Virus record (IMG/VR): IMGVR_UViG_2602041671_000009 | Length of the DNA stretch: 26,300 bases | Source of the DNA: a virus | Lineage: Duplodnaviria; Heunggongvirae; Uroviricota; Caudoviricetes | Reading direction: 5' to 3' (one strand) | The notes under the pieces: model-generated | What the model saw: only the letters and a program-made list of their open reading frames with translations | The model's database searches: none | What the model was told of the DNA's origin: nothing | Position numbers and translations under genes: made by a program | Shown here: one piece after another, positions 1-26,300 of the stretch | Layout of the letters: every line of letters begins with the position of its first letter | Position numbering within the stretch: the stretch's first letter is position 1

Positions 1-1104
1 TTGCCGGCAAAAAGCAAGCATAAAGGAAGTATCCTGATAATAAGTGGTGGTCCCGGGTTACCAGGCATAAATCCTTATATTAACTTTGACTGGCCAGTCA
101 CAAATCTTCGTGAGTCATGGGATATTATTGGATTTGATCCTCGAGGCGTCGGACAGTCCACTCCGACAATAAACTGCCGGCAATCAGATACAGAGACTCA
201 GGAAAACATAACCGAAAAGCAACAAGTATTAAATAAAATTAATGCCTGTATCCATAATACCGGAGCCGAAGTCATTCGCCATATCGGCTCTAACGAGGCT
301 GTATACGATATTGATCGTATTAGGCAAGCCTTGGGGGATAAACAACTGACAGCCGTGGCGTATTCGTATGGAACTCAAATTGCAGCCTTATATGCAGAAC
401 GTTTTCCCTACAACGTAAGATCTATCGTTCTTGATGGAGTCGTCGATATCGATGACCTGGAGGACAACTTCACATGGCAACTCAAACAGGCACAGAGTTA
501 TCAGGAAACGTTTGATCGCTTTGCATCCTGGTGTGCGCGTACAAAAAGTTGCCCGCTTTCTTCAGACAGAGATAAGGCAATAACTCAGTTCCATGAGCTA
601 TTATCAAAATTACATCACAAACCTTTATTAGACAGTAAGGGAGAAAATATATCTTCAGATGAACTCATATCATTAACAACAGACCTTCTGCTATGGCGTT
701 CATCATGGCCAACCCTTGCAACTGCCATACGCCAGTTCTCTCAGGGGATTGTCAGTAATGAAATTGAAACTGCGCTCAGTGCTCCGATAGCCTCAGAAGA
801 GTCAAGCGATGCTTCGGGGGTAATCCTCTGTGTAGATCAGGGGGATGAGCAATTAACACCAGAAGAGCGAAAATCCCGAAAAGACGCTCTTGCGAATGCC
901 TTCCCGGCTATTAACTTTGACAATGGACGTTCCGATTCACCTGATTTTTGTGAATTATGGCCAATACATAGCGACCTGAACAAAACTCGCCTGAAAAATA
1001 CTGTTCTGCCCTCTGGTTTACTGTTTGTAGCACACAAATACGACCCAACAACGCCCTGGATTAATGCCCGTAAGATGCAGAGAAATTTTCCAGCCCGTTA
1101 CTAA
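1..1104 (+). CDS. alpha/beta-hydrolase fold peptidase (prolyl aminopeptidase / S33-like), 5' partial
   Basis: Frame is open from the window edge to TAA at 1102-1104. Product has GFDPRGVGQS and an A-Y-S-Y-G nucleophile-elbow-like motif typical of alpha/beta hydrolases. True start probably lies upstream of the window. Confidence 0.55.
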   Translation: MPAKSKHKGSILIISGGPGLPGINPYINFDWPVTNLRESWDIIGFDPRGVGQSTPTINCRQSDTETQENITEKQQVLNKINACIHNTGAEVIRHIGSNEAVYDIDRIRQALGDKQLTAVAYSYGTQIAALYAERFPYNVRSIVLDGVVDIDDLEDNFTWQLKQAQSYQETFDRFASWCARTKSCPLSSDRDKAITQFHELLSKLHHKPLLDSKGENISSDELISLTTDLLLWRSSWPTLATAIRQFSQGIVSNEIETALSAPIASEESSDASGVILCVDQGDEQLTPEERKSRKDALANAFPAINFDNGRSDSPDFCELWPIHSDLNKTRLKNTVLPSGLLFVAHKYDPTTPWINARKMQRNFPARY

Positions 1105-1264
1105 CAATAAATGGTGATGGGCATACATTAGCTCTCACCGGAGTTAATTTATGTGTAGATAAAGCAGTTGTACATTACCTGATCACTCCACAAAAATAGA
1201 AAATATATACTGCCCAGGAAATTCTGAAGCAGAAATACAATAATTTCAAAATATTCCGCTATTT

Positions 1265-1298
1265 GCTCCCAATGCAAAACATATATTGCATTGGGAGC
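1265..1298. repeat. 13-bp perfect inverted repeat (GCTCCCAATGCAA ... TTGCATTGGGAGC) with short AT spacer
   Basis: Read directly from the sequence; lies in the intergenic gap between the hydrolase and the Tfa-like fragment. Confidence 0.6.
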
Positions 1299-1426
1299 AT
1301 ATTCATATTTTTGTTATTATTGTATGAAATCGTCTCATGTACACGGTCCTTTTTTCGCCGAAAACTGATATTACTTTAATCAAAAGTTGACGTGCCAGAT
1401 TCGAAGTAAATTTATAAAATATCAAA

Positions 1427-1732
1427 TCAATATACATTTTGCACCTTCGAGATAGTAATGACTGTTACTGTAACATGAGTTACAAACAGCTTCATACCCA
1501 GAGCTACTGATGTATCAACTCGATTCAACAATACCCGATATTTATTCCATGCCTCCAGCAACGATCTTTCTTCCTCCGTTGCGATTTCCAGATCTACAGC
1601 ATCCTGCAGTGGCGCAATATACTCACTGAATTCCTGGATGTAGAACTGTGTGGTGACGGTCTTCCAGCCATTCGGCTCCTGCTGTATCGAAGCATACCAG
1701 GCTATTTCAATATCGCTATGCTGCGGCAGCAT
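1427..1732 (-). CDS. tail fibre assembly (Tfa)-like small ORF, probable gene remnant
   Basis: 101-aa ORF whose central segment ([38 protein letters not shown]) is near-identical to the C-terminal domain of the Tfa at 4238-4813. Flanking residues are unrelated. Confidence 0.45.
1505..1622. repeat. direct repeat copy 1 (tfa 3' segment)
   Basis: About 120 bp aligns at roughly 85-90 percent with 4270-4388 in the same orientation; identical 40-bp core at 1567-1606 versus 4333-4372. Confidence 0.7.
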
Positions 1733-1871
1733 TTAACCCCTTGTAATTCATCGCCATAATTGATTTAATTCACAAATAAAACTATAACATGGTGAAATTA
1801 ATGAAAAAAACACAGATGATGGGGCTAAAATTTACACACCACTTACCCTAAAGCTTTATGACTGGTGGGTT

Positions 1872-2455
1872 TTGGGAGTATCAAATCGGCTTGCATGGGG
1901 ATGTCCTACAAAGGAACACCTTCTTCCACACTTTCTGGAACATTTAGGTAACAACCATCTGGATATTGGTGTTGGAACTGGGTTTTACCTTACTCACGTA
2001 CCTGAGAGTAGTCTGATATCTTTAATGGATTTGAACGAAGCTAGCCTGAACGCGGCATCTACAAGGCTGGGGAATCAAAAATTAAACATAAAATTAACCA
2101 TGATGTTTTTGAACCTTATCCCGCGGCGTTACATGGTCAATTTGATTCCATTTCCATGTTTTACCTTCTTCACTGCCTGCCTGGAAATATATCTACAAAA
2201 AGCTGTGTAATACGCAATGCGGCGCAGGCCTTAACTGACGATGGAACTCTATACGGAGCCACAATTCTTGGCGATGGAGTTGTGCACAATAGCTTCGGTC
2301 AAAAACTGATGCGCATTTACAATCAGAAAGGCATCTTTTCAAACACAAAAGATTCCGAAGAAGGCTTAACACATATACTCTCAGAGCATTTCGAGAATGT
2401 TAAAACCAAGGTTCAAGGTACTGTAGTAATGTTTTCCGCTTCAGGGAAAAAATAG
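1872..2455 (+). pseudogene. class I SAM-dependent methyltransferase, frameshifted
   Basis: ORF 1872-2210 carries LDIGVGTG (SAM-binding motif I) and an MDLNE acidic motif. ORF 2156-2455 in another frame continues with FDSISMFYLLHCLP and DGTLYGATIL. The second frame is open from 2045 (...NHDVFEPYP...), so the frames swap inside the A-rich run around 2077-2092. Confidence 0.45.
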
Positions 2456-3002
2456 CATCCAACCGCAGCACGTTCTTGCATAAGGCGTGTCTGCGGTTTT
2501 TCAACTATTCAGATACATCACTCCCATCACATTCATTCCTCCGCATCATAGGCATATAGGCTATATCACCTTGATATTTTTCTTCTTCAGATAAAAACTG
2601 TTATCTATGTATACTTTTAAACCCAATCCGTGTAGAGTCTCTGCATAAGATAGTTTGCAGTTGCCACTTCAGCTTGCGCCATAAACCGCCTGATTTTTGC
2701 CGCCACCTGTTAGCATTCCTGTATACCTGAAACGACAATGTTTATCTACGAACTTTAAGAACACCCAGGATAAAAATTGTCAACTATATCATATATAACA
2801 CATTACTAATTCGAGGCTATATGAACAGCATACTGATAATCACTTCTCTCCTTATCATATTCAGCATTTTTAGTCATGCCCTAATAAAATTAGGGATTGG
2901 CATATCCAATAACCCAGACAAAACCGATGTATAAGTCAACATATCCTGAATCAGACATACAATATCGCAATGAAAATCAATAATATTTTAAGGAATATCT
3001 TC

Positions 3003-3236
3003 ATGAAATCAAAAGACACCCTAAAGTGGTTCCCTGCGCAGCTTCCTGAAGTAAGAATTATCCTAGGGGATGCTGTAGTGGAAGTAGCAAAACAGGGAAG
3101 ACCTATCAATACCAGAACATTGCTTGATTACATTGAAGGAAACATAAAGAAAAAATCATGGCTGGATAACAAAGAATTATTACAAACAGCGATATCAGTT
3201 CTTAAAGACAACCAAAATTTAAATGGTAAAATGTAA
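3003..3236 (+). CDS. YdfK/YnaE-like small prophage protein (77 aa)
   Basis: ATG at 3003 preceded by AAGGAA about 9 nt upstream. Product MKSKDTLKWFPAQLPEVRIILGDAVVEVAKQG... matches my recollection of the Qin/Rac ydfK/ynaE products that sit next to pin genes. Long AT-rich region upstream. Confidence 0.55.
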   Translation: MKSKDTLKWFPAQLPEVRIILGDAVVEVAKQGRPINTRTLLDYIEGNIKKKSWLDNKELLQTAISVLKDNQNLNGKM

Positions 3237-3552
3237 TATAATAAACTTACTTTTTTATCATTTTTCCACTTTAACAACATTTTGCTCCACTTTTCCACGA
3301 TCAAACAACTTGAAATCTGGTTAAAATAACACGCAACACTATTCTTCTTCCTTGAGTCCGCCCGGAACTCGAAAAACAAACCGAGTTAAAGCCATTTTTC
3401 ACAAAATCGATTTTGGGTCTCACCAAAATTACGGGGTTGCATACGCATTCGTTTATTTTCGAACGTGTACATACAAATATGCACAAAAATAATCAAAATT
3501 ATTTTCTGAGATGCATTATGATATGAACACCAATTTCGTATAGAGTCTCACT

Positions 3553-4142
3553 ATGTCTCGAATTTTTGCTTACTGTCGGATATCAACGCTGGATCAGACC
3601 ATCGAAAATCAACGCCGGGAAATCGAAAGTGCAGGTTTTAAAATCAAACCTCAGCAAATAATCGAAGAACACATTAGCGGCTCAGCAGCAACCAGTGAGC
3701 GTCCTGGTTTTAACCGGTTGCTTGCTCGCCTGAAATGTGGTGATCAATTGATTGTGACAAAACTGGATCGCCTTGGTTGTAATGCAATGGATATCAGGAA
3801 AACAGTGGAACAACTGACCGAAACAGGTATCAGAGTGCATTGCTTAGCATTGGGGGGCATTGACCTGACCAGTCCAACAGGAAAAATGATGATGCACGTA
3901 ATTTCAGCAGTCGCTGAATTTGAACGAGACCTTTTACTTGAACGCACTCATTCCGGGATAGTAAGAGCCGCGGCGCAGGGAAACGTTTTGGTCGACCACC
4001 TGTGTTAAATGAAGAACAGAAACAGGTGGTATTCGAACGAATTAAGTCAGGTGTAAGTATAAGTGCCATTGCCCGGGAATTCAAAACCTCGCGGCAAACC
4101 ATTTTAAGAGCCAAAGCAAAACTTCAGACACCTGACATATAA
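3553..4142 (+). pseudogene. pin: serine recombinase / DNA invertase (PinR/PinQ-like), frameshifted
   Basis: ORF 3553-4008 encodes the catalytic domain (YCRISTLDQ with nucleophilic Ser, LDRLGCN...). The C-terminal HTH ([53 protein letters not shown]) is in a different frame from 4002 to TAA at 4140-4142. The frame break maps to the GGG/AAA run at 3978-3983. Confidence 0.7.
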
Positions 4143-4237
4143 AATAATCTCGGTGTGAGATGCTTTACGTCTTCCAAGCCCCCTTCCTTGCCGTAAATGG
4201 AAAGATACATCTAATTATAGAATTTATATGTTTTACC

Positions 4238-4813
4238 CTACGGCAGTGCTGGCCATTCAATATCCTGTGCAGTTGACGTATCAACACGGTTCAGCAACAC
4301 CCGATACTTTTTCCAGGCTTCCAGCAATGAGGTTTCTTCCTCCGTTGCGATTTCCAGATCTACAGCATCCTGAAGTGGCGCAATATGCTCACTGGCTACC
4401 TGCATCAGGCTGTTTTTTGTTTCTTCCGCCTCTCGGATCCGGAACAGTTTTTCTGCTTCTGCATCTTTCACCCAGGCTGTGCCGTTCCACTTCTGAAACT
4501 CCCCTTCCGGCGATAACCAGGTAACATTTTCCGGTAACGGACCGAGTTCAGAAATAAATAACGCGTCCCCTGACGCTACGTCATAAACCGTTTTACCCCG
4601 ATGGTCTTCAACGAGATGCCACGATGCCTTATCACTGTTGAAAACAGCCACAAAGCCAGCAGGAATATCTGGTGGTGCAATATCGGTACTGTTTGCTGGC
4701 AGACCTGTATGAGGCGGAATATATGCGTCACCTTCACCAATAAATTCATTAGTTCCGGCCAGCAGATTATAAATTTTTATGGTCCGTGGTTGTTCACTCA
4801 TTCTGAATGCCAT
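4238..4813 (-). CDS. tfa: tail fibre assembly protein Tfa (lambda-like)
   Basis: 191-aa [34 protein letters not shown]... through ...[29 protein letters not shown]. Matches lambda Tfa from memory. Start overlaps the stop of the upstream fibre ORF. Confidence 0.85.
4270..4388. repeat. direct repeat copy 2 (tfa 3' segment)
   Basis: Partner of 1505-1622; same orientation. Confidence 0.7.
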
Positions 4814-5448
4814 TATGCAAGCCTCACAATATAGTTAAATGCGATGTTTTTGACGGTGTTTTCCGCGTTACCAGCAGCGTTAACGGTGATGGTGTGTCCA
4901 TGTGAACCAATCGCAACGGAGTGCGTATGAGCACCAATACCGACAGTATGCGCGTGTGCACCTGCAGATGCTGCTGTGCCGGACAGTGAATGGCTATGAT
5001 TACCATCTGTACTGGTATTCGCTAACCACCCCGTAGACATACCTACTGAGCCTTGTACACCCCAGGTATTTTGACCTGAGCTTGTATAACCATATTGATA
5101 AGTATCTTTAAAAACACTGGGGTTAAATCGACGGCCATCTCTATGGCTGTGATTACCAGCTGCATTCGTGCTGCCACTTAAACTATGGGTATGCGCACCA
5201 GTGTTATTCGTGGATTTAGTGCCGTAATCAAACGACGATGTGGTTTTCGTCCCCAAATCCGTACTGGATGCGCTGGCGCTGTGGGTATGCGATTTAATGC
5301 CGTCCTGTTCCTGAGACAATACGGCCCGACCACTGGCAGGTTTGCCCTTAATCGTCCAGCCACGCATATCCACGATGGCTTCTTTTTCCGGTACATGCTG
5401 CACGGCGGTGATGGCATACGTGCCGTCGTCGTTCTCACGGATACTCAC
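4813..5448 (-). pseudogene. side tail fibre C-terminal portion fused to an internal J segment (chimeric remnant)
   Basis: 211-aa ORF starts [27 protein letters not shown] (recalled as internal to lambda host-specificity protein J), then continues with a histidine-rich HTHS/HSHS repeat region ending ...[11 protein letters not shown], typical of Stf-type fibre C-termini. Confidence 0.6.
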
Positions 5449-5801
5449 GCACCGAAGGTAAAGCGCAGACGGTCGATGTTTGCAGACGTAATGGTGCGGG
5501 TGATCGGCGTGTCATATTTCACTTCCGTACCCAGCACCGTCTCGGAGCCGGAGGATTCAAACCCCTCCGGCGGTGTCTGCTCCTGCTCACCGGCACGGAA
5601 CACCACCGTGACACCGGAGATGTTGGTATTCCCCTCAGTGTCCAGCACCGGCGTACTGTTCAGCAGCACGCTTTTTAATCCATCCACCGGACCTTCAACC
5701 GGCCCTTCGCTGATGGCATCGATCACACTCAGCAACTGCGTGGACTTCAGGTTGTCCTTCGCTTCGCGCGGGGTATGCCCCTTACTGCTTCCTTTACCCA
5801 T
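5445..5801 (-). pseudogene. J: host specificity protein J, N-terminal 118-codon fragment
   Basis: MGKGSSKGHTPREAKDNLKSTQLLSVIDAISEGPVEGPVDGLKSVLLNSTPVLDTEGNTNISGVTVVFRAGEQEQTPPEG... matches the lambda J N-terminus. Frame stops at 5445; J is over 1100 aa in lambda, so most of the gene is missing. Confidence 0.8.
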
Positions 5802-5861
5802 TCCTCACGCTCCATAAATGACAAAACCGCCCGCAGGCGGTTTCACATAAAACATTTTGCA

Positions 5862-6533
5862 TCAGCGACCAATCACCACAACCTGACCACCGTCCCCTTC
5901 GTCTGCCGTGCTGATCTCCTGAGAAACCACGCGTGACCCCACGCGCATTTCCCCGTACAGAACAGGCAGAACATTGCCCTGGGCAACCATGTTATCCAGT
6001 GAGGAGAAATAGGTGTTCTGCTTACCGTTATCCGTTGTCTGTGTACGGGGAGTTCTGGCTTTCGGTGCCAGCATCTGCGCCACACCACCGAGCACCATAC
6101 TGGCACCGAGAGAAAACAGGATGCCGGTCATACCACCGGCCCCAATGGCTGCCCCCCATGCTGCAAGGGTGGCTCCGGCGGTAAAGAATGATCCGGCAAT
6201 GGCGGCAGCCCCCAGGACAATCTGGAATACGCCACCTGACTTGGCCCCGGCGACTCTGGGAACAATATGAATCACAGCGCCATCAGGCAGAGTCTCATGT
6301 AACTGCGCCGTTAACCCGGACGTGCTGACGTCCCGCCCGGCAATCCGTACCTGATACCAGCCGTCGCTCAGTTTCTGACGAAACGCCGGGAGCTGTGTGG
6401 CCAGTGCCCGGATGGCTTCAGCCCCCGTTTTCACACGAAGGTCGATGCGGCGACCAAATCGTTGTAAATCCCCGTAAAGGCAGATGCGCGCCATGCCCGG
6501 TGACGCCAGAGGGAGTGTGTGCGTCGCTGCCAT
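5862..6533 (-). CDS. I: tail tip assembly protein I
   Basis: 223-aa ORF, MAATHTLPLASPGMARICLYGDLQRFGRRIDLRVKTGAEAIRALATQLPAFRQ..., lambda gpI-like with lambda-like K/I overlap. Confidence 0.85.
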   Translation of the reverse strand: MAATHTLPLASPGMARICLYGDLQRFGRRIDLRVKTGAEAIRALATQLPAFRQKLSDGWYQVRIAGRDVSTSGLTAQLHETLPDGAVIHIVPRVAGAKSGGVFQIVLGAAAIAGSFFTAGATLAAWGAAIGAGGMTGILFSLGASMVLGGVAQMLAPKARTPRTQTTDNGKQNTYFSSLDNMVAQGNVLPVLYGEMRVGSRVVSQEISTADEGDGGQVVVIGR

Positions 6534-7174
6534 TTGTCGGTGTACCTCTCTCGTTTGCTCAGTTGTTCAGGAATATGGTGCAGCAGCTCGCCGTCGCCGC
6601 AGTAAATTGCGGCGTGATTCGGCACCGATGAACCAAAACAGCACAGCAGCACATCGCCCGGCTGTGCCGCTGACAACGGCACCTGATACAGCCCCGTCGC
6701 CTCCAGATTATCCAGATAGAGATTCTGGCCGTTACGCCACCAGTCATCCTCACGATGAAAGTCCGGCATCTCAATCCCCGCCAGATGATAAGCATCCCGG
6801 AACAGTGTGTAACAGTCCGTCACACCGTGCTCAAAGCGCCGCCCGGTGAGATGCGGCACACAGCGGAACTTATGAATCGTCCCCCGGCAGACCAGCCACC
6901 ACGGCAAATCACTCTGCACCTGCAGCCGCCGGTCGGCCTCACTCAGCCAGGGCAGACCACCGGGGTGGCTGTGGACCAGCGCCACAATCTCACCCTGCAT
7001 TTCTGCCTGCAGCCAGTCTTCCGGCGACATACGGAAATACGCCTCCGGCTCACCGGAAATATTCACGCAGGGAAAATATCTTTCCCCCTCCGGCGTGCTT
7101 ACCACGAAGCCGCACGACTCCGCTGGCGCACATCGCCGGGCGTGCGCCAGAATCGCTGATTCTGTCTCTGTCAT
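6431..7174 (-). CDS. K: tail tip assembly protein K (JAB/MPN plus NlpC/P60-like)
   Basis: ORF with E...HSHPGG...S..D JAMM-type motif and a downstream Cys-containing hydrolase-like region. Lambda gpK-like. An alternative internal start (MSPEDWLQ, about 7030) is possible. Confidence 0.8.
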   Translation of the reverse strand: MTETESAILAHARRCAPAESCGFVVSTPEGERYFPCVNISGEPEAYFRMSPEDWLQAEMQGEIVALVHSHPGGLPWLSEADRRLQVQSDLPWWLVCRGTIHKFRCVPHLTGRRFEHGVTDCYTLFRDAYHLAGIEMPDFHREDDWWRNGQNLYLDNLEATGLYQVPLSAAQPGDVLLCCFGSSVPNHAAIYCGDGELLHHIPEQLSKRERYTDKWQRRTHSLWRHRAWRASAFTGIYNDLVAASTFV

Positions 7175-7179
7175 GGGAT

Positions 7180-7877
7180 TTACTGCGAAAGTTTGTTAAT
7201 GGAAAGGAAGCCGCCAAAGTTGCCGACGTTATTGCGGAACTTACAACCGCTCAGGCATTTGCTGCATTTATCCTTCGTGATATCGGACGTTGGCTGGTCA
7301 TATTCATCCGCGACAGCCGGACCGCTATAACCGCACTCGTCACCGCGATAGGTCCAGGTGCAGGTGTTGGCCAGCATGATACGTCCCGGAAAACAGCGCC
7401 ATCCGTTTCCGTCGGCGTGGACAGTACAAAAGAGGCACTGACCGCGCTCAGTTCGCTGCACTGCTCAATGCGCCAGCGGCTGATCACCTCCTGCTCCGGA
7501 TCGGCGTCACTGTTTCCGTTGACGAAGTTCACCGCATCCAGAAAACGGGCATAAACCTTACGCCTGACCACCGTTCCGCCGACCAGACTCTGCAGATCTT
7601 CCGCCATCCCGGTGACCATGCCATACAGGTTAGAAACCGTCAGCGTGGGGCGCGTACTGGTGCCTTTGCCATTCAGTTCGAAACCACTCCCCTGAATGGG
7701 ATACGCCTGATACTGTCGCCCCTGCCAGGTGACCGGCTCACCTTTTTCGTTCTGCTCATTACAGAAAAAATAACGTTCTCCACCAACCTCTGTCAGATCG
7801 ATTTCCCAGAGCACCACGCTGGCCGACTGCTCCGCACGGGTGCATTCATTCAGTGTTTCCTGTCGGATATCCTGCAT
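7180..7877 (-). pseudogene. L: minor tail protein L, frameshifted
   Basis: ORF 7251-7877 matches lambda L through ...TETDGAVF and then diverges. ORF 7180-7461 in another frame carries the rest (PGRIMLANTCTWTYRGDECGYSG...FLSINKLSQ). Frames swap at the A4 run at 7390-7393 (T-run on the coding strand). Confidence 0.8.
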
Positions 7878-8206
7878 CAGTTCACCACCTGTTCAAACTC
7901 TGCGCTGAACTCAACACGCAGCATACTGACCCGCGACGACCATTTTGCGCAGGTCACCTTTATCTGCCGGTAGCCATAAGGCGGCGTCCACAGAAAGGCC
8001 TTCCAGCCCCCGTGCTCAGCCAGAAACGACTCCAGCGCCGCGGCCTCCCAACGGGGAACAGAAAGCGTCACGCTGTACGTTTTCAGGTCAGTGTTCAGCC
8101 CGGCAGGCGCTCGCTGGGAATAGCCATCACCAAAGCGCACCTTTCTTACGGAAGGGGCCGAAGCCACATCCATACCGGGTTTCACTTTCCAGCGGAAGGT
8201 TTTCAT
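7877..8206 (-). CDS. M: minor tail protein M
   Basis: 109-aa ORF, MKTFRWKVKPGMDVASAPSVRKVRFGDGYSQRAPAGL...RVSMLRVEFSAEFEQVVN, lambda gpM-like. ATGA overlap with the upstream frame. Confidence 0.88.
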   Translation of the reverse strand: MKTFRWKVKPGMDVASAPSVRKVRFGDGYSQRAPAGLNTDLKTYSVTLSVPRWEAAALESFLAEHGGWKAFLWTPPYGYRQIKVTCAKWSSRVSMLRVEFSAEFEQVVN

Positions 8207-8436
8207 CGTCCACCTCCGGAGAACAGACCACCATCGCGCATCTGCCCGGTCACAACATCCATTGCCGCCTTACGGGCTACGTCATAAACAGCCTTCAGCG
8301 CCTGTGGCCCTAGCTGGCGACGTTGTGCCGCCTCCTCCAGTACCGCGAACTGACTTTCTGCCTTCCACAAATCCCGGCGCTGCTGGCTGATTTTCTCATT
8401 TGCTCCGGCATGCTTCTCCAGCGTCCGGAGTAGCCG
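8203..8436 (-). pseudogene. probable tape-measure (H) 3' remnant
   Basis: Open frame without ATG ending ...MRDGGLFSGGGR with its TGA overlapping the M start (ATGA), as expected for the gene upstream of M. Assignment to H is by position and partial recollection only. Confidence 0.4.
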
Positions 8437-9094
8437 TTATCCGTATCCTGAGCCGTCTGCAGGTTCAGTGAGTCACCCGGCATCAGGTGCGGTACTTTTG
8501 CGCCTCCCAGCCGGACCGGCGCTGCGGCGTAATACGCGGCAATTTCACCAATCCAGCCGGTCAGCCTTTCCCGCTGCTCCTGACTGTTCGCGCCCAGAAT
8601 AAAATCCATCGCTGACTGCGTATCCAGCTCACTCTCAATGGTGGCGGCATACATCGCCTTCACAATGGCGCTCTGCAGCTGCGTGTTCTGCAGCGTGTCG
8701 AGCATCTTCATCTGCTCCATCACGCTGTAAAACACATTTGCACCGCGAGTCTGCCCGTCCTCCACGGGTTCAAAAACGTGAATGAACGAGGCGCGCCCGC
8801 CGGGTAACTCACGGGGTATCCATGTCCATTTCTGCGGCATCCAGCCAGGATACCCGTCCTCGCTGACGTAATATCCCAGCGCCGCACCGCTGTCATTAAT
8901 CTGCACACCGGCACGGCAGTTCCGGCTGTCGCCGGTATTGTTCGGGTTGCTGATGCGCTTCGGGCTGACCATCCGGAACTGTGTCCGGAAAAGCCGCGAC
9001 GAACTGGTATCCAGGTGGCCTGAACGAACAGTTCACCGTTAAAGGCGTGCATGGCCACACCTTCCCGAATCATCATGGTAACCGGCATATTCAC
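8428..9094 (-). pseudogene. B: portal protein B, fragmented (N-terminus missing, internal frameshift, 3' end lost)
   Basis: ORF 8720-9094 contains MMIREGVAMHAFNGELFVQATW and ORF 8310-8972 contains MVSPKRISNPNNTGDSRNCRAGVQIN...QTAQDTDNGYS, both matching internal lambda gpB. Frames swap at a GG run near 9011-9012. Only about 50 bp separate W from the first B fragment, so the B N-terminus is absent. Confidence 0.75.
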
Positions 9095-9145
9095 GCAGCG
9101 ATGTCATGCCGTCCGGCCCCAGAAGGGTGGGAATGGTGGACGTTT

Positions 9146-10824
<1,679 letters not shown>

Positions 10825-10850
<26 letters not shown>

Positions 10851-11370
10851 TCAGCAACCCCGGTATCAGTTCATCCAGCGCGGCTGCTTTGTTCATGGCT
10901 TTGATGATATCCCGTTTCAGGAAATCAACATGTCGGTTTTCCAGTTCCGGAAAACGCCGCTGCACCGACAGGGGGATCCCGTCGAGAATACTGGCAATTT
11001 CACCTGCGATCCGCGACAGCACGAAAGTACAGAATGCGGTTTCCACCACTTCAGCTGAGTCTCTGGCATTCTTCAGTTCCTGTGCGTCGGCCTGCGCACG
11101 CGTAAGTCGATGGCGTTCGTACTCAATAGTCCCTGGCTGGAGATCTGCCTCGCTGGCCTGGCGCAGTTCTTCAACCTCCCGGCGCAGCTTTTCGTTCTCA
11201 ATTTCAGCATCCCTTTCGGCATACCATTTTATAACGGCGGCAGAGTCATAAAGCACCTCATTACCCTTGCCACCGCCTCGCAGAACGGGCATTCCCTGCT
11301 CCTGCCAGTTCTGAATGGTACGGATACTCGCACCGAAAATGTCAGCCAGCTGCTTTTTGTTGACTTCCAT
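10825..11370 (-). CDS. Nu1: terminase small subunit Nu1
   Basis: 181-aa ORF, MEVNKKQLADIFGASIRTIQNWQEQGMPVLRGGGKGNEVLYDSAAVIKWYAERD..., lambda Nu1-like with N-terminal HTH; overlaps the A start. Confidence 0.88.
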
Positions 11371-11379
11371 TGTTCATTC

Positions 11380-11600
11380 CACGGCCAAAAACAGAGAAAG
11401 GAAACGACAAAGGCCCAAAAGTTCGTTTTCAGCACCTGTCGTTTCCTTTCTTTTCAGGGGGTATTTTAAATAAAAACATTAAGTTACGACGAAGAAGAAC
11501 GGAAACGCCTTAAACCGGAAAATTTTCATAAATAGCGAAAACCCGCGAGGTCGCCGCCCCGTAACCTGTCGGATCGCCGGAAAGGACCCGAAAAATGATA
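11380..11600 (-). other. cos region (cosB plus cosN cohesive-end site)
   Basis: Plus strand 11548-11559 reads AGGTCGCCGCCC, the reverse complement of the lambda 12-nt cohesive end GGGCGGCGACCT. It lies about 180 nt upstream of Nu1, as in lambda. Confidence 0.7.
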
Positions 11601-11758
11601 ATAATTATCATCTACATGTCACAACGTGCATCTACGCCATCAAACCACGTCAAATAATCAATTATGACGCAGGTATCGTATTAATTGATCTGCATCAACT
11701 TAACGTAAAAACAACTTCAGACAATACAAATCAGCGAAACTGAATACGGGGCAACCTC

Positions 11759-11953
11759 ATGTCAACGAAGAACAGAACCCGCAGAACAACAACCCGCAAC
11801 ATCCGTTTTCCTAACCAAATGATTGAACAAATTAACATCGCTCTTGATCAAAAAGGGTCCGGGAATTTCTCAGCCTGGGTCATTGAAGCCTGCCGTCGGA
11901 GGCTAACGTCAGAAAAGAGAGCATATACATCAATTAAAAGTGATGAAGAATGA
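11759..11953 (+). CDS. small hypothetical protein (YlcI-like, DLP12-type)
   Basis: 64-aa ORF, MSTKNRTRRTTTRNIRFPNQMIEQINIALDQKGSGNFSAWVIEACRRRL...; position between bor and Nu1 matches the DLP12 gene order as I recall it. Confidence 0.45.
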   Translation: MSTKNRTRRTTTRNIRFPNQMIEQINIALDQKGSGNFSAWVIEACRRRLTSEKRAYTSIKSDEE

Positions 11954-12117
11954 ACATCCCGCGTTCTTCCCTCCGAACAGGACGATATTGTAAATTCACT
12001 TAATTACGAGGGCATTGCAGTAATTGAGTTGCAGTTTTACCACTTTCCTGACAGTGACAGACTGCGTGTTGGCTCTGTCACAGGTTAAGTAGTTTGAATG
12101 ATTAGCAGTTATGGTGA

Positions 12118-12324
12118 TCAGTCAACCACCAGGGAATAATCCTTCATATTATTATCGTGCTTCACCAACGCTGCCTCAATTGCCCTGAATGCTTCCAGAG
12201 ACACCTTATGTTCTATACATGCAATTACAACATCAGGGTAACTCATAGAAATGGTGCTATTAAGCATATTTTTTACACGAATCAGATCCACGGAGGGATC
12301 ATCAGCAGATTGTTCTTTATTCAT
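12118..12324 (-). CDS. small hypothetical protein (YbcW-like)
   Basis: 68-aa ORF in an AT-rich moron segment; call is by size and position only. Confidence 0.4.
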
Positions 12325-12609
12325 TTTGTCGCTCCATGCGCTTGCTCTTCATCTAGCGGTTAAAATATTACTTCAAATCTTTCTGTATGAAGGTTTGAGC
12401 ACGTTGGCCTTACATACATCTGTCGGTTGTATTTCCCTCTAGAATGCCAGCAGGACCGCACTTTGTTACGCAACCAATACTATTAATTGAAAACATTCCT
12501 AATATTTGACATAAATCATCAACAAAACACAAAGAGGTCAGACCAGATTGAAGCGATAAAAACGATAATGCAAACTACGCGCCCTCGTATCACATGGAAG
12601 GTTTTACCA

Positions 12610-13020
12610 ATGGCTCAGGTTGCCATTTTTAAAGAAATATTCGATCAAGTGCGAAAAGATTTAAACTGTGAATTGTTTTATTCTGAACTAAAACGTCACA
12701 ATGTCTCACATTATATTTACTATCTAGCCACAGATAATATTCACATTGTGTTAGAAAACGATAACACCGTGTTAATAAAAGGACTTAAAAAGGTTGTAAA
12801 TGTTAAATTCTCAAGAAATACGCATCTTATAGAAACGTCCTATGATAGGTTGAAATCAAGAGAAATCACATTTCAGCAATACAGGGAAAATCTTGCTAAA
12901 GCAGGAGTTTTCCGATGGGTTACAAATATCCACGAACATAAAAGATATTACTATACCTTTGATAATTCATTACTATTTACTGAGAGCATTCAGAACACTA
13001 CACAAATCTTTCCACGCTAA
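12610..13020 (+). CDS. hypothetical protein (YbcV-like)
   Basis: ORF 12487-13020; the start chosen at ATG 12610 ([13 protein letters not shown]...) gives 136 aa, the length I recall for YbcV. Upstream in-frame ATGs exist. Confidence 0.45.
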
Positions 13021-13309
13021 ATCATAACGTCCGGTTTCTTCCGTGTCAGCACCGGGGTGTTGGCATAATACAATACGTGTACGCGCTAAACCCTGTGTGC
13101 ATCGTTTTTAATTATTCCCGGACACTCCCGCAGAGAAGTTCCCCGTCAGGCTGTGGACATAGTTAATCCGGGAATACAATGACGATTCATCGCACCTGGC
13201 ATACATTAATAAATATTAACAATATGAAATTTCAACTCATTGTTTAGGGTTTGTTTAATTTTCTACACATACGATTCTGCGAACTTCAAAAAGCATCGGG
13301 AATAACACC

Positions 13310-13603
13310 ATGAAAAAAATGCTACTCGCTACTGCGCTGGCCCTGCTTATTACAGGATGTGCTCAACAGACATTTACTGTTCAAAACAAACAGACAGCAG
13401 TAGCACCAAAGGAAACCATCACCCATCATTTCTTCGTTTCTGGAATTGGGCAGAAGAAAACTGTCGATGCAGCTAAAATTTGTGGCGGCGCAGAAAATGT
13501 TGTTAAAACAGAAACCCAGCAAACATTCGTAAATGGATTGCTCGGTTTTATTACTTTAGGCATTTATACTCCGCTGGAAGCGCGTGTGTATTGCTCAAAA
13601 TAA
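13310..13603 (+). CDS. bor: Bor lipoprotein (serum-resistance family)
   Basis: 97-aa ORF, MKKMLLATALALLITGC (lipobox) AQQTFTVQNKQTAVAPKETITHHFFVSGIGQKKTVDAAKICGG..., lambda Bor-like. Opposite strand to the lysis genes, as in lambda. Confidence 0.85.
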   Translation: MKKMLLATALALLITGCAQQTFTVQNKQTAVAPKETITHHFFVSGIGQKKTVDAAKICGGAENVVKTETQQTFVNGLLGFITLGIYTPLEARVYCSK

Positions 13604-13634
13604 TTGCATGAGTTGCCCATCGATATGGTCAGCT

Positions 13635-14107
13635 CTATCTGCACTGCTCATTAATATACTTCTGGGTTCCTTCCAGTTGTTTTTGCATAGTGATCAGCCT
13701 CTCTCTGAGGGTGAAATAATCCCGTTCAGCGGTGTCTGCCAGTCGGGGGGAGGCTGCATTATCCACGCCGGAGGCGTGGTGGCTTCACGCACTGACTGAC
13801 AGACTGCTTTGATGTGCAACCGACGACGACCAGCGGCAACATCATCACGCAGAGCATCATTTTCAGCTTTCGCATCAGCTAACTCCTTCGTGTATTTTGC
13901 ATCGAGCGCAGCAACATCACGCTGACGCATCTGCATGTCAGTAATTGCCGCGTTCGCTAGCTTCAGTTCTCTGGCATTTTTGTCGCGCTGGGCTTTGTAG
14001 GCGATTGCGTTATCACGGTAATGATTGACCGCCCATGACAGGCTGACGATGATGCAGATAATCAGAGCGGATATAATCGCGGTTACTCTGCTCACTGTTG
14101 CCCCCAC
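13635..14107 (-). pseudogene. Rz: i-spanin Rz, frameshifted
   Basis: ORF 13694-14107 matches lambda Rz up to ...CQSVREATT, then reads a proline-rich Rz1-type tail ([26 protein letters not shown]). The expected Rz C-terminus ([21 protein letters not shown]) is encoded in another frame ending at 13635-13637. Confidence 0.6.
13759..13875 (-). pseudogene. Rz1: o-spanin Rz1 remnant (truncated by the same indel)
   Basis: Embedded frame begins [20 protein letters not shown] (lipobox) but stops after about 38 codons. The remaining proline-rich Rz1 sequence is in the Rz frame. Confidence 0.45.
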
Positions 14108-14589
14108 AAACAGACTTCACGCTCAATCTCACGACGAGTCATCAGGCCTTTCCATTGCTTACCGCCAGCGTATGTCCAGCGACGCAGCTGATCACATGCG
14201 CCTTTGATATCGCCCTGGTTTATTTTGCGAAGAAGCGTCGATGTTCTAAAATTGCCAGCACCCACATTGTAAACGAATGAGTAAAGAGCGCCGCGCGTTG
14301 TTTCCGGTATATCGACTTTGATATACGGGTTAATTTGTCTGGCGACAGTGGCAAGGTCTTTATTCAAGAGTGCTTTGCATTCTGCTTTGGTATACGTTTT
14401 ACCGAGCATGATGTCTTTTCCGGTGTGTCCGTGACATACAGTCCATACACCAACAATATCTTTGTATGGTATGTAGCTGACACCTTCCAGACCATCGTTA
14501 CCACTTGGGCCAGTGATTAACACTGATGCTATAGCAATTGCTCCGCCACCAATAGCAGCAGCAACGGCTTTTCGTAATGATGGAGGCAT
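14092..14589 (-). CDS. SAR endolysin (phage 21 R-like lysozyme)
   Basis: 165-aa ORF with a G/A-rich weakly hydrophobic N-terminus ([18 protein letters not shown]), then the [24 protein letters not shown] catalytic region. Start overlaps the holin stop. Confidence 0.82.
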
Positions 14590-14804
14590 TATTCACCTCT
14601 CGCAGCCTTGCGCTTATCTTCTTTAATCTTGAAATAAAGGTTTGTCAGGTACGTCAGCAGGCCAAATACCAGGCTACCCAGCACACCTATTGCTGCCCAC
14701 TGTGAGGGAGTGACTTTATCGAGCAGCTGTAAAAACCAGTAACCGGCACTACCTGCTGAGGTGCCATAGGCGACTCCAGTTGTTAACTTATCCATGAATT
14801 TCAT
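14589..14804 (-). CDS. pinholin (phage 21 S-like), dual-start motif
   Basis: 71-aa product [30 protein letters not shown]... with Met1/Met4 dual start, two TMDs and a charged C-terminus. GAGGTG Shine-Dalgarno precedes ATG at 14804. The ORF-track start at 14849 is probably too far upstream. Confidence 0.78.
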
Positions 14805-15301
14805 AACCCCACCTCGCAGACAAAGCGGGTGTAAATTGAGGGAATACAACGTATCGCAAAAAAGCAGAAACGTAACTGACTCCGAGTCAGTGAATAACTC
14901 AGGTATTGAGTTATCAGCTAATATCGAGACTCAAAAAATGGAAAAACCAGCTCGACGGCGGGTTTAAGCTGTGTGACGAAGTAACCACTCTTAACAGCAT
15001 AACCAATTTTTTACGTACGTAAACCACTGAATGATATTTATGAGAATGCTACCGAGTGTTCAAAACATCACCACAAATACATAAGAAAACCTCAACAAAT
15101 AACCAATAAATAATTTCCAGTGTTATTTTTAGCCGGTTTAAATTAAATAGACGAATTATAGAACCACCATAAATAACAGCCATTAATATAAATTAGCTAA
15201 TAGATTTATTTTTGTTCAAATAAGAGCCATAAATAGGTTTCGATAGAAAAAGTTCAGATAAAAATAGAGATCTACTTCACAAATTAAATGAGAAACTAAA
15301 A

Positions 15302-15321
15302 CTTACATCTTGAAATAATCA
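15302..15321 (+). promoter_or_regulatory. possible OmpR-box-like element upstream of the porin gene
   Basis: CTTACATCTTGAAATAATCA resembles ompC-type OmpR sites (TTTACATTTTGAAACATCTA) as I recall them. Weak, pattern-based. Confidence 0.25.
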
Positions 15322-15391
15322 CATTGATTAGATGAATATTTATCGCGCAGTGACATCATTTTTTAATAATAGTTCAAAAAAAGGGCTCACG

Positions 15392-16489
15392 ATGAAAAAA
15401 TTAACAGTGGCAATTTCTGCTGTAGCTGCATCAGTACTGATGGCGATGTCTGCTCAGGCAGCTGAAATTTATAATAAAGACAGTAACAAGCTGGATCTGT
15501 ACGGGAAAGTTAATGCCAAGCACTACTTTTCCTCTAACGATGCAGATGATGGTGATACTACTTATGTTCGTCTGGGCTTCAAAGGCGAAACCCAAATCAA
15601 CGATCAGCTGACTGGTTTCGGTCAGTGGGAATATGAATTCAAAGGCAACCGCGCTGAATCTCAAGGTTCCTCCAAAGACAAAACCCGTCTTGCATTTGCA
15701 GGCCTGAAATTCGGTGACTACGGCTCAATCGATTACGGCCGTAACTACGGTGTAGCATACGACATCGGTGCGTGGACTGACGTTCTGCCAGAATTCGGTG
15801 GCGATACCTGGACCCAAACAGATGTGTTCATGACTGGTCGCACCACTGGTGTTGCAACCTATCGTAACAACGACTTCTTTGGTCTGGTTGATGGTCTGAA
15901 CTTTGCTGCTCAGTACCAAGGCAAAAACGATCGTAGCGATTTCGATAACTACACCGAAGGTAACGGTGATGGCTTCGGTTTCTCTGCTACCTATGAATAC
16001 GAAGGATTCGGTATCGGTGCAACTTATGCGAAATCTGATCGTACCGACACTCAAGTTAATGCAGGGAAAGTTCTTCCTGAAGTATTTGCTTCCGGTAAAA
16101 ATGCAGAAGTTTGGGCCGCAGGTCTGAAATATGACGCTAACAACATTTACCTGGCCACTACCTATTCTGAAACCCAGAATATGACTGTATTTGCTGATCA
16201 CTTCGTTGCTAATAAAGCTCAAAACTTCGAAGCTGTTGCACAATATCAGTTCGATTTCGGTCTGCGTCCGTCCGTTGCTTACCTGCAATCTAAAGGTAAG
16301 GATCTTGGAGTATGGGGCGATCAGGACTTAGTCAAATATGTTGATGTAGGTGCAACCTATTACTTCAACAAAAATATGTCTACTTTCGTTGATTACAAAA
16401 TCAACCTGCTTGACAAAAATGACTTCACTAAAGCACTCGGTGTAAGCACTGATGACATCGTTGCTGTAGGTCTGGTTTACCAGTTCTAA
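15392..16489 (+). CDS. OmpC-family general porin (prophage-encoded, NmpC/Lc-like)
   Basis: ATG at 15392 with AAGGG upstream. Signal peptide [23 protein letters not shown], mature N-terminus [18 protein letters not shown]-terminal ...VGLVYQF. The ORF-track start at 15332 adds a non-native N-extension. Confidence 0.88.
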
Positions 16490-16653
16490 TCTGATTACGA
16501 AAAAGATATGTTGCGGGAGGCGTTGCCTCCCCAACATATAAGTGGCTCCCTCAAGCCACTTCCTTTAGGAGCACAACCTTGCTTCTAACTATATAAACCT
16601 TCTGTTATATATTACCCTTTATTTTTGGGGGCGTTGCAACGCCCCATTTTTAA
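16490..16653 (+). ncRNA. possible IpeX-like sRNA / porin 3' UTR with intrinsic terminator
   Basis: Hairpin GGGAGGCGTTGCCTCCC just after the porin stop, and palindrome GGGGCGTTGCAACGCCCC at 16628-16645 followed by ATTTTTAAT. In DLP12 an sRNA is reported near the nmpC 3' end; assignment here is by position only. Confidence 0.3.
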
Positions 16654-16678
16654 TAACTTTCAGTAAACAATTGGCATA

Positions 16679-17062
16679 TTAATTAGAGTTATTAACAACG
16701 ATATCCATCTCTAACCGGATATCTAATGCCATTAACATCCCTTCAATTATGCCCTCAGCCTTCTGTAACCTTTTCCCGATATAACCATCAGAGCAGCAAT
16801 GCTTACCTGCCAGTGACATGAATGTCATACCGACTACATAATAATCTACTAATAAATCGTGCAAATCGCTGTTGTTCTTTTTCAGACGGGCCATGCACCC
16901 GCAAATGATCATCGCGTCATCGTCACAACATTGCGGGCGAGATTTTACTTTTGAAGGAATTAATCCCTTAAAACCGGCGGCAATGGACGACCAGGTCACA
17001 TCTTCATGATTATTAGCCGCCCACGCTCCCCAACGTTCAAGAACCATCTGAATATCACGCAT
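16679..17062 (-). CDS. Q: late antiterminator Q (QuuD-like)
   Basis: 127-aa product from ATG 17062 ([26 protein letters not shown]...CGCMARLKK...) with GGAG about 9 nt upstream. Note the frame is open upstream into the methyltransferase. Confidence 0.75.
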
Positions 17063-17797
17063 TAACTTTCTCCACAAAATCAGGCCAGCACACCAATCGC
17101 CAGTGCGCGATCGATAAAACGAAATATCAGCTCCAGCTGGGAGCCATGCCGCCATCTCCCTGACCAGTTTTTCCGCCTGCTGGCGAACCTGCGCCAGAAA
17201 GGCCTCACCACATGCCTCAAGTTCATCGCGCCCGATGTAGCTGATTGCCGGTCCCTTCCAGGTCTTGTCGAAAACAGCAATAGCACCAGCGAAGAAAGCG
17301 CCTGTCGGCACCTGCTTCTCGTCCTTCGGGATAAACCAGGCTGGCAGTTCAAAACCAATACGCCCGCGAATAAAAGCAATATGGTCTGCATCTTCCGGCC
17401 ACCAAACTTCGCTGGTGGCAGCTTTGATCAGGAAAACATAGCGCCCGCCTTTATCACGCATGGCACTGGCATGCTTCATGATGTAACGCATGCCGGTGAT
17501 GTATTGCCCCTCATGCTGACTGGCGCGGCTGTACGGGGGATTACCAAAGGCAGCACCTTTAAGCTCCGCAAGACGTTCTGACCAGTCATGCGCCAGCGCG
17601 TTGTCTTCCGCAGTGTAATAAGCGGCGCATTTGGCGTTATCACCATCAGTAAACAGATCCAGAACAAACGGGCCAAACAGGGTGTTAATTCCCCAGAAAA
17701 TGTTGTCCGGCGTGCGCCACTGATCGCCCACTTCCTTCAGTTCATGGGCTGGTTTGTTCCGCAGCTCCACCAGCGCCTGGCAATATTTATTACTCAT
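17063..17797 (-). CDS. phage Dam-like N6-adenine DNA methyltransferase, in-frame continuous with Q
   Basis: Product [72 protein letters not shown]...FGNPPYSR (NPPY amino-MTase motif). No stop codon separates it from the Q codons; ORF 16679-17830 is one 383-aa frame. Confidence 0.65.
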
Positions 17798-18291
17798 TAA
17801 GCCCCCACGTAATTCCCTGACAGATACCACTCTTCACCCGATGCAGCGCGCTTGCTGCTTTTCCGTAAACACCGCTCACGACGCGCAAGAAAATTGTTTC
17901 GCTCTTGCTGGGAGTGGCTTTCACGGAATGCCGCCATCCACACCGTTGCAGCACGACGGTATAAGCCCCTGGACTCCAGTTCTTCCGCCTGGCGGGTCAG
18001 GCACAAAATCACCCGGGGATCGTTAGTGCCGACATAGAAATTGCGCACAGGTCTGGATTCACGAACTGGTTGCGGTTCCGGCTCCTGCGGTATCTCAGTT
18101 AGCCGCGGGAAATGTCTGCGTGTATCCCCTTCACAACGGTGAGCCACACGCCCACTCTGACGTAACTTGCTTGCTGACTGCAGAACGCGCTGTCGTGAGT
18201 AACCTGCAAAAGCATCCGCAATGTCTCCGGAAGTACACCCCGGATGGGCTTCAATGAATTTCTGAACGTCATTCAAAAGACTCATGATCAC
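17797..18291 (-). CDS. hypothetical early protein (YfdN-like; PerC-like C-terminal motif)
   Basis: 164-aa ORF, translationally coupled on both sides. C-terminal [18 protein letters not shown]...[13 protein letters not shown] resembles PerC-family motifs. Confidence 0.4.
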
Positions 18292-18641
18292 CCCCTGAAT
18301 CCTGCCGGGATCTGGCTGTAGTCCACGTTGTCGTAACTGGCTTTGAAGTACGGGTCTTCGCGTTTTTCGGTGTACGTGCTGACGGACGGCGATAAGCGCA
18401 GGGAAAGCTCATCCCATTTTTCCCGCAGCTTCGACGGGCTGAGCACGTTACGGCACCAGAACGGATCGCGACTGACGCGGCTGTACATCTCGCAGATTTG
18501 TTTATGAGTACGACCATCCTGCACACACATCAGGCGAATTTCGTTTGCCCAGGCTGTCCAGTTCGGTTCTTTGGGACGAACCACCTCGCCGTCACATTCG
18601 GCGGCATGCTCGTACAGGGCGATGATTTTTTCCAGAGCCAC
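18288..18641 (-). CDS. hypothetical protein, possibly a detached C-terminal part of the replication initiator (YfdO-like)
   Basis: 117-codon frame beginning at GTG 18641, only 10 nt downstream of the initiator stop; no motif recognised. Confidence 0.35.
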   Translation of the reverse strand: MALEKIIALYEHAAECDGEVVRPKEPNWTAWANEIRLMCVQDGRTHKQICEMYSRVSRDPFWCRNVLSPSKLREKWDELSLRLSPSVSTYTEKREDPYFKASYDNVDYSQIPAGFRG

Positions 18642-18651
18642 TGTGCGCAGG

Positions 18652-19227
18652 TCAAATCATCCTGTGTCCCCCACTGGCGCTTTTTAGGCTGAATACAACC
18701 GCATCAGGATGGCGAGTTAAAAAATCCTGTTCAGCCGTCTGCGTGTCCGGTTGCGAAGAGTCCGGACGAGAAGGTTTTTTATCTGACGGATCATGTTTTG
18801 ATTTTACTGACGGATCCCCGCCAGATTCTGACGGGTGAAAACCCGCTTTTTTGCCAGATTTCGACGCATCAAATTTTGACGGGTCAGATTTTGATGCGTC
18901 AGATTTTGACGGGTCAGAATCTGACAGTTGAGAAAATGCCGCTGCCTGAAGCTTCGCAACGTTAAGCTGATAAACATTCGACGCATTGCGGTTACCCTGG
19001 CGACGCGCCTTACGCGTTAACCAGCCTTCTGCTTCCAGCCGTGCGATAGCCGTTCTGACGGTACTCATCCCCGCGCCAATCTGGCGGGCAATGGTTTCAA
19101 TCGATGGCCAGCACACACCTTCGTCATTACTGAAATCAGCCAGGCGGGCCATAATTGCCACGCTGGATAATTTCATGCCTGACGCTGCGCAACCATCCCA
19201 TACATAGCCGGTTAATTTAGTGCTCAT
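18652..19227 (-). CDS. replication initiator-like protein (N-terminal winged-HTH), iterons within the coding sequence
   Basis: 191-aa ORF with HTH segment WPSIETIARQIGAGMSTVRTAIARLEAEGWLTRKARR, followed by a low-complexity DPSKSDASKSDPSKFDASKSG linker encoded by tandem DNA repeats. Confidence 0.55.
   Translation of the reverse strand: MSTKLTGYVWDGCAASGMKLSSVAIMARLADFSNDEGVCWPSIETIARQIGAGMSTVRTAIARLEAEGWLTRKARRQGNRNASNVYQLNVAKLQAAAFSQLSDSDPSKSDASKSDPSKFDASKSGKKAGFHPSESGGDPSVKSKHDPSDKKPSRPDSSQPDTQTAEQDFLTRHPDAVVFSLKSASGGHRMI
18784..18931. repeat. iteron-like direct repeats (putative prophage ori)
   Basis: About eight copies of a TGACGG(G/A)TCA-containing unit. The last four are spaced 14-16 bp apart (ATTTTGACGGGTCAG / ATTTTGATGCGTCAG / ATTTTGACGGGTCAG / AATCTGACAGTTGAG). 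Confidence 0.55.
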
Positions 19228-19236
19228 GACCGACCT

Positions 19237-19575
19237 CTATTTCCCTGAATTTACGACGAAACTGTTCGAGCGGACTGAAGCACTCATGCTCATAGCCTTC
19301 GCGGAGGTAGATAACCCGTTGTGTTTCCGGTTCCCAACGAATGACTCTGACGGGCACTCCGTAGTGATCTTTGAACCAGCGGTTAACTTGTCGCAAAGGA
19401 CTGTCTCCTTCTGCCGGTTGAAATCCCCCACAGCCCACTCTGCAAAGCTGTGGGTTACAATTTCCCTGTCACCTGGTACATTCACTGCATAGCAATATTC
19501 CACCTTCGCTTTTCCACCCGGTACAGGAAGCGCAATCAGTTGCGAGCGACGGTAGTGTGTTGTTAAACTGTTCAT
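19237..19575 (-). CDS. hypothetical early protein (possibly frameshifted; overlaps a second frame at 19217-19438)
   Basis: 112-codon ORF with ATGA coupling to the upstream gene. A second overlapping 73-codon frame also looks protein-like, so an indel is possible. Confidence 0.3.
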
Positions 19576-20141
19576 GCGTTAGTTTCTCCACAACCAGAAG
19601 CAATCGACGCCACGACGCCCGGAGCTGCACACTCGCGGGCGTCATTACTTTCTGAAATGCAAAAGATTTTGTAGACCAGTGCTGCATGCTCCTGCAGCTT
19701 CGAAATTGAGAGATACAGCTCGTCGTTAATTGCTGTCTTCTCATGCGGTTCCACTACACCGTCTTCGATTGCTGAACGAATCTGTTTTGAATAACTGCCG
19801 ATCTGTTCAATGACTTCCAGCAGACGCTGGTTAATATCGGCGTTGTCCACATCCTCGACGTCAGGAAGCGACACAAAGACGCCATTTGCAGACTGCGCCA
19901 CAGCATCAGCAATGAAGTGAGTGCCACCAGCACGCTGTAAAACCATTGCCCATCCCAGCGGGAAAATCTGATCGCCATCTGCACGAAGGCGGTTGAATAA
20001 AGCGTTTTCTGTTACATCGAGCCAGTCAGCCGCTTCAGCGTAACCACCCGGCAACGCCGCGATAGTTTTTCTGACAGCTTTCACGTACCACTCAGGCTGT
20101 TTTTCTATTTTCCAGTGATGCTTACCCACGATTAGCCTCAT
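19572..20141 (-). CDS. hypothetical early regulator at the cII position (possibly YdaT-family)
   Basis: 189-aa ORF immediately downstream of the cro-like gene; no motif recognised with confidence. Confidence 0.35.
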
Positions 20142-20172
20142 CGTTCTGTGGTTAAAAATTGAAAGTGTTCTG

Positions 20173-20373
20173 CTAATCTTTCGGATAGATATCCGGTCTT
20201 AAGTCAGATTTCGTAATTGCACCTGACGTGCATTGCTCAAGTTTTTTAGCCAGCACAAAACTGGCTTTTTTATAGCCATTGAAAACCAGCCGTAAGTAGC
20301 CAGGTGTTGAGCCAACTTTTCCGGCCAACTCGCCCTGCTGTTCTTTGGTTAAAGAGTCCCAATACGCTTTCAT
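20173..20373 (-). CDS. cro: Cro-like / YdaS-family HTH regulator
   Basis: 66-aa product from ATG 20373 (MKAYWDSLTKEQQGELAGKVGSTPGYLRLVFNGYKKASFVLAKKLEQCTSGAITKSDLRPDIYPKD) with GGAGG upstream; divergent from the repressor gene. The longer ORF-track frame to 20676 would overlap cI. Confidence 0.65.
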   Translation of the reverse strand: MKAYWDSLTKEQQGELAGKVGSTPGYLRLVFNGYKKASFVLAKKLEQCTSGAITKSDLRPDIYPKD

Positions 20374-20463
20374 ACAATATGTACCTCCGGTGTACATATT
20401 ACATGATTGAAATGAACCTTCAAGATACTTGTACCTTAACGGTACAAGGGTTTTAATTTCGTT
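20374..20463. promoter_or_regulatory. divergent cI/cro control region with palindromic operators
   Basis: Perfect inverted repeat CTTGTACC-TTAAC-GGTACAAG at 20428-20448 and near-perfect CAATATGTAC-(7 nt)-GTACATATTA at 20375-20401; both are built on TGTAC half-sites. Confidence 0.55.
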
Positions 20464-21138
20464 ATGAAAACAATCCATGACATCCGGCGGTCTAACGCCA
20501 GAAAACTGAGAGATGGTGTTGGAGGGAATTCTTCCTTTGCCACTATGATTGATCGCGAGCCAACCCAGACCAGCAGGTTTATGGGAGATGGTGCTACTAA
20601 AAATATCGGTGACAGCATGGCACGACACATCGAAAAATGTTTCGACCTGCCTGTCGGATGGCTCGATCAAGAACACCAGACAACGAACATCACAAAAAAA
20701 CCTGATGTTTCAATCACTAATAAACAAATCACATTAGTCCCTGTCATATCATGGGTACAGGCCGGAGCATGGAAAGAAGTTGGATATTCTGAGGTTGATT
20801 TGAGCACAGCAGAAACGTATCCCTGCCCTGTACCCTGTGGGGAAATGACTTATATCTTGCGGGTGATAGGTGATTCAATGATTGATGAGTACCGCCCGGG
20901 AGACATGATTTTTGTCGATCCTGAAGTACCTGCCTGCCACGGTGACGACGTTATTGCATTGATGCACGATACAGGTGAAACCACCTTCAAAAGGTTGATA
21001 GAAGATGGGACACAGCGTTATCTCAAAGCGTTAAACCCAAACTGGCCTGAGCCTTACATTAAGATCAACGGTAATTGCTCTATAATTGGAACTGTGATTT
21101 TCTCAGGAAAACCAAGAAGATACAAAATCAAAGCCTAA
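20464..21138 (+). CDS. cI: CI-type prophage repressor (HTH plus S24 LexA-like peptidase domain)
   Basis: 224-aa ORF with N-terminal HTH and C-terminal GDSM (Ser) ... FSGK (Lys) autocleavage dyad; essentially no SD before the ATG. Confidence 0.8.
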   Translation: MKTIHDIRRSNARKLRDGVGGNSSFATMIDREPTQTSRFMGDGATKNIGDSMARHIEKCFDLPVGWLDQEHQTTNITKKPDVSITNKQITLVPVISWVQAGAWKEVGYSEVDLSTAETYPCPVPCGEMTYILRVIGDSMIDEYRPGDMIFVDPEVPACHGDDVIALMHDTGETTFKRLIEDGTQRYLKALNPNWPEPYIKINGNCSIIGTVIFSGKPRRYKIKA

Positions 21139-21150
21139 TCAATGTTTATG

Positions 21151-21174
21151 AACCTGCTTCGGCAGGTTTTTTAT
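21151..21174 (+). terminator. intrinsic terminator downstream of cI
   Basis: AACCTGC-TTCG-GCAGGTT hairpin followed by a T-run, 13 nt after the cI stop. Confidence 0.65.
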
Positions 21175-21176
21175 AC

Positions 21177-21209
21177 TTGACAATGTACCTATGAGATACA
21201 TAATGTACC
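21177..21209 (+). promoter_or_regulatory. sigma70-like promoter with operator-like ATGTACC repeats (candidate pL-equivalent)
   Basis: TTGACA (21177-21182), 16-bp spacer, CATAAT (21199-21204). Heptamer ATGTACC at 21183-21189 and 21203-21209 shares the TGTAC core with the cI/cro operators. Confidence 0.5.
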
Positions 21210-21351
21210 CAAGAGAAACAACAAACAGGCAGGACGCCCACGAAGTAGCCGCCTGGGGCATATGAAGTCCAGGATGATTCGTTAGCAACAAAAAAGCGCC
21301 CTACAGGACGCTTAGCTCTTTAACAATCTGGATATCCACAACAGTAGTAAT

Positions 21352-21843
21352 CTACAGATTGCCGTTAAGTTTTCTGGACAACTCCTCAATGGATGGAGGC
21401 GATACGTAATCCGGATTTTTATTCATCAGAAACTTATTTTCACAGTGGAGGCACCTGCTTTTATGAAAAAGCTCATCTTCGCTAACCGGGAATGGTTGAA
21501 GTATCGATACTATCTTTTGTCCAAAACATTTTGGGCAAAGATGCATGGTTATGCTGCCACCGTTCACGATTACCTCCTTCGAGTATACAAAAGTACCCGA
21601 CTCAAGTTGGTTAAGGATATAGCCTTCCGTCTGAGCCTCAAAGTTTTCGAATTCTGCAATTTTAGCTTTGAGAGAAGCATTTATTTCTTGATAAGAGCCC
21701 ACCAGTTCAACGAGAGACACGCATTCGCGCTGAATAGACGCAAGCTTTGAGTTCAGCTCACCAATAGCCGCATTTACTTCAGCTTGAGTTTTTGCCTCGT
21801 TCATTAGTTTTGCAATCTGGGCTGTTTCACGAATAGCCGTCAT
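21352..21843 (-). CDS. hypothetical coiled-coil protein with C-terminal CxxC...CxxC zinc-ribbon-like motif
   Basis: 163 aa from ATG 21843 (MTAIRETAQIAKLMNEAKTQAEVNAAIGELNSKLASIQRE...CPKCFGQ...CLHCENK...). Convergent with cI; weak RBS, and the frame is open upstream so the start is uncertain. Confidence 0.45.
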   Translation of the reverse strand: MTAIRETAQIAKLMNEAKTQAEVNAAIGELNSKLASIQRECVSLVELVGSYQEINASLKAKIAEFENFEAQTEGYILNQLESGTFVYSKEVIVNGGSITMHLCPKCFGQKIVSILQPFPVSEDELFHKSRCLHCENKFLMNKNPDYVSPPSIEELSRKLNGNL

Positions 21844-21881
21844 TGCTGCCGTTAATTCAGCGATCACATTGAATACTCTTA

Positions 21882-21927
21882 TTGTTGTTGGGGATATCCA
21901 GATTAACCGAATCCTTGTTGTTGGGGA
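21882..21927. repeat. two direct copies of TTGTTGTTGGGGA(A/T)AT(A)ACCA, 33 bp apart
   Basis: Copies at 21882-21894 and 21915-21927, just upstream of the minus-strand orphan gene start. Confidence 0.55.
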
Positions 21928-22154
21928 ATAACCAGGTCCACCTCGCCTGATGTGGCTAAAAGCAGGCACATAACAGCTAAGTATTTTCAACCAGAGAGAA
22001 TCCTTAGCGTTGTGGTGAATGCGGCTCAGCGCACGCGGGTTAAGGTTGAGGCTGACAGTCGACCTTCTGTGGATACCCACCCGCCTGGTGTGCAACCTTC
22101 GCCAGGCACCGGGAGGCACCCGGCACCACAACTTTATGCTGTGTGTAGTCCTGG

Positions 22155-22198
22155 CGGTACCAGCTTGTACCCTTGCTTCCGGCTGGTACCGTCCTTTT
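22155..22198 (+). terminator. strong hairpin plus T-run (intrinsic-terminator-like) in the GC-rich leader
   Basis: CGGTACCAGC (22155-22164), 17-nt loop, GCTGGTACCG (22182-22191), then TCCTTTTTA. Confidence 0.45.
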
Positions 22199-22336
22199 TA
22201 CAAAACAGAGAAGAGCATCACCGGACGACGGGCTCATAACCCAATCCATCCGGGCGGCGGCCACCACAGGTGTTCTTCTCTGTTTTGTGGAGAAACTAAT
22301 CGGCCTTGCAGGGTCGATATGATGAGGAGCAGCAAA

Positions 22337-22699
22337 ATGGCTAGCGAACGCAGTACTGATGTGCAGGCATTTATCGGGGAGCTGGACGGCGGCGTATTTG
22401 AAACCAAAATCGGCGCAGTTCTCAGTGAAGTCGCTTCCGGTGTGATGAACACGAAAACCAAAGGTAAGGTCTCACTCAACCTGGAAATCGAACCATTTGA
22501 TGAGAACCGTGTGAAAATCAAACACAAACTCTCTTATATTCGCCCGACTAACCGCGGGAAAATTTCCGAAGAAGACACCACCGAAACGCCGATGTATGTC
22601 AATCGCGGTGGTCGCCTGACTATTCTGCAGGAAGACCAGGGACAATTACTGACTCTTGCCGGTGAACCTGACGGAAAACTCCGCGCAGCAGGTCGTTAA
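22337..22699 (+). CDS. hypothetical early-left protein (YfdP-like, 120 aa)
   Basis: ATG 22337 preceded by GAGGAG about 9 nt upstream. The ORF-track frame starts further upstream (22019) across the GC-rich leader and is probably not translated from there. Confidence 0.5.
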   Translation: MASERSTDVQAFIGELDGGVFETKIGAVLSEVASGVMNTKTKGKVSLNLEIEPFDENRVKIKHKLSYIRPTNRGKISEEDTTETPMYVNRGGRLTILQEDQGQLLTLAGEPDGKLRAAGR

Positions 22700-22764
22700 T
22701 ATCGTTCGTAATAAACTGATTATTTATCTCATCACTGAATATCTTTATATAGTGAGGACTTATT

Positions 22765-23589
22765 ATGTCTCAGAACTTAGACGCAACCGCAATTAATCAA
22801 ATCCATGCCCTTATTTCTGCTCAGGGTGTTAATGAAATTATCAGTAAGATTGGTGCCGATGCTGTGGCATTGCCTGAGAATTTCCGCATTCATGATCTGG
22901 AAAAATTTAATTTAAATCGCTTCCGTTTCCGTGGTGCACTTTCCACTGCCAGCATCGATGATTTTACCCGTTATTCTAAAGATCTTGCAGATGAAGGCAC
23001 CCGCTGCTTTATCGATGCCGATAATATGCGTGCCGTCAGTGTGCTTAACCTGGGTACTATTGATGAGCCAGGTCACGCAGATAACACTGCCACTCTCAAA
23101 CTGAAAAAGACAGCACCGTTCTCTGCTCTGTTGTCTGTTAACGGCGAGCGTAACTCCCAGAAGTCACTGGCAGAATGGATCGAAGACTGGGCCGACTACC
23201 TTGTGGGCTTTGATGCTAATGGTGACGCCATTCAAGCAACAAAAGCGGCTGCGGCAGTCCGTAAAATCACGATTGAAGCAAACCAGACCGCTGATTTTGA
23301 AGATAATGACTTCAGCGGCAAACGCTCCCTGATGGAGTCTGTCGAAGCGAAGACCAAAGACATTATGCCAGTGGCATTTGAATTTAAATGCGTTCCGTTT
23401 GAAGGTCTGAAAGAACGTCCGTTTAAATTACGCCTCAGCATTATCACTGGCGATCGTCCTGTACTGGTTCTGCGCATTATTCAGCTGGAAGCGGTGCAGG
23501 AAGAAATGGCTAACGAATTTCGTGATCTGCTTGTTGAGAAATTCAAAGACAGCAAAGTAGAAACCTTTATTGGTACTTTCACCGCCTGA
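22765..23589 (+). CDS. hypothetical early-left protein (YfdQ-like, 274 aa)
   Basis: Clean 274-aa ORF with an AT-rich RBS region; size and neighbours match the CPS-53 yfdQ context as I recall it. Confidence 0.55.
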
Positions 23590-23716
23590 TTTCATTACTG
23601 CAAATGCCCCTGCGGGGGCATTTATGGAAACGTAATTAACTCAATAATCACCGGATGGTGAGGGCTTCCTTTTACCAGAATTCAGCGCGGTGCAGTGCAT
23701 ATACGTGGAGAACAAA

Positions 23717-24253
23717 ATGTCATTTATTAAAACTTTTTCCGGGAAGCATTTTTATTATGACAAGATAAATAAAGACGACATCGATATTAACGATATCGCG
23801 GTTTCCCTTTCAAATATCTGTCGCTTTGCCGGTCATCTTTCGCACTTCTACAGCGTCGCCCAACATGCGGTTCTTTGCAGCCAGCTGGTGCCGCAGGAAT
23901 TTGCTTTTGAAGCGTTAATGCATGATGCAACAGAAGCGTATTGCCAGGACATTCCCGCACCACTGAAACGCCTTCTTCCTGACTATAAACGGATGGAAGA
24001 AAAAATAGACGCCGTAATCCGTGAGAAATACGGGTTACCCCCAGTTATGAGTACACCCGTGAAATATGCCGATCTCATCATGCTGGCAACCGAACGCCGC
24101 GATCTCGGGCTTGATGATGGCTCTTTCTGGCCTGTACTGGAAGGCATCCCGGCAACAGAGATGTTCAACGTGATTCCACTGGCACCGGGTCATGCCTACG
24201 GGATGTTTATGGAACGTTTTAACGATTTATCGGAGTTACGCAAATGCGCATGA
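23717..24253 (+). CDS. HD-domain phosphohydrolase (YfdR-like 5'-deoxynucleotidase family)
   Basis: 178 aa from ATG 23717 with H...HD-type metal-binding residues (HFYSVAQHAVLCS, EALMHDATEAY). Confidence 0.6.
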   Translation: MSFIKTFSGKHFYYDKINKDDIDINDIAVSLSNICRFAGHLSHFYSVAQHAVLCSQLVPQEFAFEALMHDATEAYCQDIPAPLKRLLPDYKRMEEKIDAVIREKYGLPPVMSTPVKYADLIMLATERRDLGLDDGSFWPVLEGIPATEMFNVIPLAPGHAYGMFMERFNDLSELRKCA

Positions 24254-24606
24254 ATGTTTTCGAAATGGAAGGGTTTCTTCGCGGGAAATGTGTACTGCGA
24301 GATCTGAAAGTGAACGAAACAAATGCTGAGTACCTGGTACGTAAATTCGACGCGCTTGAAGCTAAATGTGCGGCACTGGAAAACAAAATAATACCAGTGT
24401 CAGCTGAACTGCCACCAGCAAATGAAAGTGTTCTGTTATTTGATGCTAATGGAGAAGGCTGGCTGATTGGCTGGCGTTCTCTCTGGTACACCTGGGGACA
24501 AAAAGAAACCGGAGAATGGCAGTGGATATTTCAGGTCGGGGACCTTGAAAACGTCAATATCACTCACTGGGCAGTAATGCCAAAAGCACCGGAGGCTGGA
24601 GCATAA
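24244..24606 (+). CDS. hypothetical protein (YfdS-like, DUF551-type C-terminus)
   Basis: 120-aa ORF overlapping the upstream stop; C-terminal ...NITHWAVMP motif. Confidence 0.5.
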   Translation: MRMNVFEMEGFLRGKCVLRDLKVNETNAEYLVRKFDALEAKCAALENKIIPVSAELPPANESVLLFDANGEGWLIGWRSLWYTWGQKETGEWQWIFQVGDLENVNITHWAVMPKAPEAGA

Positions 24607-24836
24607 TGACCACATTTACCAATAAAGAACTGATTAAAGAAATCAAAGAACGAATCAGCAGCCTAGAGGTTCGAGACGATATTGAGCGCCGTGCTTATGA
24701 AATCGCACTCGTATCTCTGGAAGTAGAGCCAGATGAACGCGAAGCCTATGAATTATTCATGGAAAAGCGTTTCGGTGACTTAGTAGATCGTCGGAGAGCA
24801 AAAACGGCGATAACGAATACATGGCATGGGATATGA
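24606..24836 (+). CDS. small hypothetical protein (76 aa)
   Basis: ATG overlapping the upstream stop; charged, helical-looking product. Confidence 0.4.
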   Translation: MTTFTNKELIKEIKERISSLEVRDDIERRAYEIALVSLEVEPDEREAYELFMEKRFGDLVDRRRAKTAITNTWHGI

Positions 24837-24909
24837 CTCTCGGTTGGATCGTCTGGCAGCAACGAGCTGGTATCCATTTTTCAACAATGACACAGCAAGA
24901 GGTGAAATA

Positions 24910-25281
24910 ATGGAGCCATACAGCCTCACACTCGATGAGGCCTGTCAGTTTCTTAAGATATCCAGACCAACCGCCACCAACTGGATACGAACAGGCCGCC
25001 TACAGGCAACACGTAAAGATCCAACCAAGCCAAAATCTCCTTACCTCACAACACGGCAAGCTTGCATTGCGGCGCTTCAGTCTCCGCTGCATACTGTCCA
25101 GGTGAGCGCGGGTGATGGCATAACAGAGGAAAGAAAATGTCACTCTTCCGCAGAAATGAAATATGGTATGCCTCGTATTCGCTCCCGGGCGGGAAACGAA
25201 TTAAGGAATCTCTTGGCACAAAGGACAAGCGGCAAGCTCAGGAGTTGCACGACAAGCGAAAAGCAGAACTCTGGCGAGTAG
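24910..25281 (+). CDS. xis: excisionase-like HTH protein (Xis/AlpA-type)
   Basis: ATG 24910 with GAGGTG upstream. N-terminal [32 protein letters not shown] is a typical excisionase HTH. The frame runs 145 nt into the integrase gene, so the true 3' end is uncertain. Confidence 0.55.
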
Positions 25282-26300
25282 AAAAGCTAGGGGATTTACC
25301 TGATGTCACTTTTGAAGAGGCCTGCCTAAGATGGCTTGAAGAAAAAGCTGATAAAAAATCTCTCGATTCAGATAAAAGCCGGATTGAGTTCTGGCTTGAA
25401 CATTTTGAGGGTATAAGGCTTAAAGATATCTCGGAGGCAAAGATTTACTCTGCTGTAAGCAGAATGCATAACAGAAAGACGAAAGAAATATGGAAACAGA
25501 AAGTTCAGGCCGCCATCAGGAAAGGTAAAGAACCGCCTGTTTATGAACCAAAGCCAGTATCAACTCAGACAAAGGCAAAGCATCTTGCCATGATAAAGGC
25601 CATTCTCCGTGCTGCAGAACGCGACTGGAAGTGGCTGGAAAAAGCGCCTGTCATCAAGATACCAGCGGTCAGAAACAAGCGCGTCAGATGGCTGGAAAAG
25701 GAGGAAGCAAAACGCCTTATTGATGAGTGCCCCGAACCACTGAAATCTGTCGTCAAGTTTGCGCTGGCAACTGGTCTGAGAAAGTCGAACATCATAAATC
25801 TGGAATGGCAACAAATCGACATGCAGCGACGAGTTGCCTGGGTGAACCCAGAAGAGAGCAAATCAAACCGCGCCATTGGTGTGGCGCTGAACGATACCGC
25901 CTGTAAAGTGTTGCGTGATCAAATAGGCAAGCATCACAAATGGGTGTTTGTACATACCAAGGCGGCTAAGCGAGCAGATGGAACATCAACGCCTGCGGTC
26001 AGGAAGATGCGCATCGACAGCAAGACATCATGGCTATCAGCTTGTCGTCGTGCAGGAATTGAAGATTTCCGTTTCCATGACCTCAGACACACCTGGGCAA
26101 GCTGGCTGATTCAGTCAGGCGTCCCATTATCAGTGCTTCAGGAAATGGGCGGATGGGAGTCCATAGAAATGGTTCGTAGGTATGCTCACCTTGCGCCTAA
26201 TCATTTGACAGAGCATGCGAGGAAAATAGACGACATTTTTGGTGATAATGTCCCAAATATGTCCCACTCTGGAATTATGGAGGATATAAAGAAGGCGTAA
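25137..26300 (+). CDS. int: tyrosine integrase (IntD/DLP12-like)
   Basis: 387-aa [50 protein letters not shown]..., C-terminal catalytic region with [11 protein letters not shown] and RRYAHL (R-H-R-Y). Stop is at the last base of the window. Confidence 0.88.

Follow-up and report, generated by a model that had tools for sequence, protein, structure and literature searches.

The window analyzed here (the whole 26,300-nt stretch of DNA) contains, between nohD/tail genes and ompT-envY-nfrA and with intD and a tRNA-Arg at the opposite end, a locus that combines tail fiber genes, an invertase gene, and accessory genes. It consists of a 101-aa tfaX'-type ORF (1427-1732, minus strand), a ybcY-type class I SAM-dependent methyltransferase gene (1789-2455, plus strand), a gene encoding a small membrane protein of the ynaM/ynfT family (2821-2934, plus strand; Pfam YnaM, E 6.5e-28, and RefSeq), a ydfK/ynaE-type gene (3003-3236, plus strand; RefSeq), which has its equivalent position in Rac and Qin, a PinR/PinQ-type serine recombinase gene (3553-4142, plus strand), an intact tfa gene with a TfaR/TfaQ-type 3' end (4238-4813, minus strand), and a 3' fragment of stf (4813-5448, minus strand), the remaining stf, lom, and most of J being deleted in the prophage. 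Upstream of pin is a promoter-like element, TGTACA-16-AATAAT (3466-3493, plus strand), a hexamer pair that a genomic SELEX study of K-12 also gives for pinR and pinQ (PMC3946193).

As presented in the window, pin is split at position 3967 and the methyltransferase gene is broken at 1803 and 2064, and both had been called pseudogenes in the initial annotation. Comparison with the genome of E. coli 94-3024 (NZ_CP009106.2) removes the ground for both calls. Across the 26,300 nt the window differs from this reference by 14 single-base deletions, with no substitution and no insertion; all 14 fall in homopolymer runs, and they strike genes indiscriminately. The pin site is one of them (CCC to CC), as are the two methyltransferase sites (A8 to A7 at 1803 and GGG to GG at 2064), and the neighboring hydrolase gene is broken likewise at 1076 and 1191. 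In the reference, pin (196 aa) and the methyltransferase gene (222 aa) are intact. Further, a 61-mer carrying the pin frameshift was absent from all 3,110 pin copies, which came from 2,594 complete genomes; it matched them at 98.4% at best, with the one-base gap as the difference. Because every difference is a one-base homopolymer deletion, substitutions are absent, and the pin change is unique, we infer that the frameshifts are almost certainly uncorrected homopolymer assembly errors. That they are genuine inactivating mutations of this isolate would agree with their presence in the window sequence itself, but this is very improbable given the uniform nature of the 14 differences in 26.3 kb and the lack of the pin change in every other copy. 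The apparent invertase, methyltransferase, and hydrolase pseudogenes of this window should therefore be read with caution, as homopolymer assembly errors.

Two copies of a tfa 3' segment flank the genes from the methyltransferase to pin. The left copy (1494-1639) and the right copy (4260-4405, within the intact tfa gene) are direct repeats with 84% identity across 146 nt, including an identical core of 40 nt at 1567-1606 and 4333-4372; an exact 40-mer repeat in 26.3 kb far exceeds chance. The direct repeat with its 40-bp core, as described in the initial annotation, is thus real, and so is the enclosure of pin, the ydfK-like gene, and the methyltransferase gene, to which ynaM, not included in that description, has to be added. 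Both copies lie on the minus strand, match Pfam Caudo_TAP, and encode the conserved C-terminal domain of Tfa. PMC9608196, with reference to North et al. (2019), describes Tfa proteins as composed of a variable N-terminal fiber-binding domain and a conserved C-terminal helical domain. The protein encoded by the intact gene at 4238-4813 covers both domains (PF02413, Caudo_TAP, profile positions 1-130 of 131, E 3e-44), and its residues 132-182 are 78% identical to residues 27-77 of TfaX' (BLASTP). Over the 37 codons shared by the two copies, about 10 nucleotide differences are synonymous and only two replace an amino acid. Since most differences preserve the residue, the copies diverged as functional genes and do not represent a recent duplication; a duplication of tfa in situ was accordingly rejected, the copies being only 84% identical with most of their differences leaving the encoded residue unchanged. 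Instead, the two copies stem from an intact tfa and from what is left of another tfa allele, both of which keep the conserved C-terminal segment.

The deletion that had been predicted to occur between the direct repeats was sought with an 800-nt synthetic junction, in its hydrolase-flank version only, and this junction was present in 0 of 5,426 complete genomes. The top Rfam match was RF02111 (IS009), which covers the right copy (4272-4470, minus strand) with 226.7 bits, over the gathering threshold of 117 bits, while the match on the left copy (1506-1709, minus strand) reaches 107.7 bits and is under this threshold. An IS009 RNA was rejected as the primary reading of the repeat, as both matches are on the sense strand of tfa and the left copy disrupts several base pairs of the model; we read the IS009 family here as Tfa coding sequence rather than as evidence of an RNA gene at this locus.

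The left segment is the relic of a tfa truncated at its 5' end, already known as tfaX in the DLP12 prophage of K-12, where the order is tfaD-ybcY-tfaX, and the two regions share 97% identity. The ORF at 1427-1732 falls short of a full-length, two-domain Tfa, as it matches Caudo_TAP (PF02413) only at profile positions 75-121 of 131 (E 9e-18). Its Tfa-like part is limited to residues 27-77, which correspond to the conserved C-terminal helical domain, and RefSeq (PGAP) labels the ORF a partial tail fiber assembly pseudogene. For residues 1-46, about 26 of which lie outside the Tfa homology, no full-length parent was found among 5.8 billion proteins, and the search returned only short fragments of 25-79 aa from E. 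coli, Shigella, and Citrobacter; phage Ayreon has only more-decayed pieces. Past the Tfa homology, the tail of the ORF enters unrelated sequence, which varies among strains. The K-12 allele and that of the window diverge just downstream of the 40-nt core, beyond which they carry different cargo (appY and a hydrolase gene, respectively). The initial annotation had named one finding that would speak against its reading, namely that the ORF is an independent gene conserved in related genomes; instead the ORF is Tfa-homologous, and it is interrupted by a TGA in K-12 and by a frameshifting 7-nt deletion in the viable phage 2G7b.

Could the relic nevertheless encode a functional small protein, i.e., a stand-alone Tfa C-terminal domain under selection that acts as a trimerization helper or an interfering decoy? 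Several viable phages carry the 101 codons unbroken, at 98-100% identity, and the ORF is kept in ev243, a phage without a full-length tfa; it is preceded by a Shine-Dalgarno-like AAGGGG. For K-12, a "protein TfaX" is listed, and among the RpoD sites of the genomic SELEX study is one in the spacer between ybcY and tfaX (PMC3946193). With this motif and the RpoD site of the K-12 spacer, expression of the relic may be possible. However, the flanking non-coding DNA is conserved to the same degree, so the high identity of tfaX' is uninformative on selection, and the K-12 nonsense codon, the 2G7b deletion, the strain-variable tail unrelated to Tfa, and the PGAP label of a partial pseudogene all make a selected function improbable.

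Judged by its sequence, Pin is an intact PinR/PinQ orthologue, not a pseudogene, and it lacks crossover sites in cis. The 196-aa protein restored from the reference has both a resolvase catalytic domain and a C-terminal helix-turn-helix (Pfam Resolvase, E 2.5e-36; HTH_7, E 3.8e-11), as expected for a serine recombinase, and it is identical to PinR at 194 and to PinQ at 192 of 196 residues. Identity to PinE is only 38%; the catalytic-serine motif is YCRISTLDQ, and its aligned counterpart in PinE is YVRVSTNDQ. The near-identity to PinR and PinQ, together with the ynaM-ydfK-pin and tfa-stf neighborhood, which matches those in Rac, Qin, and close Escherichia and Shigella loci, places it among the PinR/PinQ-type orphan invertases. 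According to a 2025 paper (PMC12529663), PinQ and PinR are active, recognize the pix sites of e14, and invert its P segment in trans, and neither Qin nor Rac showed inversions. By analogy with this published work, the Pin of the window would act in trans, its targets being hix/pix-type sites at other loci, for instance those of an e14-type P segment. In strain 94-3024, e14 is absent from icd, its usual site and the only one inspected, icd being directly followed by iraM. An invertase of the trans-acting PinR/PinQ type is also found at DLP12/argU, its third prophage site, both in a viable phage and in about 6% of complete E. coli genomes, which bears on the recently proposed role of PinQ and PinR in phage defense.

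Since pin adjoins both tfa and stf, as serine recombinase genes do in the e14 P, Mu G, and P1 C switches, and since tfaX' and pin are divergently oriented, as are the alternative tfa (U') and the invertase gene in e14-type systems, the locus could be a decayed switch in cis, in which a Pin-invertible stf/tfa segment once existed, tfaX' is the remnant of the alternative tfa, and pin is dying. The initial annotation had likewise suggested a relic of a fiber-switching module. We looked for crossover sites with a consensus pattern and with a weight matrix of half-sites, which combined the e14 sites located in this analysis with hixL and gix. The hix/gix/pix consensus had no match in the window with up to three mismatches, and the best weight-matrix score in the window was 12.1, whereas the e14, hix, and gix controls scored 28.5-31.9 and shuffled sequence reached 16.7 at most. 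One 12-mer (AAAACCAAGGTT, 2402-2413) fits the hixL core, but was rejected for its unsuitable flanks and the lack of a partner site. Relatives had also been proposed as a place to look for crossover sites near pin, and neither the complete Turner phage nor the Rac and Qin segments nor the stf-J region of a relative that retains it intact contained any with the scores of the e14 controls (28-32).

The gene arrangement argues against such a decayed switch as well. In e14, the two tfa genes lie next to each other and converge, stf contains two inverted 26-bp pix sites, and pinE is outside the invertible segment. In contrast, the window has no pair of inverted 26-bp sites of the kind used by the Hin/Gin/Cin/Pin switches and no oppositely oriented alternative stf/tfa ends: the tfa copies are direct, there is a single stf 3' end, and pin, only distantly related to PinE as noted above, sits between the tfa copies. 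Among the matches listed, the loci are colinear with the window. In a scan of one genome per species, no pinR/Q-type relative was found beside an inverted tfa pair; those in Escherichia and Shigella have a single tfa in the same arrangement, and the distant Pin relatives outside Escherichia (55-77% identity) have no tfa nearby. Moreover, 2,195 genomes as well as K-12 have tfaX' paired with the methyltransferase gene in a locus free of pin, the pin block joined the locus at a patch of its own, and the frameshift that made pin appear to be dying is artefactual. A former cis switch is thus highly unlikely, and an invertase gene beside fiber genes need not mean that a segment nearby is invertible.

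Rather than a decayed fiber switch, the locus is a clear case of lambdoid mosaicism, in which the segment coding for the Tfa C-terminal domain marks the module boundaries. It very probably represents the ordinary accessory arm, from the side tail fiber genes to attR, of a defective lambdoid prophage of E. coli at the DLP12 site (argU), assembled as a mosaic of three circulating blocks. The first block is stf3'-tfa-pin-ydfK-ynaM, about 98% identical to its Rac and Qin counterparts; the second is the ybcY-type methyltransferase gene with the truncated relic tfaX', a pair also found in K-12 DLP12; and the third is the alpha/beta-hydrolase-ompT cargo. A DLP12-type module, which we define as an opposite-strand methyltransferase gene between a full and a 5'-truncated tfa in direct orientation, located from stf to ompT at the argU site, is present in the window with the additional pin block between tfa and the methyltransferase gene.

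The comparison with Rac (stfR-tfaR-pinR-ynaE-ynaM) and Qin (ynfT-ydfK-pinQ-tfaQ-stfQ) delimits the first block. Gene order and orientation are the same, and DNA identity is about 98% from 2447/2459 to about 5000. In these two prophages the block stops about 200 bp from the prophage boundary, whereas the window continues with the methyltransferase gene, tfaX', the hydrolase gene, and ompT. Homology to the DLP12-type sequence extends to 2496, and the overlap with the Rac/Qin-type homology is a hairpin-containing patch of about 50 nt (2447-2496), where the crossover joining the two types of blocks may have occurred.

On the other side of the comparison, K-12 DLP12 (tfaD-ybcY-tfaX-appY-ompT) occupies the same chromosomal site, its methyltransferase gene and tfaX' are 97% identical to those of the window, and its full-length tfa and tfaX fragment are likewise direct and bracket the methyltransferase gene. 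It differs in lacking the 1,754-bp ynaM-ydfK-pin segment (2497-4250), in the tfa 3' terminus (...PTNPVRE), in the premature TGA of tfaX, and in having appY downstream in place of the alpha/beta hydrolase gene. Phage PhiR26_1 has the same pin-less, direct tfa-methyltransferase-tfaX form as K-12 DLP12, and the 1,754-bp segment is absent from K-12 DLP12, PhiR26_1, and ev243 with identical breakpoints. Of 5,426 complete genomes, the pin-less junction occurs in 2,195 and the pin-containing junction, in the form seen in the window, in 316. The pin-containing form is also found in Escherichia phage Turner (PP925837.1), a lambdoid phage isolated from a plaque, which is 99.5% identical over window positions 1-4998 and shares the gene order from stf to int (stf-tfa-invertase-ydfK-ynaM-MTase-tfaX'-hydrolase-ompT-int), with intact invertase and methyltransferase genes. 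Turner is a complete 48-kb phage, whereas the prophage of the window lacks most of J, lom, stf, the portal gene, and the terminase gene.

The mosaic breakpoints lie at or beside the conserved tfa 3' segment, which supports the earlier suggestion that recombination has joined different elements here. The segment coding for the C-terminal (trimerization) domain of Tfa and the 50-nt hairpin patch would serve as the homology for the exchange of blocks, although we infer from present-day variants only how, and in which order, the blocks were joined. A broader possibility, which we consider rather doubtful, is that the tfa 3' segment acts as a portable stretch of homology at which accessory cassettes can dock in any resident tfa. 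A circular or linear cassette with one copy of the segment would enter the 3' end of the resident tfa by a single crossover and would then lie between a full tfa and a 5'-truncated copy, the two being in direct orientation, which is the arrangement seen around the methyltransferase gene. This arrangement is found in three fiber contexts, namely K-12/PhiR26_1, the window and Turner, and ev243/2G7b; the last two phages have other fiber genes, yet they keep the tfa 3' remnant, the methyltransferase gene, and tfaX'.

The direct repeat described in the initial annotation is present: window segments 1494-1639 and 4260-4405 align ungapped over 146 nt at 84% identity, with an exact 40-nt core (1567-1606 and 4333-4372). 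Each copy lies in minus-strand sequence that codes for a portion of a tail fibre assembly (Tfa) protein. The full-length gene tfa (4238-4813) matches Pfam Caudo_TAP over positions 1-130 of 131, and the 5'-truncated ORF 1427-1732 (referred to as tfaX') matches at positions 75-121 only, its residues 27-77 aligning with Tfa residues 132-182 at 78% identity (BLASTP). The segment common to both corresponds to the C-terminal helical domain, which is conserved among Tfa proteins; the variable part is the N-terminal domain that binds the fibre, as summarized in PMC9608196 (citing North et al. 2019). Over the 37 shared codons there are ~10 nucleotide differences in codons that keep the same residue and only two amino-acid replacements, a pattern indicating that the copies diverged within functional tfa genes of different phages and ruling out a recent local duplication. 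The Rfam family IS009 (RF02111, gathering score 117) matches the sense strand of both copies, with 226.7 bits at 4272-4470(-) and a below-threshold 107.7 bits at 1506-1709(-), and appears to be built on Tfa C-domain coding sequence rather than to represent an independent RNA gene. Between the copies lie genes for a class I SAM methyltransferase (ybcY-type, 1789-2455), ynaM (2821-2934), ydfK (3003-3236) and a PinR/PinQ-type serine recombinase (pin, 3553-4142).

The calling of the invertase and methyltransferase genes as pseudogenes is almost certainly an artefact. Over all 26,300 nt, the window is identical to NZ_CP009106.2 (E. coli strain 94-3024) save for 14 single-base deletions (at 1076, 1191, 1803, 2064, 3967, 7389, 9010, 13148, 13774, 15375, 18625, 18686, 21166, and 24799), each of which falls in a homopolymer run; substitutions and insertions are absent. 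The pin frameshift is the deletion at 3967 (CCC to CC), the methyltransferase frameshifts are those at 1803 and 2064, and those of the alpha/beta hydrolase gene are at 1076 and 1191. A 61-mer across the pin frameshift occurs in none of the 3,110 pinR/Q-type copies in 2,594 complete genomes; its best match (98.4%) differs by a one-base gap. Judging from these sequence comparisons, both genes were very probably broken by homopolymer errors in assembly, and, given the 14 deletions, any frameshift or pseudogene call across the window is suspect.

The locus is a lambdoid mosaic of a known kind, with both parts, the DLP12 tfaD-ybcY-tfaX arrangement and the Rac/Qin pin block, already described. The window is a DLP12-site prophage of E. 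coli, located between tRNA-Arg/intD and ompT-envY-nfrA; its tfaX' and the tfaX of K-12 are orthologues. In K-12 DLP12 the order is tfaD, ybcY (on the opposite strand), tfaX, appY, and ompT, with tfaD and tfaX in direct orientation like the tfa copies of the window, and the identity to window 1503-2496 is 97%. K-12 DLP12 and phage PhiR26_1 have stf-tfa-methyltransferase-tfaX' without pin, whereas the plaque-isolated phage Turner has, as in the window, stf-tfa-pin-ydfK-ynaM-methyltransferase-tfaX'-hydrolase-ompT-int; the pin-less tfa-methyltransferase junction is found in 2,195 of 5,426 complete genomes and the pin-containing one in 316. Phages ev243 and 2G7b carry other fibre genes and no full tfa, but retain a tfa 3' remnant (~100-140 nt), the methyltransferase gene, and tfaX'. 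The K-12 prophages Rac and Qin contain a stf3'-tfa-pin-ydfK-ynaM block, ~98% identical to the window from 2447/2459 to ~5000, which ends near their own prophage boundary.

Rather than being an independent conserved gene, ORF 1427-1732 is a relic: it is Tfa-homologous, TGA interrupts it in K-12, and in 2G7b, a viable phage, a 7-nt deletion disrupts it. About 26 of its first 46 residues fall outside the Tfa homology, a search of 5.8 billion proteins gave no full-length relative of residues 1-46, and in RefSeq the ORF is classed as a partial pseudogene. A K-12 SELEX study (PMC3946193) places an RpoD/H-NS site between ybcY and tfaX, in the spacer.

The suggestion that tfa-involving recombination joined two elements is supported in substance. 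K-12, PhiR26_1, and ev243 all lack the same 1,754 bp (2497-4250), with identical breakpoints. At the first breakpoint, DLP12-type homology (to 2496) overlaps Rac/Qin-type homology (from 2447/2459) in a 50-nt patch holding a hairpin, CCGCAGCACG...CGTGTCTGCGG, with TTTTT after it in the window; the patch is common to DLP12-type, Rac, and Qin sequences and was passed over by a simple scan for terminators. A crossover in this patch (2447-2496) probably joined the pin block. The second breakpoint is the tfa 3' terminus (4251), where the protein end (10 residues) is TfaR/TfaQ-like, unlike the ...APDIEWPTNPVRE of TfaD. Just past the 40-nt core, the tfaX' allele of K-12 ceases to resemble that of the window, the two leading to appY and the hydrolase gene respectively, and the ev243 fibre module was exchanged at a junction within the tfa 3' segment; together with the tfa-terminus breakpoint, these place several independent mosaic boundaries at this conserved segment. 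From present-day variants we infer a history in which blocks would have been exchanged by homologous recombination at short shared sequences, and the 5' edge of tfaX' would stem from at least one older illegitimate join. In the methyltransferase-ynaM spacer there is also a weak, sub-threshold match to the Shigella sRNA family CssrB (RF02799; 2464-2601(-), 28.5 bits against a gathering score of 76, E 0.005).

The initial annotation had alternatively proposed a relic of a fibre-switching module. With its frameshift repaired after NZ_CP009106.2, Pin (196 aa) carries Resolvase and HTH_7 domains and is identical to K-12 PinR at 194 and to PinQ at 192 of 196 positions, but shares no more than 38% identity with PinE from prophage e14. 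PinQ and PinR are reported to be active, flipping the 1,797-bp e14 P segment in trans, and no inversions were found in Qin or Rac (Kirigo et al., Nucleic Acids Res 2025, PMC12529663). Promoter-like TGTACA-16-AATAAT lies at 3466-3493, the hexamer pair given for pinR and pinQ in the SELEX study (PMC3946193).

Candidate crossover sites were scored with the e14 pix sites, recovered as an inverted repeat in K-12, as positive controls along with hixL and gix. The controls score 28.5-31.9; the best score in the window is 12.1, below the shuffled-sequence maximum of 16.7, and a consensus-pattern search gave no match, so Pin has no detectable substrate in cis. Scoring likewise recovered no site in the complete 48-kb Turner genome, a relative's intact stf-J region, or the Rac and Qin segments. 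Besides this lack of sites, orientation and gene order are unlike those of e14, tfaX' and the methyltransferase gene are paired independently of pin, and in close Escherichia and Shigella loci (one genome per species) the pinR/Q-type gene always accompanies a single tfa in the same arrangement. A decayed fibre switch is therefore not supported. In strain 94-3024, icd is directly followed by iraM (NZ_CP009106.2 1991269-1992945), which leaves the usual e14 site without this element and its P segment. A 12-nt stretch within the methyltransferase 3' end, AAAACCAAGGTT (2402-2413), equals the 12-nt core of hixL; it was rejected as a crossover site given its unfit flanks, the lack of a partner, and about one such match expected by chance.

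The repeats could in principle mediate a deletion, but an 800-nt synthetic deletion junction built with the hydrolase-side flank is present in none of 5,426 genomes. The least ordinary readings remaining, both unproven, would have accessory cassettes docking by homology at the conserved tfa 3' segment, or a functional C-domain-only ORF.

Elsewhere in the window prophage, most of J, lom, and the 5' three-quarters of stf are lost (5370-5450 and 4813-5801); as 5371-5449 is a short internal J piece, at least two deletions are indicated. Portal and terminase genes are likewise truncated in the reference annotation. A strong terminator-like hairpin (1264-1299(+); 14-bp stem, 7 G-C pairs) lies downstream of the hydrolase gene. 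Strain 94-3024 also has a P4-like element with an HK97-type head module between roxA and phoQ. More distant Pin relatives outside Escherichia in the one-genome-per-species scan have no tfa nearby, as in Erwinia oleae, where two adjacent, divergently oriented pinR/Q-like genes (1280-2649 of that locus; 71% and 77% identity) occur. The ynaM-ydfK-pin-tfa block is found at 97-99% protein identity on contigs of Alistipes, Draconibacterium, and Caldithrix bins and a Nocardioides assembly, most likely reflecting E. coli contamination.

Follow-up and report, generated by a model that had tools for sequence, protein, structure and literature searches.

The cryptic prophages DLP12, Rac and Qin of Escherichia coli K-12 carry the tail remnants stfR/tfaR/pinR, stfQ'/tfaQ/pinQ and tfaD/tfaX. 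In the intact tail module of bacteriophage lambda, the gene of the host-specificity protein gpJ (TipJ family, PDB 8iyk; about 1,132-1,137 codons) directly follows I, and tfa lies directly downstream of the fiber gene stf (orf-401/orf-314 in lambda PaPa). A structural counterpart of the Stf C-terminus is the tip of T4 gp37, which consists of a collar, D10 (residues 811-881 and 1010-1026), and an inserted needle, D11 (882-1009); in the needle, histidines bind seven iron atoms, which hold it together (PMC6957217). Lambda is known to recombine with the stf/tfa genes of the defective prophages Rac and Qin, which are homologous to its own (PMC3945230).

The locus described here lies in a stretch of 26,300 nucleotides, referred to as the window, which matches the chromosomes of E. 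coli 94-3024 (NZ_CP009106.2) and of O104:H21 strain CFSAN002236 (NZ_CP023541.1). According to RefSeq, the prophage in the finished genome is integrated next to tRNA-Arg (argU); intD marks one end, ompT follows outside the opposite end, and the interval contains quuD, a porin gene, essD/rrrD/rzpD, bor and nohD. The locus is thus a DLP12-family lambdoid prophage at the DLP12 site (argU) of the E. coli O104:H21 (ST-672) lineage. It occupies the same chromosomal site as K-12 DLP12 (argU-intD ... nohD ... ompT), and it shares with the K-12 cryptic prophages both the tfa-pin-ydfK-ynaM neighborhood and the decay by internal deletions. Compared with K-12 DLP12, however, it keeps more of the tail genes (M, L, K, I and a stub of J), and its breakpoints are peculiar to the O104:H21 lineage. 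Within this tail module, J and stf are reduced to fragments that meet at two sharp junctions, and the region is very probably a non-functional scar of illegitimate, microhomology-mediated deletion in a defective lambda-like prophage.

Breakpoints were mapped against lambda (NC_001416) and against the prophage that strain GE3 carries at the same site and that appears to be complete. The GE3 prophage has the same right-hand neighbors, a J gene of 3414 bp, lom of 600 bp, stf of 2961 bp (986 aa) and an identical Tfa; over 5.4 kb, its sequence and the flanks of the scar agree at 99.85%, with 1 mismatch. In the list of open reading frames, the order on the minus strand is M, L, K, I, a 118-aa ORF, a 211-aa ORF and tfa. 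The features are as follows.

8206..7877, minus strand: M (ORF list)
7877..7179, minus strand: L (ORF list), intact in RefSeq
7174..6431, minus strand: K (ORF list)
5862..6533, minus strand: I, tail assembly gene, intact, upstream neighbor of the J stub (Pfam Lambda_tail_I, E 1e-28)
5445..5801, minus strand: J stub, a 118-aa ORF; 117 native J codons (1-117), followed by Ala and a TGA made by the frameshift
5450..5451, minus strand: junction 1, TG microhomology (base-level three-way alignments with lambda and GE3)
5368..5449, minus strand: J island of 82 nt, J nt 1719-1800 (lambda and GE3 matches)
5367..5370, minus strand: junction 2, GATA microhomology (alignments with lambda and GE3)
4813..5448, minus strand: chimeric 211-aa ORF, 27 aa of J and 184 aa of the Stf C-terminus (ORF list, GE3 comparison)
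4238..4813, minus strand: tfa, tail fiber assembly chaperone, intact, 191 aa (Pfam Caudo_TAP, E 3e-44)
3553..4142, plus strand: gene of a pin-type serine invertase, convergent with tfa (Pfam Resolvase, E 5.5e-37)

The genes on both sides of the scar are complete. The ORF of I contains the 190-aa tail assembly protein WP_000847666.1 of RefSeq, an accession that is also found in the intact GE3 prophage. An intact tfa directly downstream of the fiber remnant had been proposed from the sequence by the first-pass annotation; the Caudo_TAP match bears this out, and so does the protein itself, which is WP_000885616.1, the same accession as in intact prophages. The start of tfa overlaps the stop of the stf remnant (TAATG), the gene is 92.9% identical to lambda tfa at the nucleotide level, and its position directly after the fiber gene is that of lambda. 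The convergent pin gene is intact in the finished genome (196 aa, WP_000086514.1); in the window it is split only through a one-base homopolymer error at 3969.

The J stub lies directly after I, as J does in lambda, and retains the N-terminal hub region of gpJ from residue 1 onwards. The first 117 codons of J had been read at this position before, and 116 of the 117 residues are indeed identical to residues 1-117 of lambda J (E 5e-71; PDB 8iyk_J/9e7m). At the DNA level, window 6100..5450 corresponds to lambda 15206..15856, i.e. the 3' end of I and J nt 1-352, with 98.8% identity, and in the alignments with both lambda and GE3 J nt 1-352 cover window 5801..5450. The match to the J 5' region stops at 5450. 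Here lies junction 1: the dinucleotide TG (window 5451..5450) is common to J nt 351-352 and J nt 1717-1718, and the deletion relative to J comprises nt 353-1718, or 1366 bp. Because this length is not a multiple of 3, the reading frame shifts at the junction; hence, the frame break suspected after the J stub is real and was caused by this deletion within J. The stub ends in ...FTFG-A-TGA. Near its end, at residue 86, the Pfam domain FNIII-A_GpJ begins, and only the start of this domain is present in the 118-aa ORF. The matches that define the breakpoints are far beyond chance (E-values from 1e-14 to 0).

Junction 1 is followed by a short island of internal J sequence, the first 27 codons of the 211-aa ORF (5449..5368; J codons 574-600), where about 26 such codons had been predicted. 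Window 5454..5367 (88 nt) aligns with lambda J nt 1714-1801 at 96.6% identity (E 3e-37), the match of the island to J of strain GE3 reaches 98.9%, and a search against solved structures places ORF residues 2-28 on lambda J residues 575-601. At GATA (5370..5367), junction 2, the sequence jumps from J to stf nt 2404, a point that corresponds to codon 114 of lambda orf-314. Relative to GE3, the deletion reaches from J nt 1801 to stf nt 2403/2406 and, with its 4754 bp, takes away the 3' 1.6 kb of J (nt 1801-3414), all of lom and the 5' 2.4 kb of stf. Both sides of the junction are in codon phase 0; J codon 600 (GAT) is therefore fused in frame to Stf 802/803. Thus the chimeric J-Stf junction of the first-pass annotation exists, with the refinement that there are two junctions instead of one and that the second is in frame. 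Its proposal to align the region with lambda J, lom and stf was followed, and both breakpoints are mapped to the base. These alignments, together with those to GE3, support the loss of the J receptor-binding region, of lom and of the 5' part of stf that it had deduced. The junction-specific sequences, one per junction, are CTTTACCTTCGGTGCGTGAGTATCCGTG and GCCATCGTGGATATGCGTGGCTGGAC. We also considered that the deleted segments of J, lom and stf had been relocated to another place in the window; this was rejected, as blastn and tblastn searches of the whole 26.3-kb window recovered no further piece of the three genes.

Of the about 1,132-1,137 codons of lambda gpJ, the window keeps 144 in two reading frames, and the whole C-terminal half including the receptor-binding end is gone. 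Since the stub stops at 118 aa, and since J nt 353-1718 and 1801-3414 are absent, it is a J pseudogene fragment and not a J protein. In RefSeq, the stub is annotated as 'host specificity protein J, incomplete, missing C-terminus'.

The GTG with which the 211-aa ORF begins and the TGA that ends the J stub overlap (GTGA); no recognizable Shine-Dalgarno sequence precedes either this GTG or the internal ATG of the ORF. Behind its J residues, the ORF shows homology to lambda orf-314, starting at codon 114 of the latter, and its residues 28-211 agree completely with residues 803-986 of Stf from the intact GE3 prophage. The N-terminal 802 residues of GE3 Stf are absent, and 27 residues of J are fused in their place. 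The ORF has 7 HxH motifs, 15 histidines, a Pfam Phage_fiber repeat and the C-terminus NYIVRLA; a histidine-rich fiber domain with this very ending had been noticed from the sequence alone, and the identity to GE3 Stf confirms it. The C-terminal needle with HxH motifs known from lambda Stf and T4 gp37 is kept here, and the 7 motifs match the seven iron sites of the gp37 needle. The reading of the 211-aa ORF as a complete fiber gene devoid of J sequence is rejected: its first 27 codons are J 574-600, its identity to Stf covers only residues 803-986, and RefSeq/PGAP describes it as 'hypothetical protein, missing N-terminus'. The GenBank label 'short-chain fatty acid transporter' on this ORF is wrong.

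Residues 23-211 of the ORF match the T4 gp37 tip structure 2xgf_A (E 5e-56), and the alignment starts at chain residue 69. We assume that this chain begins at gp37 residue 785, and chain residue 69 would then correspond to approximately gp37 residue 853. If so, the alignment start indicates that the whole needle and the C-terminal strand of the collar are kept, and that the first ~42 residues of the D10 collar are gone. The N-terminal attachment domain and the shaft of Stf are likewise absent, and what remains could not have been mounted on a tail.

The scar is not the only one in this prophage. Relative to GE3, there are at least three further deletions: ~326 bp inside the portal gene, ~8.1 kb from the portal gene to the tape-measure gene H, by which all head and tail-tube genes were lost, and ~0.9 kb in the terminal part of H. 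Joins that are clean show microhomologies of 4-6 bp. RefSeq flags the terminase, portal, J and stf remnants as incomplete pseudogenes; the terminase is shortened. Among complete genomes, these other scars occur only in the same strain, so the idea of an earlier origin, in common with strains in which J-stf is intact, was rejected.

What calls for caution is the origin of the sequence. The window is base for base identical to AUQB01000011.1 of strain CFSAN002237, indels included, over the 6.6 kb and 6.4 kb compared, and this draft was made with Ion Torrent (PMC3790099). Over 12 kb, the window differs from the finished genome by seven single-base deletions and has no substitutions. All seven lie in short homopolymer runs, and they account for what look like frameshifts in pin (3969) and L (7393). 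Moreover, an E. coli genome contains J and stf sequences at 5-6 places (median), and repeats of several lambdoid prophages in a STEC genome might have been collapsed by the assembler into false joins. The remaining evidence leaves this reading with hardly any probability. None of the seven indels falls within 4101-6100, so the frame break in J is not a sequencing error, and the same region is 100% identical in two finished genomes. Both junctions recur in JXWH01, which is an independent draft, and in the Logan assemblies of four different SRA runs; identical junctions across eight assemblies show that they are not assembly artefacts. Furthermore, the joins share 2-4 bp, which is far too little for an assembler mis-join. 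Hence, the artefact reading is effectively refuted.

The conservation of the junctions in related strains, a check that the first-pass annotation had proposed, was followed through several sequence collections. A 231-bp probe spanning both junctions finds a one-piece match in 2 records among 5,426 complete E. coli genomes. We take the two records to represent the same outbreak strain sequenced twice, going by the strain designations, and the exact allele is therefore counted for one strain among the 5,426. In all, 9 loci in 8 assemblies contain both junctions, always together: the Ion Torrent draft AUQB01, CP009106.2 and CP023541.1 (finished), the draft JXWH01, and the Logan assemblies of SRR3971178, SRR5805592, SRR23707369 and SRR5912122. 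AUQB01, JXWH01 and these Logan assemblies also yield exact copies of the 118-aa and 211-aa proteins. In the 5,426 complete E. coli genomes, neither junction is found alone, nor in other strains; neither occurs in 50,697 phage records, and for junction 2 the JGI metagenome contigs and the GTDB species representatives contain no match. No intermediate with a single junction is seen in the complete genomes and phage records or, for junction 2, in the JGI and GTDB collections. The junctions are confined to one lineage, and the carriers probably all belong to a single clone. They include isolates from the 1994 Montana outbreak (PMC3790099).

The first-pass annotation called the arrangement unusual. 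For the exact allele, one strain among 5,426, this holds; for the class of event it does not, because such deletions are commonplace. Among the best matches alone, we found three other independent J::stf or J-internal alleles beside the same tfa/pin module. At the DLP12 site, strain H3 and six others (7 complete genomes) share an allele in which a 6-bp overlap links J nt 1780 to stf nt 2028. Z217 carries its allele at the Rac site, with J nt 466 linked to stf nt 1763; in 1916D18, the deletion lies within J, from nt 647 to 1464, with a 13-bp overlap. All three resemble the window in the kind of event beside tfa/pin, but their breakpoints differ from those of the window, and neither window junction occurs in any of them. 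Since no breakpoints are common to them, these alleles are separate events, and independent junctions in other strains point to a recurrent mode of decay. A deletion hotspot was considered, as the J breakpoint of the H3-type allele (J1780) is only 20 nt from that of junction 2 (J1800), and it was rejected as ascertainment bias: the nearness results from the retrieval of this allele through the J island used as query. In addition, the stf breakpoint of the H3-type allele is ~376 bp from that of junction 2, and the microhomology is also different.

According to the model we favor, the ancestor would have had the order I-J-lom-stf-tfa with a convergent pin, as still seen in GE3 at the same site. 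At junction 1, a deletion via the 2-bp TG overlap removed J nt 353-1718 and ended J after 117 native codons; at junction 2, a deletion of 4754 bp via the 4-bp GATA overlap joined J codon 600 to Stf 802/803. The breakpoints are sharp and collinear with respect to lambda and GE3, with only 2 and 4 bp in common at the joins, which presumably arose by slippage or template switching during replication, or by illegitimate recombination independent of RecA. A deletion brought about by the Pin invertase was considered as well; the sequence common to both sides of the breakpoints amounts to just 2-4 bp. No observation speaks against the scar itself. The end state is the 118-aa J stub and a 211-aa ORF with a gp37-type, putatively iron-binding needle, with tfa and pin untouched. 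The J and Stf fragments are presumably without function. No particle could be produced to carry a fiber, as the genes for head, tail tube and tape measure are missing.

More difficult is the question of whether the two deletions arose separately. A single template switch with two jumps (from J 352 to J 1719, with 82 nt copied, and on to stf 2404) would yield the same product with the same lack of function, and it differs from the favored model only in its history. Just 82 nt are left between deletions of 1.37 kb and 4.75 kb; by our estimate, a right end placed at random in the 1.8-kb J remnant would come that close ~5% of the time. Microhomologies of 2 and 4 bp are typical of template switching. 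It also fits one step that the junctions co-occur in every carrier and that neither stands alone in 5,426 complete genomes, but the carriers are probably clonal and their runs identical, so that co-occurrence is expected under either history. Repeated independent deletions did occur in this prophage, as its further scars demonstrate. On balance, two sequential events are the more probable history, and the one-step event is a possible but rather unlikely one; if true, it would provide a datable example of a complex one-step rearrangement in prophage decay.

A different view is that the J27-Stf184 product is still made, i.e. translated by termination-reinitiation at GTGA and folded by Tfa, and that the cassette has been kept for it. 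Such a product might be used, for example, in outer-membrane receptor binding, or the locus might act as a reservoir of receptor tips for recombination with superinfecting lambdoid phages. Several observations would fit: junction 2 is in frame (1 in 3 by chance), the stop/start overlap could permit translational re-initiation, tfa and pin are intact, Tfa being the chaperone on which the folding of such a needle depends, and none of the seven HxH metal-site motifs is missing. Slightly longer C-terminal fragments of gp37 fold as trimers when co-expressed with chaperones (PMC6957217), and the recombination of lambda with Rac and Qin stf/tfa (PMC3945230) would be in line with a reservoir. Against translation stands the lack of a clear ribosome-binding site before the GTG or the internal ATG, and against a working tip the missing attachment domain and the apparent loss of the first ~42 D10 residues, in a prophage without head, tube and tape-measure genes and with an allele restricted to a single lineage. 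The stf 3' end, tfa and pin are preserved in each of several independent deletion alleles, which may seem to suggest selection; yet similarity to stf 3' and tfa was the very criterion by which the alleles were retrieved, so that the retention of these two parts is an artefact of selection. To serve as a reservoir, finally, the locus needs DNA homology only and not this junction. We therefore consider a functional module to be very improbable. Even the broader proposition, that the locus reflects either a single multi-jump event of the MMBIR/FoSTeS type or a translated J-Stf needle kept with Tfa as a receptor-binding module, is doubtful.

The feature is a routine prophage pseudogene scar of a known kind, whose parts are already flagged as pseudogenes in RefSeq; what the analysis adds is that the 'J, incomplete' and 'missing N-terminus' fragments are two halves of one deletion scar. 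Its junctions provide a lineage-specific marker for the O104:H21 clone of the Montana outbreak, and a PCR from I to tfa would be expected to give ~2.0 kb with the scar and ~8.1 kb without the deletions. For the biology of lambdoid prophages, the locus adds a documented example of decay through deletion at short microhomologies. What is left of the stf tip, tfa and pin DNA could, independently of the junction, still recombine into superinfecting lambdoid phages, as known for Rac and Qin (PMC3945230).

When the window is compared with the finished genome of E. coli 94-3024 (NZ_CP009106.2), it shows no substitutions and seven single-base deletions, all of them at bases missing from short homopolymer runs:

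Window 1077, 1196, 1810, 2066, 3969, 7393 and 9012: single-base deletions versus NZ_CP009106.2

Across the compared parts, the window is identical to AUQB01000011.1, a contig of the Ion Torrent draft of strain CFSAN002237. The apparent frameshifts in the pin invertase and in tail gene L are false and stem from the missing bases at 3969 and 7393, respectively; the portal remnant, a methyltransferase and an alpha/beta hydrolase are also falsely frameshifted by homopolymer-run deletions. In RefSeq, the invertase, L, the methyltransferase and the hydrolase are intact, and the portal remnant is a pseudogene.

At the boundary between the J stub and the chimeric J-Stf ORF, a GTGA motif (window 5445-5448) combines the TGA that ends the stub with the overlapping GTG from which the chimeric ORF starts. 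Stop/start overlaps of this type can permit translational re-initiation; the one found here results incidentally from the J sequence TGC GTG AGT together with the frameshift. Upstream, the I-J spacer is part of a longer segment sharing 98.8% identity with lambda. This 60-bp spacer also contains a GC-rich hairpin at window ~5824-5843, AAACCGCC-CGC-AGGCGGTTT (plus strand).

In the CFSAN002237 draft, the product of the 211-aa chimeric ORF (GenBank: ERF97564.1; window 4813-5448) is labelled "short-chain fatty acid transporter", and several more C-terminal Stf fragments in the protein clusters bear the same label. This name is a propagated misannotation of the histidine-rich fibre tip.

The window also holds a second tfa gene fragment, annotated as "tail fiber assembly protein, missing N-terminus" and located past pin, ydfK, ynaM and a methyltransferase. 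The tfaD/tfaX pair of the K-12 prophage DLP12 resembles this combination of tfa and second fragment. A 121-bp direct repeat is present at window 1508-1628 and 4274-4394, its copies sharing 88% identity.

Relative to the intact prophage of strain GE3, which occupies the same site, the window prophage bears three further scars, at 9079-9084, 8426-8431 and 8244-8311. Among complete genomes, all three are found in this strain alone:

Portal-internal deletion: ~326 bp lost, GTTA-type microhomology
Deletion from portal to H, the tape-measure gene: ~8.1 kb lost, ACTCCG microhomology
Deletion at the H 3' end: ~0.9 kb lost, followed by a diverged patch

Other strains carry their own deletion alleles. 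As a separate observation, the end of gene I in strain H3 is fused directly to a holin remnant. The alleles are:

L002 (strain H3) 5974-5979: J nt 1780::stf nt 2028, 6-bp overlap
L003 (Z217-2) 4664-4665: J nt 466::stf nt 1763, 2-bp overlap
L006 (1916D18) 4363-4375: internal J deletion, nt 647 to nt 1464, 13-bp overlap

The deletion alleles of H3, Z217-2 and 1916D18 are independent events.

Follow-up and report, generated by a model that had tools for sequence, protein, structure and literature searches.

The 1874-bp segment at positions 14805-16678 very probably represents the porin moron (lc/nmpC) known from lambdoid prophages of the DLP12/PA-2 type. By this reading, the self-contained unit of 1.68 kb (about 15024-16701) lies between the antiterminator gene Q and the late promoter pR', outside the late transcript. 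The window analyzed here is the whole 26,300-nt stretch of viral DNA to which the segment belongs (IMG/VR record IMGVR_UViG_2602041671_000009). The Lc/NmpC porin and the IpeX tail of such E. coli prophages have already been described, and the porin, the tail and their effects have been in the literature since 1985-2006; the segment holds no new biology. The present analysis identified the genes, assessed how far the sequence is conserved and located the pR' module as a unique copy, while the activity of IpeX and the regulators of the porin promoter (PnmpC) are taken from the literature. The main elements are as follows.

15392-16489, plus strand: porin gene (lc/nmpC allele), 365 aa, with the signal peptide at 15392-15460
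17062-16679, minus strand: Q antiterminator (quuD type), 127 aa plus stop, Pfam PF06530
14804-14589, minus strand: class II (phage 21-type) holin/antiholin, Pfam PF04971, with a second start at 14795
15023-14987, minus strand: predicted late promoter pR' of the Q family, with the -35 hexamer TTTACG (15023-15018) inside the palindrome TTTACGTACGTAAA, a 16-nt spacer, the -10 hexamer TATGCT (15001-14996) and a predicted +1 near 14989
14971-14942, minus strand: leader hairpin with a T-run at about +44 to +48, a putative tR'-like first terminator
16490-16656, plus strand: porin 3' UTR, an IpeX-homologous RNA of 167 nt with five hairpins
16628-16651, plus strand: intrinsic terminator of the porin/IpeX transcript (GGGGCG-loop-CGCCCC followed by ATTTTT), found by both terminator scan and folding
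16506-16539, no strand given: GC-rich hairpin A, followed on the minus strand by CUUUUUCG (16507-16503)

The mechanically called reading frame of the porin begins at 15332; the true start is the ATG at 15392, as in PA-2 lc. The protein matches Pfam Porin_1 (521 bits) and the NCBIfam OmpC subfamily (528 bits, cut-off 484), and a PDB search returned OmpC and OmpK36 as the closest solved structures (E about 1e-136, residues 24-365). It is identical to PA-2 Lc at 362 of 365 residues. We thus have a full-length 16-strand porin of the OmpC/OmpF family with a signal peptide, nearly identical to Lc and encoded at the location typical of the Lc/NmpC (OmpD-like) general porins, between Q and the lysis genes of a lambdoid prophage and on the opposite strand. 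This bears out the first-pass annotation, which had recognized an intact OmpC-family porin moron on the strand opposite to Q and the holin gene.

Among the closest described counterparts is lc of phage PA-2 (J02580; Blasband, Marcotte and Schnaitman 1986). By alignment, the 1874-bp region is 97.7% identical to that record, and the two share the neighbors (lysis genes, with Rz, on one side), the CRP annotations, the signal peptide and the spacer. They differ by three amino-acid changes, by a short diverged patch in the distal upstream region near 15146-15170 and by the loop of the terminator hairpin, which is TTGCAA in the window and TCTCAA in PA-2. The region is also common in the host: at a coverage of at least 80% it is present in 2466 of 5426 complete E. 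coli genomes, and the share of complete E. coli genomes that have the block is about 46%. DLP12 (qsr') of K-12 is found at the same place in the chromosome, between intD and tRNA-Arg at one end and ompT at the other, and has the same order of quuD, spacer, nmpC, pR', essD, rrrD, rzpD and bor. The K-12 nmpC gene is interrupted by IS5 after codon 346, whereas the copy in the window is intact. In K-12 DLP12, moreover, a stretch of 16 bp is missing from the pR' leader, whose hairpin is perfect, unlike that of the window, and the early and nin regions of the window prophage differ from those of DLP12 and are partly deleted.

The antiterminator belongs to the Q21 family (Pfam PF06530, 181 bits, E = 8.5e-54). 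Its sequence is 99-100% identical to phage and prophage QuuD proteins, 79% to Q of the Stx phage 933W and 83% to Q of an E. coli/Shigella relative (locus L097). An assignment of QuuD to the phage 82-type Q proteins was dropped in view of the Pfam match. A longer reading frame of 383 aa (17830-16679) represents a pseudo-fusion of Q with a truncated MTase and DUF968. Against both 933W and L097, homology of Q stops at residue 120 (near 16701), after 'LEMD', and this end marks the Q-side junction of the inserted porin unit.

Several properties of the unit are those of a moron. It is missing from otherwise collinear relatives, in which its neighbors are adjacent; it has its own terminator according to the terminator scan, and its promoter has been mapped in K-12 on a nearly identical sequence. 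Its base composition is deviant, as the GC fraction falls to 0.25-0.29 in the regulatory region against about 0.5 in the flanks. Like the lambda morons bor and lom, it adds a prophage-expressed outer-membrane protein gene with its own promoter and terminator (bor itself is found in the window at 13310-13603). Unlike bor and lom, it has a regulatory RNA in the 3' UTR and parts Q from its DNA target site.

The position of that target site decides how the locus is to be read. The promoter module, TTTACGWWCGTAAAA-N-TAnnnT-GWTAAGAGT, occurs once in the window, at 15023-14987 on the minus strand, with 0 copies expected by chance. In 109 of 123 loci the module is likewise single and always on the Q strand. 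Its complete family form, TTTACG, 16 nt and TATnnT, followed by a conserved leader and a hairpin with a T-run, is found here at 15023-14942 (minus strand). The module of the window aligns with the annotated pR' of 933W, which overlaps the end of Q in that phage. Across seven genera (Escherichia, Shigella, Trabulsiella, Citrobacter, Pantoea, Xenorhabdus and Providencia), about 24 relatives have the module roughly 10-140 nt beyond the Q stop codon. By comparison, in 79 of 81 related viral contigs and phage records with the present Q allele (the set searched comprised 80 IMG/VR contigs, phage PhiR29_1 and phage 434) it lies 1.6-1.7 kb after Q, beyond the porin, and the same placement is seen in PA-2 and K-12 DLP12. 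No copy of the module is present directly downstream of Q in the window; the only one is 1.66 kb from the Q stop, past the porin. Direct alignment of 933W with the region immediately after Q revealed no homology, and similarity resumes only beyond the porin. In two relatives (L097 and L098), Q, pR' and a holin gene 86% identical to ours succeed one another in the same orientation, uninterrupted by a porin. Since the module normally follows Q and here lies past the porin, the porin unit was inserted between Q and pR'. The porin is therefore not inside the late operon, where the first-pass annotation had placed it, as the conserved module is on the holin side of the gene.

The predicted pR' start is 185 nt upstream of the holin gene, the first late gene (records identical to this holin are annotated essD or S). 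Within this leader the window has a hairpin followed by U5 at +44 to +48. A hairpin with a U-run is present at +43 to +63 in 20 of 27 aligned family members and at +32 in one more, with stems of differing sequence. The stem of the K-12 allele is perfect (CCCGC/GCGGG), whereas the alleles of the window and PA-2 contain a C.U mismatch, and the terminator scan detected no strong terminator between pR' and the holin gene. The promoter, the start sites and termination in the window are predictions made from the sequence. When the +1 of 933W is estimated in the same way, an RNA of 258 nt from it would end where the annotated second terminator ends, in agreement with the length of StxS (PMC7547250).

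The Q/pR'/tR' cassette of 933W, with the StxS leader RNA, is another close counterpart. Its promoter module (TTTACG, 16-nt spacer, TATCAT, GATAAGAGTGGTTAC, CCCGCC hairpin with a T-run) is one that it has in common with the window. There, however, the module extends over the end of Q, and the morons of 933W (tRNAs and stx) are downstream of pR', inside the late transcript, whereas the moron of the window is upstream of pR' and outside it. Phage 21, the structural paradigm of the Q21 family, shares the Pfam family PF06530, and the lysis genes of the window are also of the phage 21 type (PF04971 holin). Its Q is, however, only distantly related (phmmer E = 7.6e-8, residues 8-87). The Q-binding element (QBE) of phage 21 is a TGAGCA direct repeat in the promoter spacer (PMC6606751), whereas the invariant promoter-spacer element in the family of the window is the palindrome TTTACGWWCGTAAA.

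Downstream of the porin stop codon, a highly structured spacer of 189 nt separates the gene from Q. Alignment revealed only five differences between this tail and the nmpC-quuD spacer of K-12 DLP12 (the IpeX locus), with PA-2 also close, and the region from the stop codon to the T-run spans 16490-16651/16656. The suggestion in the first-pass annotation of an IpeX-type position 3' of the porin thus held up. So did its two GC-rich hairpins: both were recovered by folding, and that at 16628-16645, with its T-run at 16647-16651, was also reported by the terminator scan. Folding of 16490-16656 (plus strand) gave hairpins at 16506-16539, 16540-16561, 16565-16588, 16590-16611 and 16628-16645 and a minimum free energy of -62.4 kcal/mol (z = -8.0; 0 of 200 shuffled sequences folded as well). 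The IpeX element is carried by 2495 of 5426 complete E. coli genomes. Rfam contains no IpeX family or model, and the sole Rfam match in the window, IS009, is elsewhere. According to a review (PMC12197685), IpeX is 167 nt long and is processed out of the porin transcript.

Among 23 spacer variants, the terminator at 16628-16651 keeps its stems while its loops vary. Hairpin A could serve on the minus strand as a terminator for transcripts coming from Q; some alleles have only 4 U after it, and one compensatory change (A-T to G-C) was found among the variants. Canonical pairing in the IpeX region is kept in 1162 of 1182 cells for the plus strand and in 1143 of 1182 for the minus strand. As to G.U versus C.A changes, four pairs favor the plus strand and three the minus strand. 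The variation among these sequences is too shallow to prove the RNA structure or to separate the strands.

On the other side of the porin gene, the GC fraction is 0.25-0.29 across 15000-15400 and about 0.45-0.55 in the flanks. The AT-rich upstream DNA noted earlier is therefore real, and its role as the porin regulatory region is supported. The following sites have been proposed within it or near it.

15310-15347, plus strand: putative porin promoter core, with the -35 hexamer TTGAAA (15310-15315), an 18-nt spacer, the -10 hexamer GAATAT (15334-15339) and a start G at 15345 or 15347
15264-15284, plus strand: proximal CRP site according to the PA-2 annotation (feature 1363-1383, mapped by alignment)
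14969-14989, no strand given: distal 'CRP site' of the PA-2 record, at the same place as the conserved first transcribed stretch of pR' (GAGTGGTTACTTCGTCACACAG)
15302-15321, plus strand: OmpR-box candidate of the first-pass annotation, matching ompC C1 at 14 of 20 positions and overlapping the putative porin -35 hexamer
15375-15351, minus strand: sigma-E-like motif GAACTA-16 nt-TCACT, antisense to the porin 5' UTR

In K-12, as described in one publication (PMC11677980), PnmpC was mapped by 5' RACE to a start site 'G' and a sigma-70 promoter within -199 to -1 of the ATG; it is activated by CRP and repressed by OmpR, IHF and MprA. The exact hexamers given above are our own reading of the sequence and are to be taken as probable; K-12 has the very same core, and PA-2 departs from it at a single position in the spacer. 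The proximal CRP site is centered about 72 bp upstream of the putative porin start. With two mismatches to TGTGA-N6-TCACA, it does not exceed chance in pattern counts on the sequence itself. The ompC-like OmpR box fared no better, its 14/20 match being indistinguishable from chance by sequence (in a simulated AT-rich region of 542 bp, P is 0.26 when C1 is considered by itself and 0.78 when any of six OmpR boxes may match). The window has five sites at this level of match to ompC C1. Tandem 20-bp OmpR boxes of the ompC/ompF type were not found upstream of the -35 hexamer, the single 14/20 match being the one that overlaps it.

Taken with the published data, this arrangement suggests the following course of events. 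In the lysogen, the porin would be transcribed from its own plus-strand promoter, and IpeX would be released as the 167-nt 3' UTR and lower the synthesis of host OmpC and OmpF, so that the phage porin would take their place. Q-dependent late transcription would begin near 14989 on the minus strand, at the pR' module (15023-14987), cross the tR'-like hairpin (14971-14942) and enter the holin gene at 14804, heading away from the porin. In lytic growth, early rightward transcripts that run past Q could still pass antisense through the porin.

According to the first-pass annotation, the late transcript antiterminated by Q has no choice but to cross the porin in antisense over about 1.1 kb, a claim that presumed a pR' beside Q. 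In that case pR' and qut would be in the 189-nt Q-porin spacer, and Q-modified polymerase would cross the porin and then the AT-rich region on its way to the holin gene. The general lambdoid rule does put pR' after Q; moreover, the minus-strand hairpin 16539-16506 with its following CUUUUUCG can be read as a tR', and the loop variants of the 16628-16645 hairpin are all TTGnnn on the minus strand. We nevertheless consider this arrangement extremely unlikely. The sole copy of the family module is the distant one, and porin-free relatives have Q, module and holin gene in direct order. A promoter scan and hand inspection of the spacer found no sigma-70 promoter with acceptable spacing (the best candidate found by hand, TTGCAA-19 nt-TAATAT, was rejected for its spacing). 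A resemblance of TAATAT-GCC-AATTGTTT (16681-16665, minus strand) to the pause features of phage 82 pR' is void because Q belongs to PF06530 and not to the Q82 family. A different source of lysis-gene transcription is suggested by published work on DLP12, which places the lysis operon under a Q-type antiterminator and RpoE, with a regulatory fragment from -121 to +650 (PMC7918800). If the lysis genes were driven mainly by the sigma-E promoter 'essDp' rather than by a sigma-70 pR', the transcript might start at the sigma-E-like motif 15375-15351, within the porin 5' UTR on the antisense strand, and reach the holin gene after about 540 nt. The motif may, speculatively, be 'essDp' itself, and the nmpC/essD spacer of K-12 is a 'promoter island' with reported specific H-NS binding. 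Yet six occurrences of the motif pattern against 2.4 expected make a weak signal, and its location within the inserted porin unit rules the motif out as the ancestral late promoter. The module conserved across genera, in turn, has hexamers of the sigma-70 type. We regard a mainly sigma-E-driven lysis operon as improbable, while such a transcript could coexist with the preferred pR' at 15023-14987 in a cryptic prophage.

The tail of the porin gene also admits other readings. The hairpins between the porin and Q might mainly form a back-to-back pair of terminators that insulates convergent transcripts, with IpeX being a stable by-product of overexpression that has no native regulatory role. The plus-strand terminator at 16628-16651 and the possible minus-strand one at 16539-16503 would fit such a pair, and IpeX was reportedly found as a multicopy suppressor (by Castillo-Keller, in 2006). 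In addition, the review mentioned above (PMC12197685) states that complementarity to ompC does not account for the action of IpeX. A pure insulator is nonetheless hard to reconcile with three more conserved hairpins between the two terminators, with variable positions being less frequent among paired (14/104) than unpaired (15/63) sites of the tail, and with those published accounts that credit repression of OmpC and OmpF both to IpeX and to transcription of PA-2 lc; we find it unlikely. In a further reading, morons of the opposite strand would settle repeatedly in the Q-pR' gap of this Q family, and the porin unit may be more than cargo. Any transcript leaving Q, which would stop at hairpin 16539-16503, would have a 3' untranslated end that finds its full complement in the IpeX tail. 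Porin/IpeX RNA of the lysogen and Q read-through RNA made upon induction could therefore titrate or destroy each other. If true, this would tie the repression of host porins to the lysis-lysogeny state; we consider it quite unlikely.

Under the preferred reading, with pR' beyond the porin and IpeX active, the element amounts to lysogenic conversion of the cell surface, as the prophage brings a porin and the RNA tail of the same transcript lowers the major porins of the host. In close to half of the E. coli sequenced, such a swap bears on permeability, on the entry of antibiotics and on phage receptors. For annotators, the late promoter of QuuD/933W-type prophages is recognizable by a conserved 37-bp signature, and in porin-carrying prophages it should be placed on the holin side of the porin. 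Models in which the late transcript silences nmpC by collision or antisense RNA consequently start from the wrong map.

The published DLP12 lysis-promoter work, with its RpoE-dependent 'essDp', counts against the preferred pR'. Opposite-strand cargo in the Q-pR' gap was also observed at a Citrobacter braakii locus, which has three antisense ORFs, and in phage ev087, which has blc and a ybgA-like gene.

The 13.3-17.1 kb portion of the window represents the late-control region of a lambdoid prophage, with the following genes.

17062-16679, minus strand, Q antiterminator (quuD type)
15332-16489, plus strand, 385-codon ORF holding the porin gene
14804-14589, minus strand, holin of the phage 21 type, ATG at 14804
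14589-14092, minus strand, lysozyme
minus strand, spanin
13310-13603, plus strand, bor

Over 25 kb, the window matches the chromosome of E. coli O104:H21 strain 94-3024 at 99.9% identity; there the prophage occupies the DLP12 site, flanked by intD and tRNA-Arg at one end and by ompT at the opposite end. The prophage is decayed, with truncated genes for the large terminase subunit, portal, J and one tail fibre (window 1-12500 and 17800-26300), and related genomes have a version about 17 kb longer. In a 383-aa ORF (16679-17830, minus strand), a Dam-type N6-adenine methyltransferase (TIGR01712, residues 25-208) is in frame with Q via a DUF968 remnant. We rejected a fusion protein: RefSeq annotates two pseudogene fragments and an intact quuD in the identical genome, and the ORF is therefore a deletion scar. 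The sole Rfam match in the window is a full-length IS009 (RF02111; 4272-4470, minus strand, 226.7 bits) within the tail-fibre assembly region.

The porin gene is complete, on the strand opposite to Q and the holin, as the first-pass annotation had it. Its true start is the ATG at 15392 (365-aa precursor), also annotated for lc in the phage PA-2 record, and the protein belongs to the OmpC family (Porin_1, 521 bits; NCBIfam OmpC subfamily, 528 bits; E ~1e-136 to OmpC/OmpK36 in PDB). The 1874-bp region 14805-16678 is 97.7% identical to that of PA-2 (GenBank J02580, a 1986 record), and the porin differs from Lc at 3 of 365 residues. In the phage collection, 434B is about 95% identical, and its IS5-interrupted nmpC region is the same as that of K-12 DLP12. 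Among 5426 complete E. coli genomes, 2466 carry at least 80% of the region, as do 36 phage records, several from phages grown on laboratory hosts. The element is thus the well-known Lc/NmpC porin with the small RNA IpeX; the observation is correct but already known. What is added here is solely an explicit placement of pR', the Q-dependent late promoter, and a signature by which promoters of this Q family can be recognised.

The Pfam scan assigned Q to the Q21 family (PF06530) rather than the Q82 family; it is 79% identical to Q of the Stx phage 933W. Pause features of phage 82 had been fitted to DNA just past Q and were dropped once PF06530 was assigned. Relatives of Q, collected from one genome per species, share a highly conserved module that comprises TTTACG within the palindrome TTTACGWWCGTAAA, a 16-nt spacer, TATnnT, the leader GWTAAGAGTGGTnAC...CAC..GCTTA and a GC hairpin followed by a T-run. 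Its start lies some 10-140 nt past the Q stop in about 24 loci (Escherichia, Shigella, Trabulsiella, Citrobacter, Pantoea, Xenorhabdus and Providencia). A hairpin with a U-run lies at +43 to +63 in 20 of 27 aligned members, the stem sequences being different, and at +32 in one more. In 933W the same module carries the pR' annotation and overlaps the Q end; with +1 set seven bases past the -10 element, 258 nt lead to the end of the second terminator annotated there, in agreement with the length published for the StxS leader RNA (PMC7547250).

The -35 hexamer lies within a 14-bp perfect palindrome (TTTACG-TA/AT-CGTAAA; 15010-15023), which is invariant or nearly so in the 27 sequences of the pR' module alignment (columns 13-27), and both centre variants keep it palindromic. 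Such a conserved promoter spacer is unusual. In this subfamily the palindrome may serve as the Q-binding element; phage 21 has direct TGAGCA repeats instead.

The window contains exactly one copy of the module, with none expected by chance, at 15023-14987 (minus strand), followed by a hairpin with a T-run (14971-14942) and then the holin ATG. We predict that this is pR' of Q. PA-2 and K-12 DLP12 have the module at the same place; of 81 related viral contigs and phage records that share this Q allele, 79 have it beyond the porin, 1.6-1.7 kb past Q. This position argues strongly against a pR' directly past Q, the assumption of the first-pass annotation and at first our own. E. coli ECMA0423 and one genome of Shigella flexneri have, in this order, Q, the module and an 86%-identical holin but no porin. 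Homology of Q to its relatives ends at residue 120, which puts the Q-side junction of the insert near 16701; the other would be near 15024, just upstream of the pR' -35 element. Judged by sequence comparison, the porin, its promoter and IpeX are a 1.68-kb moron inserted between Q and the predicted DNA target of Q.

The first-pass annotation placed the porin inside the late operon, crossed antisense by the late transcript. However, the only module copy is on the holin side, and that placement is judged mistaken. The predicted porin promoter and pR' point away from each other, with about 290 bp between them, and the Q-dependent transcript would run away from the porin gene, so that the map does not imply a 1.1-kb antisense read-through. 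Antisense transcription by early transcripts running past Q is possible. Lysis genes might also be served by a second, non-exclusive promoter: in the literature as far as it is summarised in PMC7918800, the DLP12 lysis promoter is controlled by RpoE as well as by Q. A sigma-E-like motif (GAACTA-16 nt-TCACT; 15375-15351, minus strand), antisense to the porin 5' UTR and nearly back to back with the inferred porin start, could be the RpoE-dependent 'essDp', although by pattern it is a weak candidate. The predicted pR' would stand beside it.

The distal 'CRP site' of the PA-2 record (14969-14989) falls exactly on the initial transcribed region of pR' (GAGTGGTTACTTCGTCACACAG), which is conserved across seven genera beside Q genes without a porin. 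The same region makes up a small inverted repeat (GTGG..TCAC; in Xenorhabdus GTGATA..TGTCAC). The site is more likely to belong to the leader or the Q-utilisation sequence than to regulate the porin. Leader alleles differ at 14947-14962: K-12 has a perfect CCCGC/GCGGG hairpin, whereas in the window and in PA-2 it contains a C.U mismatch (GCTGG). A stretch of 16 bp (GTATCGCAAAAAAGCA, ~14851-14866), which in the window supplies the T-run past a palindrome at 14876-14892, is also missing from K-12.

The gap between Q and pR' looks like a repeated insertion site. In Citrobacter braakii (L103, 2890-5228) it holds three opposite-strand ORFs of 345, 106 and 132 aa; in phage ev087 (L005, 2878-4756), an opposite-strand blc lipocalin and a same-strand ybgA-like gene precede a variant module (TTTACAATCGTAAAA). 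Antisense to the porin of the window are long ORFs of 187 aa (15725-16288) and 69 aa (16328-16537, 'ORF1' of the PA-2 record), both on the minus strand and probably artefacts of porin codon bias.

Upstream of the porin, the AT-rich stretch noted earlier was confirmed (GC 0.25-0.29 across 15000-15400). We read the putative core promoter as TTGAAA (15310-15315), an 18-nt spacer and GAATAT (15334-15339), with a start at 15345 or 15347. The proposed OmpR box (15302-15321) overlaps this -35 element and would therefore suit a repressor. Its match carries little weight: against what we take to be the ompC C1 box it scores 14/20, a level reached by five sites in the window and by chance with P = 0.26 in a simulated AT-rich stretch of equal length. 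Between the proximal CRP site and the ATG, only a few positions differ from K-12 and PA-2. A 2024 study (PMC11677980) located the K-12 nmpC start at a G using 5' RACE and found transcription to be driven by the 199 bp that precede the ATG; the regulators it lists are CRP (two sites) as activator, OmpR, IHF and MprA as repressors, and a small RNA that acts on the leader. The K-12 nmpC-essD spacer is a published 'promoter island', for which specific binding by H-NS is reported. The regulatory suggestions of the first-pass annotation are plausible but already published.

The 189-nt spacer between the porin and Q stops is the ipeX locus, as its position had suggested; it differs from K-12 DLP12 at five positions, and 2495 of 5426 genomes have it, almost always flanked by quuD and the porin. 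IpeX, a 167-nt RNA of DLP12 and PA-2, is made from the porin promoter and processed from the porin transcript (reviews; PMC12197685), and it lowers OmpC and OmpF (reviews). A search of Rfam for IpeX found that no model exists. The 167 nt 3' of the porin stop fold into five hairpins (z = -8.0), the last of which (16628-16645, then a T-run) was also found by the terminator scan, in agreement with the GC hairpins described earlier. The span between stop codon and T-run (16490-16651/16656) is compatible with 167 nt. Variation among 23 variants is shallow and lower at paired positions (14 of 104) than at unpaired ones (15 of 63). Within it, a single compensatory change (A-T to G-C) favours the spacer hairpin at 16506-16539, and wobble-type changes do not tell the strands apart (four pairs favour plus, three minus). 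On the minus strand, CUUUUUCG follows this hairpin (16539-16506), which may stop early transcripts running past Q.

What the first reader, a model, noticed from the sequence alone, without database searches (positions are those of the whole stretch)
16679..17797. Dam-like methyltransferase reading frame runs without a stop into antiterminator Q
The Q start (ATG 17062, with its own GGAG) lies inside a 383-codon frame that begins with a complete-looking NPPY methyltransferase. Either a deletion fused the two genes, removing whatever normally separates them, or Q is normally expressed from an internal start within a read-through frame. The outcome would be a fusion protein and/or independent Q.
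Basis: seen in the sequence. Interest (0 to 1): 0.45.

Follow-up and report, generated by a model that had tools for sequence, protein, structure and literature searches.

The report
Deletion-made methylase–antiterminator Q fusion frame
A 2.5-kb deletion in a decaying prophage of one E. coli strain removed four genes and accidentally joined a phage DNA methylase gene in frame to the antiterminator Q gene; this is ordinary prophage decay, not a new kind of gene.

Summary
On the minus strand one frame runs from ATG 17797 to the stop at 16679-16681. It is 372 codons, or 383 from an upstream GTG. It contains a complete phage N-6-adenine methyltransferase, a 28-codon linker and a complete QuuD, a Q21-family antiterminator.

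The window is E. coli O104:H21 strain 94-3024. ECOR29 carries the same prophage at the same argU/intD site, with four genes between the methyltransferase and quuD: a LexA-like regulator, RusA, a KilA-N protein and a DUF968 protein.

The window lacks exactly 2,471 bp. The breakpoints share a 3-nt ATG microhomology. The deletion turns the methyltransferase stop TGA into TGG and reads the DUF968 3' remnant out of frame into quuD.

The intact order occurs in 2,091 of 5,426 complete E. coli genomes and in isolated phages. The junction occurs only in this strain. Among 5.8 billion protein clusters, one single-member cluster has this architecture.

quuD keeps its own GGAG ribosome-binding site. Both a 41.8-kDa fusion and a 14.2-kDa Q are therefore predicted, but neither is shown. 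The prophage carries at least four other internal deletions. RefSeq already marks the fragments as pseudogenes. Interest is low.

The parts
17147..17797 (-). Phage N-6-adenine methyltransferase, codons 1-217 (complete protein; its own stop is lost)
   Evidence: TIGR01712 253.5 bits. Pfam Dam aa 18-198. Differs at a single residue from the 217-aa homologue P0017 over its whole length. PGAP calls it 'phage N-6-adenine-methyltransferase, incomplete, missing C-terminus'.
17531..17542 (-). NPPY catalytic motif (aa 86-89)
17145..17147 (-). Deletion junction. A 3-nt microhomology, ATG on the minus strand (CAT on +). Here the methyltransferase stop TGA becomes TGG.
   Evidence: Reading of ECOR29 against 94-3024. 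BLAST HSPs overlap at 17145-17147, with 2,471 bp missing.
17063..17146 (-). 28-codon accidental linker ([28 protein letters not shown]). It consists of the last 64 nt of the DUF968 coding sequence read out of frame, that gene's TGA stop, and the 17-nt DUF968-quuD spacer.
17080..17151 (-). 3' remnant of the DUF968 gene in its own frame (pseudogene fragment)
   Evidence: PGAP annotation in NZ_CP009106.2. Identical to the end of the full 990-bp gene in ECOR29.
17070..17073 (-). GGAG Shine-Dalgarno of quuD, 7 nt before the ATG; retained
   Evidence: Read from the sequence
16679..17062 (-). quuD, a complete Q21-family antiterminator Q (127 aa plus stop)
   Evidence: Pfam PF06530 1-118/118. Annotated as WP_001204780.1 QuuD in both 94-3024 and ECOR29. 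The exact sequence sits in a 1,234-member cluster. Homology to Q21 structures 6P18/6JNX, E 7.6e-8.
17798..17830 (-). Open extension of the frame upstream of the true ATG, back to a GTG. It accounts for the '383 codons' and overlaps the 3' end of yfdN. It is not a real start.
   Evidence: 217-aa homologues
17797..18291 (-). yfdN (PerC family). Its stop overlaps the methyltransferase start (TAATG), which suggests translational coupling into the fusion frame.
15392..16489 (+). Porin gene (365 aa) convergent with quuD; context only
   Evidence: terminator hairpin at 16628-16645

Best explanation
The continuous frame is a by-product of one 2,471-bp deletion in a defective lambdoid prophage. The prophage sits at the argU/intD (DLP12) site of E. 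coli O104:H21 strain 94-3024.

Shown:
- The ancestral order, kept in ECOR29 and in isolated phages, is methyltransferase, LexA-like regulator, RusA, KilA-N protein, DUF968 protein, quuD.
- The left breakpoint lies in the ATGA where the methyltransferase stop overlaps the next gene's start. The right breakpoint lies at an ATG 64 nt before the DUF968 stop.
- The joint changes TGA to TGG.
- The 84 nt that follow contain no stop in the methyltransferase frame, and that frame matches the frame of quuD.

Inferred:
- The deletion arose by illegitimate recombination or replication slippage at the ATG microhomology.
- When the early-right operon is derepressed, ribosomes that start at the methyltransferase ATG make a 372-aa, 41.8-kDa Dam-linker-QuuD chimera.
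- Ribosomes that start at the retained GGAG-N7-ATG still make native 14.2-kDa QuuD.
- Nothing suggests the fusion is selected. It is one of at least five internal deletions in a prophage that has lost most of its head and tail genes.
For: The window matches 94-3024 at 100% over 16600-17900.

ECOR29 has the same prophage at the same site, with four extra genes. The flanks are 99.3-99.8% identical, and a clean 2,471-bp gap with a 3-nt overlap separates them. The junction was also read directly.

A 72-nt 3' remnant of DUF968 remains in the window. This fixes the direction of the event as a deletion.

The intact module occurs in 2,091 of 5,426 genomes. It also occurs in isolated phages such as PhiR29_1/2, cdtI and mEp460.

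The junction occurs in 2 of 5,426 genomes, both the same strain, and in 0 phage and 0 plasmid records.

Only one protein cluster, with one member, combines PF05869 and PF06530 among 5.8 billion clusters. That exact sequence is on two NCBI contigs.

Four more deletions relative to ECOR29 (958, 8,094, 332 and 424 bp) truncate the terminase, portal and tail genes.

Other one-off fusions of the same methyltransferase exist: with the LexA-like gene, with RusA and with a lambda-type Q fragment. Accidental fusions therefore recur in this module.
Against: Nothing contradicts the deletion.

The products are not shown; there are no expression data. The ATG microhomology is only 3 nt, so the deletion mechanism is inferred. 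Whether the fusion folds, methylates DNA or antiterminates is unknown.
Confidence: 0.95

Rival explanations
1. Assembly or sequencing artefact: the 2.47-kb segment is present in the strain but was collapsed or lost during assembly, or an indel error created the open frame.
For: The window carries 14 single-base homopolymer deficits relative to NZ_CP009106.2. Its assembly version is therefore error-prone. The strain was first assembled from PacBio RS II reads only (PMC4393859).
Against: None of the 14 errors lies in 16679-17830. Two complete assemblies, CP009106.2 and CP023541.1, are 100% identical across the region. A separate draft contig, JXWH01000025.1, encodes the identical 372-aa protein and is an exact substring of CP009106.2. 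The deleted segment is unique sequence flanked by only 3 nt of homology, so it is not a repeat that an assembler would collapse.
Confidence: 0.02
2. The normal arrangement in this phage group is a read-through frame, with Q expressed from an internal start, or a conserved bifunctional Dam-Q protein.
For: The Q start has its own good GGAG site inside the frame. The methyltransferase is often found fused to neighbouring genes in gene calls.
Against: In relatives the methyltransferase ends with TGA, four genes follow, and the DUF968 stop lies 17 nt before the Q ATG. That order holds in 2,091 genomes. In 41 phage records one match covers at least 80% of the intact module. The Dam+PF06530 architecture is a single one-member cluster. 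The linker is out-of-frame DUF968 sequence, not an evolved linker.
Confidence: 0.01
3. The deletion was selected. It could act like the lambda nin5 deletion, removing terminators or toxic genes (KilA-N, a LexA-like regulator) so that Q and the lysis cassette are expressed differently. Alternatively the chimera could have a new activity.
For: The deletion lies in the same position as lambda nin deletions, between the replication/early genes and Q (own knowledge of lambda nin5; positions). It removes a KilA-N domain gene. All 217 methyltransferase residues and all 127 QuuD residues are kept. The N-terminus of Q21 (residues 1-6) is disordered in the RNAP complexes, so an N-terminal extension is not obviously excluded (bioRxiv 10.1101/651190).
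Against: The deleted segment has no convincing same-strand intrinsic terminator. Only two weak 5-6-bp stems were found, and total counts were within shuffle expectation. The junction is confined to one strain. The prophage has four other deletions that destroy its morphogenesis genes, which fits neutral decay. An in-frame, stop-free outcome has about a 9% prior.
Confidence: 0.03

Closest known systems
Intact nin-type module of ECOR29 prophage / phages PhiR29_1, PhiR29_2, cdtI, mEp460 (methyltransferase, LexA-like, RusA, KilA-N, DUF968, Q)
   Same: Same genes on both sides. Flanks are 99.3-99.8% identical to ECOR29. Same integration site, argU tRNA-Arg/intD next to fimZ. The annotated QuuD protein and porin protein are identical.
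   Different: The window lacks the 2,471 bp that carry the LexA-like, RusA and KilA-N genes and 918 of the 990 bp of the DUF968 gene. The methyltransferase has lost its stop and runs into quuD.
E. coli K-12 DLP12 defective prophage (quuD, porin gene, essD-rrrD-rzpD, bor, ybcV, ybcW, nohD)
   Same: Same chromosomal site and the same gene names for the late region as assigned by PGAP. It is likewise a decayed lambdoid prophage (own knowledge).
   Different: The early region here is of the yfdN/yfdP-R, ymfK/T/L type. The methyltransferase-quuD junction is specific to strain 94-3024.
Bacteriophage lambda nin5 deletion (own knowledge, not tested here)
   Same: A deletion of about 2.5-2.8 kb that removes the non-essential genes between the replication genes and Q and brings Q close to the upstream genes.
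   Different: nin5 is defined by removal of terminators (tR2 and others), which makes Q expression N-independent. No convincing terminator was found in the segment deleted here. This phage's early region has no identified N system. nin5 is not known to create an in-frame fusion to Q.
Q21 antiterminator (PDB 6P18, 6JNX)
   Same: The QuuD part matches PF06530 over the full profile and matches Q21 chains at E 7.6e-8. PF06530 is named the Q21/Q933W family in bioRxiv 10.1101/651190.
   Different: QuuD has 127 aa and Q21 has 162 aa. The phmmer match covers QuuD residues 8-87. Here QuuD can also be made with a 245-residue N-terminal extension.

Membership tests
Phage N-6-adenine methyltransferase (TIGR01712 / Pfam PF05869 Dam) | Full-length profile match above the curated cut-off | tested here: met
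   TIGR01712 253.5 bits against a cut-off of 97.05, profile 1-165/165. PF05869 153.9 bits against 28.1.
Phage N-6-adenine methyltransferase (TIGR01712 / Pfam PF05869 Dam) | Catalytic (D/N)PPY motif | tested here: met
   NPPY at aa 86-89, window 17531-17542
Phage N-6-adenine methyltransferase (TIGR01712 / Pfam PF05869 Dam) | Complete protein of 217 aa with its own stop codon | tested here: not met
   All 217 residues are present, but the deletion converts the TGA to TGG. PGAP flags the gene as a pseudogene missing its C-terminus.
Phage N-6-adenine methyltransferase (TIGR01712 / Pfam PF05869 Dam) | DNA adenine methylation activity | not testable with these tools
   Needs methylome or enzyme assays
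Q21/Q933W-family antiterminator Q (Pfam PF06530) | Full-length profile match | tested here: met
   177.4 bits against a cut-off of 26, profile 1-118/118
Q21/Q933W-family antiterminator Q (Pfam PF06530) | Sequence homology to structurally characterised Q21 | tested here: met
   6P18_P and 6JNX_P, E 7.6e-8, query residues 8-87
Q21/Q933W-family antiterminator Q (Pfam PF06530) | Gene position between the nin-type region and the lysis cassette of a lambdoid phage | tested here: met
   quuD is followed by the porin gene and essD-rrrD-rzpD
Q21/Q933W-family antiterminator Q (Pfam PF06530) | Q-binding element and sigma-dependent pause at a late promoter; antitermination activity | not tested
   The consensus promoter scan downstream of quuD gave nothing informative. 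No QBE consensus for QuuD was available.
Conserved bifunctional Dam-Q protein (natural multidomain architecture) | Same domain architecture recurs in independent lineages | tested here: not met
   One cluster with one member among 5.8 billion. The junction is found only in strain 94-3024.
Conserved bifunctional Dam-Q protein (natural multidomain architecture) | Linker is dedicated coding sequence | tested here: not met
   The linker is the DUF968 3' end read out of frame, plus an intergenic spacer
lambda nin5-type deletion | Deletion between the early/replication genes and Q | tested here: met
lambda nin5-type deletion | Removes intrinsic terminators upstream of Q | tested here: inconclusive
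   Only two weak same-strand stem-loops in the deleted segment. Totals were 10 found against 5.7 +/- 2.8 in shuffles, over both strands.

The most novel reading that the evidence does not exclude
The chimera is made and active. In that reading, a complete adenine methyltransferase is covalently tethered to a Q21-type antiterminator that rides with RNA polymerase. Alternatively, the deletion acts like a natural nin deletion and changes when QuuD and the DLP12-type lysis cassette are expressed in this STEC outbreak strain.
Probability: 0.03. Interest if true: 0.35.

Novelty: already known. Interest (0 to 1): 0.08.

Why it matters
It matters little biologically. It is a clean, fully resolved example of prophage decay, in which a deletion at a short microhomology creates a chimeric reading frame by chance.

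Its practical value is for annotation:
- A long two-domain ORF in a prophage should be checked against intact relatives before it is read as a new architecture.
- RefSeq already treats the pieces as pseudogene fragments plus an intact quuD.
- The window sequence contains homopolymer errors elsewhere. These could mislead other first-stage findings from this window.

Tried and rejected
- Terminators in the deleted segment, to test the nin5 analogy: nothing convincing on the coding strand.
- Promoter and terminator scan around quuD to locate a late promoter: uninformative. The only promoter-like sites lie inside quuD, and the terminator hairpin found serves the porin gene.
- Literature on quuD: 17 papers hold the term, and none of the 10 listed concerns QuuD function. 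The genome paper for 94-3024 does not discuss this locus in the passages shown.
- Assembly artefact: rejected on the agreement of three assemblies.
- Insertion in relatives instead of a deletion here: rejected because the DUF968 3' remnant is present.
- Structure prediction of the chimera: not run. A model of an accidental fusion would not decide anything.
- The first two run_python calls failed only because several loci are stored together in one file.

Full report
**Observation**

The feature lies on the minus strand. The ORF listing gives one ORF, 16679..17830 (GTG start, 383 aa). From ATG 17797 it has 372 codons plus a stop.

- Pfam places a Dam domain (PF05869) at aa 18-198 and a full-length Phage_antitermQ domain (PF06530, profile 1-118/118) at aa 246-363.
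- NCBIfam TIGR01712, phage N-6-adenine-methyltransferase, scores 253.5 bits against a cut-off of 97.
- NPPY is at aa 86-89.
- The Q start is ATG 17062. It is preceded by GGAG at 17073-17070 with a 7-nt spacer.

The figure of 383 codons counts a spurious GTG extension that overlaps yfdN.

**Source and annotation**

The region 16600-17900 is 100% identical to E. coli O104:H21 strain 94-3024 (NZ_CP009106.2) and to a second assembly of the same strain (NZ_CP023541.1). No other genome among 5,426 complete E. coli genomes covers more than 66% of it in one place.

PGAP annotates the locus as three features:
- a methyltransferase pseudogene, 'missing C-terminus';
- a 72-nt DUF968 pseudogene fragment, 'missing N-terminus';
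- an intact quuD (WP_001204780.1).

**What relatives look like**

ECOR29 (NZ_CP197071.1) carries the same prophage at the same site: tRNA-Arg, intD, next to fimZ. Its gene order is methyltransferase (217 aa), LexA-family regulator (108 aa), RusA, KilA-N protein, DUF968 protein (329 aa), quuD.

The junctions were read directly.
- In ECOR29 the methyltransferase ends ...GCG GCA TGA, with the next gene's ATG overlapping the stop (ATGA).
- The DUF968 gene contains ...GAAGTATGGCTCCCAGCTGG... and stops 17 nt before the quuD ATG.
- In 94-3024 the sequence reads ...GCGGCATGGCTCCCAGCTGG....

BLAST of the window against ECOR29 gives two HSPs that overlap by 3 nt at window 17145-17147, with 2,471 bp missing. 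The flanks are 99.8% identical (9,160 bp) and 99.3% identical (7,784 bp).

The retained DUF968 3' remnant fixes the direction of the event. This is a deletion in 94-3024, not an insertion in other strains.

**Consequences for the frame**

- The joint turns TGA into TGG.
- The next 84 nt contain no stop in the methyltransferase frame. They comprise 64 nt of DUF968 coding sequence read out of frame, the DUF968 TGA, and the 17-nt spacer. They encode [28 protein letters not shown].
- The quuD ATG happens to lie in the same frame.
- All 217 methyltransferase residues and all 127 QuuD residues are present.
- The chimera is 372 aa and 41.8 kDa. QuuD alone is 14.2 kDa.
- A random deletion would be in frame and stop-free over 28 codons about 9% of the time.

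**How common is it**

- The intact module is covered at 80% or more in 2,091 of 5,426 genomes. The same holds for 41 phage records, including the isolated phages PhiR29_1/2, cdtI and mEp460.
- A 401-bp probe centred on the junction is spanned by 0 of 113 matching phage records and 0 of 24 matching plasmid records. All alignments stop at the breakpoint.
- Among 5.8 billion protein clusters, only P0001 combines PF05869 with PF06530. It has 372 aa, one member and two contigs.
- P0001 is the exact window protein (UniParc UPI00042A02BA).
- It is encoded on draft contig JXWH01000025.1. The 7,119-bp locus fetched from that contig is an exact substring of CP009106.2.

The same search shows other sporadic fusions of this methyltransferase:
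- with the downstream LexA-like gene (PF01726; clusters of one or two members);
- with RusA (PF05866; single-member clusters);
- with a fragment of a lambda-type Q (P0046, PF03589; a single-member cluster);
- with the upstream PerC gene, which is more frequent.

Accidental fusions in this tightly packed, overlapping-stop module are therefore a recurring annotation phenomenon, not a conserved architecture.

**Context**

Relative to ECOR29, the window's prophage has four further internal deletions. Three of them, of 8,094, 332 and 424 bp, have 2-6 nt of microhomology. In the fourth, 958 bp are replaced by 67 nt. PGAP marks the terminase, portal, J and other genes as partial. The methyltransferase-Q deletion is one event in ongoing prophage decay.

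The CI-like repressor ymfK and the early operon look intact. Transcription of the fusion frame on SOS induction is therefore plausible, but this is inference.

**Mechanism and products (inferred)**

The deletion probably arose by illegitimate recombination or replication slippage at the ATG microhomology. The right breakpoint sits at the base of a 7-bp-stem quasi-palindrome, TGGCTCCCAGCTGGAGCTG. That structure may have favoured the event.

Translation from the methyltransferase ATG is coupled to yfdN through a TAATG overlap. It should now continue to the quuD stop and give the chimera. The retained GGAG-N7-ATG should still allow native QuuD to be made.

QuuD belongs to the Q21/Q933W family (bioRxiv 10.1101/651190). 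The N-terminal residues 1-6 of Q21 are disordered in the loading and loaded complexes. An N-terminal extension is therefore not obviously incompatible with function, but this is untested.

**The nin5 analogy**

The deletion occupies the same position as lambda nin deletions (own knowledge). The deleted segment shows no convincing same-strand terminator. The resemblance is therefore only positional.

**Data-quality note**

The window differs from NZ_CP009106.2 by 14 single-base deficits, all next to or within runs of the missing base, and by no substitutions. The draft contig agrees with CP009106.2. The strain was first assembled from PacBio reads alone (PMC4393859).

These deficits are most likely consensus errors in the assembly version used for the window. 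None lies within 16679-17830, so the fusion frame is not affected. Other genes in the window are split artificially.

**Verdict**

The feature is a strain-specific by-product of prophage decay that RefSeq already flags as pseudogene fragments. Interest is low.

Noticed in passing
window 24799, 21166, 18686, 18625, 15375, 13774, 13148, 9010, 7389, 3967, 2064, 1803, 1191, 1076: The window lacks one base at 14 sites relative to NZ_CP009106.2, each next to or within a run of the same base. There are no substitutions. The draft contig JXWH01000025.1 agrees with CP009106.2 at the four of these sites it covers. These are probably long-read consensus errors. By annotated coordinates they fall inside several genes and would shift their frames. 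For example, the 313-aa HTH/replication gene appears as two ORFs (18652-19227 and 18288-18641). yfdT, rzpD, the tail protein L gene, the recombinase gene, the SAM methyltransferase gene and the alpha/beta hydrolase gene are also hit.
   Followed up: yes
window 8244-8312, 8426-8431, 9076-9081, 9367-9368: Four further internal deletions relative to the intact ECOR29 prophage. Three (8,094, 332 and 424 bp) have 6, 6 and 2 nt of microhomology. In the fourth, 958 bp are replaced by 67 nt. They remove or truncate the terminase, portal, capsid and tail genes, so the prophage cannot make particles.
   Followed up: partly
window 17128-17146 (minus strand): The right-hand breakpoint of the 2,471-bp deletion lies at the foot of a quasi-palindrome, TGGCTCCCAGCTGGAGCTG (7-pair stem). 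The structure might have favoured slippage. The terminator scan picks it up, but it sits inside coding sequence.
   Followed up: no
window 17797-18291 / proteins P0004-P0035: PerC(yfdN)-methyltransferase fusion proteins of 376-382 aa are fairly common in public gene calls; P0012, for example, is on 28 contigs. The yfdN stop overlaps the methyltransferase ATG (TAATG), and the methyltransferase frame is open upstream. That open stretch is why the mechanical ORF here starts at GTG 17830.
   Followed up: partly
protein P0046 (E. coli, 268 aa): An independent one-off fusion joins the first ~184 residues of the same methyltransferase to the C-terminal part of a lambda-type Q (PF03589). It looks like a second, different deletion joining a methyltransferase to a Q gene in another strain.
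   Followed up: partly
window 1-5449: The left end of the window carries a recombinase-family gene, ydfK, a class I SAM methyltransferase, tail-fibre fragments and an alpha/beta hydrolase next to ompT. It has no match in the fetched 37-kb ECOR29 stretch, which ends inside gene J. Whether ECOR29 has a corresponding segment beyond that was not checked.
   Followed up: no
window 15392-16489 (+) and 16500-16660: An intact 365-aa porin gene sits convergent to quuD, between Q and the lysis cassette. It is followed by two GC-rich hairpins, one scored as a terminator at 16628-16645. Any Q-dependent late transcript would have to read antisense through this gene.
   Followed up: no

Follow-up and report, generated by a model that had tools for sequence, protein, structure and literature searches.

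[quoted passage not shown] The N-terminal domain of lambda O belongs to the Phage_rep_O family and its C-terminal domain interacts with P. Nearer in sequence are the replication genes of phages SfIV (gp41) and SfII, which are essentially the same gene as ours (98.3-98.5% DNA identity over the whole 1011-nt query), and that of PhiR29_1, which is 99.6% identical to the query. In these three phages the neighbours are also the same, with a DUF4222/ymfM-like ORF upstream and PerC/yfdN downstream, and each record has one ORF of 313 aa, unlike the split found in the present record. SfIV was isolated as a functional serotype-converting phage, and the paper describing it only names orf41-45 as the replication module (PMC3851460). 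In records of E. coli K-12 strains, a truncated copy of the gene without the 5' part is found next to yfdN, and only nt 267-1011 of the query match. The Rac-type initiator (P0174) resembles ours in its HTH_36 domain, iterons with a TGACCCGTCA core, O C-domain and DnaT-like tail, and differs in that a DnaC-like AAA+ loader gene (Pfam IstB_IS21) lies directly downstream. E. coli DnaT (primosomal protein I) has only its extreme C-terminus in common with the initiator.

The window, i.e., the whole stretch of 26,300 nt that was analysed, comes from an E. coli O104:H21-type strain and contains a defective prophage at argU/intD (argU/intD...ompT, the DLP12 site); the initiator gene belongs to the early-right operon of this prophage and follows cro and a cII-like gene, as in lambda. 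The prophage combines an early region of the CPS-53/e14 type (yfdT-yfdP, ymfK/T/L) with a lysis cassette like that of DLP12 and with truncated structural genes of the lambda type, and is thus a mosaic remnant. It is defective for reasons other than its replication genes: the genes for terminase, portal and J are truncated, and a deletion has removed the nin region. The deletion is apparent from the joining of Dam and Q in one ORF (annotated in RefSeq as a truncated Dam pseudogene, a DUF968 fragment and quuD), which implies the internal loss of a nin-like region that SfIV and SfII retain. The coordinates of the features are collected in Table 1.

Table 1. Features of the replication-initiator locus and its surroundings (positions in the window)
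Feature	Position	Strand	Description
Whole replication-initiator gene	18288..19227	-	940 nt in the record; 942 nt (313 aa, WP_001356227.1) in the finished genome
ORF-A	19227..18652	-	191 aa, ATG start
ORF-B	18641..18288	-	117 aa, GTG start
First frameshift site	18686..18688		GG in the record against GGG in the finished genome and every homologue; coding strand CCC
Second frameshift site	18626..18631		T6 in the record against T7 in the finished genome and every homologue; coding strand A7
21 codons between the two deletions	18626..18688	-	Third frame reads PKKRQWGTQDDLTCAQWLWKK, residues 181-201 of the intact protein
N-terminal winged-helix DNA-binding domain	18928..19227	-	aa 1-100, Pfam HTH_36; presumed iteron binder
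Iteron cluster, presumed origin	18778..18931	.	Eight TGACGGGTCA-type sites with alternating TGAC/GTCA half-sites; encode disordered SD(P/A)SK linker
Tandem core of the iteron cluster	18855..18918	.	15-nt period, 4.3 copies (Tandem Repeats Finder score 86-100)
Lambda-O-type C-terminal domain	18369..18732	-	aa 166-287 of the intact protein; both frameshifts inside
C-terminal tail	18291..18317	-	SQIPAGFRG; 8/9 residues identical to the E. coli DnaT C-terminus SQIPPGFRG
yfdN	17797..18291	-	PerC-family regulator in the lambda P position; Pfam PerC, 2.3e-9; RefSeq annotation
Dam-Q fusion ORF	16679-17830	-	383 aa; Dam methylase domain aa 29-209, antiterminator Q domain aa 257-374
ymfM-like ORF	19237-19575	-	112 aa, annotated in SfIV
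DUF4222 ORF	within 19217-19438	-	RefSeq annotation
Deletions relative to NZ_CP009106.2	1077, 1192, 1804, 2065, 3968, 7390, 9011, 13149, 13775, 15376, 18626, 18687, 21167, 24800		14 single-nucleotide positions

The sequence-only reading of the window had described a replication initiator possibly split into frames of 191 and 117 codons with a 10-nt gap. Both frames and the gap (18642-18651) are present on the minus strand, and the two ORFs derive from a single gene of the size of O, but the split itself is almost certainly not biological: the comparison of sequences points to two single-base homopolymer undercalls, i.e., sequencing errors. When the window was aligned with the chromosome of E. 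coli 94-3024 (NZ_CP009106.2), 14 differences were found over the 26,300 nt, which are otherwise identical, and all 14 are 1-nt deletions in homopolymer runs (0 substitutions). Two of these deletions (18626 and 18687) break the initiator gene, and several of the other 12 fall in unrelated chromosomal and prophage genes. On the coding strand of the intact gene, the bases missing from the window are a C from a CCC run and an A from an A7 run, and the latter run (18626..18631) is also contracted in other error-prone assemblies. The gene is a single 942-nt ORF encoding 313 aa in E. coli 94-3024 and in SfIV, and the intact protein is also encoded in a second finished assembly, CP023541.1 (O104:H21 CFSAN002236).

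The same was found more widely. The initiator ORF was uninterrupted in 80 of the 80 IMG/VR loci that were retrieved with the family alignment. In a megablast search of E. coli complete genomes, 1576 records had at least 80% query coverage; all 19 of the full-coverage matches listed span 1013 nt against the 1011 nt of the query, and these 19 have one gene for a "helix-turn-helix domain-containing protein" between the DUF4222 gene and yfdN. Phages SfIV, SfII, PhiR29_1 and others share this arrangement. Separate, conserved genes for proteins of 191 and 117 aa were not found among the homologues, which are encoded by a single 313-aa ORF. By exact look-up in the protein collection, the 191-aa ORF was not found; the exact 117-aa ORF was found in other public records, of which every one examined is frameshifted, with the A7-to-A6 contraction and a different second homopolymer deletion in each. 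Such a combination is typical of error-prone assemblies and does not point to a conserved pair of genes. Since the window and the finished genome differ in homopolymer runs only, the gene is intact in finished assemblies, viral contigs and phages, and the codons between the two deletions are correct in the third frame, we regard the split as an artefact. We conclude that the window gives the sequence of this strain in an unpolished form and that the gene of the organism is intact; the residual probability of a real double mutation is small. As an overall explanation, one lambda-O-type initiator gene with an internal iteron origin, split in the record by artefact, is very probable.

Two other explanations of the split were considered. 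Had the frameshifts been real mutations, the initiator of this isolate would be a true pseudogene, carried by a cryptic prophage in decay; the prophage has already lost other functions, so that selection on the initiator could be relaxed, and homopolymer runs are hot spots of slippage and mutation. Against this stand the restriction of every difference in 26.3 kb to homopolymer contractions, the deletions that hit unrelated genes and the intact gene in two finished assemblies of the lineage, and we consider a real pseudogene very unlikely. Alternatively, the two ORFs might encode naturally separate products, a DNA-binding and a recruiting subunit, or might be joined by programmed frameshifting. 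Short stand-alone O C-domain proteins do occur in the databases, namely phrog_2357 (124 positions) and 117-aa entries named "Primosomal protein I", and 25 of the 135 newly retrieved O C-domain representatives (among the 150 best hits) are shorter than 180 aa. However, all of the stand-alone 117-aa entries examined proved to be copies frameshifted in homopolymer runs, joining of the ORF frames would take two shifts 58 nt apart, the break falls within a conserved helical domain, and a single chain is encoded in all 80 viral contigs and in viable phages. The reading as separate products is effectively refuted.

The single-gene reading also fits the protein family. The intact protein matches phrog_391 ("replication initiation O-like") end to end, its aa 1-313 aligning with all 298 profile positions at an E-value of 4.4e-135, and ORF-A and ORF-B, when compared with this O-like family, each match one half of the profile, so that the proposal of a replication initiator made from the letters alone was borne out. 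In the Pfam search, HTH_36 was matched at aa 23-70 (E about 2e-11 to 4.2e-11) and nothing was matched in the C-terminal half; PF04492 (Phage_rep_O), the family of the lambda O N-domain, gave no match at E 0.1 or better, whereas lambda O itself matches it at 5.7e-36. An AlphaFold2 model, built with a 17-sequence alignment, has a winged helix (helices and a beta wing) at aa 1-100 (pLDDT 69-90), a disordered stretch at aa 103-185 (pLDDT 26-55), and a helical domain at aa 189-278 (pLDDT 80-90) that is followed by a disordered tail. Matches of the full model in Foldseek were winged-helix regulators (MarR-type) and covered the N-domain only, and a PDB sequence search with the family profile likewise gave only weak matches to winged-helix proteins of the MarR type. 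When the family alignment was compared with lambda O by hhalign, aa 166-287 aligned with O 171-280 (probability 99.5%, E 2.4e-23, 41% identity over 110 columns). Judged by this profile alignment, the C-terminal half is a genuine lambda O C-domain.

The full-length query gave 2352 protein matches at E <1e-5, typically single chains of 290-340 aa, and the O C-domain alone matched 2771 clusters at 50% identity, mostly at the C-terminal end of proteins of 250-380 aa. A homologue search with the 117-aa ORF returned short fragments only; the architecture was seen with the full-length query. The locus is an ordinary example of a replication module that is very common in enterobacterial prophages, is known already and is annotated in many genomes and isolated phages.

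The iterons are a further point of likeness with lambda. About eight repeats of the TGACGG(G/A)TCA type had been noticed inside the initiator coding sequence, where they were read as encoding a low-complexity linker as ori-lambda does within O. Eight were found in the minus-strand gene, all within 18784-18931: six TGACGGGTCA sites with two or fewer mismatches (18784, 18808, 18829, 18877, 18892 and 18907) and two more with 3 mismatches (18862 and 18922). Over the 26.3-kb window, 40 matches to TGACGGGTCA at this stringency were observed on both strands, a number that none of 100 shuffles reached, against about 19 expected; since the chance expectation is about 0.1 per 133 nt, the cluster of eight is far beyond chance. 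The repeats encode SDSDPSKSDASKSDPSKFDASKSGKK, with coding-strand units such as TCT GAC CCG TCA AAA for SD(P/A)SK, and the encoded linker is predicted to be disordered. The units consist of inverted half-sites, which can be read as TGAC-N2-GTCA or as GTCA-AAATC-TGAC, the latter being more lambda-like. The eight sites occupy nt 297-444 of the gene (the array was also delimited as nt 301-450), between the two domains of the initiator, a placement corresponding to that of the lambda iterons, although eight short iterons with a 15-nt tandem core are found here in place of the four of 18 nt.

Iteron units are found at the same gene position in relatives from Klebsiella (L087), Pantoea (L089) and Rac-type E. 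coli (L085), and the TCAAAATCTGAY nucleotides are fixed across these relatives while the residue encoded may be P, A or T. In an E. coli variant with 56% identity (L091), this position is taken by another repeat, GAAWCTGAACGTCCA, which fits co-variation of initiator and iterons. The copy number also varies, with 15 nt more in L072 and 15 nt fewer in L096, and across the protein family the linker changes in length in 5-aa steps. As for other origin elements, the GC content in 40-nt windows at 18760-18900 is 0.40-0.43, a modest AT enrichment; a discrete AT-rich unwinding element was not found in such windows (lowest GC about 40-42%), and a clear AT-rich tract like that of lambda was not evident. 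DnaA boxes, as an alternative route of initiation, were rejected, since none occurs near the initiator gene and the whole window has one against 2.8 expected. A promoter and terminator scan gave nothing informative.

On these grounds the intragenic iterons are likely to be the origin, and we hold this with good confidence. The repeats might instead do nothing but encode a low-complexity linker that expands and contracts by slippage, with the real origin elsewhere; the lack of a strong AT-rich element next to the repeats and of DnaA boxes would agree with this, as would the repeat being in frame (15 nt, 5 aa). A coding role only is improbable, however, because the units are palindromic half-sites (TGAC/GTCA), the form to be expected if a dimeric winged-helix protein binds them, the unit codons (TCA AAA TCT GAC) are fixed across E. 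coli, Klebsiella and Pantoea under varying residues, the L091 variant has another repeat in the same place, and the position agrees with that of the lambda origin. For the iterons as origin, a mechanism may be proposed by analogy to lambda: initiator dimers would bind the palindromic iterons inside their own gene, and the bound initiators would assemble into an O-some, to which the DnaB helicase of the host would be recruited. As P and DnaC genes are missing from this phage lineage, we infer that the helicase would probably be delivered in complex with DnaC of the host.

From the cII-like gene to Q, the window has no gene resembling P, DnaC or DnaB, in agreement with the sequence-only reading, and none is present in the annotation of this prophage in the finished genome. 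Where lambda has P after the initiator gene, the present prophage has yfdN, and downstream of it the Dam fragment that is fused to Q. In SfIV, the same initiator is followed only by regulators, a DUF968/HNH gene and Q, and no recognisable loader was seen in SfIV, SfII, PhiR29_1, other Escherichia phage records, or relatives from Klebsiella, Pantoea and elsewhere; a DnaC-like AAA+ gene lies directly downstream of the initiator in two relatives, the Rac type (L085) and L102. The suggestion that the module may be defective for want of a loader is not sustained, because the same arrangement is found in the viable, isolated phages SfIV and SfII and in the other records just named; as far as gene content can tell, the absence is lineage-typical and gives no sign of a defective module. 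Literature searches (ydaU/ydaV, the DnaT tail, and loader-less lambdoid modules) returned no direct description.

Two further observations concern the neighbouring genes. In several relatives with a GFRG tail (L085 6724-7494, L091 5985-6716, L103 4491-5156, and L106 1474-2217), the initiator or the DnaC-like gene is followed closely by a DUF1627 gene (about 220-256 aa), which is absent from the window. Upstream of the initiator (19217-19575, minus strand), the ymfM-like ORF and the DUF4222 ORF overlap in different frames; ymfM is an SOS-inducible filamentation gene according to a preprint (10.1101/2020.11.19.390815).

The C-terminal tail of the initiator is shared with DnaT of E. coli, which ends in SEPDSQIPPGFRG (dnaT, L004 3479-4018), and 14 of the last 20 residues are common to DnaT and the Rac-type relative. 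P..GFR is invariant in 17 of 17 diverse family members while the preceding 25 residues are highly variable, and the tail is present in most near-full-length members. A tail of the GFRG type also occurs where the O C-domain is joined to unrelated N-terminal domains. In lambda O and its close relatives the ending is instead TDWxxG(L/V)x(V/L), so that IPAGFRG here stands against the lambda-type TDWxxGxxL. Homology to DnaT beyond the tail was considered and rejected: hhalign aligns the last 9 residues only, a Pfam search gives no common family, and the DNA-binding domain of DnaT (PF17948), which E. coli DnaT matches at 3.7e-21, has no hit in the initiator. The label "primosomal protein I" is thus a misnomer, and the tail, the only part that the two proteins share, is the likely source of the "primosomal protein" annotations.

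The kind of tail was compared with the kind of loader in a sample of gene contexts. Among 10 contexts with a GFR(G) (DnaT-like) tail, two have a DnaC-like loader, none a lambda-P loader and eight no recognisable loader, whereas all three contexts with a lambda-type tail (TDWxxGLxV) have a lambda-P loader, and none of them has a DnaC-like loader or lacks a recognisable one. For the presence of lambda P (0/10 versus 3/3), Fisher's exact test gives p of about 0.0035, for contexts that are not phylogenetically independent. Genetic links between dnaT and dnaC have been noted (PMC13377028), and a term search of that paper gave nothing on the tail. The C-terminal tail of O-type initiators may conceivably be a docking peptide that specifies the helicase-loading route, a doubtful proposal that we put forward only as a lead. 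The DnaT-like IPxGFRG tail would then direct the initiator to a DnaC-type loader, the phage's own or the host's, and the lambda-type tail to lambda P.

The main value of the present locus is cautionary. Homopolymer undercalls occur about every 2 kb in this record, so other split or frameshifted ORFs in it are suspect, and the split ORFs of the window need to be checked against the finished genome before they are interpreted. What remains after this correction is a module composed of an O-type initiator and an internal iteron origin, without a loader of the phage. Further work could be worthwhile on one point, the DnaT-like tail, which may bear on how the host helicase is captured by loader-less lambdoid phages. 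If the docking proposal were true, the tail would explain the replication of loader-less phages such as SfII and SfIV, and the uncharacterised C-terminal tail of the host DnaT would gain a function.

Follow-up and report, generated by a model that had tools for sequence, protein, structure and literature searches.

Predicted repressor operators of a lambdoid prophage with an e14/SfV/SfIV-type immunity switch

The 26,300-nucleotide stretch of viral DNA that we analysed (IMG/VR record IMGVR_UViG_2602041671_000009; hereafter the window) carries, as read from its sequence, the e14/SfV/SfIV immunity module: cro (ymfT), cI (ymfK/cohE), the cI terminator and then a putative PL-like promoter. A 17-bp palindrome, TGTACC-N5-GGTACA, is present three times in the cI-cro gap (from 20380, 20413 and 20430) and twice at PL (from 21184 and 21204). 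We consider it highly probable (roughly 0.85) that the module serves as the immunity switch of a lambdoid prophage of e14/SfV/SfIV type and that the palindromes are its predicted repressor operators. It is a lambda-style on/off switch of the ordinary kind, from a prophage family very common in E. coli.

DNA identity is 99.9% to phage PhiR29_1 and 98-99% to SfIV and SfV, the e14 OR/control region of E. coli K-12 is identical to that of the window, and several E. coli genomes have a cI of 100% identity; cI, cro and the operator DNA are the same as in the e14/SfV group (98-100% identity to SfV, SfIV and e14). Of 5426 complete E. coli genomes, 2173 have a match to the region, and 1316 of these have most of it. 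The module is among the commonest immunity modules of E. coli and controls e14 of K-12, the Shigella serotype-converting phages SfV and SfIV, and Stx2c- and Cdt-I-converting phages. The e14, SfV and SfIV versions differ from the window only past a mosaic joint (at about 21234, 21283 or 21331, depending on the phage), beyond which the window has a convergent gene without assigned function, e14 has ymfJ and SfV has orf33. Public records already annotate several elements: GenBank U82619.2 (SfV) gives a "putative operator region" corresponding to 20379-20447 of the window, MF807953.1 (phage Ayreon) gives a promoter corresponding to 21177-21204, the cI terminator is annotated in both, and the cro gene is annotated as Cro in SfV, SfIV and PhiR29. 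A preliminary description of this DNA, made from its letters, had proposed an uncharacterised immunity specificity. The type is in fact known, and the operators belong to an already annotated module (U82619.2, MF807953.1); what holds of the proposal is that we found no proof of binding. The literature searched, coverage of which was incomplete so that an earlier description in print is possible, contained no binding, footprinting or reporter data for YmfK-type cI, and text searches for the operator motif and for cohE/croE returned nothing relevant.

The cro (20173-20373, minus strand) and cI (20464-21138, plus strand) genes are a divergent pair with a control region of 90 bp between them, and several copies of the palindrome overlap PR and PRM, both as in a lambda-type switch; the overlap with PR is predicted, and that with PRM is anchored by a mapped start. 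PR and its start (~20389) are assigned from position and conservation: the putative -10, TAATAT (20396-20401, minus strand), has an invariant A at position 2 and T at position 6 in 19 related loci. The OR1-like predicted operator Oa (20380-20396; TGTACCtccggTGTACA; like the other sites, given without strand) has one mismatch to the palindrome and half-site columns that are 94% identical across these loci. Within it fall the final base of the PR -10, the predicted PR start and the DNA for the cro Shine-Dalgarno sequence; covering the complement of GGAGG, it is the imperfect palindrome reported earlier over the cro ribosome-binding site, and its palindromy extends to 15-nt arms with 87% complementarity. 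The gap also holds a weaker third site that the preliminary description did not list, the OR2-like predicted operator Ob (20413-20429; TGAACCttcaaGATACT), centred at -43 from the cI start. Ob has three mismatches in the window, only two in most relatives (right half GGTACT) and two to four overall, with TGAACC invariant; the PR -35, TTGAAG (20423-20418, minus strand), lies in its centre and may account for part of this conservation.

The OR3-like predicted operator Oc (20430-20446; TGTACCttaacGGTACA) is a perfect palindrome with no mismatches. It falls within the inverted repeat CTTGTACC-TTAAC-GGTACAAG at 20428-20448, whose eight perfect pairs and 5-nt spacer are as first described. The Oc half-sites are 99% identical in the 19 loci. 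Centred at -26, Oc covers a -35-like TTGTAC (20429-20434) and the PRM spacer, and it abuts Ob, with the two centres 17 bp apart. Transcription of cI starts at the A of its ATG (20464), and exactly 6 nt upstream of this base stands the PRM -10, TTTAAT (20452-20457, plus strand). The relatives keep an nnTAAT hexamer at a similar distance from the cI ATG, most of them at 6 nt, and vary in the intervening bases. PR and PRM both have weak hexamer matches, below the threshold of the promoter scan. The earlier suggestion that cI is leaderless was borne out by the identical e14 sequence of K-12, where the ymfK start has been mapped with a leader of 0 nt (PMC4681348, Table S3) and is the only start mapped in the immunity region of uninduced cells (PMC4681348).

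The sites are not a chance feature of the base composition. Allowing one mismatch to TGTACC-N5-GGTACA, we found three matches against 0.03 expected from 2000 first-order Markov simulations (maximum 2 in any simulation); allowing two mismatches, there were five against 0.6 expected, four of them in the two short non-coding stretches flanking cI. The fifth, inside cI (20829), was rejected as an operator and attributed to chance, because only 2 of 19 relatives retain TGTACC there at synonymous positions. Across the comparison set, 19 loci from different Enterobacterales with cI 73-100% identical, half-site positions were 95.9% identical versus 72.0% for other intergenic positions (Mann-Whitney p = 1.5e-9), and the 5-bp spacers varied freely (16 different Oc spacers in 19 loci). 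Half-sites that are conserved around free spacers indicate a site for a dimeric protein, not an RNA hairpin. In the relatives' loci (~3.6 kb each), matches with up to two mismatches occurred essentially only at the five positions seen in the window (-84, -51, -34, +720 and +740 from the cI start), the exceptions being two loci with one further or shifted match each. Distant cI homologues from Comamonas and Variovorax (27-37% identity) have other palindromes and were set aside as uninformative about the motif.

The most plausible ligand is cI itself. The ymfK/cohE homologue (224 aa) has a DNA-binding domain at its N terminus and a C-terminal S24 self-cleaving domain, the two-domain build of a lambda-type repressor, with an N-terminal match that is only weak (SPC32H Rep N-terminal domain, 5D50, E 5e-4). 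It matches Pfam Peptidase_S24 (E 1.5e-26), and in its C-terminal domain is similar to lambda cI (E 2e-9). It shares with its relatives a conserved Ala-Gly site in VQAGAW, the motifs GDSM and FKRL, which hold the presumed catalytic Ser and Lys, and a candidate recognition segment, REPTQxSR. We judged it improbable that the palindromes mainly bind some other protein, with cI recognising something else. The case for cI is indirect, and candidates lie next to the sites: the ymfT/croE homologue Cro (66 aa), with a YdaS/Cro-type helix-turn-helix (Pfam YdaS_toxin/HTH_3; phrog_35 'transcriptional repressor'), and the CII(CP76)-like YmfL. A host factor might also serve, and the invariant variant half-site TGAACC of Ob could favour a second protein. 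Against this, no other repeated conserved motif was seen in the cI-cro gap or at PL; cI and the sites form one mosaic unit with an edge at ~21234 and travel together; and heterologous cI genes (that of ST64B and many further types) have wholly different repeats in the corresponding positions. In lambda, moreover, cI and Cro use common operators.

The second pair of sites lies beyond cI. The cI intrinsic terminator (21150-21177, plus strand; a hairpin at 21150-21169 followed by a T run, from the terminator scan) is directly followed, at the place where lambdoid PL promoters lie, by the near-consensus promoter that had been noted there, TTGACA-16-CATAAT (21177-21204, plus strand). It agrees with the consensus at 11 of 12 positions, has a predicted start at ~21211, and keeps both hexamers in 19/19 loci. 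TGTACC recurs twice around it, as reported, at 21184 and 21204. The first copy belongs to the predicted operator OL1 (21184-21200; TGTACCtatgaGATACA), which has one mismatch, sits between the -35 and -10 and has conserved half-sites around a free spacer in 19/19 loci. The second belongs to the weak predicted operator OL2 (21204-21220; TGTACCcaagaGAAACA), which has two mismatches and lies across the PL start; its left half is near-invariant (TGTACC, but TGTACT in two Edwardsiella loci), and its right half (GnAACA) is partly conserved, with about five relatives having lost it. There is a second predicted operator cluster on an early promoter 3' of cI that reads away from it, as in lambda-type switches, with two sites rather than three. 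The conservation of the half-sites in the 19 relatives and the placement of the sites on the putative PR, PRM and PL support the OR/OL arrangement suggested in the preliminary description.

It seems very unlikely that the 21177 promoter is instead constitutive, serving a small RNA or an accessory (moron) transcript, with the nearby TGTACC copies having no role. The window has no plus-strand protein gene for ~1.1 kb past this promoter, and a convergent gene (21352-21843, minus strand; no match in PADLOC) with its terminator (21313-21294) stands in the path, as such a reading might lead one to expect. However, all 19 relatives keep the -35, the -10 and OL1, and the spacer is free; the leader RNA described below also follows PL-type promoters with other operator sets, including a lambda-like OL1/PL. 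Expression in K-12 likewise favours an early promoter under repressor control: ymfJ, downstream of the PL equivalent, is off in undamaged cells and induced in parallel with the PR operon. Genes on the two flanks of the module are co-induced at a late stage of the SOS response: the log2 fold changes were 1.3/4.1/4.8 for ymfJ (PL side) and 1.4/4.0/4.8 for ymfM (PR side), and the authors credited the late induction to a CI-like repressor (PMC11002266).

Less credible again is the idea that the inverted repeats function as hairpins, in RNA or DNA, and not as protein sites. The terminator scan does list 20428-20448, a hairpin followed by a T run (GGTTTTAATT), but the stems never covary, the arms being invariant and the loop free, and the rare changes in an arm break the pairing (GGTACT in a Hafnia phage, GATACA in Pantoea). 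In addition, the motif recurs on the DNA at PL, where a hairpin function is unneeded, and Oc lies upstream of the mapped cI start and so outside the PRM transcript. We rejected the hairpin or terminator reading of Oc because nothing covaries. That the sites are host LexA boxes giving LexA direct control of the prophage is extremely unlikely, even with e14 genes in lists of SOS and 'LexA-regulated' genes, as the motif is TGT-N11-ACA and not the SOS box CTGT-N8-ACAG, and induction is late, unlike that of LexA targets, and credited to a CI-like repressor.

The repressor reading of the sites suggests how the switch may work. Dimers of cI most likely recognise the 17-bp TGTACC-N5-GGTACA. In a lysogen, cI would shut PR and PL while still being made from PRM as a leaderless mRNA, with occupancy of Oc limiting its synthesis. 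DNA damage would lead to RecA-stimulated self-cleavage of cI at the conserved Ala-Gly site, freeing PR (cro-ymfL-ymfM and beyond) and PL, and Cro would probably shut PRM through the same sites. We infer cI as the binding protein, and with it an order of site filling, an activation of PRM that depends on Ob, cooperativity, and looping between OL and OR.

The transcript from PL is predicted to carry a structured leader RNA of ~62 nt (21221-21282, plus strand), with helices P1 (21221-21225/21278-21282) and P2 (21252-21256/21269-21273). The RNA covaries in 67 distinct copies and starts ~10 nt into the PL transcript. It forms the left edge of the exchangeable immunity module and is found downstream of many different PL/operator types, directly after the PL-type promoters of those phages; lambdoid phages that lack N and represent some 20 or more immunity types have it in common. 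Neither an N gene nor a canonical nutL was apparent downstream of PL, where there is a boxA-like sequence only. Rfam searches gave no family for the leader and none for the control region; a sub-threshold STnc100 match at 21979-22202 and noise were all that was returned. HK022 putL, in another lambdoid phage without N, is a structured antiterminator RNA of ~60-70 nt that begins a few nt after the PL start (PMC9378689). The leader RNA here is similar in size and position. The topology differs, however: putL consists of two side-by-side stem-loops, whereas here a closing helix encloses one hairpin and a ~27-nt segment. The ~27-nt segment is uniform in the leader set, with 19 of its bases fixed by the design of the search. 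A covariance model of the leader had no match in HK022 or lambda, and we did not file the RNA as put or nut.

A stronger claim can be built on these features, namely that the switch is not a plain copy of that of lambda. The operator nearest to consensus is on the cI promoter itself and directly adjoins a deliberately weak site (the invariant TGAACC), which might give a different cooperative geometry and stronger negative autoregulation, and the ~62-nt PL-leader RNA might be a new put-like antiterminator acting in cis, or some other RNA device that conditions the early-left transcript as a whole. We hold this to be possible and, on balance, doubtful.

The result leaves the understanding of how such switches work unchanged. 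An explicit five-site consensus would fill a gap in the regulatory annotation of K-12, for which we found no documented YmfK/CohE sites. It would also predict homo-immunity among prophages, account for the late induction of ymfM, a division inhibitor, in the SOS response, and offer an orthogonal repressor/operator pair for engineering.

Comparison with known immunity groups, proposed in the preliminary description, places the window with e14/SfV and not with HK022. As read from its sequence, HK022 has TG(A/T)AC-N5-GT(A/T)CA palindromes in the cI-cro gap and at PL, with TGTAC/TGAAC cores as here; these we take to be its operators as mapped in the work of Carlson and Little. Each HK022 site is 15 bp long rather than 17 bp, with 5 bp between the cores rather than 7 bp, and BLASTP detected no similarity between the N-terminal domains of the two cI proteins; the window thus has neither the 15-bp TGAAC-N5-GTTCA site nor the N-terminal domain of the HK022 immunity group. 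Lambda differs from the window in operator sequence and in an N-terminal domain that cannot be aligned. Spacing differs as well: Oa is placed at the PR start and not at -17, the Ob and Oc centres are 17 bp apart rather than at the 23-24 bp of lambda, and the two OL sites flank the -10 (centres -19 and +1), where lambda has three (-17, -41 and -61). The best palindrome, Oc, is on PRM and not PR; should symmetry predict affinity, the order would be opposite to that of lambda. Unlike lambda, the window has no apparent N gene or canonical nutL past PL and no rex genes, so OL and OR are only ~0.75 kb apart. What the two share is the plan of the switch: divergent cI and cro, 17-bp pseudo-palindromic operators, a leaderless cI mRNA, three OR sites overlapping PR and PRM with the middle one at -43 (-42 for lambda OR2), a detectably similar S24/LexA-like C-terminal domain, and a second operator set on the leftward early promoter.

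The locus consists of a cI repressor gene on the plus strand (20464-21138, 224 aa), followed by an intrinsic terminator (hairpin 21150-21169 and a T run) and, downstream of this, the near-consensus promoter TTGACA-16-CATAAT (21177-21204), and of a cro-like gene on the minus strand (20173-20373, 66 aa), with a 90 bp cI-cro gap between 20373 and 20464. The cI protein has a Peptidase_S24 domain similar to the C-terminal domain of lambda cI, with the conserved Ala-Gly in VQAGAW as well as GDSM and FKRL, and its N-terminal domain bears a weak likeness to the domain by which the SPC32H Rep repressor binds DNA (5D50). The cro product belongs to the YdaS/Cro type of helix-turn-helix proteins, and the neighbouring gene codes for a CII(CP76)-like protein. 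The DNA of the locus is 99.9% identical to phage PhiR29_1 and to prophages of E. coli ECOR29 and others; identity is 98-99% with Shigella phages SfV and SfIV, and ~95% with phage Ayreon, the Cdt-I phage and Stx2c-converting phages. The RefSeq gene names at the locus (ymfK, ymfT and ymfL) are those of the e14 prophage of E. coli K-12, whose cro-to-cI control region is the same as in the window at every base, and 2173 of 5426 complete E. coli genomes contain a match. By near-identity of sequence, the module belongs to the e14/SfV immunity group, and it probably works in the fashion of the lambda switch. Its novelty is low, since the same DNA is already in E. coli K-12, the operator stretch of the gap (OR) and the promoter past the cI terminator (PL) are already annotated as putative features (a "putative operator region" corresponding to 20379-20447 in the SfV record U82619.2, and a promoter corresponding to 21177-21204 in the Ayreon record MF807953.1), and the leaderless start site is already published. 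Neither a binding experiment nor an explicit operator consensus for this repressor was found in the accessible literature.

The inverted repeat that the preliminary description claimed for the cI-cro gap, CTTGTACC-TTAAC-GGTACAAG, lies at 20428-20448, and the other elements it listed are likewise present: a second palindrome, TGTACCtccggTGTACA, at 20380-20396, covering the complement of the cro Shine-Dalgarno sequence, and TGTACC copies at the promoter, starting at 21184 and 21204. When TGTACC-N5-GGTACA was scanned over the entire 26.3-kb window, three matches with ≤1 mismatch and five with ≤2 mismatches were found, versus 0.03 and 0.6 expected from 2000 first-order Markov simulations. We refer to the putative operators in the gap as Oa (the second palindrome), Ob (20413-20429) and Oc (20430-20446), and to those at the promoter as OL1 (21184-21200) and OL2 (21204-21220). 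Ob has three mismatches and immediately adjoins the perfect copy, Oc. An extra match inside cI, at 20829, was dismissed for want of conservation at synonymous positions in relatives.

For a comparative footprint, relatives with cI proteins 73-88% identical to that of the window were identified by scanning a single genome per species (Pseudocitrobacter, Klebsiella, Atlantibacter, Leclercia, Phytobacter, Enterobacter, Pantoea, Trabulsiella, Kluyvera, Limnobaculum, Rahnella, Edwardsiella and others), the set was widened by Edwardsiella phage EPP-1 and Hafnia phage yong2, and the cI-cro gaps of 19 sequences were aligned. Apart from a few promoter positions, the columns without variation are those of the half-sites (TGTACC and TACA in Oa, TGAACC in Ob, CTTGTACC and G.TAC in Oc), and across the 19 loci identity was 95.9% in the half-sites versus 72.0% in the remainder of the gap (p = 1.5e-9). 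Ob in most relatives reads TGAACC-N5-GGTACT, with two mismatches, and is thus a genuine yet deliberately imperfect copy. Downstream of cI, TTGACAATGTACC-N5-GRTACATAATGTAC(C/T) is found in every locus compared, and thus OL1 is conserved to the same degree as the promoter hexamers. The left half of OL2 is retained everywhere; its right half, GnAACA, is semi-conserved and missing in about five loci. Within each relative's ~3.6-kb locus, matches with ≤2 mismatches, placed by distance from cI, fall at essentially the same five positions. These relatives all keep REPTQxSR, the candidate segment for operator recognition by cI, very distant cI homologues carry other palindromes, and the palindromes also differ in ST64B, which has an unrelated cI.

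The -10 hexamer of the cI promoter PRM (TTTAAT, 20452-20457) is kept in relatives as nnTAAT about 6 nt upstream of the cI ATG (7 nt in 4 of 19), the bases in between being variable and without a Shine-Dalgarno sequence in the 19 relatives; this spacing predicts a transcription start at the A of the cI ATG. The PRM -35 position (TTGTAC, 20429-20434) is inside Oc. For PR, the early promoter toward cro, the minus strand offers a probable -35 hexamer, TTGAAG (20423..20418), and, after a 16-bp spacer, a probable -10 hexamer, TAATAT (20401..20396), with a predicted start near 20389. The TTG of the former and A2 and T6 of the latter are invariant in the gap alignment, and PR scores under the threshold of a consensus promoter scan. 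The suggestion that cI is leaderless or nearly so was borne out in K-12, with its identical control region, where the ymfK start site gives a leader of 0 nt (PMC4681348, text and Table S3); no more than five leaderless mRNAs were detected in E. coli, that of ymfK being one (PMC4681348). In the published list for uninduced K-12, the ymfK start is the sole entry across the immunity region, and the predicted PR and PL have none. In yong2 as well as EPP-1 the automatically annotated cI start is misplaced, which fits a gene with neither a leader nor a Shine-Dalgarno sequence. We also noted published reverse-strand K-12 starts inside ymfL/ymfM (U00096.2 1203046 and 1203132) that point to cro and ymfK and could be a PRE-like establishment promoter. 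Upon DNA damage, expression of ymfJ, which in e14 is the first gene after the PL-like promoter, and of ymfM, a gene of the PR operon, rises late and jointly (log2 fold changes 1.3/4.1/4.8 and 1.4/4.0/4.8, respectively; PMC11002266), which the authors put down to slow cleavage of a CI-like repressor (PMC11002266). Such co-induction is, indirectly, what one SOS-sensitive repressor over both promoters predicts.

We put at about 85% the probability that the sites are operators of the cI repressor on PR, PRM and PL. Binding of the palindromes by another protein alone is unlikely, as the cI-cro gap and PL regions hold no other conserved repeat and the motif and cI move as one mosaic unit. That the 21177 promoter is constitutive and unregulated is also unlikely given the conservation of OL1 and the K-12 expression data, and the motif is not that of LexA boxes. 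Action as a hairpin or terminator is excluded by arms without covariation: those of Oc are 99% identical, with 16 different 5-bp spacers among the 19 loci, and fixed arms, a free centre and the lack of compensatory changes point to a dimeric DNA-binding protein rather than an RNA hairpin. With cI as the binding protein, its dimers would occupy all five putative operators, blocking PR through Oa and Ob and PL through OL1 and OL2, while the leaderless PRM transcript would be translated into cI, PRM possibly being stimulated by Ob from -43 and limited by Oc. RecA-stimulated self-cleavage of cI would release both early promoters, and Cro would then probably shut PRM via the same sites. Our confidence is much lower for the predicted order of site filling, activation from Ob and OL-OR looping over ~0.75 kb.

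The 5´ end of the PL transcript contains a ~62-nt conserved RNA structure (21221-21282, plus strand). Similarity to most related phages stops at about 21234, and 21217-21260 is a ~95% match to heteroimmune phages (SfII, ST64B, phiNP and others). At least 120 viral contigs contain an exact copy of a 19-mer from this stretch; in those with upstream sequence, a TTGAC...-10 promoter nearly always precedes it by 10-15 nt, and, judged by eye, these promoters carry roughly 20 or more different operator-like repeat sets, one of them a lambda-like OL1/PL. The location of the 19-mer after many PL-type promoters supports the name PL for the 21177 promoter, and its distribution puts the left boundary of the exchangeable module for immunity at the start of PL. 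Helices P1 (21221-21225 with 21278-21282) and P2 (21252-21256 with 21269-21273) covary in 67 distinct copies, chosen by the 19-mer and hence with a central segment invariant partly by construction: 93% of cells are paired versus 18-44% with partners slid 1-3 columns, and 10 of 11 pairs have both-sided changes. The same two helices were predicted by RNAalifold. Rfam has no family for this RNA, its covariance model gave no match in HK022 putL or the lambda leader, and its topology differs from the two-stem structure of putL (PMC9378689). A cis-acting antiterminator for these N-less phages or a 5´ stabiliser are plausible guesses at its role.

Other features were noted in the window and its relatives. 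A convergent gene (21352-21843, minus strand, phrog_1244; terminator 21313-21294), encoding a coiled coil and a Cys-rich C-terminal end and without a PADLOC match, interrupts the stretch from PL to the early-left genes, and transcripts from PL would cross it in the antisense direction. Just past a bidirectional-looking hairpin, and common to SfIV only, the boxA-like AGCTCTTTAACAA (21315-21327, plus strand) agrees at 12 of 13 positions with TGCTCTTTAACAA, the rrn/lambdoid boxA consensus. Just upstream of a yfdP-like gene is a sub-threshold Rfam STnc100 match (21979-22202, plus strand; 42.4 bits versus a gathering score of 47, E 2.8e-7), and 22140-22194 gives a weak match of DicF type. On the minus strand at 4272-4470, Rfam IS009 is matched over its full length (226.7 bits). 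The second 'immunity region' gene block of SfV, Ayreon and ST64B has minus-strand C4 antisense RNA and isrK matches (1434-1622 in SfV; 240-428 in Ayreon and ST64B), for which the window has no gathering-score Rfam match, and yong2 has, by eye, a tRNA-like sequence after its PL region (about 2585-2660, plus strand).

The centres of Oc, Ob and Oa are at -26, -43 and -76 from the cI start and at -49, -32 and about +1 from the predicted PR start, and those of OL1 and OL2 are at -19 and +1 from the predicted PL start (about 21211). For lambda, with the textbook start sites, OR3, OR2 and OR1 are at -19, -42 and -66 from PRM, and OL1, OL2 and OL3 at -17, -41 and -61 from PL. By these distances, the middle OR site here is positioned like a classic activator site, the site nearest PRM overlaps with the core promoter, and OL1 is placed as in lambda; the remaining sites sit elsewhere. 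The arrangement departs from lambda in three ways: PRM carries the best palindrome, 17 bp separate the centres of the abutting Ob and Oc, and OL comprises two sites straddling the -10 hexamer. The HK022 palindromes, TG(A/T)AC-N5-GT(A/T)CA (15 bp; at PL, 820-900, minus strand, and in the cI-cro gap, 1625-1700, plus strand), have cores similar to the TGTAC/TGAAC of the e14-type operator but 2 bp closer together, and the HK022 repressor N-terminal domain is not alignable with that of the window cI; the module is therefore not of HK022 immunity.

Follow-up and report, generated by a model that had tools for sequence, protein, structure and literature searches.

The present study places a minus-strand gene in the immunity region of a lambdoid prophage in the Rip1 family of phage defense proteins. 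Judged by its sequence and predicted fold, the gene is a clear, if distant, relative of Rip1, so that it adds an unannotated member to a known family and does not represent a new function. We estimate at about 0.7 the probability that it encodes a single-protein abortive-infection defense of the Rip1 type. The DNA analyzed here, referred to as the window, is the whole 26,300-nucleotide stretch of the virus record IMGVR_UViG_2602041671_000009 (Caudoviricetes).

Rip1 (ring interacting pore 1) was described by Patel et al. (Nature 651:1060, 2026) and is summarized in a 2026 review (PMC13434031), and also covered by a conference report, as a prophage defense that consists of a single protein. According to that review, Rip1 is not toxic by itself, and portal or small-terminase rings template a dodecameric Rip1 membrane pore. 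Escapers from Rip1 are reported to involve the portal in Pseudomonas phages and the small terminase in E. coli phages. In the cryo-EM structure described there, a small terminase ring of 11 subunits is encircled by 12 Rip1 subunits, whose amphipathic N-terminal helices make the pore and whose C-terminal half touches the ring. The complexes are reported to permeabilize liposomes and cells, thereby aborting the infection late. In P. aeruginosa, according to the same review, the Rip1 gene is flanked by the genes for the small and the large terminase; Rip1 homologues are described there as widespread in Proteobacteria, chiefly in prophages.

The gene probably starts at a GTG codon and is under purifying selection

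The initial annotation had drawn a minus-strand gene of about 163 aa at positions 21352-21843. The ORF itself and its end at 21352 stand, and the 492 nt in question are the 3′ portion of a longer frame; the start, however, most likely lies at the GTG at 21867, giving 171 aa. The features concerned are the following.

21352..21867, minus strand: Rip1-family coding sequence, 171 aa, GTG start (from homology, start-codon evidence, the predicted model and purifying selection)
21352..21843, minus strand: ORF as first drawn, 163 aa, ATG start; an in-frame subset of the 171-aa gene
21876..21880, minus strand: Shine-Dalgarno-like AAGAG, 8 nt 5′ of the GTG, read off the sequence

The GTG at 21867, and not the ATG at 21843, is most likely the true start because several lines of comparison converge on it. 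The extra N-terminal residues that it adds (MIAELxAAM) are kept in homologues down to 50% identity, the homologous codon in Cronobacter is ATG, the BLASTP alignment with JBD30 gp30 opens at residue 1 of the 171-aa protein, and the AAGAG lies just upstream. A GAG at the same spacing upstream of the start is kept in the homologous loci, and inspection of the sequence before the ATG at 21843 found no Shine-Dalgarno. The start of RefSeq WP_000559922.1 is likewise identical to GTG 21867. A still longer ORF of 259 aa, reaching upstream to 22131, was rejected, as the added part comes from reading on in frame through the leader, is Arg-rich, and gains no support from the starts of homologues.

The ORF is a real gene under purifying selection. 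Pairwise dN/dS was 0.13-0.24 in the seven pairs with estimable dS, in comparisons with copies from E. coli O157, Salmonella, and Citrobacter, dS being saturated in the other three pairs, those involving Cronobacter. The identical protein occurs on at least 1000 contigs, named "hypothetical protein" in every case, and the O157 variant clusters with, among others, a longer call named "unknown protein encoded by prophage CP-933N". Furthermore, the query region is covered to at least 80% in 385 of 5426 complete E. coli genomes.

The encoded protein is a full-length homologue of Rip1

A phmmer search of the PDB with the window protein returned a single significant chain, 9oox_L (Rip1), with an E value of 5.3e-7 and with both CxxC pairs aligned. 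By its title, the entry 9oox is Rip1 of phage HK446 in complex with the T6 small terminase. A profile built from 26 homologues found the same chain with an E value of 5.7e-17, profile positions 6-151 aligning with chain residues 16-160 of 164. When the subfamily was compared by hhalign with an alignment of HK446 Rip1, JBD30 gp30, HK620 HkaP, and their relatives, the probability was 99.96% (E 6.4e-39, 162 columns). The predicted fold leads to the same entry. When the model was compared with PDB structures by Foldseek, 9oox_L and 9oox_M alone passed (E 6e-7, probability 1.00), the next match having an E value of 0.09. The TM scores normalized to the target were 0.53 for chain L and 0.72 for chain M, the latter with an rmsd of 3.6 Å over 120 columns.

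At the level of single sequences, BLASTP aligned the protein with JBD30 gp30 at 29% identity (E 9e-20). With the window protein as query, tblastn found the HkaP genes of HK620, HK629, and HK630, together with the P. aeruginosa Mu-like phages DMS3, JBD30, MP38, and D3112, and these phage genes are the ones also found with HK446 Rip1. An exhaustive HMM search gathered 2298 clusters at 50% identity (E ≤ 1e-3). Nearly all of the best 150 of the 2298 clusters are proteins of about 140-180 aa matched over almost their entire length, and close relatives of HK446 Rip1, HkaP, and JBD30 gp30 are present in those best 150, so that the Rip1-family sequences form a continuum. The protein also matches the function-unassigned PHROG family phrog_1244 (E 9.3e-60, residues 5-156 against profile positions 5-153 of 157).

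The general domain and defense libraries gave nothing of this kind. No Pfam family reached its cut-off (best, TMF_TATA_bd, 17.8 bits against a cut-off of 29.1), PADLOC (2023) returned nothing above threshold (only REase_I, E 0.063), and no NCBIfam model exceeded its cut-off for the 171-aa protein. The sub-threshold assignments from Pfam, NCBIfam, and PADLOC were discarded as coiled-coil noise.

Apart from helix amphipathicity, for which the test does not discriminate (see below), every sequence and structural attribute of Rip1 that could be checked was found in the window protein or in its predicted model. The terminase-flanked location is not shared. The gene sits between cI/PL and yfdP, whereas that of the P. 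aeruginosa prototype is flanked by the two terminase genes, small and large. Since HK446 Rip1 does not lie between terminase genes either, such a location does not define the family. Identity to the studied Rip1 proteins is only 27-29%; therefore, the window protein may differ from them in what triggers it and, conceivably, in what its effector part brings about.

These matches alter the standing of the gene. The initial annotation had regarded it as an orphan outside any characterized family, and the profile and structure searches instead make it a full-length Rip1 homologue (9oox). It had also singled the gene out as the best candidate in the window for an undescribed function, a description overtaken by the publication of the Rip1 structure and mechanism in 2026. 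The earlier reading was to be refuted by, among other results, a confident match to a phage protein of known structural or regulatory role; the match obtained is to a known defense protein. Since Rip1 has already been described, the function would be defense, as guessed, yet not new.

A conserved first helix and four invariant cysteines

The AlphaFold2 model, built on 26 homologues, has a mean pLDDT of 88. In the 171-aa numbering it comprises two long predicted helices (residues 2-24 and 28-79), followed by a beta-rich C-terminal domain, predicted to be a zinc ribbon, at residues 84-150 that holds the CPKC and CLHC motifs. The helical N-terminal half and the C-terminal CPKC...CLHC that had been noticed in the sequence are thus borne out by the model and by the 26-homologue alignment. 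C111, C114, C139, and C142 are invariant in the 26 subfamily members, and the four cysteines are aligned and invariant across the HK446, JBD30, and HkaP lineages.

Conservation within the subfamily peaks in the first N-terminal helix (72% mean pairwise identity) and is lowest in the inter-knuckle loop (32% identity, with indels) and the C-terminal tail (24%). Such a distribution of sequence conservation would suit a conserved effector combined with a diversifying recognition surface. The amphipathicity of the helices was less informative. The mean hydrophobic moment of residues 1-80 was 0.27 against 0.20 ± 0.04 in shuffles (p ~0.05), with the maximum window not above the shuffles; the Rip1 proteins of HK446 and JBD30 score no better than the 171-aa protein, so this test does not discriminate. 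A transmembrane segment was sought in the 171-aa protein and none was found (maximum KD19 0.85).

The gene occupies a variable slot, antisense to the early-left operon

The window represents an SfV/SfIV/e14-type lambdoid prophage adjoining an integrase gene, with its site at argU. The corresponding ECOR29 locus is 99.9% identical to the window, and its integrase gene (intD) abuts tRNA-Arg. The window prophage is defective, its head genes and most of its tail genes having been lost. Around the gene, the following elements are relevant.

20464..21138, plus strand: cI-type repressor gene, S24 peptidase/LexA family (ymfK in ECOR29), convergent with the Rip1-like gene (from Pfam and the ECOR29 annotation)
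21150..21169, plus strand: stem of the terminator that ends the cI transcript; the SfV annotation also marks a terminator here
21177..21220, plus strand: PL-type early-left promoter TTGACA-16-CATAAT (11/12 match) with two operator-like repeats, running antisense through the gene
21284..21313, minus strand: intrinsic terminator of the Rip1-like gene, stem 21313-21294 followed by a T-run, conserved in homologous loci
21979..22202, plus strand: STnc100/PasD-type structured RNA with a terminator-like hairpin at its end, diverging from the leader of the gene

Two earlier statements on orientation were confirmed by these features, namely, that the gene is convergent with cI (the S24-peptidase repressor gene lies on the plus strand) and that it is antisense to a promoter at 21177. 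The promoter motif itself spans 21177-21204 and matches the consensus at 11 of 12 positions. The operator-like motif ATGTACC..GATACAT that overlaps it recurs in the cI-cro intergenic region (20379-20429), which makes it a PL-type, repressor-controlled promoter. For the gene itself, a weighted scan of the upstream minus strand found no convincing sigma-70 promoter, the best candidate, TTCCCC-17-TAATCT, being weak. The putative STnc100/PasD-type RNA matches over the full model length at 42.4 bits, below the gathering score of 47 (E 1.6e-7), and its plus strand has a z of -6.2 against -2.4 for the minus strand.

Prophages that share these flanks differ in the slot between PL and yfdP-yfdQ-...-xis-int: some strains have nothing there, SfV and others have small plus-strand genes, and SfIV has a different minus-strand gene, SfIV_36 (ECs1072 family). 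The slot beside the repressor is a genuine variable hotspot, and the earlier suggestion of accessory cargo at this position is upheld by the empty or differently filled slots of SfV, SfIV, and other E. coli prophages.

Homologues are prophage-borne in E. coli O157, Salmonella, Citrobacter, and Cronobacter, at differing positions. An E. coli O157:H7 prophage has a copy at 93-94% identity adjoining a RacR-type repressor gene, the shared DNA corresponding to window positions 21315-21975. The Citrobacter homologue lies between cI and xis-int; in a Rac-like prophage of Cronobacter the gene is flanked by the repressor region and kilR, and in a Salmonella prophage it is on the cro side of the immunity region. 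The genes for HK446 Rip1 and HK620 HkaP are situated just downstream of N. JBD30 gp30 is flanked by gp29 and the large terminase gene and is antisense to both; gp29, annotated only as "DNA binding protein", is presumed to be the small terminase gene, so that gp30 has the placement reported for P. aeruginosa Rip1. The family member is antisense within the surrounding lytic operon in each of the eight contexts examined.

An inverted-repeat module shared with other cargo

The coding sequence is enclosed by noncoding elements that recur in other prophages.

21868..21975, minus strand: conserved leader of about 105 nt with a second CCCCAACAACAA copy at 21909-21926, the presumed promoter site (from the O157 copy and the leader alignment)
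21879..21904, minus strand: upstream inverted-repeat arm, AATCTGGATATCCCCAACAACAATAA in gene orientation, one of a 26 nt pair that is 85% complementary
21325..21350, minus strand: downstream inverted-repeat arm, between the stop codon and the terminator
21315..21326, plus strand: exact GCTCTTTAACAA on the early-left sense strand, the one exact match in the window, which travels with the cargo

The upstream arm was found in the O157, Salmonella, Citrobacter, Cronobacter, and SfIV cassettes, and the conserved arms measure 13-26 nt across cassettes. The arm core AATCTGGATATCC is identical in every context, even at about 55% protein identity with synonymous sites saturated. When 59 distinct leaders were aligned, a block of about 90 nt proved nearly invariant. 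A conserved GTTAAAGAGC and the terminator lie 3′ of the downstream arm, and the PL sense strand of the same segment reads GCTCTTTAACAA, which we take to be the rrn/P22-type boxA consensus. Slots that are empty or that hold plus-strand genes lack the module elements. The idea of a further boxA close to PR was dropped, the sole match having two mismatches, lying inside cro, and falling within chance expectation.

The module carries alternative cargo, i.e., a Rip1-like protein, a protein of the ECs1072 family, or a small peptide together with a predicted membrane protein. Among at least 120 IMG/VR loci with the leader motif, at least 71 encode an ECs1072-family protein and at least 33 a Rip1-like protein. 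At least some eight such loci encode a Pro-rich peptide of 25-43 aa and a protein of about 150 aa whose hydrophobic stretches suggest a membrane protein. Neither of the other two cargo types matched Pfam, and searches of PADLOC (both) and of the PDB (the ECs1072-type protein) gave nothing significant. An identification of the third cargo (the MTRDD... predicted membrane protein) as SieB found no support from Pfam or PADLOC.

The arms could be a protein-binding site, a recombination site, or an RNA element. Pairing between the 5′ and 3′ UTRs, or an RNase III stem, was discarded: the core is conserved in sequence, compensatory changes are absent, and the extended arm is not maintained in Cronobacter, so that RNA pairing is unsupported. 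An invertible element of the Pin/Hin type does not fit either, for the cargo is always antisense to the flanking early genes and no inverted copies were seen. Nor are the arms known to resemble hix or gix sites.

We tentatively suggest that these elements form an undescribed module, consisting of a leader of about 90-105 nt with two CCCCAACAACAA, the AATCTGGATATCC arms, and a terminator that doubles as the boxA-like GCTCTTTAACAA. Such a module might swap candidate defense cargo, insert antisense in the early operons of unrelated lambdoid prophages, and provide lysogen-specific expression with convergent shut-off on induction; this composite proposal is possible, though on balance doubtful. If it is true, the resident phage would escape its own sensor, as the module silences the cargo upon induction.

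Discussion

A Rip1-type mechanism is proposed for the window gene because of its full-length homology in sequence and predicted fold, its size and architecture, the four cysteines, the purifying selection, and the prophage location. In a lysogen, the 171-aa protein would be expressed from its own leader and would be harmless alone. Once a superinfecting phage expresses its late genes, the C-terminal zinc-ribbon domain would bind the small terminase or portal rings of the invader, and the bound ring would template a Rip1 ring of about 12 subunits. The N-terminal helices would then form a pore in the inner membrane, and the cell would die or lyse before progeny are complete. The antisense position within an operon that has a repressor-controlled lytic promoter suggests expression in the lysogen and shut-off on induction. 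When the resident prophage is induced, lytic transcription convergent with the gene could silence it, and such a shut-off would protect the resident phage from a sensor that might otherwise respond to its own ring proteins.

A Rip1-fold protein might also protect by some other route, either superinfection exclusion or the sensing of another phage product with a non-pore outcome. An identity of just 27-29% to the solved Rip1, a highly variable inter-knuckle loop and tail, and an amphipathicity test on the N-terminal helices that did not discriminate all leave room for this, and the HK620 gene hkaP, which belongs to the family and occupies the equivalent slot, bears the depositor label "putative superinfection exclusion protein". 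That label, however, is positional and not experimental. Moreover, the homology runs end to end and takes in the N-terminal helical half, the pore-former in Rip1, and it is the N-terminal helix that is conserved most (72%). We therefore consider a different route of protection unlikely.

A role in the life of the resident prophage is less probable still. The gene could time lysis on the prophage's own terminase or portal rings, or the unit could regulate early-left transcription; the module does lie directly 3′ of PL, with a terminator hairpin and the exact GCTCTTTAACAA on the PL sense strand, and its noncoding parts are more conserved than the protein. Yet the same module carries unrelated cargo proteins, so that a cis-regulatory role would not need the Rip1-like protein, and the slot is empty in related prophages that retain the flanking early-left genes. 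The protein is under purifying selection, and the gene is intact in the window prophage despite the loss of head genes and most tail genes. Besides, the characterized Rip1 proteins are reported to target other phages (PMC13434031). The defective state of the prophage and the failure to find a strong promoter upstream could, on the other hand, indicate a silent or decaying remnant with no present function in the host. Of the readings considered, we find this one the hardest to credit, given an intact ORF whose identical protein is present on at least 1000 contigs, coverage of the region (at least 80%) in 385 of 5426 genomes, a dN/dS of 0.13-0.24, and a conserved start codon, Shine-Dalgarno, and terminator.

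Abortive infection of the Rip1 type remains the preferred reading, and it assigns a probable function to a protein termed "hypothetical" in all databases covered. The guess that the slot holds defense or exclusion cargo was probably right, as far as homology to Rip1 can tell, and only the undescribed status falls away. With this assignment the Rip1 family gains a divergent enterobacterial branch, located at another prophage position, the immunity region. By analogy, small terminase or portal rings are the predicted triggers of the window protein. Patel et al. reportedly made a wide survey of homologues; therefore, the branch found in the window may already be in their catalogue. The PADLOC (2023) profile set misses the Rip1 family, and Pfam and NCBIfam are also without a model. 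The antisense placement in lytic operons and the inverted-repeat module could help to find further defense genes and to explain how self-triggering is avoided.

Comparison with known systems

Among known groupings, phrog_1244 provides family membership without mechanism. RexAB of lambda and SieB of lambda and P22 are accessory genes near the repressor or PL that are expressed in the lysogen and abort or exclude other phages. The window gene resembles them, as the initial annotation had proposed, in being an accessory gene near the repressor or PL region. However, no sequence relationship to the window protein was found with Pfam or PADLOC, and whereas RexAB/SieB are a membrane protein or a two-component system, the window protein appears to be a single soluble protein with a predicted zinc ribbon.

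HkaP of HK620 (also HK629 and HK630) is closer, with 28% identity by tblastn and an antisense position in the PL operon; its identity to some members of the window subfamily is 31-34%, and its depositors label it only as a putative superinfection exclusion protein. The Rip1 proteins of P. aeruginosa Mu-like phages (JBD30 gp30/DMS3/D3112 orf25 type) have 29% identity, the same length, and the cysteines, and their genes are antisense to the lytic genes around them. In contrast to the window gene, they belong to transposable phages of another genus and lie between the small and large terminase genes.

HK446 Rip1 (gp37, YP_007111990.1) differs in its 27% identity, in its place just downstream of N, whereas the window gene comes directly after PL beside cI, and in having neither the conserved leader nor the inverted-repeat module. 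In other respects the correspondence is close. The two proteins are of similar size (164 and 171 aa), both combine N-terminal helices with a C-terminal CxxC...CxxC domain, they align end to end, and the predicted fold of the window protein matches 9oox. Like the window gene, HK446 Rip1 is a lambdoid E. coli phage gene placed antisense inside the PL operon.

The cargo module around the Rip1-like gene

The Rip1-like gene (21352-21867, minus strand), a homologue of ring interacting pore 1, lies beside cI within a module that carries other cargo in other prophages. Its flanking elements are as follows.

21868-21975, leader preceding the Rip1-like gene, about 90 nt of it nearly invariant
21325-21350 and 21879-21904, inverted-repeat arms with the core AATCTGGATATCC, enclosing the Rip1-like gene
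21315-21326, plus strand (sense strand of the early-left transcript), exact sequence match to GCTCTTTAACAA

The comparison of the module drew on loci L003, L004, L008, L010, L013, and L019-L138. The inverted-repeat arms show no covariation that would support an RNA stem. Of the 120 IMG/VR loci listed, the module holds an ECs1072-family gene in 71 and a Rip1-like one in 33. A third type of cargo lies 3′ of the leader motif at loci L037, L075, L084, L086, L089, L095, L099, and L105 of the same list. Its first ORF encodes a Pro-rich peptide of 25 to 43 aa containing ..YEERHMPPFKRPEPP.., and its second a protein of ~150 aa (MTRDD.IFD..Y...) whose hydrophobic stretches are suggestive of a membrane protein. 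The third cargo had no match in Pfam, and PADLOC returned only a marginal hit to '4TM effector' (E 0.008).

The GCTCTTTAACAA element, which we take to be the rrn/P22-type boxA consensus, directly follows a hairpin that serves as the terminator of the Rip1-like gene on the opposite strand. It moves together with the cargo module and is missing from prophages in which the slot between the early-left promoter and yfdP is empty. A second near-match inside cro carries two mismatches and is no more than expected by chance. Operator-like repeats (ATGTACC-N6-GATACAT and related palindromes) were found at two places.

20370-20430, cI-cro intergenic region
21182-21220, PL-type promoter

Judged by sequence, these repeats are consistent with the OR and OL sites, respectively, of the resident repressor.

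Structured RNA upstream of yfdP

Just 5′ of yfdP, and divergent from the leader of the Rip1-like gene, lies a highly structured RNA.

21979-22202, plus strand, GC-rich structured RNA, extending to a hairpin at 22200-22288
22019-22699, plus strand, 226-aa ORF in frame with yfdP (22337-22699)

The Rfam model STnc100 (RF02076) is covered in full by 21979-22202 on the plus strand at 42.4 bits (E 1.6e-7), slightly below its gathering score of 47. Folding of 21960-22340 gave a z-score of -6.2 on the plus strand versus -2.4 on the minus strand, and the STnc100-like RNA is followed by an 18-bp stem (22200-22217 / 22271-22288). STnc100 has been connected to the prophage sRNA PasD (2026 preprint).

The ORF at 22019-22699 is annotated as a single protein in the related prophage SfIV, and PGAP names its upstream portion 'frameshifted hypothetical protein'. 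Because the PHROG profile match is confined to the yfdP part and the first 100 codons overlap the structured RNA, these upstream codons are probably non-coding.

State of the resident prophage and its accessory genes

From its gene content, the resident prophage appears defective (~4200-11400). Its large terminase ORF is of the gpA type and encodes 514 aa, with a nuclease domain match limited to profile positions 2-177 of 294. It is followed by a 220-aa portal fragment that directly adjoins the minor tail genes M, L, K, and I, of which L is broken into two ORFs. None of the ORFs scanned was a head gene, a major tail gene, or J. Despite this apparent defect, the Rip1-like gene is intact.

In the tail-fibre region, Rfam IS009 (RF02111) matches 4272-4470 on the minus strand (226.7 bits against a gathering score of 117), within a tail-fibre-assembly gene (4238-4813); an invertase gene of the resolvase family lies at 3553-4008. 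The late region (12487-16489) also holds accessory cargo.

12487-13020, DUF1398 gene
13310-13603, bor gene
15332-16489, plus strand, porin gene (Porin_1), between Q and the lysis genes

At 16679-17830 on the minus strand, one 383-aa ORF contains both a Dam methyltransferase domain (residues 29-209) and an antiterminator Q domain (residues 257-374). Either a gene fusion or the longest-ORF rule may account for this joined frame. In ECOR29, a strain with a 99.9% identical locus, the methyltransferase is a 217-aa gene of its own.

What the first reader, a model, noticed from the sequence alone, without database searches (positions are those of the whole stretch)
21882..22336. N-less, GC-rich structured leader upstream of the early-left genes
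No ORF here has an arginine-rich N-terminus like an N antiterminator. Instead, about 450 bp of unusually GC-rich sequence precedes the first early-left gene, with two 13-19 bp direct repeats (21882-21894, 21915-21927) and a 10-bp perfect stem followed by a T-run (22155-22198). The region may encode a cis-acting RNA element (terminator, attenuator or put-like antitermination RNA) or a small RNA. The long ORF-track frames across it look like GC-driven artefacts.
Basis: partly seen in the sequence, partly recalled or inferred. Interest (0 to 1): 0.5.

Follow-up and report, generated by a model that had tools for sequence, protein, structure and literature searches.

The report
Mosaic structured RNA leader, prophage early-left operon
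The GC-rich stretch in front of this E. coli prophage's early-left genes does not code for protein: it holds a divergent copy of a known prophage small RNA (STnc100/PasD family), a DicF-like terminator module and a conserved, undescribed hairpin that carries a look-alike of the initiator tRNA anticodon arm.

Summary
The exact 13-nt direct repeats, the GC rise (51-57% against 40-46% nearby) and the 10-bp stem plus T-run are all at the stated coordinates.

The region is non-coding, + strand structured RNA built from modules:
- 22009-22132: a five-helix core homologous to Rfam STnc100 (42.4 bits, gathering score 47, E 2e-7). Compensatory changes and a family-wide pseudoknot support it. It belongs to a subtype found in repressor-controlled early operons, not in the late region where canonical STnc100/PasD sits. 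The same core lies unannotated between dicF and dicB in E. coli K-12 Qin.
- 22133-22199: a DicF-like single-stranded stretch plus an intrinsic terminator. A hairpin plus U-run at this position is conserved, with covariation, in 156 of 163 relatives.
- 22200-22288: a 20-bp stem capped by a three-way junction, with no Rfam match and strong covariation. It contains 14 nt identical to the initiator tRNA anticodon stem-loop.

The direct repeats are not part of the RNA. They belong to inverted repeats that bracket a minus-strand moron gene. There is no N gene and no put-like element. An rrn-type boxA lies about 105 nt downstream of PL.

Most likely mechanism (inferred): PL transcripts give a terminated, Hfq-type small RNA, and read-through past the partial terminator expresses yfdP to int.

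Verdict: a new variant of a known kind.

The parts
21177..21204 (+). PL-like sigma-70 promoter (TTGACA, 16 nt, CATAAT) overlapped by operator-like repeats at 21182-21220. It is the only + strand promoter-like site between the cI-like gene and position 22511.
   Evidence: D3. It follows the cI-like ymfK gene (20464-21138) and its terminator (21150-21169).
21294..21313 (.). Hairpin. On the - strand it is followed by a T-run and looks like the terminator of the moron gene. On the + strand RNA it sits 1 nt before boxA, in the position of the rrn boxB hairpin.
21315..21327 (+). rrn-type boxA, GCTCTTTAACAAT. All 13 nt are identical to the boxA of the E. coli rrnB leader. It lies about 105 nt downstream of the PL -10 element.
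   Evidence: single hit in the window. The PL-to-boxA block is conserved in 46 fetched instances and ends where the cassette starts to vary.
21352..21867 (-). Moron ORF of 171 aa (phrog_1244, unknown function), antisense to PL transcription. It is bracketed by 26-nt inverted repeats at 21325-21350 and 21879-21904.
   Evidence: (I1).
21882..21927 (.). Copy 1 lies inside the right inverted-repeat arm of the moron cassette. Copy 2 lies in the moron's upstream region. Both are outside the conserved RNA block.
21938..21967 (+). Conserved box at the left edge of the shared block: CCACC..GCCUG..GUGG..CAGGC. It could form a small pseudoknot or be part of a divergent promoter region. Its role is unknown.
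   Evidence: conserved in the SfV, phiES15, Lelliottia and Buttiauxella loci. Searches place the block boundary here.
21976..22008 (+). P0 hairpin immediately 5' of the core. Relatives carry a longer, insert-bearing version.
22009..22132 (+). STnc100-like core. P1: 22009-17 with 22124-32. P2: 22021-25 with 22031-36 (pentaloop UCAGC, bulged A22033). P3: 22037-40 with 22079-82. P4: 22083-90 with 22100-07. P5: 22109-13 with 22119-23 (loop AGGCA). Pseudoknot: AAGGUUG 22042-48 with CAACCUU 22093-99.
22133..22152 (+). Conserved single-stranded linker (UUUAUGCUGUGUGUAGUCCU), similar to the DicF 5' seed. It is the candidate seed for base pairing.
22153..22199 (+). Intrinsic terminator: a 13-bp stem, then C and five U. 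Its 5' arm GGCGGUACCAG resembles the DicF terminator.
   Evidence: I8; 156 of 163 relatives, 28 distinct stems.
22200..22288 (+). Module C. A 20-bp stem (22200-19 with 22269-88) capped by a three-way junction: helix 22221-25 with 22249-53, helix 22254-57 with 22264-67, and the stem-loop 22230-32 with 22240-42. The stretch 22227-22248 is nearly invariant.
   Evidence: (I3). No Rfam match.
22229..22242 (+). CGGGCUCAUAACCC: 14 nt identical to the anticodon stem-loop of E. coli initiator tRNA (metY positions 29-42).
22299..22318 (+). Small hairpin just upstream of the Shine-Dalgarno sequence GAGGAG (22324-22329). Relatives have a hairpin here with a different sequence.
22337..22699 (+). yfdP, the first early-left gene (120 aa, phrog_204, unknown function). 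It is followed by yfdQ, yfdR and further genes up to int.

Best explanation
Window 21938-22336 is the untranslated, highly structured leader of the PL (early-left) operon of an N-less lambdoid prophage. It is assembled from RNA modules that recur in other prophage early operons.

Shown:
- A pseudoknotted five-helix core (22009-22132) is homologous to the STnc100/PasD prophage small-RNA family.
- A DicF-like single-stranded stretch plus intrinsic terminator follows (22133-22199).
- A conserved 20-bp stem with a three-way junction (22200-22288), a small hairpin and the yfdP ribosome-binding site come next.

Inferred:
- The RNA is made from PL once the cI-like repressor is lost. No other + strand promoter is detectable.
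- Termination at 22199 releases a small RNA of roughly 200-260 nt (shorter if processed). By analogy with PasD and DicF it would be Hfq-dependent and would pair with targets through the conserved linker.
- The same terminator works as a partial barrier, so only read-through transcripts express yfdP to int, as in the dicF-dicB arrangement of Qin.
- The rrn-type boxA near PL (21315-21327) probably recruits NusB/NusE-type factors that protect the 1.1-kb untranslated leader from Rho.
- The long duplex of Module C is a likely RNase III or translation-control site for yfdP.
For: - STnc100 model match at 21979-22202, full length, 42.4 bits, E 2e-7; E 3e-6 over the whole window.
- The invariant family boxes GGUGAAU and ACCGGGAGGCACCCGGCACC are present.
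- Core helices are 99% paired. Seven pairs show compensatory change and 0 of 500 shuffles reach the covariation score; slid controls give 37-49% paired.
- P2 is rebuilt by compensatory change: CCCCC/GGNGGG in canonical copies becomes GCGGC/GCACGC here, and other variants occur across 125 genome copies.
- Pseudoknot complementarity averages 6.6 bp, against 4.6-4.7 in controls, with 95 distinct pair types.
- G.U pairs and fold z-scores point to the + strand.
- This subtype lies downstream of a co-oriented cI-like gene in 89 of 122 viral copies and upstream of yfdP/yfdQ or kil/gam, or in the P1 ban operon. Canonical copies lie between Q and the lysis genes.
- Terminator: 156 of 163 relatives have a hairpin plus U-run at this position, with 28 distinct stems; ST64B shows compensatory changes.
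- DicF likeness: local alignment score 39, against a maximum of 32 in 2000 shuffles. The architecture matches the Rfam DicF structure. In K-12 Qin, DicF sits next to an STnc100-like core.
- Module C: 95.4% paired, 9 compensatory pairs, 0 of 500 shuffles.
- No + strand promoter-like site between 21204 and 22511.
- boxA identity with rrnB. NusB:NusE binds rrn BoxA at 5-8 nM and lambda nut BoxA at 80-90 nM (PMC2800207).
- STnc100 copies are transcribed and one was confirmed by Northern blot in EDL933 (PMC5331693). PasD stability depends on Hfq (PMC8550237).
Against: - The STnc100 score is below Rfam's gathering threshold (42.4 against 47). The DicF score is far below its threshold (15.9 against 48).
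- There are no expression, Hfq-binding or target data for this subtype.
- In many relatives the core has no terminator and sits directly in front of a gene (P1, Buttiauxella, Lelliottia, Qin). That fits a cis-acting role better than a free small RNA.
- The invariant loops and the pseudoknot suggest a specific protein or tertiary function that the seed-pairing model does not explain.
- The naive test for pairing with ftsZ was negative or uninformative.
- The boxA block is absent from SfV, ST64B, mEp460, phiES15, Ayreon and Qin, so it cannot be the general answer to the lack of N.
- rrn-type antitermination is, from my own knowledge, weak against intrinsic terminators.
Confidence: 0.55

Rival explanations
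1. The modules have no trans-acting role. They act purely in cis on the mRNA. The core would be a 5' stabiliser or processing module that protects the downstream message after an upstream RNA (a tRNA, DicF or the antisense-moron segment) has been cut away. Module C would be an RNase III or translation-control site.
For: In P1-like phages the core directly follows tRNA genes. In Qin it directly follows DicF and runs into the dicB start. In several genera it sits 25-40 nt before a start codon with no terminator. Module C always lies between a terminator and the yfdP ribosome-binding site.
Against: A simple hairpin would be enough for 5' protection, yet loops, junctions and a pseudoknot are invariant across more than 200 variants. 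Canonical family members are discrete RNAs, one of them Northern-verified, and PasD depends on Hfq. In this window a terminator follows the core.
Confidence: 0.25
2. The core is a put-like processive antiterminator RNA that modifies RNA polymerase so that it reads through the terminator at 22199 and later ones. This was one of the first reader's options.
For: The order promoter, structured RNA, terminator, early genes in an N-less phage recalls HK022 putL. In phiES15-type phages a strong terminator (GCCCGC.., then 7-8 U) separates the core from kil.
Against: put is about 70 nt with two stem-loops. It starts at the PL transcript start and has a second copy downstream of PR (PMC9378689). Here the core is a 124-nt, five-helix pseudoknot about 800 nt from PL. 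The window holds a single copy, and the core has no similarity to the HK022 immunity region. mEp460, Stx2c and cdtI-type phages keep the terminator and Module C but lack an intact core. Canonical family members sit in Q-controlled late operons and behave as discrete small RNAs.
Confidence: 0.06
3. The region codes for protein: the 95-aa ORF at 21952-22239, an N-terminal extension of YfdP from 22019, or the frameshifted hypothetical protein that PGAP calls at about 22013-22323.
For: Open frames exist. PGAP and several phage records annotate hypothetical proteins here. Some canonical STnc100 copies carry ribosome footprints in EDL933.
Against: No Pfam family matches. Variable sites are spread evenly over codon positions (22/18/28 and 18/17/14). 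Forty-five close relatives carry scattered indels. A stop lies 18 nt upstream of the ATG in phiNP. The ST64B alignment has single-base indels. Base-pair covariation explains the conservation. PGAP itself has to assume a frameshift.
Confidence: 0.03
4. Module C and its tRNA-like relatives mimic the initiator tRNA anticodon arm. They would act as decoys for tRNA-targeting host nucleases, or as a P-site or initiation-factor mimic that tunes translation of the early genes.
For: Fourteen nucleotides are identical to the metY anticodon stem-loop, including the three G-C pairs. This segment is nearly invariant while the surrounding helices covary. A related unit with an acceptor-like stem and an RCCA end is the last member of tRNA arrays in Klebsiella phages.
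Against: This is resemblance only. ARAGORN and the Rfam tRNA model reject it. In the window the acceptor-like stem and the CCA end are replaced by a long duplex. It could be a domesticated fossil of a tRNA gene. No defence or toxin partner was identified.
Confidence: 0.08

Closest known systems
STnc100 (Rfam RF02076) and PasD1/PasD2 prophage small RNAs
   Same: Same closing helix and the same invariant boxes (GGUGAAU; ACCGGGAGGCACCCGGCACC). The same P2 hairpin with a bulge and a UNNGC pentaloop, the same P4-loop pseudoknot, the same P5 AGGCA hairpin and a 3' intrinsic terminator. Both are enterobacterial prophage elements, co-oriented with the surrounding operon.
   Different: It scores below the Rfam gathering threshold. 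The P2 stem has been rewritten (GCGGC type). It sits in the repressor-controlled early-left operon (or the P1 ban operon) instead of the region between Q and the lysis genes or downstream of stx2. No promoter of its own is detectable. Its 3' part is DicF-like. Expression and Hfq dependence have not been tested for this subtype.
DicF and the dicB operon of the Qin prophage (E. coli K-12)
   Same: Both are small-RNA modules inside the early-left operon of an N-less lambdoid prophage with a cI/cro-like switch. A 14-20 nt single-stranded 5' part is followed by a terminator hairpin that starts GGCGGUA.CAG. The downstream genes need read-through. Both lie next to an STnc100-like core.
   Different: The order is reversed: core then DicF-like module here, DicF then core in Qin. 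The seed differs at several positions. The Rfam DicF score is only 15.9 bits. Complementarity to ftsZ was not demonstrated.
HK022 put RNAs
   Same: A cis-encoded structured RNA between an early promoter and terminators in a phage without N.
   Different: The size, fold, distance from the promoter, copy number and sequence all differ.
Lambda nut/N and rrn operon antitermination (boxB-boxA)
   Same: A hairpin followed by a boxA lies downstream of the early promoter. The boxA is identical to the rrnB boxA over 13 nt.
   Different: There is no N protein. The hairpin-then-boxA order follows rrn, not lambda nut. The block is present in only some relatives. Function is inferred only.
tRNA genes and tRNA-like elements of phage tRNA arrays
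   Same: Module C contains the initiator tRNA anticodon stem-loop sequence. Its relatives have an acceptor-like stem with an RCCA end and sit at tRNA spacing in tRNA arrays.
   Different: There is no D arm and no T-loop. tRNA detectors do not recognise it. In the window the acceptor stem is replaced by a 20-bp duplex inside an mRNA leader.

Membership tests
STnc100 (RF02076) | Covariance-model score at or above Rfam's gathering score (47 bits) | tested here: not met
   42.4 bits, E 2.1e-7; E 3.2e-6 over the whole window. Not listed at the gathering threshold.
STnc100 (RF02076) | Closing helix P1 flanked by the invariant GGUGAAU and ACCGGGAGGCACCCGGCACC | tested here: met
   P1 covaries (U-A to C-G in 4 of 11 sequences).
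STnc100 (RF02076) | P2 hairpin: a 5-bp stem with one bulged base and a UNNGC pentaloop | tested here: met
   GCGGC-UCAGC-GC(A)CGC here, CCCCC-UGUGC-GG(N)GGG in canonical copies. Further compensatory variants occur among 125 genome copies.
STnc100 (RF02076) | Pseudoknot between the strand after P2 and the loop of P4 (a feature derived here, not part of the Rfam model) | tested here: met
   AAGGUUG pairs with CAACCUU in the window. Family mean is 6.6 bp, against 4.6-4.7 in cross and shuffle controls, with 95 distinct pair types.
STnc100 (RF02076) | 3' intrinsic terminator | tested here: met
STnc100 (RF02076) | Typical location in the prophage late region (between Q and the lysis genes, or downstream of stx2) | tested here: not met
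   Here it lies between the cI-like gene with PL and yfdP. The subtype is systematically in early operons. For the location of canonical copies.
STnc100 (RF02076) | A discrete transcript that is stabilised by Hfq | not testable with these tools
   Known only for other copies (PMC5331693; PMC8550237).
DicF (RF00039) | Covariance-model score at or above the gathering score (48 bits) | tested here: not met
   15.9 bits, E 2.8 at 22140-22194. K-12 dicF scores 76.7 bits.
DicF (RF00039) | A single-stranded 5' part of about 14 nt followed by a terminator hairpin that starts GGCGGUAUCAG | tested here: met
   UGCUGUGUGUAGUCCU followed by GGCGGUACCAGC...; local score 39 against a maximum of 32 in 2000 shuffles; for the 5' part alone p is about 0.002.
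DicF (RF00039) | Complementarity to the ftsZ translation-initiation region | tested here: inconclusive
   Duplex energies were no better than shuffles, and the test barely separated genuine DicF from shuffles (z = -0.99).
HK022 put | An RNA of about 70 nt with two stem-loops that starts at or near the PL transcript start | tested here: not met
   The core is 124 nt, has five helices plus a pseudoknot and lies about 800 nt downstream of PL. put features are taken from PMC9378689.
HK022 put | A second related copy downstream of PR | tested here: not met
   The window holds a single copy.
HK022 put | Sequence similarity to the HK022 put region | tested here: not met
   Only chance matches of 10-15 nt.
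HK022 put | Protein-independent terminator read-through through the RNA polymerase beta' zinc-binding domain | not testable with these tools
   Needs transcription assays.
Lambda N / nut | A small protein with an arginine-rich motif encoded just downstream of PL | tested here: not met
   The + strand ORFs between 21205 and 22337 are antisense to the moron or lie inside the RNA block, and none has an arginine-rich N-terminus. SfV orf33 is not arginine-rich either.
rrn-type antitermination signal | Consensus boxA (GCUCUUUAACAA) preceded by a hairpin, downstream of the promoter | tested here: met
   21315-21327 is identical to rrnB boxA over 13 nt, and the hairpin 21294-21313 ends 1 nt upstream.
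rrn-type antitermination signal | Nus-factor and SuhB-dependent resistance to Rho | not testable with these tools
   Inference from the published affinity of NusB:NusE for BoxA.
tRNA | A cloverleaf recognised by ARAGORN or the Rfam tRNA model | tested here: not met
   No tRNA in the window. The Klebsiella-phage relatives are not called either.

The most novel reading that the evidence does not exclude
The early-left leader carries two RNA structures of unknown function.

(a) The STnc100/PasD core may be a compact pseudoknotted RNA with invariant loops, more like a protein- or ligand-binding RNA than a simple seed-pairing small RNA. Its early-operon subtype also sits unannotated in the dicB leader of E. 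coli K-12.

(b) Module C and the D-armless, tRNA-like genes at the ends of phage tRNA arrays may form an undescribed RNA class built around an initiator tRNA anticodon-arm mimic. It could act as a decoy for tRNA-targeting defence nucleases or as a mimic that controls translation initiation.
Probability: 0.12. Interest if true: 0.8.

Novelty: new variant of a known kind. Interest (0 to 1): 0.5.

Why it matters
**Annotation.** Rfam-based pipelines miss this element. PGAP instead calls a frameshifted pseudogene across it. Parts of the 21150-22760 query match in 3137 of 5426 complete E. coli genomes, and 384 genomes hold at least 80% of it.

**Family biology.** STnc100/PasD RNAs have been treated as late-region, virulence-associated small RNAs. 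Here a sister subtype is tied to repressor-controlled early operons, including the classical dicF-dicB locus of K-12. The whole family shares a pseudoknot. Both points constrain ideas about what these abundant RNAs do.

**Phage regulation.** The locus offers a testable picture of how an N-less lambdoid phage runs its early-left operon. An rrn-type boxA would protect a 1.1-kb untranslated leader, a leaky terminator would release a small RNA, and a structured leader carrying a tRNA-anticodon look-alike would sit before the first gene.

Tried and rejected
- **put-like RNA.** I fetched the HK022 immunity region and found no similarity. put features were taken from PMC9378689. The window holds only one copy of the core.
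- **tRNA or tmRNA.** ARAGORN found none.
- **Protein coding.** Pfam gave nothing for the ORFs across the region. Tests of codon position, indels and stop codons were negative.
- **Moron ORF and YfdP.** Only PHROG families of unknown function matched, and PADLOC gave no hit.
- **A promoter of its own for the RNA.** The consensus scan found none on the + strand. Upstream comparison showed only weak hexamers lacking the conserved T6, which may serve the divergent moron instead. This is unresolved.
- **Targeting of ftsZ by the DicF-like part.** The duplex-energy test was uninformative.
- **K-12 CPS-53 as a model.** It keeps only the last 20 nt or so before yfdP.
- **EDL933 coordinates** for the published STnc100 copies could not be fetched.
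- **Errors made.** An early script failed on file layout. One paper look-up failed. An earlier count gave wrong core coordinates; the second entry corrects them.
Full report
**Context**

The window is an E. coli lambdoid prophage. The stretch 21150-22760 is 99.9% identical to the ECOR29 chromosome and to phage PhiR29_1. Parts of it occur in 3137 of 5426 complete E. coli genomes.

Annotation of the identical ECOR29 stretch gives this order: a cI-like repressor (ymfK, window 20464-21138, + strand), a hypothetical gene on the minus strand, a 'frameshifted hypothetical protein' pseudogene, then yfdP, yfdQ, yfdR and further genes up to the integrase. The cro-like ymfT and the replication and Q genes diverge on the other side.

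Downstream of ymfK lie a terminator (21150-21169) and an 11-of-12 sigma-70 promoter, TTGACA-16-CATAAT, at 21177-21204, with operator-like repeats. This is the PL equivalent, reading rightward in the window. No other + strand promoter-like site occurs before 22511.

**Check of the observation**

- The 13-mer TTGTTGTTGGGGA occurs exactly at 21882-21894 and 21915-21927.
- The 10-bp perfect arms at 22155-22164 and 22182-22191 extend to a 13-bp stem, followed by C and five T at 22195-22199; the hairpin folds at -23 kcal/mol.
- GC reaches 0.51-0.57 between 21850 and 22449, against 0.40-0.46 in most windows on either side.
- The + strand of 21938-22340 folds far better than shuffles (z = -6.2). The - strand gives z = -2.9.
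- No N-like ORF follows PL.

**The direct repeats are not part of the RNA**

Comparison with phages shows that 21220-21937 is a variable cassette. The conserved block shared with SfV, SfIV, ST64B and others starts at about 21938.

In the window the cassette is a minus-strand ORF of 171 aa (21352-21867; phrog_1244, unknown function). It is bracketed by 26-nt inverted repeats at 21325-21350 and 21879-21904. Repeat copy 1 lies inside the right arm. Copy 2 lies in the moron's upstream region, which is recognisably homologous to the equivalent region of phiES15 and other loci.

**Module 1: an STnc100-like core (22009-22132)**

A permissive Rfam scan gives a full-length STnc100 (RF02076) match at 21979-22202, + strand, with 42.4 bits against a gathering score of 47 and E 2e-7. 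The gathering-threshold scan does not list it.

STnc100 is a prophage small RNA. EDL933 has 11 Rfam-annotated copies, most of them transcribed, and one was confirmed by Northern blot (PMC5331693). It was recently linked to the Hfq-dependent PasD1/PasD2 small RNAs of EPEC (PMC8550237; bioRxiv 10.64898/2026.05.13.724894). Canonical copies lie near Q, the lysis genes or stx2.

I collected three sets of copies:
- 120 stretches of viral-contig DNA carrying the window's 5' box;
- 120 stretches carrying the canonical 5' box;
- 125 distinct copies from one genome per species across Enterobacterales.

Results:
- The window shares the invariant GGUGAAU and ACCGGGAGGCACCCGGCACC.
- RNAalifold on 11 diverse sequences of this subtype recovers P1 to P5. 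Cells are 99% paired, 7 pairs have changes on both sides, and 0 of 500 shuffles reach the covariation score. Slid controls give 37-49% paired.
- P2 is the clearest case of homology through compensation. Canonical CCCCC-UGUGC-GG(N)GGG becomes GCGGC-UCAGC-GC(A)CGC here. Other genomes have CCUUU/AAAGG, CCAGC/GCAUGG, UCUCC/GGCAGA and further variants.
- The loop of P4 is complementary to the strand just after P2 (AAGGUUG 22042-48 with CAACCUU 22093-99). Across 213 distinct family members this pairing averages 6.6 bp, against 4.6-4.7 for cross-paired or shuffled loops, in 95 different sequence versions at a constant position.
- The Rfam structure line shows no pseudoknot, and the word does not occur in the 2026 preprint.
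- In the window, AAGGUUGA can alternatively pair locally with UCGACCUU. This possible alternative fold has not been tested.

**Where the subtype sits**

Of 122 viral copies of the GCGGC subtype, 89 lie downstream of a co-oriented cI-like gene and 67 lie upstream of yfdP. Others lie upstream of kil/gam (phiES15) or inside the C1-controlled ban operon of P1, between upl and tciA. Canonical copies lie downstream of Q or TciA and upstream of the lysozyme gene. This is therefore an early-operon sister subtype of a late-region family.

It also occurs, unannotated, in E. coli K-12. An STnc100-like core of 34.4 bits (E 1.8e-5) fills the dicF-dicB intergenic region of Qin, with a compensatory P5 (CCUGG/CCAGG).

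**Module 2: a DicF-like stretch and terminator (22133-22199)**

The linker UGCUGUGUGUAGUC is conserved in E. coli, Salmonella ST64B and Cronobacter phiES15 relatives.

Linker plus hairpin resemble DicF, which has a 14-nt single-stranded 5' part followed by a hairpin starting GGCGGUAUCAG. The local alignment score is 39, against a maximum of 32 in 2000 shuffles. For the 5' part alone, p is about 0.002. PhiNP is even closer. The Rfam DicF model gives only 15.9 bits, so I call it DicF-like and not a family member.

A hairpin plus U-run at this position is present in 156 of 163 relatives that carry Module C, with 28 different stem sequences. One example is GGCGGUACC/GGUACCGUC against GUCGGCGUC/GACGCCGAC in ST64B.

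A naive duplex test against the ftsZ initiation region was uninformative.

**Module 3: Module C (22200-22288)**

This module directly follows the U-run. A 20-bp stem (22200-19 with 22269-88) carries a three-way junction.

On 15 diverse sequences, 95.4% of cells are paired (35-51% when slid), 9 pairs have changes on both sides, and 0 of 500 shuffles reach the covariation score. Frequent G.U pairs (for example U.G in 14 of 15 sequences at one position) show that the + strand RNA is the selected molecule. Nothing in Rfam matches it, even at E up to 10.

Its nearly invariant centre, GACGGGCUCAUAACCCAAUCCA, contains 14 nt identical to the anticodon stem-loop of E. coli initiator tRNA (metY 29-42), including the GGG/CCC stem.

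A related unit with the same centre stands as the last unit of tRNA arrays in Klebsiella phages, at tRNA spacing. It has an acceptor-like stem GGCCUG/CAGGCC and an RCCA end, and ARAGORN and Rfam do not call it. Module C thus looks like a derivative of a D-armless tRNA-like gene that has been built into an mRNA leader.

Downstream come the conserved GUGGAGAAAC, a small hairpin (22299-22318) whose sequence varies among relatives, the Shine-Dalgarno sequence and the yfdP ATG at 22337.

**The region is not coding**

- No Pfam family matches the ORFs that cross the region.
- Among 45 distinct close relatives, variable sites are spread evenly over codon positions (22/18/28 and 18/17/14) and indels are scattered.
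- The in-frame extension of yfdP is interrupted 18 nt upstream of the ATG in phiNP.
- The ST64B alignment has single-base indels.

The PGAP 'frameshifted' pseudogene is best read as over-annotation of a structured RNA.

**No N and no put, but an rrn-type boxA**

The core fails the defining features of put. put is about 70 nt with two stem-loops, starts at the PL transcript start and has a second copy after PR (PMC9378689). Here there is a single copy of different size and fold, far from PL, with no sequence similarity.

While checking for nut-like signals I found GCTCTTTAACAAT at 21315-21327. It is identical over 13 nt to the boxA of the rrnB leader. A hairpin ends 1 nt upstream of it, the same hairpin-then-boxA order as in rrnB. 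It is the only such site in the window.

The block from PL to boxA is conserved in 46 fetched instances and ends exactly where the cassette starts to vary. NusB:NusE binds rrn BoxA about tenfold more tightly than lambda nut BoxA (PMC2800207).

The PL transcript runs about 1.1 kb without a translated + strand ORF, so a Nus-factor signal that blocks Rho is a reasonable inference. It is not universal: SfV, ST64B, mEp460, phiES15, Ayreon and Qin lack it.

**Mechanism**

Shown: the anatomy, the homology, the covariation, the strand and the genomic context.

Inferred:
1. The RNA is made from PL on induction.
2. The terminator at 22199 releases a small RNA made of the core plus the DicF-like tail. 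By analogy with PasD and DicF it would depend on Hfq and would pair with targets through the conserved linker.
3. The terminator is leaky, as it must be for dicB downstream of DicF, so it meters expression of yfdP to int.
4. boxA protects the untranslated leader from Rho.
5. Module C, a long perfect duplex 45 nt before the start codon, is a processing or translation-control element.

The main rival is a purely cis-acting role for the core, because many relatives have no terminator and place the core directly after a tRNA or DicF and directly before a gene. The invariant loops and the pseudoknot suggest a specific partner that neither model names.

**Verdict**

It is a new variant of a known kind: an early-operon, sub-threshold STnc100/PasD relative fused to a DicF-like terminator. 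It comes with an undescribed tRNA-derived leader element and an rrn-type boxA, both worth following up. Interest 0.5.

Noticed in passing
window 21294-21327 (+): An rrn-type antitermination signal. The hairpin 21294-21313 is followed after 1 nt by GCTCTTTAACAAT, identical over 13 nt to the rrnB leader boxA, about 105 nt downstream of the PL -10 element. It is conserved in 46 fetched instances but absent from SfV, ST64B, mEp460, phiES15, Ayreon and Qin.
   Followed up: partly
L457 2433-2642 (E. coli K-12 Qin, between dicF and dicB): An unannotated STnc100-like core (34.4 bits, E 1.8e-5) with a compensatory P5 (CCUGG/CCAGG). It starts right after DicF and runs into the dicB start codon.
   Followed up: partly
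L005 2001-2085; also L380, L381, L396, L400 and others: A D-armless tRNA-like unit in Klebsiella phages. It has an acceptor-like stem GGCCUG/CAGGCC with an RCCA end, a long arm ending in a CUCAUAA loop and a variable third hairpin. It is the last unit of tRNA arrays, at normal tRNA spacing. ARAGORN and Rfam do not call it.
   Followed up: partly
window 21325-21350 and 21879-21904: Inverted repeats of 26 nt (85% complementary) bracket the minus-strand moron ORF 21352-21867 (171 aa, coiled-coil N-terminal half, C-terminal CxxC...CxxC, phrog_1244, no Pfam or PADLOC hit). Different cassettes occupy this slot in related phages.
   Followed up: partly
window 21938-21967 (+): A conserved box, CCACCUCGCCUGAUGUGGCUAAAAGCAGGC, at the left edge of the shared block. 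It is present next to different morons in E. coli, Cronobacter, Lelliottia and Buttiauxella loci. It could be a small pseudoknot or part of a divergent promoter (on the minus strand, TTTAGC-17-TATACT in phiES15).
   Followed up: partly
window 22137-22148 and 22283-22296; relatives: GUGUG-rich motifs (CUGUGUGUAG; UUGUGGAGAAAC, or UGUGUGGAGAAAC in relatives) recur after the core and after Module C. They resemble the stretch CUGUGUGGGC that follows boxA in the rrnB leader (L460 341-350). This may be coincidence.
   Followed up: no
window 4272-4470 (-) and 1506-1709 (-): Two matches to the Rfam IS009 RNA. The first scores 226.7 bits, above the gathering score of 117. The second scores 107.7 bits, just below it.
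   Followed up: no
L278, L277, L291, L326 (Superficieibacter) and others: Canonical STnc100-family cores occur in tandem arrays of two or three copies, about 110-270 nt apart, in some Enterobacterales genomes and on Pantoea and Klebsiella plasmids.
   Followed up: no
window about 22013-22323 (ECOR29 locus tag ACS228_RS16870): RefSeq PGAP annotates a 'frameshifted hypothetical protein' pseudogene over the structured RNA. Several phage records annotate small hypothetical proteins there. This is probably systematic over-annotation.
   Followed up: yes

Follow-up and report, generated by a model that had tools for sequence, protein, structure and literature searches.

What occupies the place of the recombination genes in a lambdoid prophage that has none of the familiar ones? 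In the window (the whole stretch of 26,300 nucleotides analysed here), five open reading frames on the same (plus) strand, between 22337 and 24836, take the position that exo, bet and gam have in lambda, between a pL-like promoter and xis-int. The initial annotation proposed that they replace a recombination module and could serve host takeover or anti-defence. The best overall explanation, which we consider probable, is that they form the known yfdPQRST early-left operon of a phage without a recombination (Rec) module, in which YfdR acts through DnaA to shut off host initiation and YfdP and YfdQ make up a separate pair.

The five genes are yfdP (22337-22699), yfdQ (22765-23589), yfdR (23717-24253), yfdS (24244-24606) and yfdT (24606-24836 as it stands in the window), and by BLASTP their products are 98, 99, 99, 98 and 97% identical, respectively, to the proteins of the K-12 element CPS-53 (KplE1). 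In both K-12 and E. coli 94-3024 the proteins have 120, 274, 178, 120 and 101 residues, lengths that the window shares for all but yfdT. The spacing is also alike, and the order, with an excisionase gene next after yfdT, is that of the CPS-53/SfV-type cluster. The protein searches thus confirm the resemblance to yfdP-yfdS that had been suggested from the first four sizes; judged from the sequences, the relationship is orthology, beyond mere likeness. The fifth gene, previously counted among the unknowns, is yfdT and adds no further unknown. The host strain of the prophage is essentially E. coli 94-3024, in whose identical DNA RefSeq names yfdP, yfdQ, yfdR, a "phage protein" and yfdT. Cluster DNA was found in 3641 of 5426 complete E. 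coli genomes and also in the active phages SfV, SfIV, PhiR29 and Kati. The region is therefore an ordinary one, an already-known module that is only partly uncharacterised.

The cluster is the early-left operon of lambdoid phages of the SfV/SfIV/CPS-53 type, carried here by a defective prophage that is integrated at argU, the DLP12 site. SfV (orf29-32), SfIV (gp30-34), PhiR29, Kati and mEp460 share the layout cI, yfdP, yfdQ, yfdR, yfdS, yfdT, xis, int, with 96-99.9% DNA identity from yfdP to int; these are complete, active temperate phages, whereas the terminase, portal and tail genes of the window prophage are truncated. CPS-53 has the same five genes in the same order and with the same lengths, again with a xis-type gene next, but its upstream region is deleted and its integrase lies at the opposite end of the element. 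In the window, in contrast, the cluster is part of an argU/intD prophage at the DLP12 site that retains an intact cI and pL region upstream of it, and yfdT is frameshifted, probably through an assembly error.

A three-way DNA alignment traces this frameshift to an A6 run near 24804 that is one A short, which cuts yfdT to 76 amino acids, residues 1-66 of which match K-12 YfdT. The intact gene (101 amino acids) would span 24606-24910 and end in TAATG over the xis start codon. Between the window and 94-3024 we counted 14 single-base deletions, all in homopolymers, and 0 substitutions. Because every one of the 14 differences is a homopolymer deletion, the truncation is most likely a sequencing or assembly artefact, and biological decay of yfdT was rejected on the same count.

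Each of the five reading frames is preceded by a Shine-Dalgarno-like sequence. The tight coupling described by the initial annotation holds for yfdR-yfdS-yfdT, which overlap by 10 and 1 nt, but not for yfdP-yfdQ and yfdQ-yfdR, which are separated by 65 and 127 nt. The longer of these gaps contains a G+C-rich hairpin read from the sequence (23602-23623, plus strand; 9-bp stem, 4-nt loop) without a clear U-tract, for which a transcript-stability element and an attenuator are possibilities. Downstream, on the same strand, a xis-type excisionase gene (24910-25281; phrog_2907 at 1e-45 over positions 2-117 of 117, HTH_17 at 2e-8) overlaps the intact yfdT stop with its start and the integrase gene by 145 nt with its end. 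The integrase is of the intD type (25137-26300, by the RefSeq annotation of identical DNA) and lies at the prophage end at tRNA-Arg (argU), where K-12 DLP12 has the same intD.

Upstream, a plus-strand sequence at 21177-21210 (TTGACA-16-CATAAT, an 11/12 match in the promoter scan of a region whose promoter-like matches are overall no more numerous than chance) immediately follows the cI-like gene and the terminator hairpin of that gene (21150-21169). It is overlapped by the operator palindrome TGTACCTATGAGATACA (21184-21200) and by another copy that half overlaps the first; the early-left palindromes follow the pattern TGTACC-N5-GrTACA, as do two operators between cI and cro (20380-20396 and 20430-20446). 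A pL-type, repressor-controlled promoter at 21177-21204 is thus the probable driver of the operon. A terminator-like hairpin (about 22155-22200) lies between this promoter and yfdP. The leader also includes a plus-strand segment (21979-22202) that matches all 206 positions (1-206) of the STnc100 model (Rfam RF02076; E = 5e-7) at 42.4 bits, below the gathering score of 47. At its end the segment has a hairpin and then a U-tract, and it overlaps a frameshifted hypothetical pseudogene of RefSeq (22012-22322); ST64B has a weaker, partial match at the same relative position. STnc100 is a prophage sRNA family related to PasD. This leader segment may be part of the operon.

Are these genes, then, recombination genes in disguise? 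That the cluster takes the place of a Rec module is borne out as far as position goes: RefSeq annotates no exo, bet, gam, erf or recT anywhere in the prophage, and K-12 DLP12 has an exoD pseudogene in the corresponding slot. The cluster shares with lambda exo-bet-gam-kil and DLP12 exoD the map position from pL to xis-int, and with DLP12 the integrase gene and attachment site. In SfIV, as in the prophage, no Rec genes appear in the early-left or nin regions, an absence read from RefSeq annotation rather than an exhaustive profile scan. One could therefore propose that an unrecognised recombination module, made up of YfdP-YfdQ and perhaps YfdR, stands in for exo/bet/gam, the more so as the neighbours of the pair elsewhere include SSB, DEDD-type exonucleases, RecT or Erf, and as a deposited YfdQ structure with 36 chains would fit a ring or filament former. 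Canonical Rec modules and a functional substitute for them would, however, be expected to exclude each other, and they do not. The pair adjoins Gam-like, RecT, exonuclease and SSB genes in PA2 and Erf, exonuclease and SSB genes in CP2, and in ArgO145 yfd homologues are reported to lie beside a Rec module too, Zheng et al. deeming cryptic recombinases unlikely (PMC12315714). Searches of the five proteins against Pfam, PHROGs and NCBIfam gave no match to Redbeta/RecT, Erf, Sak, Sak4, exonuclease or Gam/Abc2 families, and the predicted folds of YfdP and YfdQ bear no likeness to known annealing proteins or nucleases. Neither in sequence nor in fold is the cluster related to the lambda module, and together with the RecT/Erf co-occurrence this led us to reject a cryptic recombination module, which we regard as highly improbable.

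The Chi sites of SfIV further argue against it, since their enrichment (11 against 1.5 expected, 10 of them on one strand) points to use of host RecBCD. Chi-rich lambdoid phages without a Rec module, with yfdP/Q/R homologues common in their early left operons, have already been described (PMC12315714). In its Chi enrichment SfIV, a close relative of the prophage, resembles these "No Rec module, high Chi" phages (LLS type; Zheng, Casjens, Davidson, Amundsen and Smith 2025, PMC12315714), and from this context the phage type probably relies on host RecBCD and RecA via enriched Chi sites. The window differs from the LLS type in having just 4 Chi sites (GCTGGTGG; 0.8 expected), about one per 6.6 kb and close to host chromosomal density, a count that is uninformative in a defective prophage and was rejected as evidence of RecBCD dependence. 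An opposite-strand Chi site within yfdS (24412-24419) is also present in SfIV.

The best-understood member of the cluster is YfdR, which the initial annotation rightly recognised as an HD-domain phosphohydrolase. It matches phrog_318 ("deoxyribonucleoside 5' monophosphate phosphatase") at 5e-110, and its metal-binding residues H50, H69-D70 and D119 align with their counterparts in PDB 2gz4 (4e-14). Like the 5'-deoxynucleotidases YfbR and Atu1052 (the type of 2gz4), it has the HD fold with these metal-binding residues (H, HD, D), but it falls below the family cut-offs (PF12917, YfbR-like, 24.3 against 25.9; HD_3, 17 against 22.5; NF003009, 19.9 against 122), reportedly has a far weaker affinity for nucleotides and binds DnaA (PMC4776307). 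On this sequence evidence YfdR is an HD protein but no YfbR equivalog. In vitro it is reported to be a weak 5'-nucleotidase (Zimmerman 2008, as cited in PMC4776307), and it binds DnaA domain I at Phe46, a surface also used by DiaA and DnaB (PMC4776307). Multicopy yfdQ-yfdR together with yfdS or yfdT inhibits initiation at oriC (Noguchi and Katayama 2016, PMC4776307); yfdP is dispensable for this effect, and yfdQ is genetically required together with yfdR. The description of the cluster as functionally uncharacterised is accordingly out of date. The same study obtained the DnaA effect on multicopy plasmids only, saw no replication phenotype on deletion of yfdQRST, and allows that overexpression could be the source of the oriC effect. 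YfdQ, YfdS and YfdT bound stably to neither DnaA nor YfdR (PMC4776307).

YfdS matches phrog_583 (5e-81) and has an N-terminal segment common to other phage early proteins, followed by a C-terminal DUF551-like domain. For the DUF551-like assignment made earlier there is a borderline match, just under the cut-off of 22 (PF04448, residues 50-117, 21.6 bits, E = 4e-4), and published work, PMC4776307 included, regards K-12 YfdS as a DUF551 protein.

YfdP and YfdQ present a different picture. YfdP has its own public Pfam family (PF27127, "YfdP"), and YfdQ matches DUF2303 (PF10065) at 309.7 bits against a cut-off of 26.6, its residues 7-272 covering positions 2-269 of the 269 in the model. The YfdQ family comprises 1811 representatives at 50% clustering, of which the best 150 are all single-domain proteins of about 265-288 amino acids; domain fusions, considered as a clue to function, were found in none of these 150. 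We found the pair in SfIV, ST64B, PA2, VvAW1, 24E30.2, pAN, CP2 and prophages of Xenorhabdus and Klebsiella. It is invariant in nine of nine diverse loci, while YfdR, YfdS and YfdT are each present in some and absent from others. Its gene neighbourhoods show YfdP-YfdQ to be a separate, conserved and far more widespread gene pair, located in DNA-metabolism regions of temperate and virulent phages. Since YfdR is missing from many phages that have the pair, YfdP-YfdQ must serve some purpose that does not involve DnaA targeting. The deposited YfdQ structure is PDB 9o7m, whose sequence we traced only to CP2-like Xanthomonas phages (98.5% identity to MET23-P3); no publication on the entry was found in the searched literature. 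Its 36 chains suggest a large YfdQ homo-oligomer. Profile searches of PDB sequences gave no relative of YfdQ beyond 9o7m and none of YfdP, and from the predicted structures both folds appear to be without relatives in released PDB entries, 9o7m apart.

What this pair does, and what the cluster is kept for, can be read in several ways. It is possible, if somewhat doubtful, that YfdP-YfdQ is an autonomous two-protein accessory of DNA transactions (for example a fork or SSB partner), apart from YfdR-DnaA, and that the cluster is a mosaic of independent functions: those of YfdP-YfdQ, of YfdR, and of YfdS and YfdT as mosaic early proteins. The constancy of the pair beside variable partners favours this, as do the SSB or exonuclease genes that adjoin it in virulent Vibrio and Xanthomonas phages, the fusion of the YfdT N-terminal segment to DUF551 in PA2 gp16 and the description of DUF551 as a portable domain. 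The genetic requirement for yfdQ with yfdR (PMC4776307) nevertheless argues for some functional link. Such an autonomous accessory is compatible with the overall explanation preferred here. A more ambitious version, which we regard as speculative and unlikely, makes YfdP-YfdQ a conserved two-protein machine, with YfdQ as a large homo-oligomer. Partnered by SSB or exonucleases, this machine would work on DNA or the replisome in phages of Enterobacteria, Vibrio, Pseudomonas and Xanthomonas, temperate and virulent alike; here it would join YfdR in capturing the DnaA and DnaB of the host, to the advantage of a phage without a helicase loader.

If, instead, the main role of the cluster lay in the enzyme activity of YfdR, its substrates would be dNMPs or some modified or signalling nucleotide, whose dephosphorylation would either aid takeover or blunt a nucleotide-based defence. 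The intact catalytic residues, the early-operon position of yfdR, the names given by PHROG and NCBI (dNMP phosphatase, 5'-deoxynucleotidase) and the cited in vitro activity are all consistent with this, but a yfdR deletion left CMP yield unchanged in an engineered strain, and the searched literature holds no experimental tie to any defence system. PADLOC, run on the five proteins and the upstream antisense gene, returned 0 matches, weak evidence as its models cover defence rather than anti-defence. The anti-defence role put forward by the initial annotation has thus gained no support, and we consider an assignment to defence or anti-defence unsupported and the nucleotide reading as a whole decidedly unlikely. 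Less likely still is that the cluster is kept because it gives the lysogen stress tolerance, and not because it helps the phage to grow. Deleting CPS-53, yfdQ or yfdS is reported to raise sensitivity to H2O2 or acid (Wang 2010, as cited in PMC4776307), and the cluster persists in many defective prophages, as its frequency among the E. coli genomes attests. The same genes are, however, conserved in active temperate and in virulent phages, and repressor control of their promoter would be expected to keep them off in a stable lysogen.

Returning to the early-left operon with YfdR-DnaA shut-off as the preferred explanation, we propose that loss of the cI-like repressor would allow transcription from the pL-type promoter around 21177-21204. 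The transcript would cross a leader of roughly 1.1 kb and run through yfdP to yfdT into xis and int. YfdR may then bind DnaA domain I, as its 99%-identical counterparts studied elsewhere do, and during lytic growth the module would shut off initiation on the host chromosome. This could favour a phage with a single replication protein of the origin-binding type and no helicase loader. The replication module of the prophage is indeed a single gene, encoding a 313-aa HTH_36 protein, with a PerC-like gene directly next, and a single-gene replication module has also been noted for phage LLS.

In conclusion, the cluster is among the commonest prophage segments of E. coli, each of its five genes already has a name and one has been characterised in part; the finding as such is of small importance. 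Its useful points are corrections: the operon is unlikely to conceal a recombinase, its short fifth gene is most likely an assembly artefact, and its phage class is one recently described. If the two-protein YfdP-YfdQ machine proved true, it would represent a new class of phage factor for DNA transactions or for takeover of host replication.

The five ORFs on the plus strand at 22337-24836 (120, 274, 178, 120 and 76 aa, each preceded by a Shine-Dalgarno-like sequence) are, with near certainty, the orthologues of yfdP, yfdQ, yfdR, yfdS and yfdT of CPS-53, a cryptic prophage of E. coli K-12. Because pairwise BLASTP gave 98, 99, 99, 98 and 97% identity to the respective K-12 proteins, the sizes that the initial annotation had given for CPS-53 yfdP-yfdS are correct and the YfdPQRS relationship that it proposed to check by protein searches is one of orthology. 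In a megablast search, 22000-25300 matched 3641 of 5426 complete E. coli genomes, with strain 94-3024 (O104:H21) at 100%; there the RefSeq gene names are yfdP, yfdQ, yfdR, "phage protein" and yfdT. In the active phages SfV, SfIV, PhiR29, PhiR49 and Kati, DNA of 96-99.9% identity makes up the early-left operon. The observation is confirmed and its first interpretation partly supported; the cluster is already known and very common. Tight coupling of the five genes holds for yfdR, yfdS and yfdT, to which overlap is limited (10 nt for yfdR/yfdS and 1 nt for yfdS/yfdT), but not for yfdP-yfdQ and yfdQ-yfdR, which are separated by spacers of 65 and 127 nt. The latter spacer contains a 9-bp G+C-rich hairpin, AAATGCCCC-TGCG-GGGGCATTT (23602-23623, +), with no clear U-tract.

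The fifth gene, initially counted as an additional unknown, is yfdT (101 aa in K-12 and 94-3024), truncated where an A6 run (at about 24804) is one A short. Such a truncation could be read as biological decay of yfdT, yet comparison of the full 26.3-kb window with 94-3024 (NZ_CP009106.2) shows no substitution and exactly 14 single-base deletions, each within a homopolymer (1077, 1196, 1810, 2066, 3969, 7393, 9012, 13150, 13775, 15382, 18631, 18688, 21172 and 24804). We therefore reject decay; the pattern, which also splits the replication gene (18288-19227), bears the signature of an uncorrected assembly, and the shortened yfdT is most likely an assembly error. Without the deletion, yfdT would run to 24910, where its stop and the start of the excisionase gene overlap as TAATG. 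This xis ORF (24910-25281, +) is a full-length match to the excisionase family phrog_2907 (1e-45) and shares its last 145 nt with int (25137-26300, +); RefSeq has only a 66-nt partial HTH pseudogene at this position in 94-3024.

The window is a defective lambdoid prophage at the tRNA-Arg gene argU (the site of the K-12 prophage DLP12), with intD, essD, rrrD, bor and nohD and with truncated terminase, portal and tail genes. Its late/accessory part holds an Rfam IS009 match (RF02111; 4272-4470, -; 226.7 bits, above the gathering score). A cro-like gene (-, ending at about 20372) is followed by a cI-like S24 repressor gene (20464-21138, +), a terminator hairpin (21150-21169) and a consensus-matching promoter, TTGACA-16-CATAAT (21177-21204). 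Two TGTACC-N5-GrTACA palindromes (21184-21200 and 21195-21209) overlap this promoter, and two further copies lie in the cI/cro intergenic region (20380-20396 and 20430-20446). The palindromes probably serve the cI-like repressor as its OR and OL operators and, because they recur in both places, we infer that the promoter is a pL/OL equivalent. Between this putative pL and yfdP lies an antisense 171-aa gene (21352-21867, -) with its own terminator (21313-21294), which resembles a moron (an accessory gene with transcription of its own). Its product combines an N-terminal coiled coil with a C-terminal CxxC...CxxC motif, and matches phrog_1244 (no assigned function) and nothing in Pfam or PADLOC. 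The leader that follows, of about 470 nt, includes just upstream of yfdP a full-length, sub-threshold Rfam match to the prophage sRNA STnc100 (21979-22202, +; 42.4 bits against a gathering score of 47, E = 5e-7), with a hairpin and U-tract at its 3' end. The segment overlaps a RefSeq "frameshifted hypothetical" pseudogene, has a weaker partial counterpart in the same relative place in ST64B, and may represent either an sRNA or, for the early-left operon, a leader/terminator element.

The cluster had also been described as standing in place of a recombination (Rec) module of the lambda exo/bet/gam type. By position this stands, as K-12 DLP12, with the same site and the same intD, carries xisD' and then an exoD pseudogene; in our annotation survey, neither this prophage nor SfIV had an exo, bet, gam, erf or recT gene at any position. 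A functional substitution is unlikely, since searches of the five proteins against Pfam, PHROGs and NCBIfam gave no match to a family of recombinases, nucleases or RecBCD inhibitors, and since YfdP-YfdQ homologues adjoin complete Rec modules in phages PA2 (Gam-like, RecT, exonuclease, SSB) and CP2 (Erf, exonuclease, endonuclease, SSB). The same conclusion on yfdP/Q/R-type genes has been reached by others (Zheng, Casjens, Davidson, Amundsen, Smith, 2025; PMC12315714), and the Chi excess of SfIV (11 in 39.8 kb against 1.5 expected, 10 on one strand) fits their Rec-less class. The window has four Chi sites (GCTGGTGG; 17411, 17767 and 19924, and 24412-24419 on the minus strand) against 0.8 expected, a density near the host's and uninformative in a defective prophage; the last lies inside yfdS and is conserved in SfIV.

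YfdR was rightly recognized as a phosphohydrolase of the HD type: its H50, H69-D70 and D119 line up with the residues that bind metal in PDB 2gz4 (E = 4e-14), and the protein matches phrog_318, "deoxyribonucleoside 5' monophosphate phosphatase" (5e-110), while scoring under the curated YfbR cut-offs. The description of the cluster as functionally uncharacterised is out of date. In multicopy, yfdQ and yfdR with yfdS or yfdT suppress over-initiation and inhibit initiation at oriC, yfdP being dispensable, and YfdR binds DnaA directly, dependent on DnaA Phe46; deletion of the genes gave no phenotype (Noguchi and Katayama, 2016; PMC4776307). The replication module (18288-19227, -; intact at L003 7227-8168) appears to be a single 313-aa HTH_36 protein (weak DnaD_N / RP-C), directly followed by a PerC-like gene, and contains no helicase or helicase loader. 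The same single-protein, loader-less module is noted in LLS, the phage typifying the Rec-less, high-Chi lambdoid class. The most likely mechanism builds on what was shown on overexpression of 99%-identical proteins (PMC4776307), namely that YfdR acts on DnaA domain I and, together with YfdQ plus YfdS or YfdT, stops host initiation. The operon would be expressed early after induction from the repressor-controlled promoter. The oriC block would benefit a phage with the 313-aa protein and no loader, and such a phage would depend on host RecBCD and Chi for recombination. We modestly favour this overall picture; whether the YfdR-DnaA effect is physiologically relevant is close to evenly balanced.

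The DUF551-like assignment survives as a borderline match in the C-terminal domain of YfdS. DUF551 is described in the literature as a portable domain of Ea22-type early proteins and PA2 gp16 joins a copy of YfdT's N-terminal segment to DUF551, so that YfdS and YfdT look like mosaic accessory proteins. YfdQ is DUF2303 over its full length (2e-92), in a family of 1811 representatives at 50% clustering, the top 150 of which are all single-domain proteins of ~265-288 aa. It has one solved relative, PDB 9o7m "YfdQ Protein" (E = 1e-44, profile 1e-58), released after April 2026 and postdating fold libraries, for which our literature search found no publication. The deposited sequence shares 98.5% identity with the homologue from MET23-P3, a CP2-like Xanthomonas phage, and the entry's 36 chains of that one sequence imply either a homo-oligomer of large size or a multi-copy asymmetric unit. 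For YfdP the Pfam family is the recent PF27127 "YfdP"; sequence and profile searches found no relative in the PDB.

An HMM built from YfdP homologues detected a YfdP-like ORF directly upstream of the YfdQ homologue in SfIV, ST64B, PA2, VvAW1 and 24E30.2 (Vibrio), pAN (Pseudomonas) and CP2 (Xanthomonas), with E values of 1e-65 to 2e-22. The arrangement is the same in Xenorhabdus and Klebsiella prophages, with the pair as the first genes after the repressor. Of the phages, only SfIV, ST64B and pAN have YfdR. YfdS and full-length YfdT occur in the SfV/CPS-53 type alone, and of YfdT nothing but the N-terminal segment in PA2 gp16 recurs elsewhere. The pair's neighbours are often SSB and DEDD-type exonucleases. 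The remaining interest of the region is this YfdP-YfdQ pair, whose conservation in virulent phages without YfdR points to an independent role connected with DNA metabolism.
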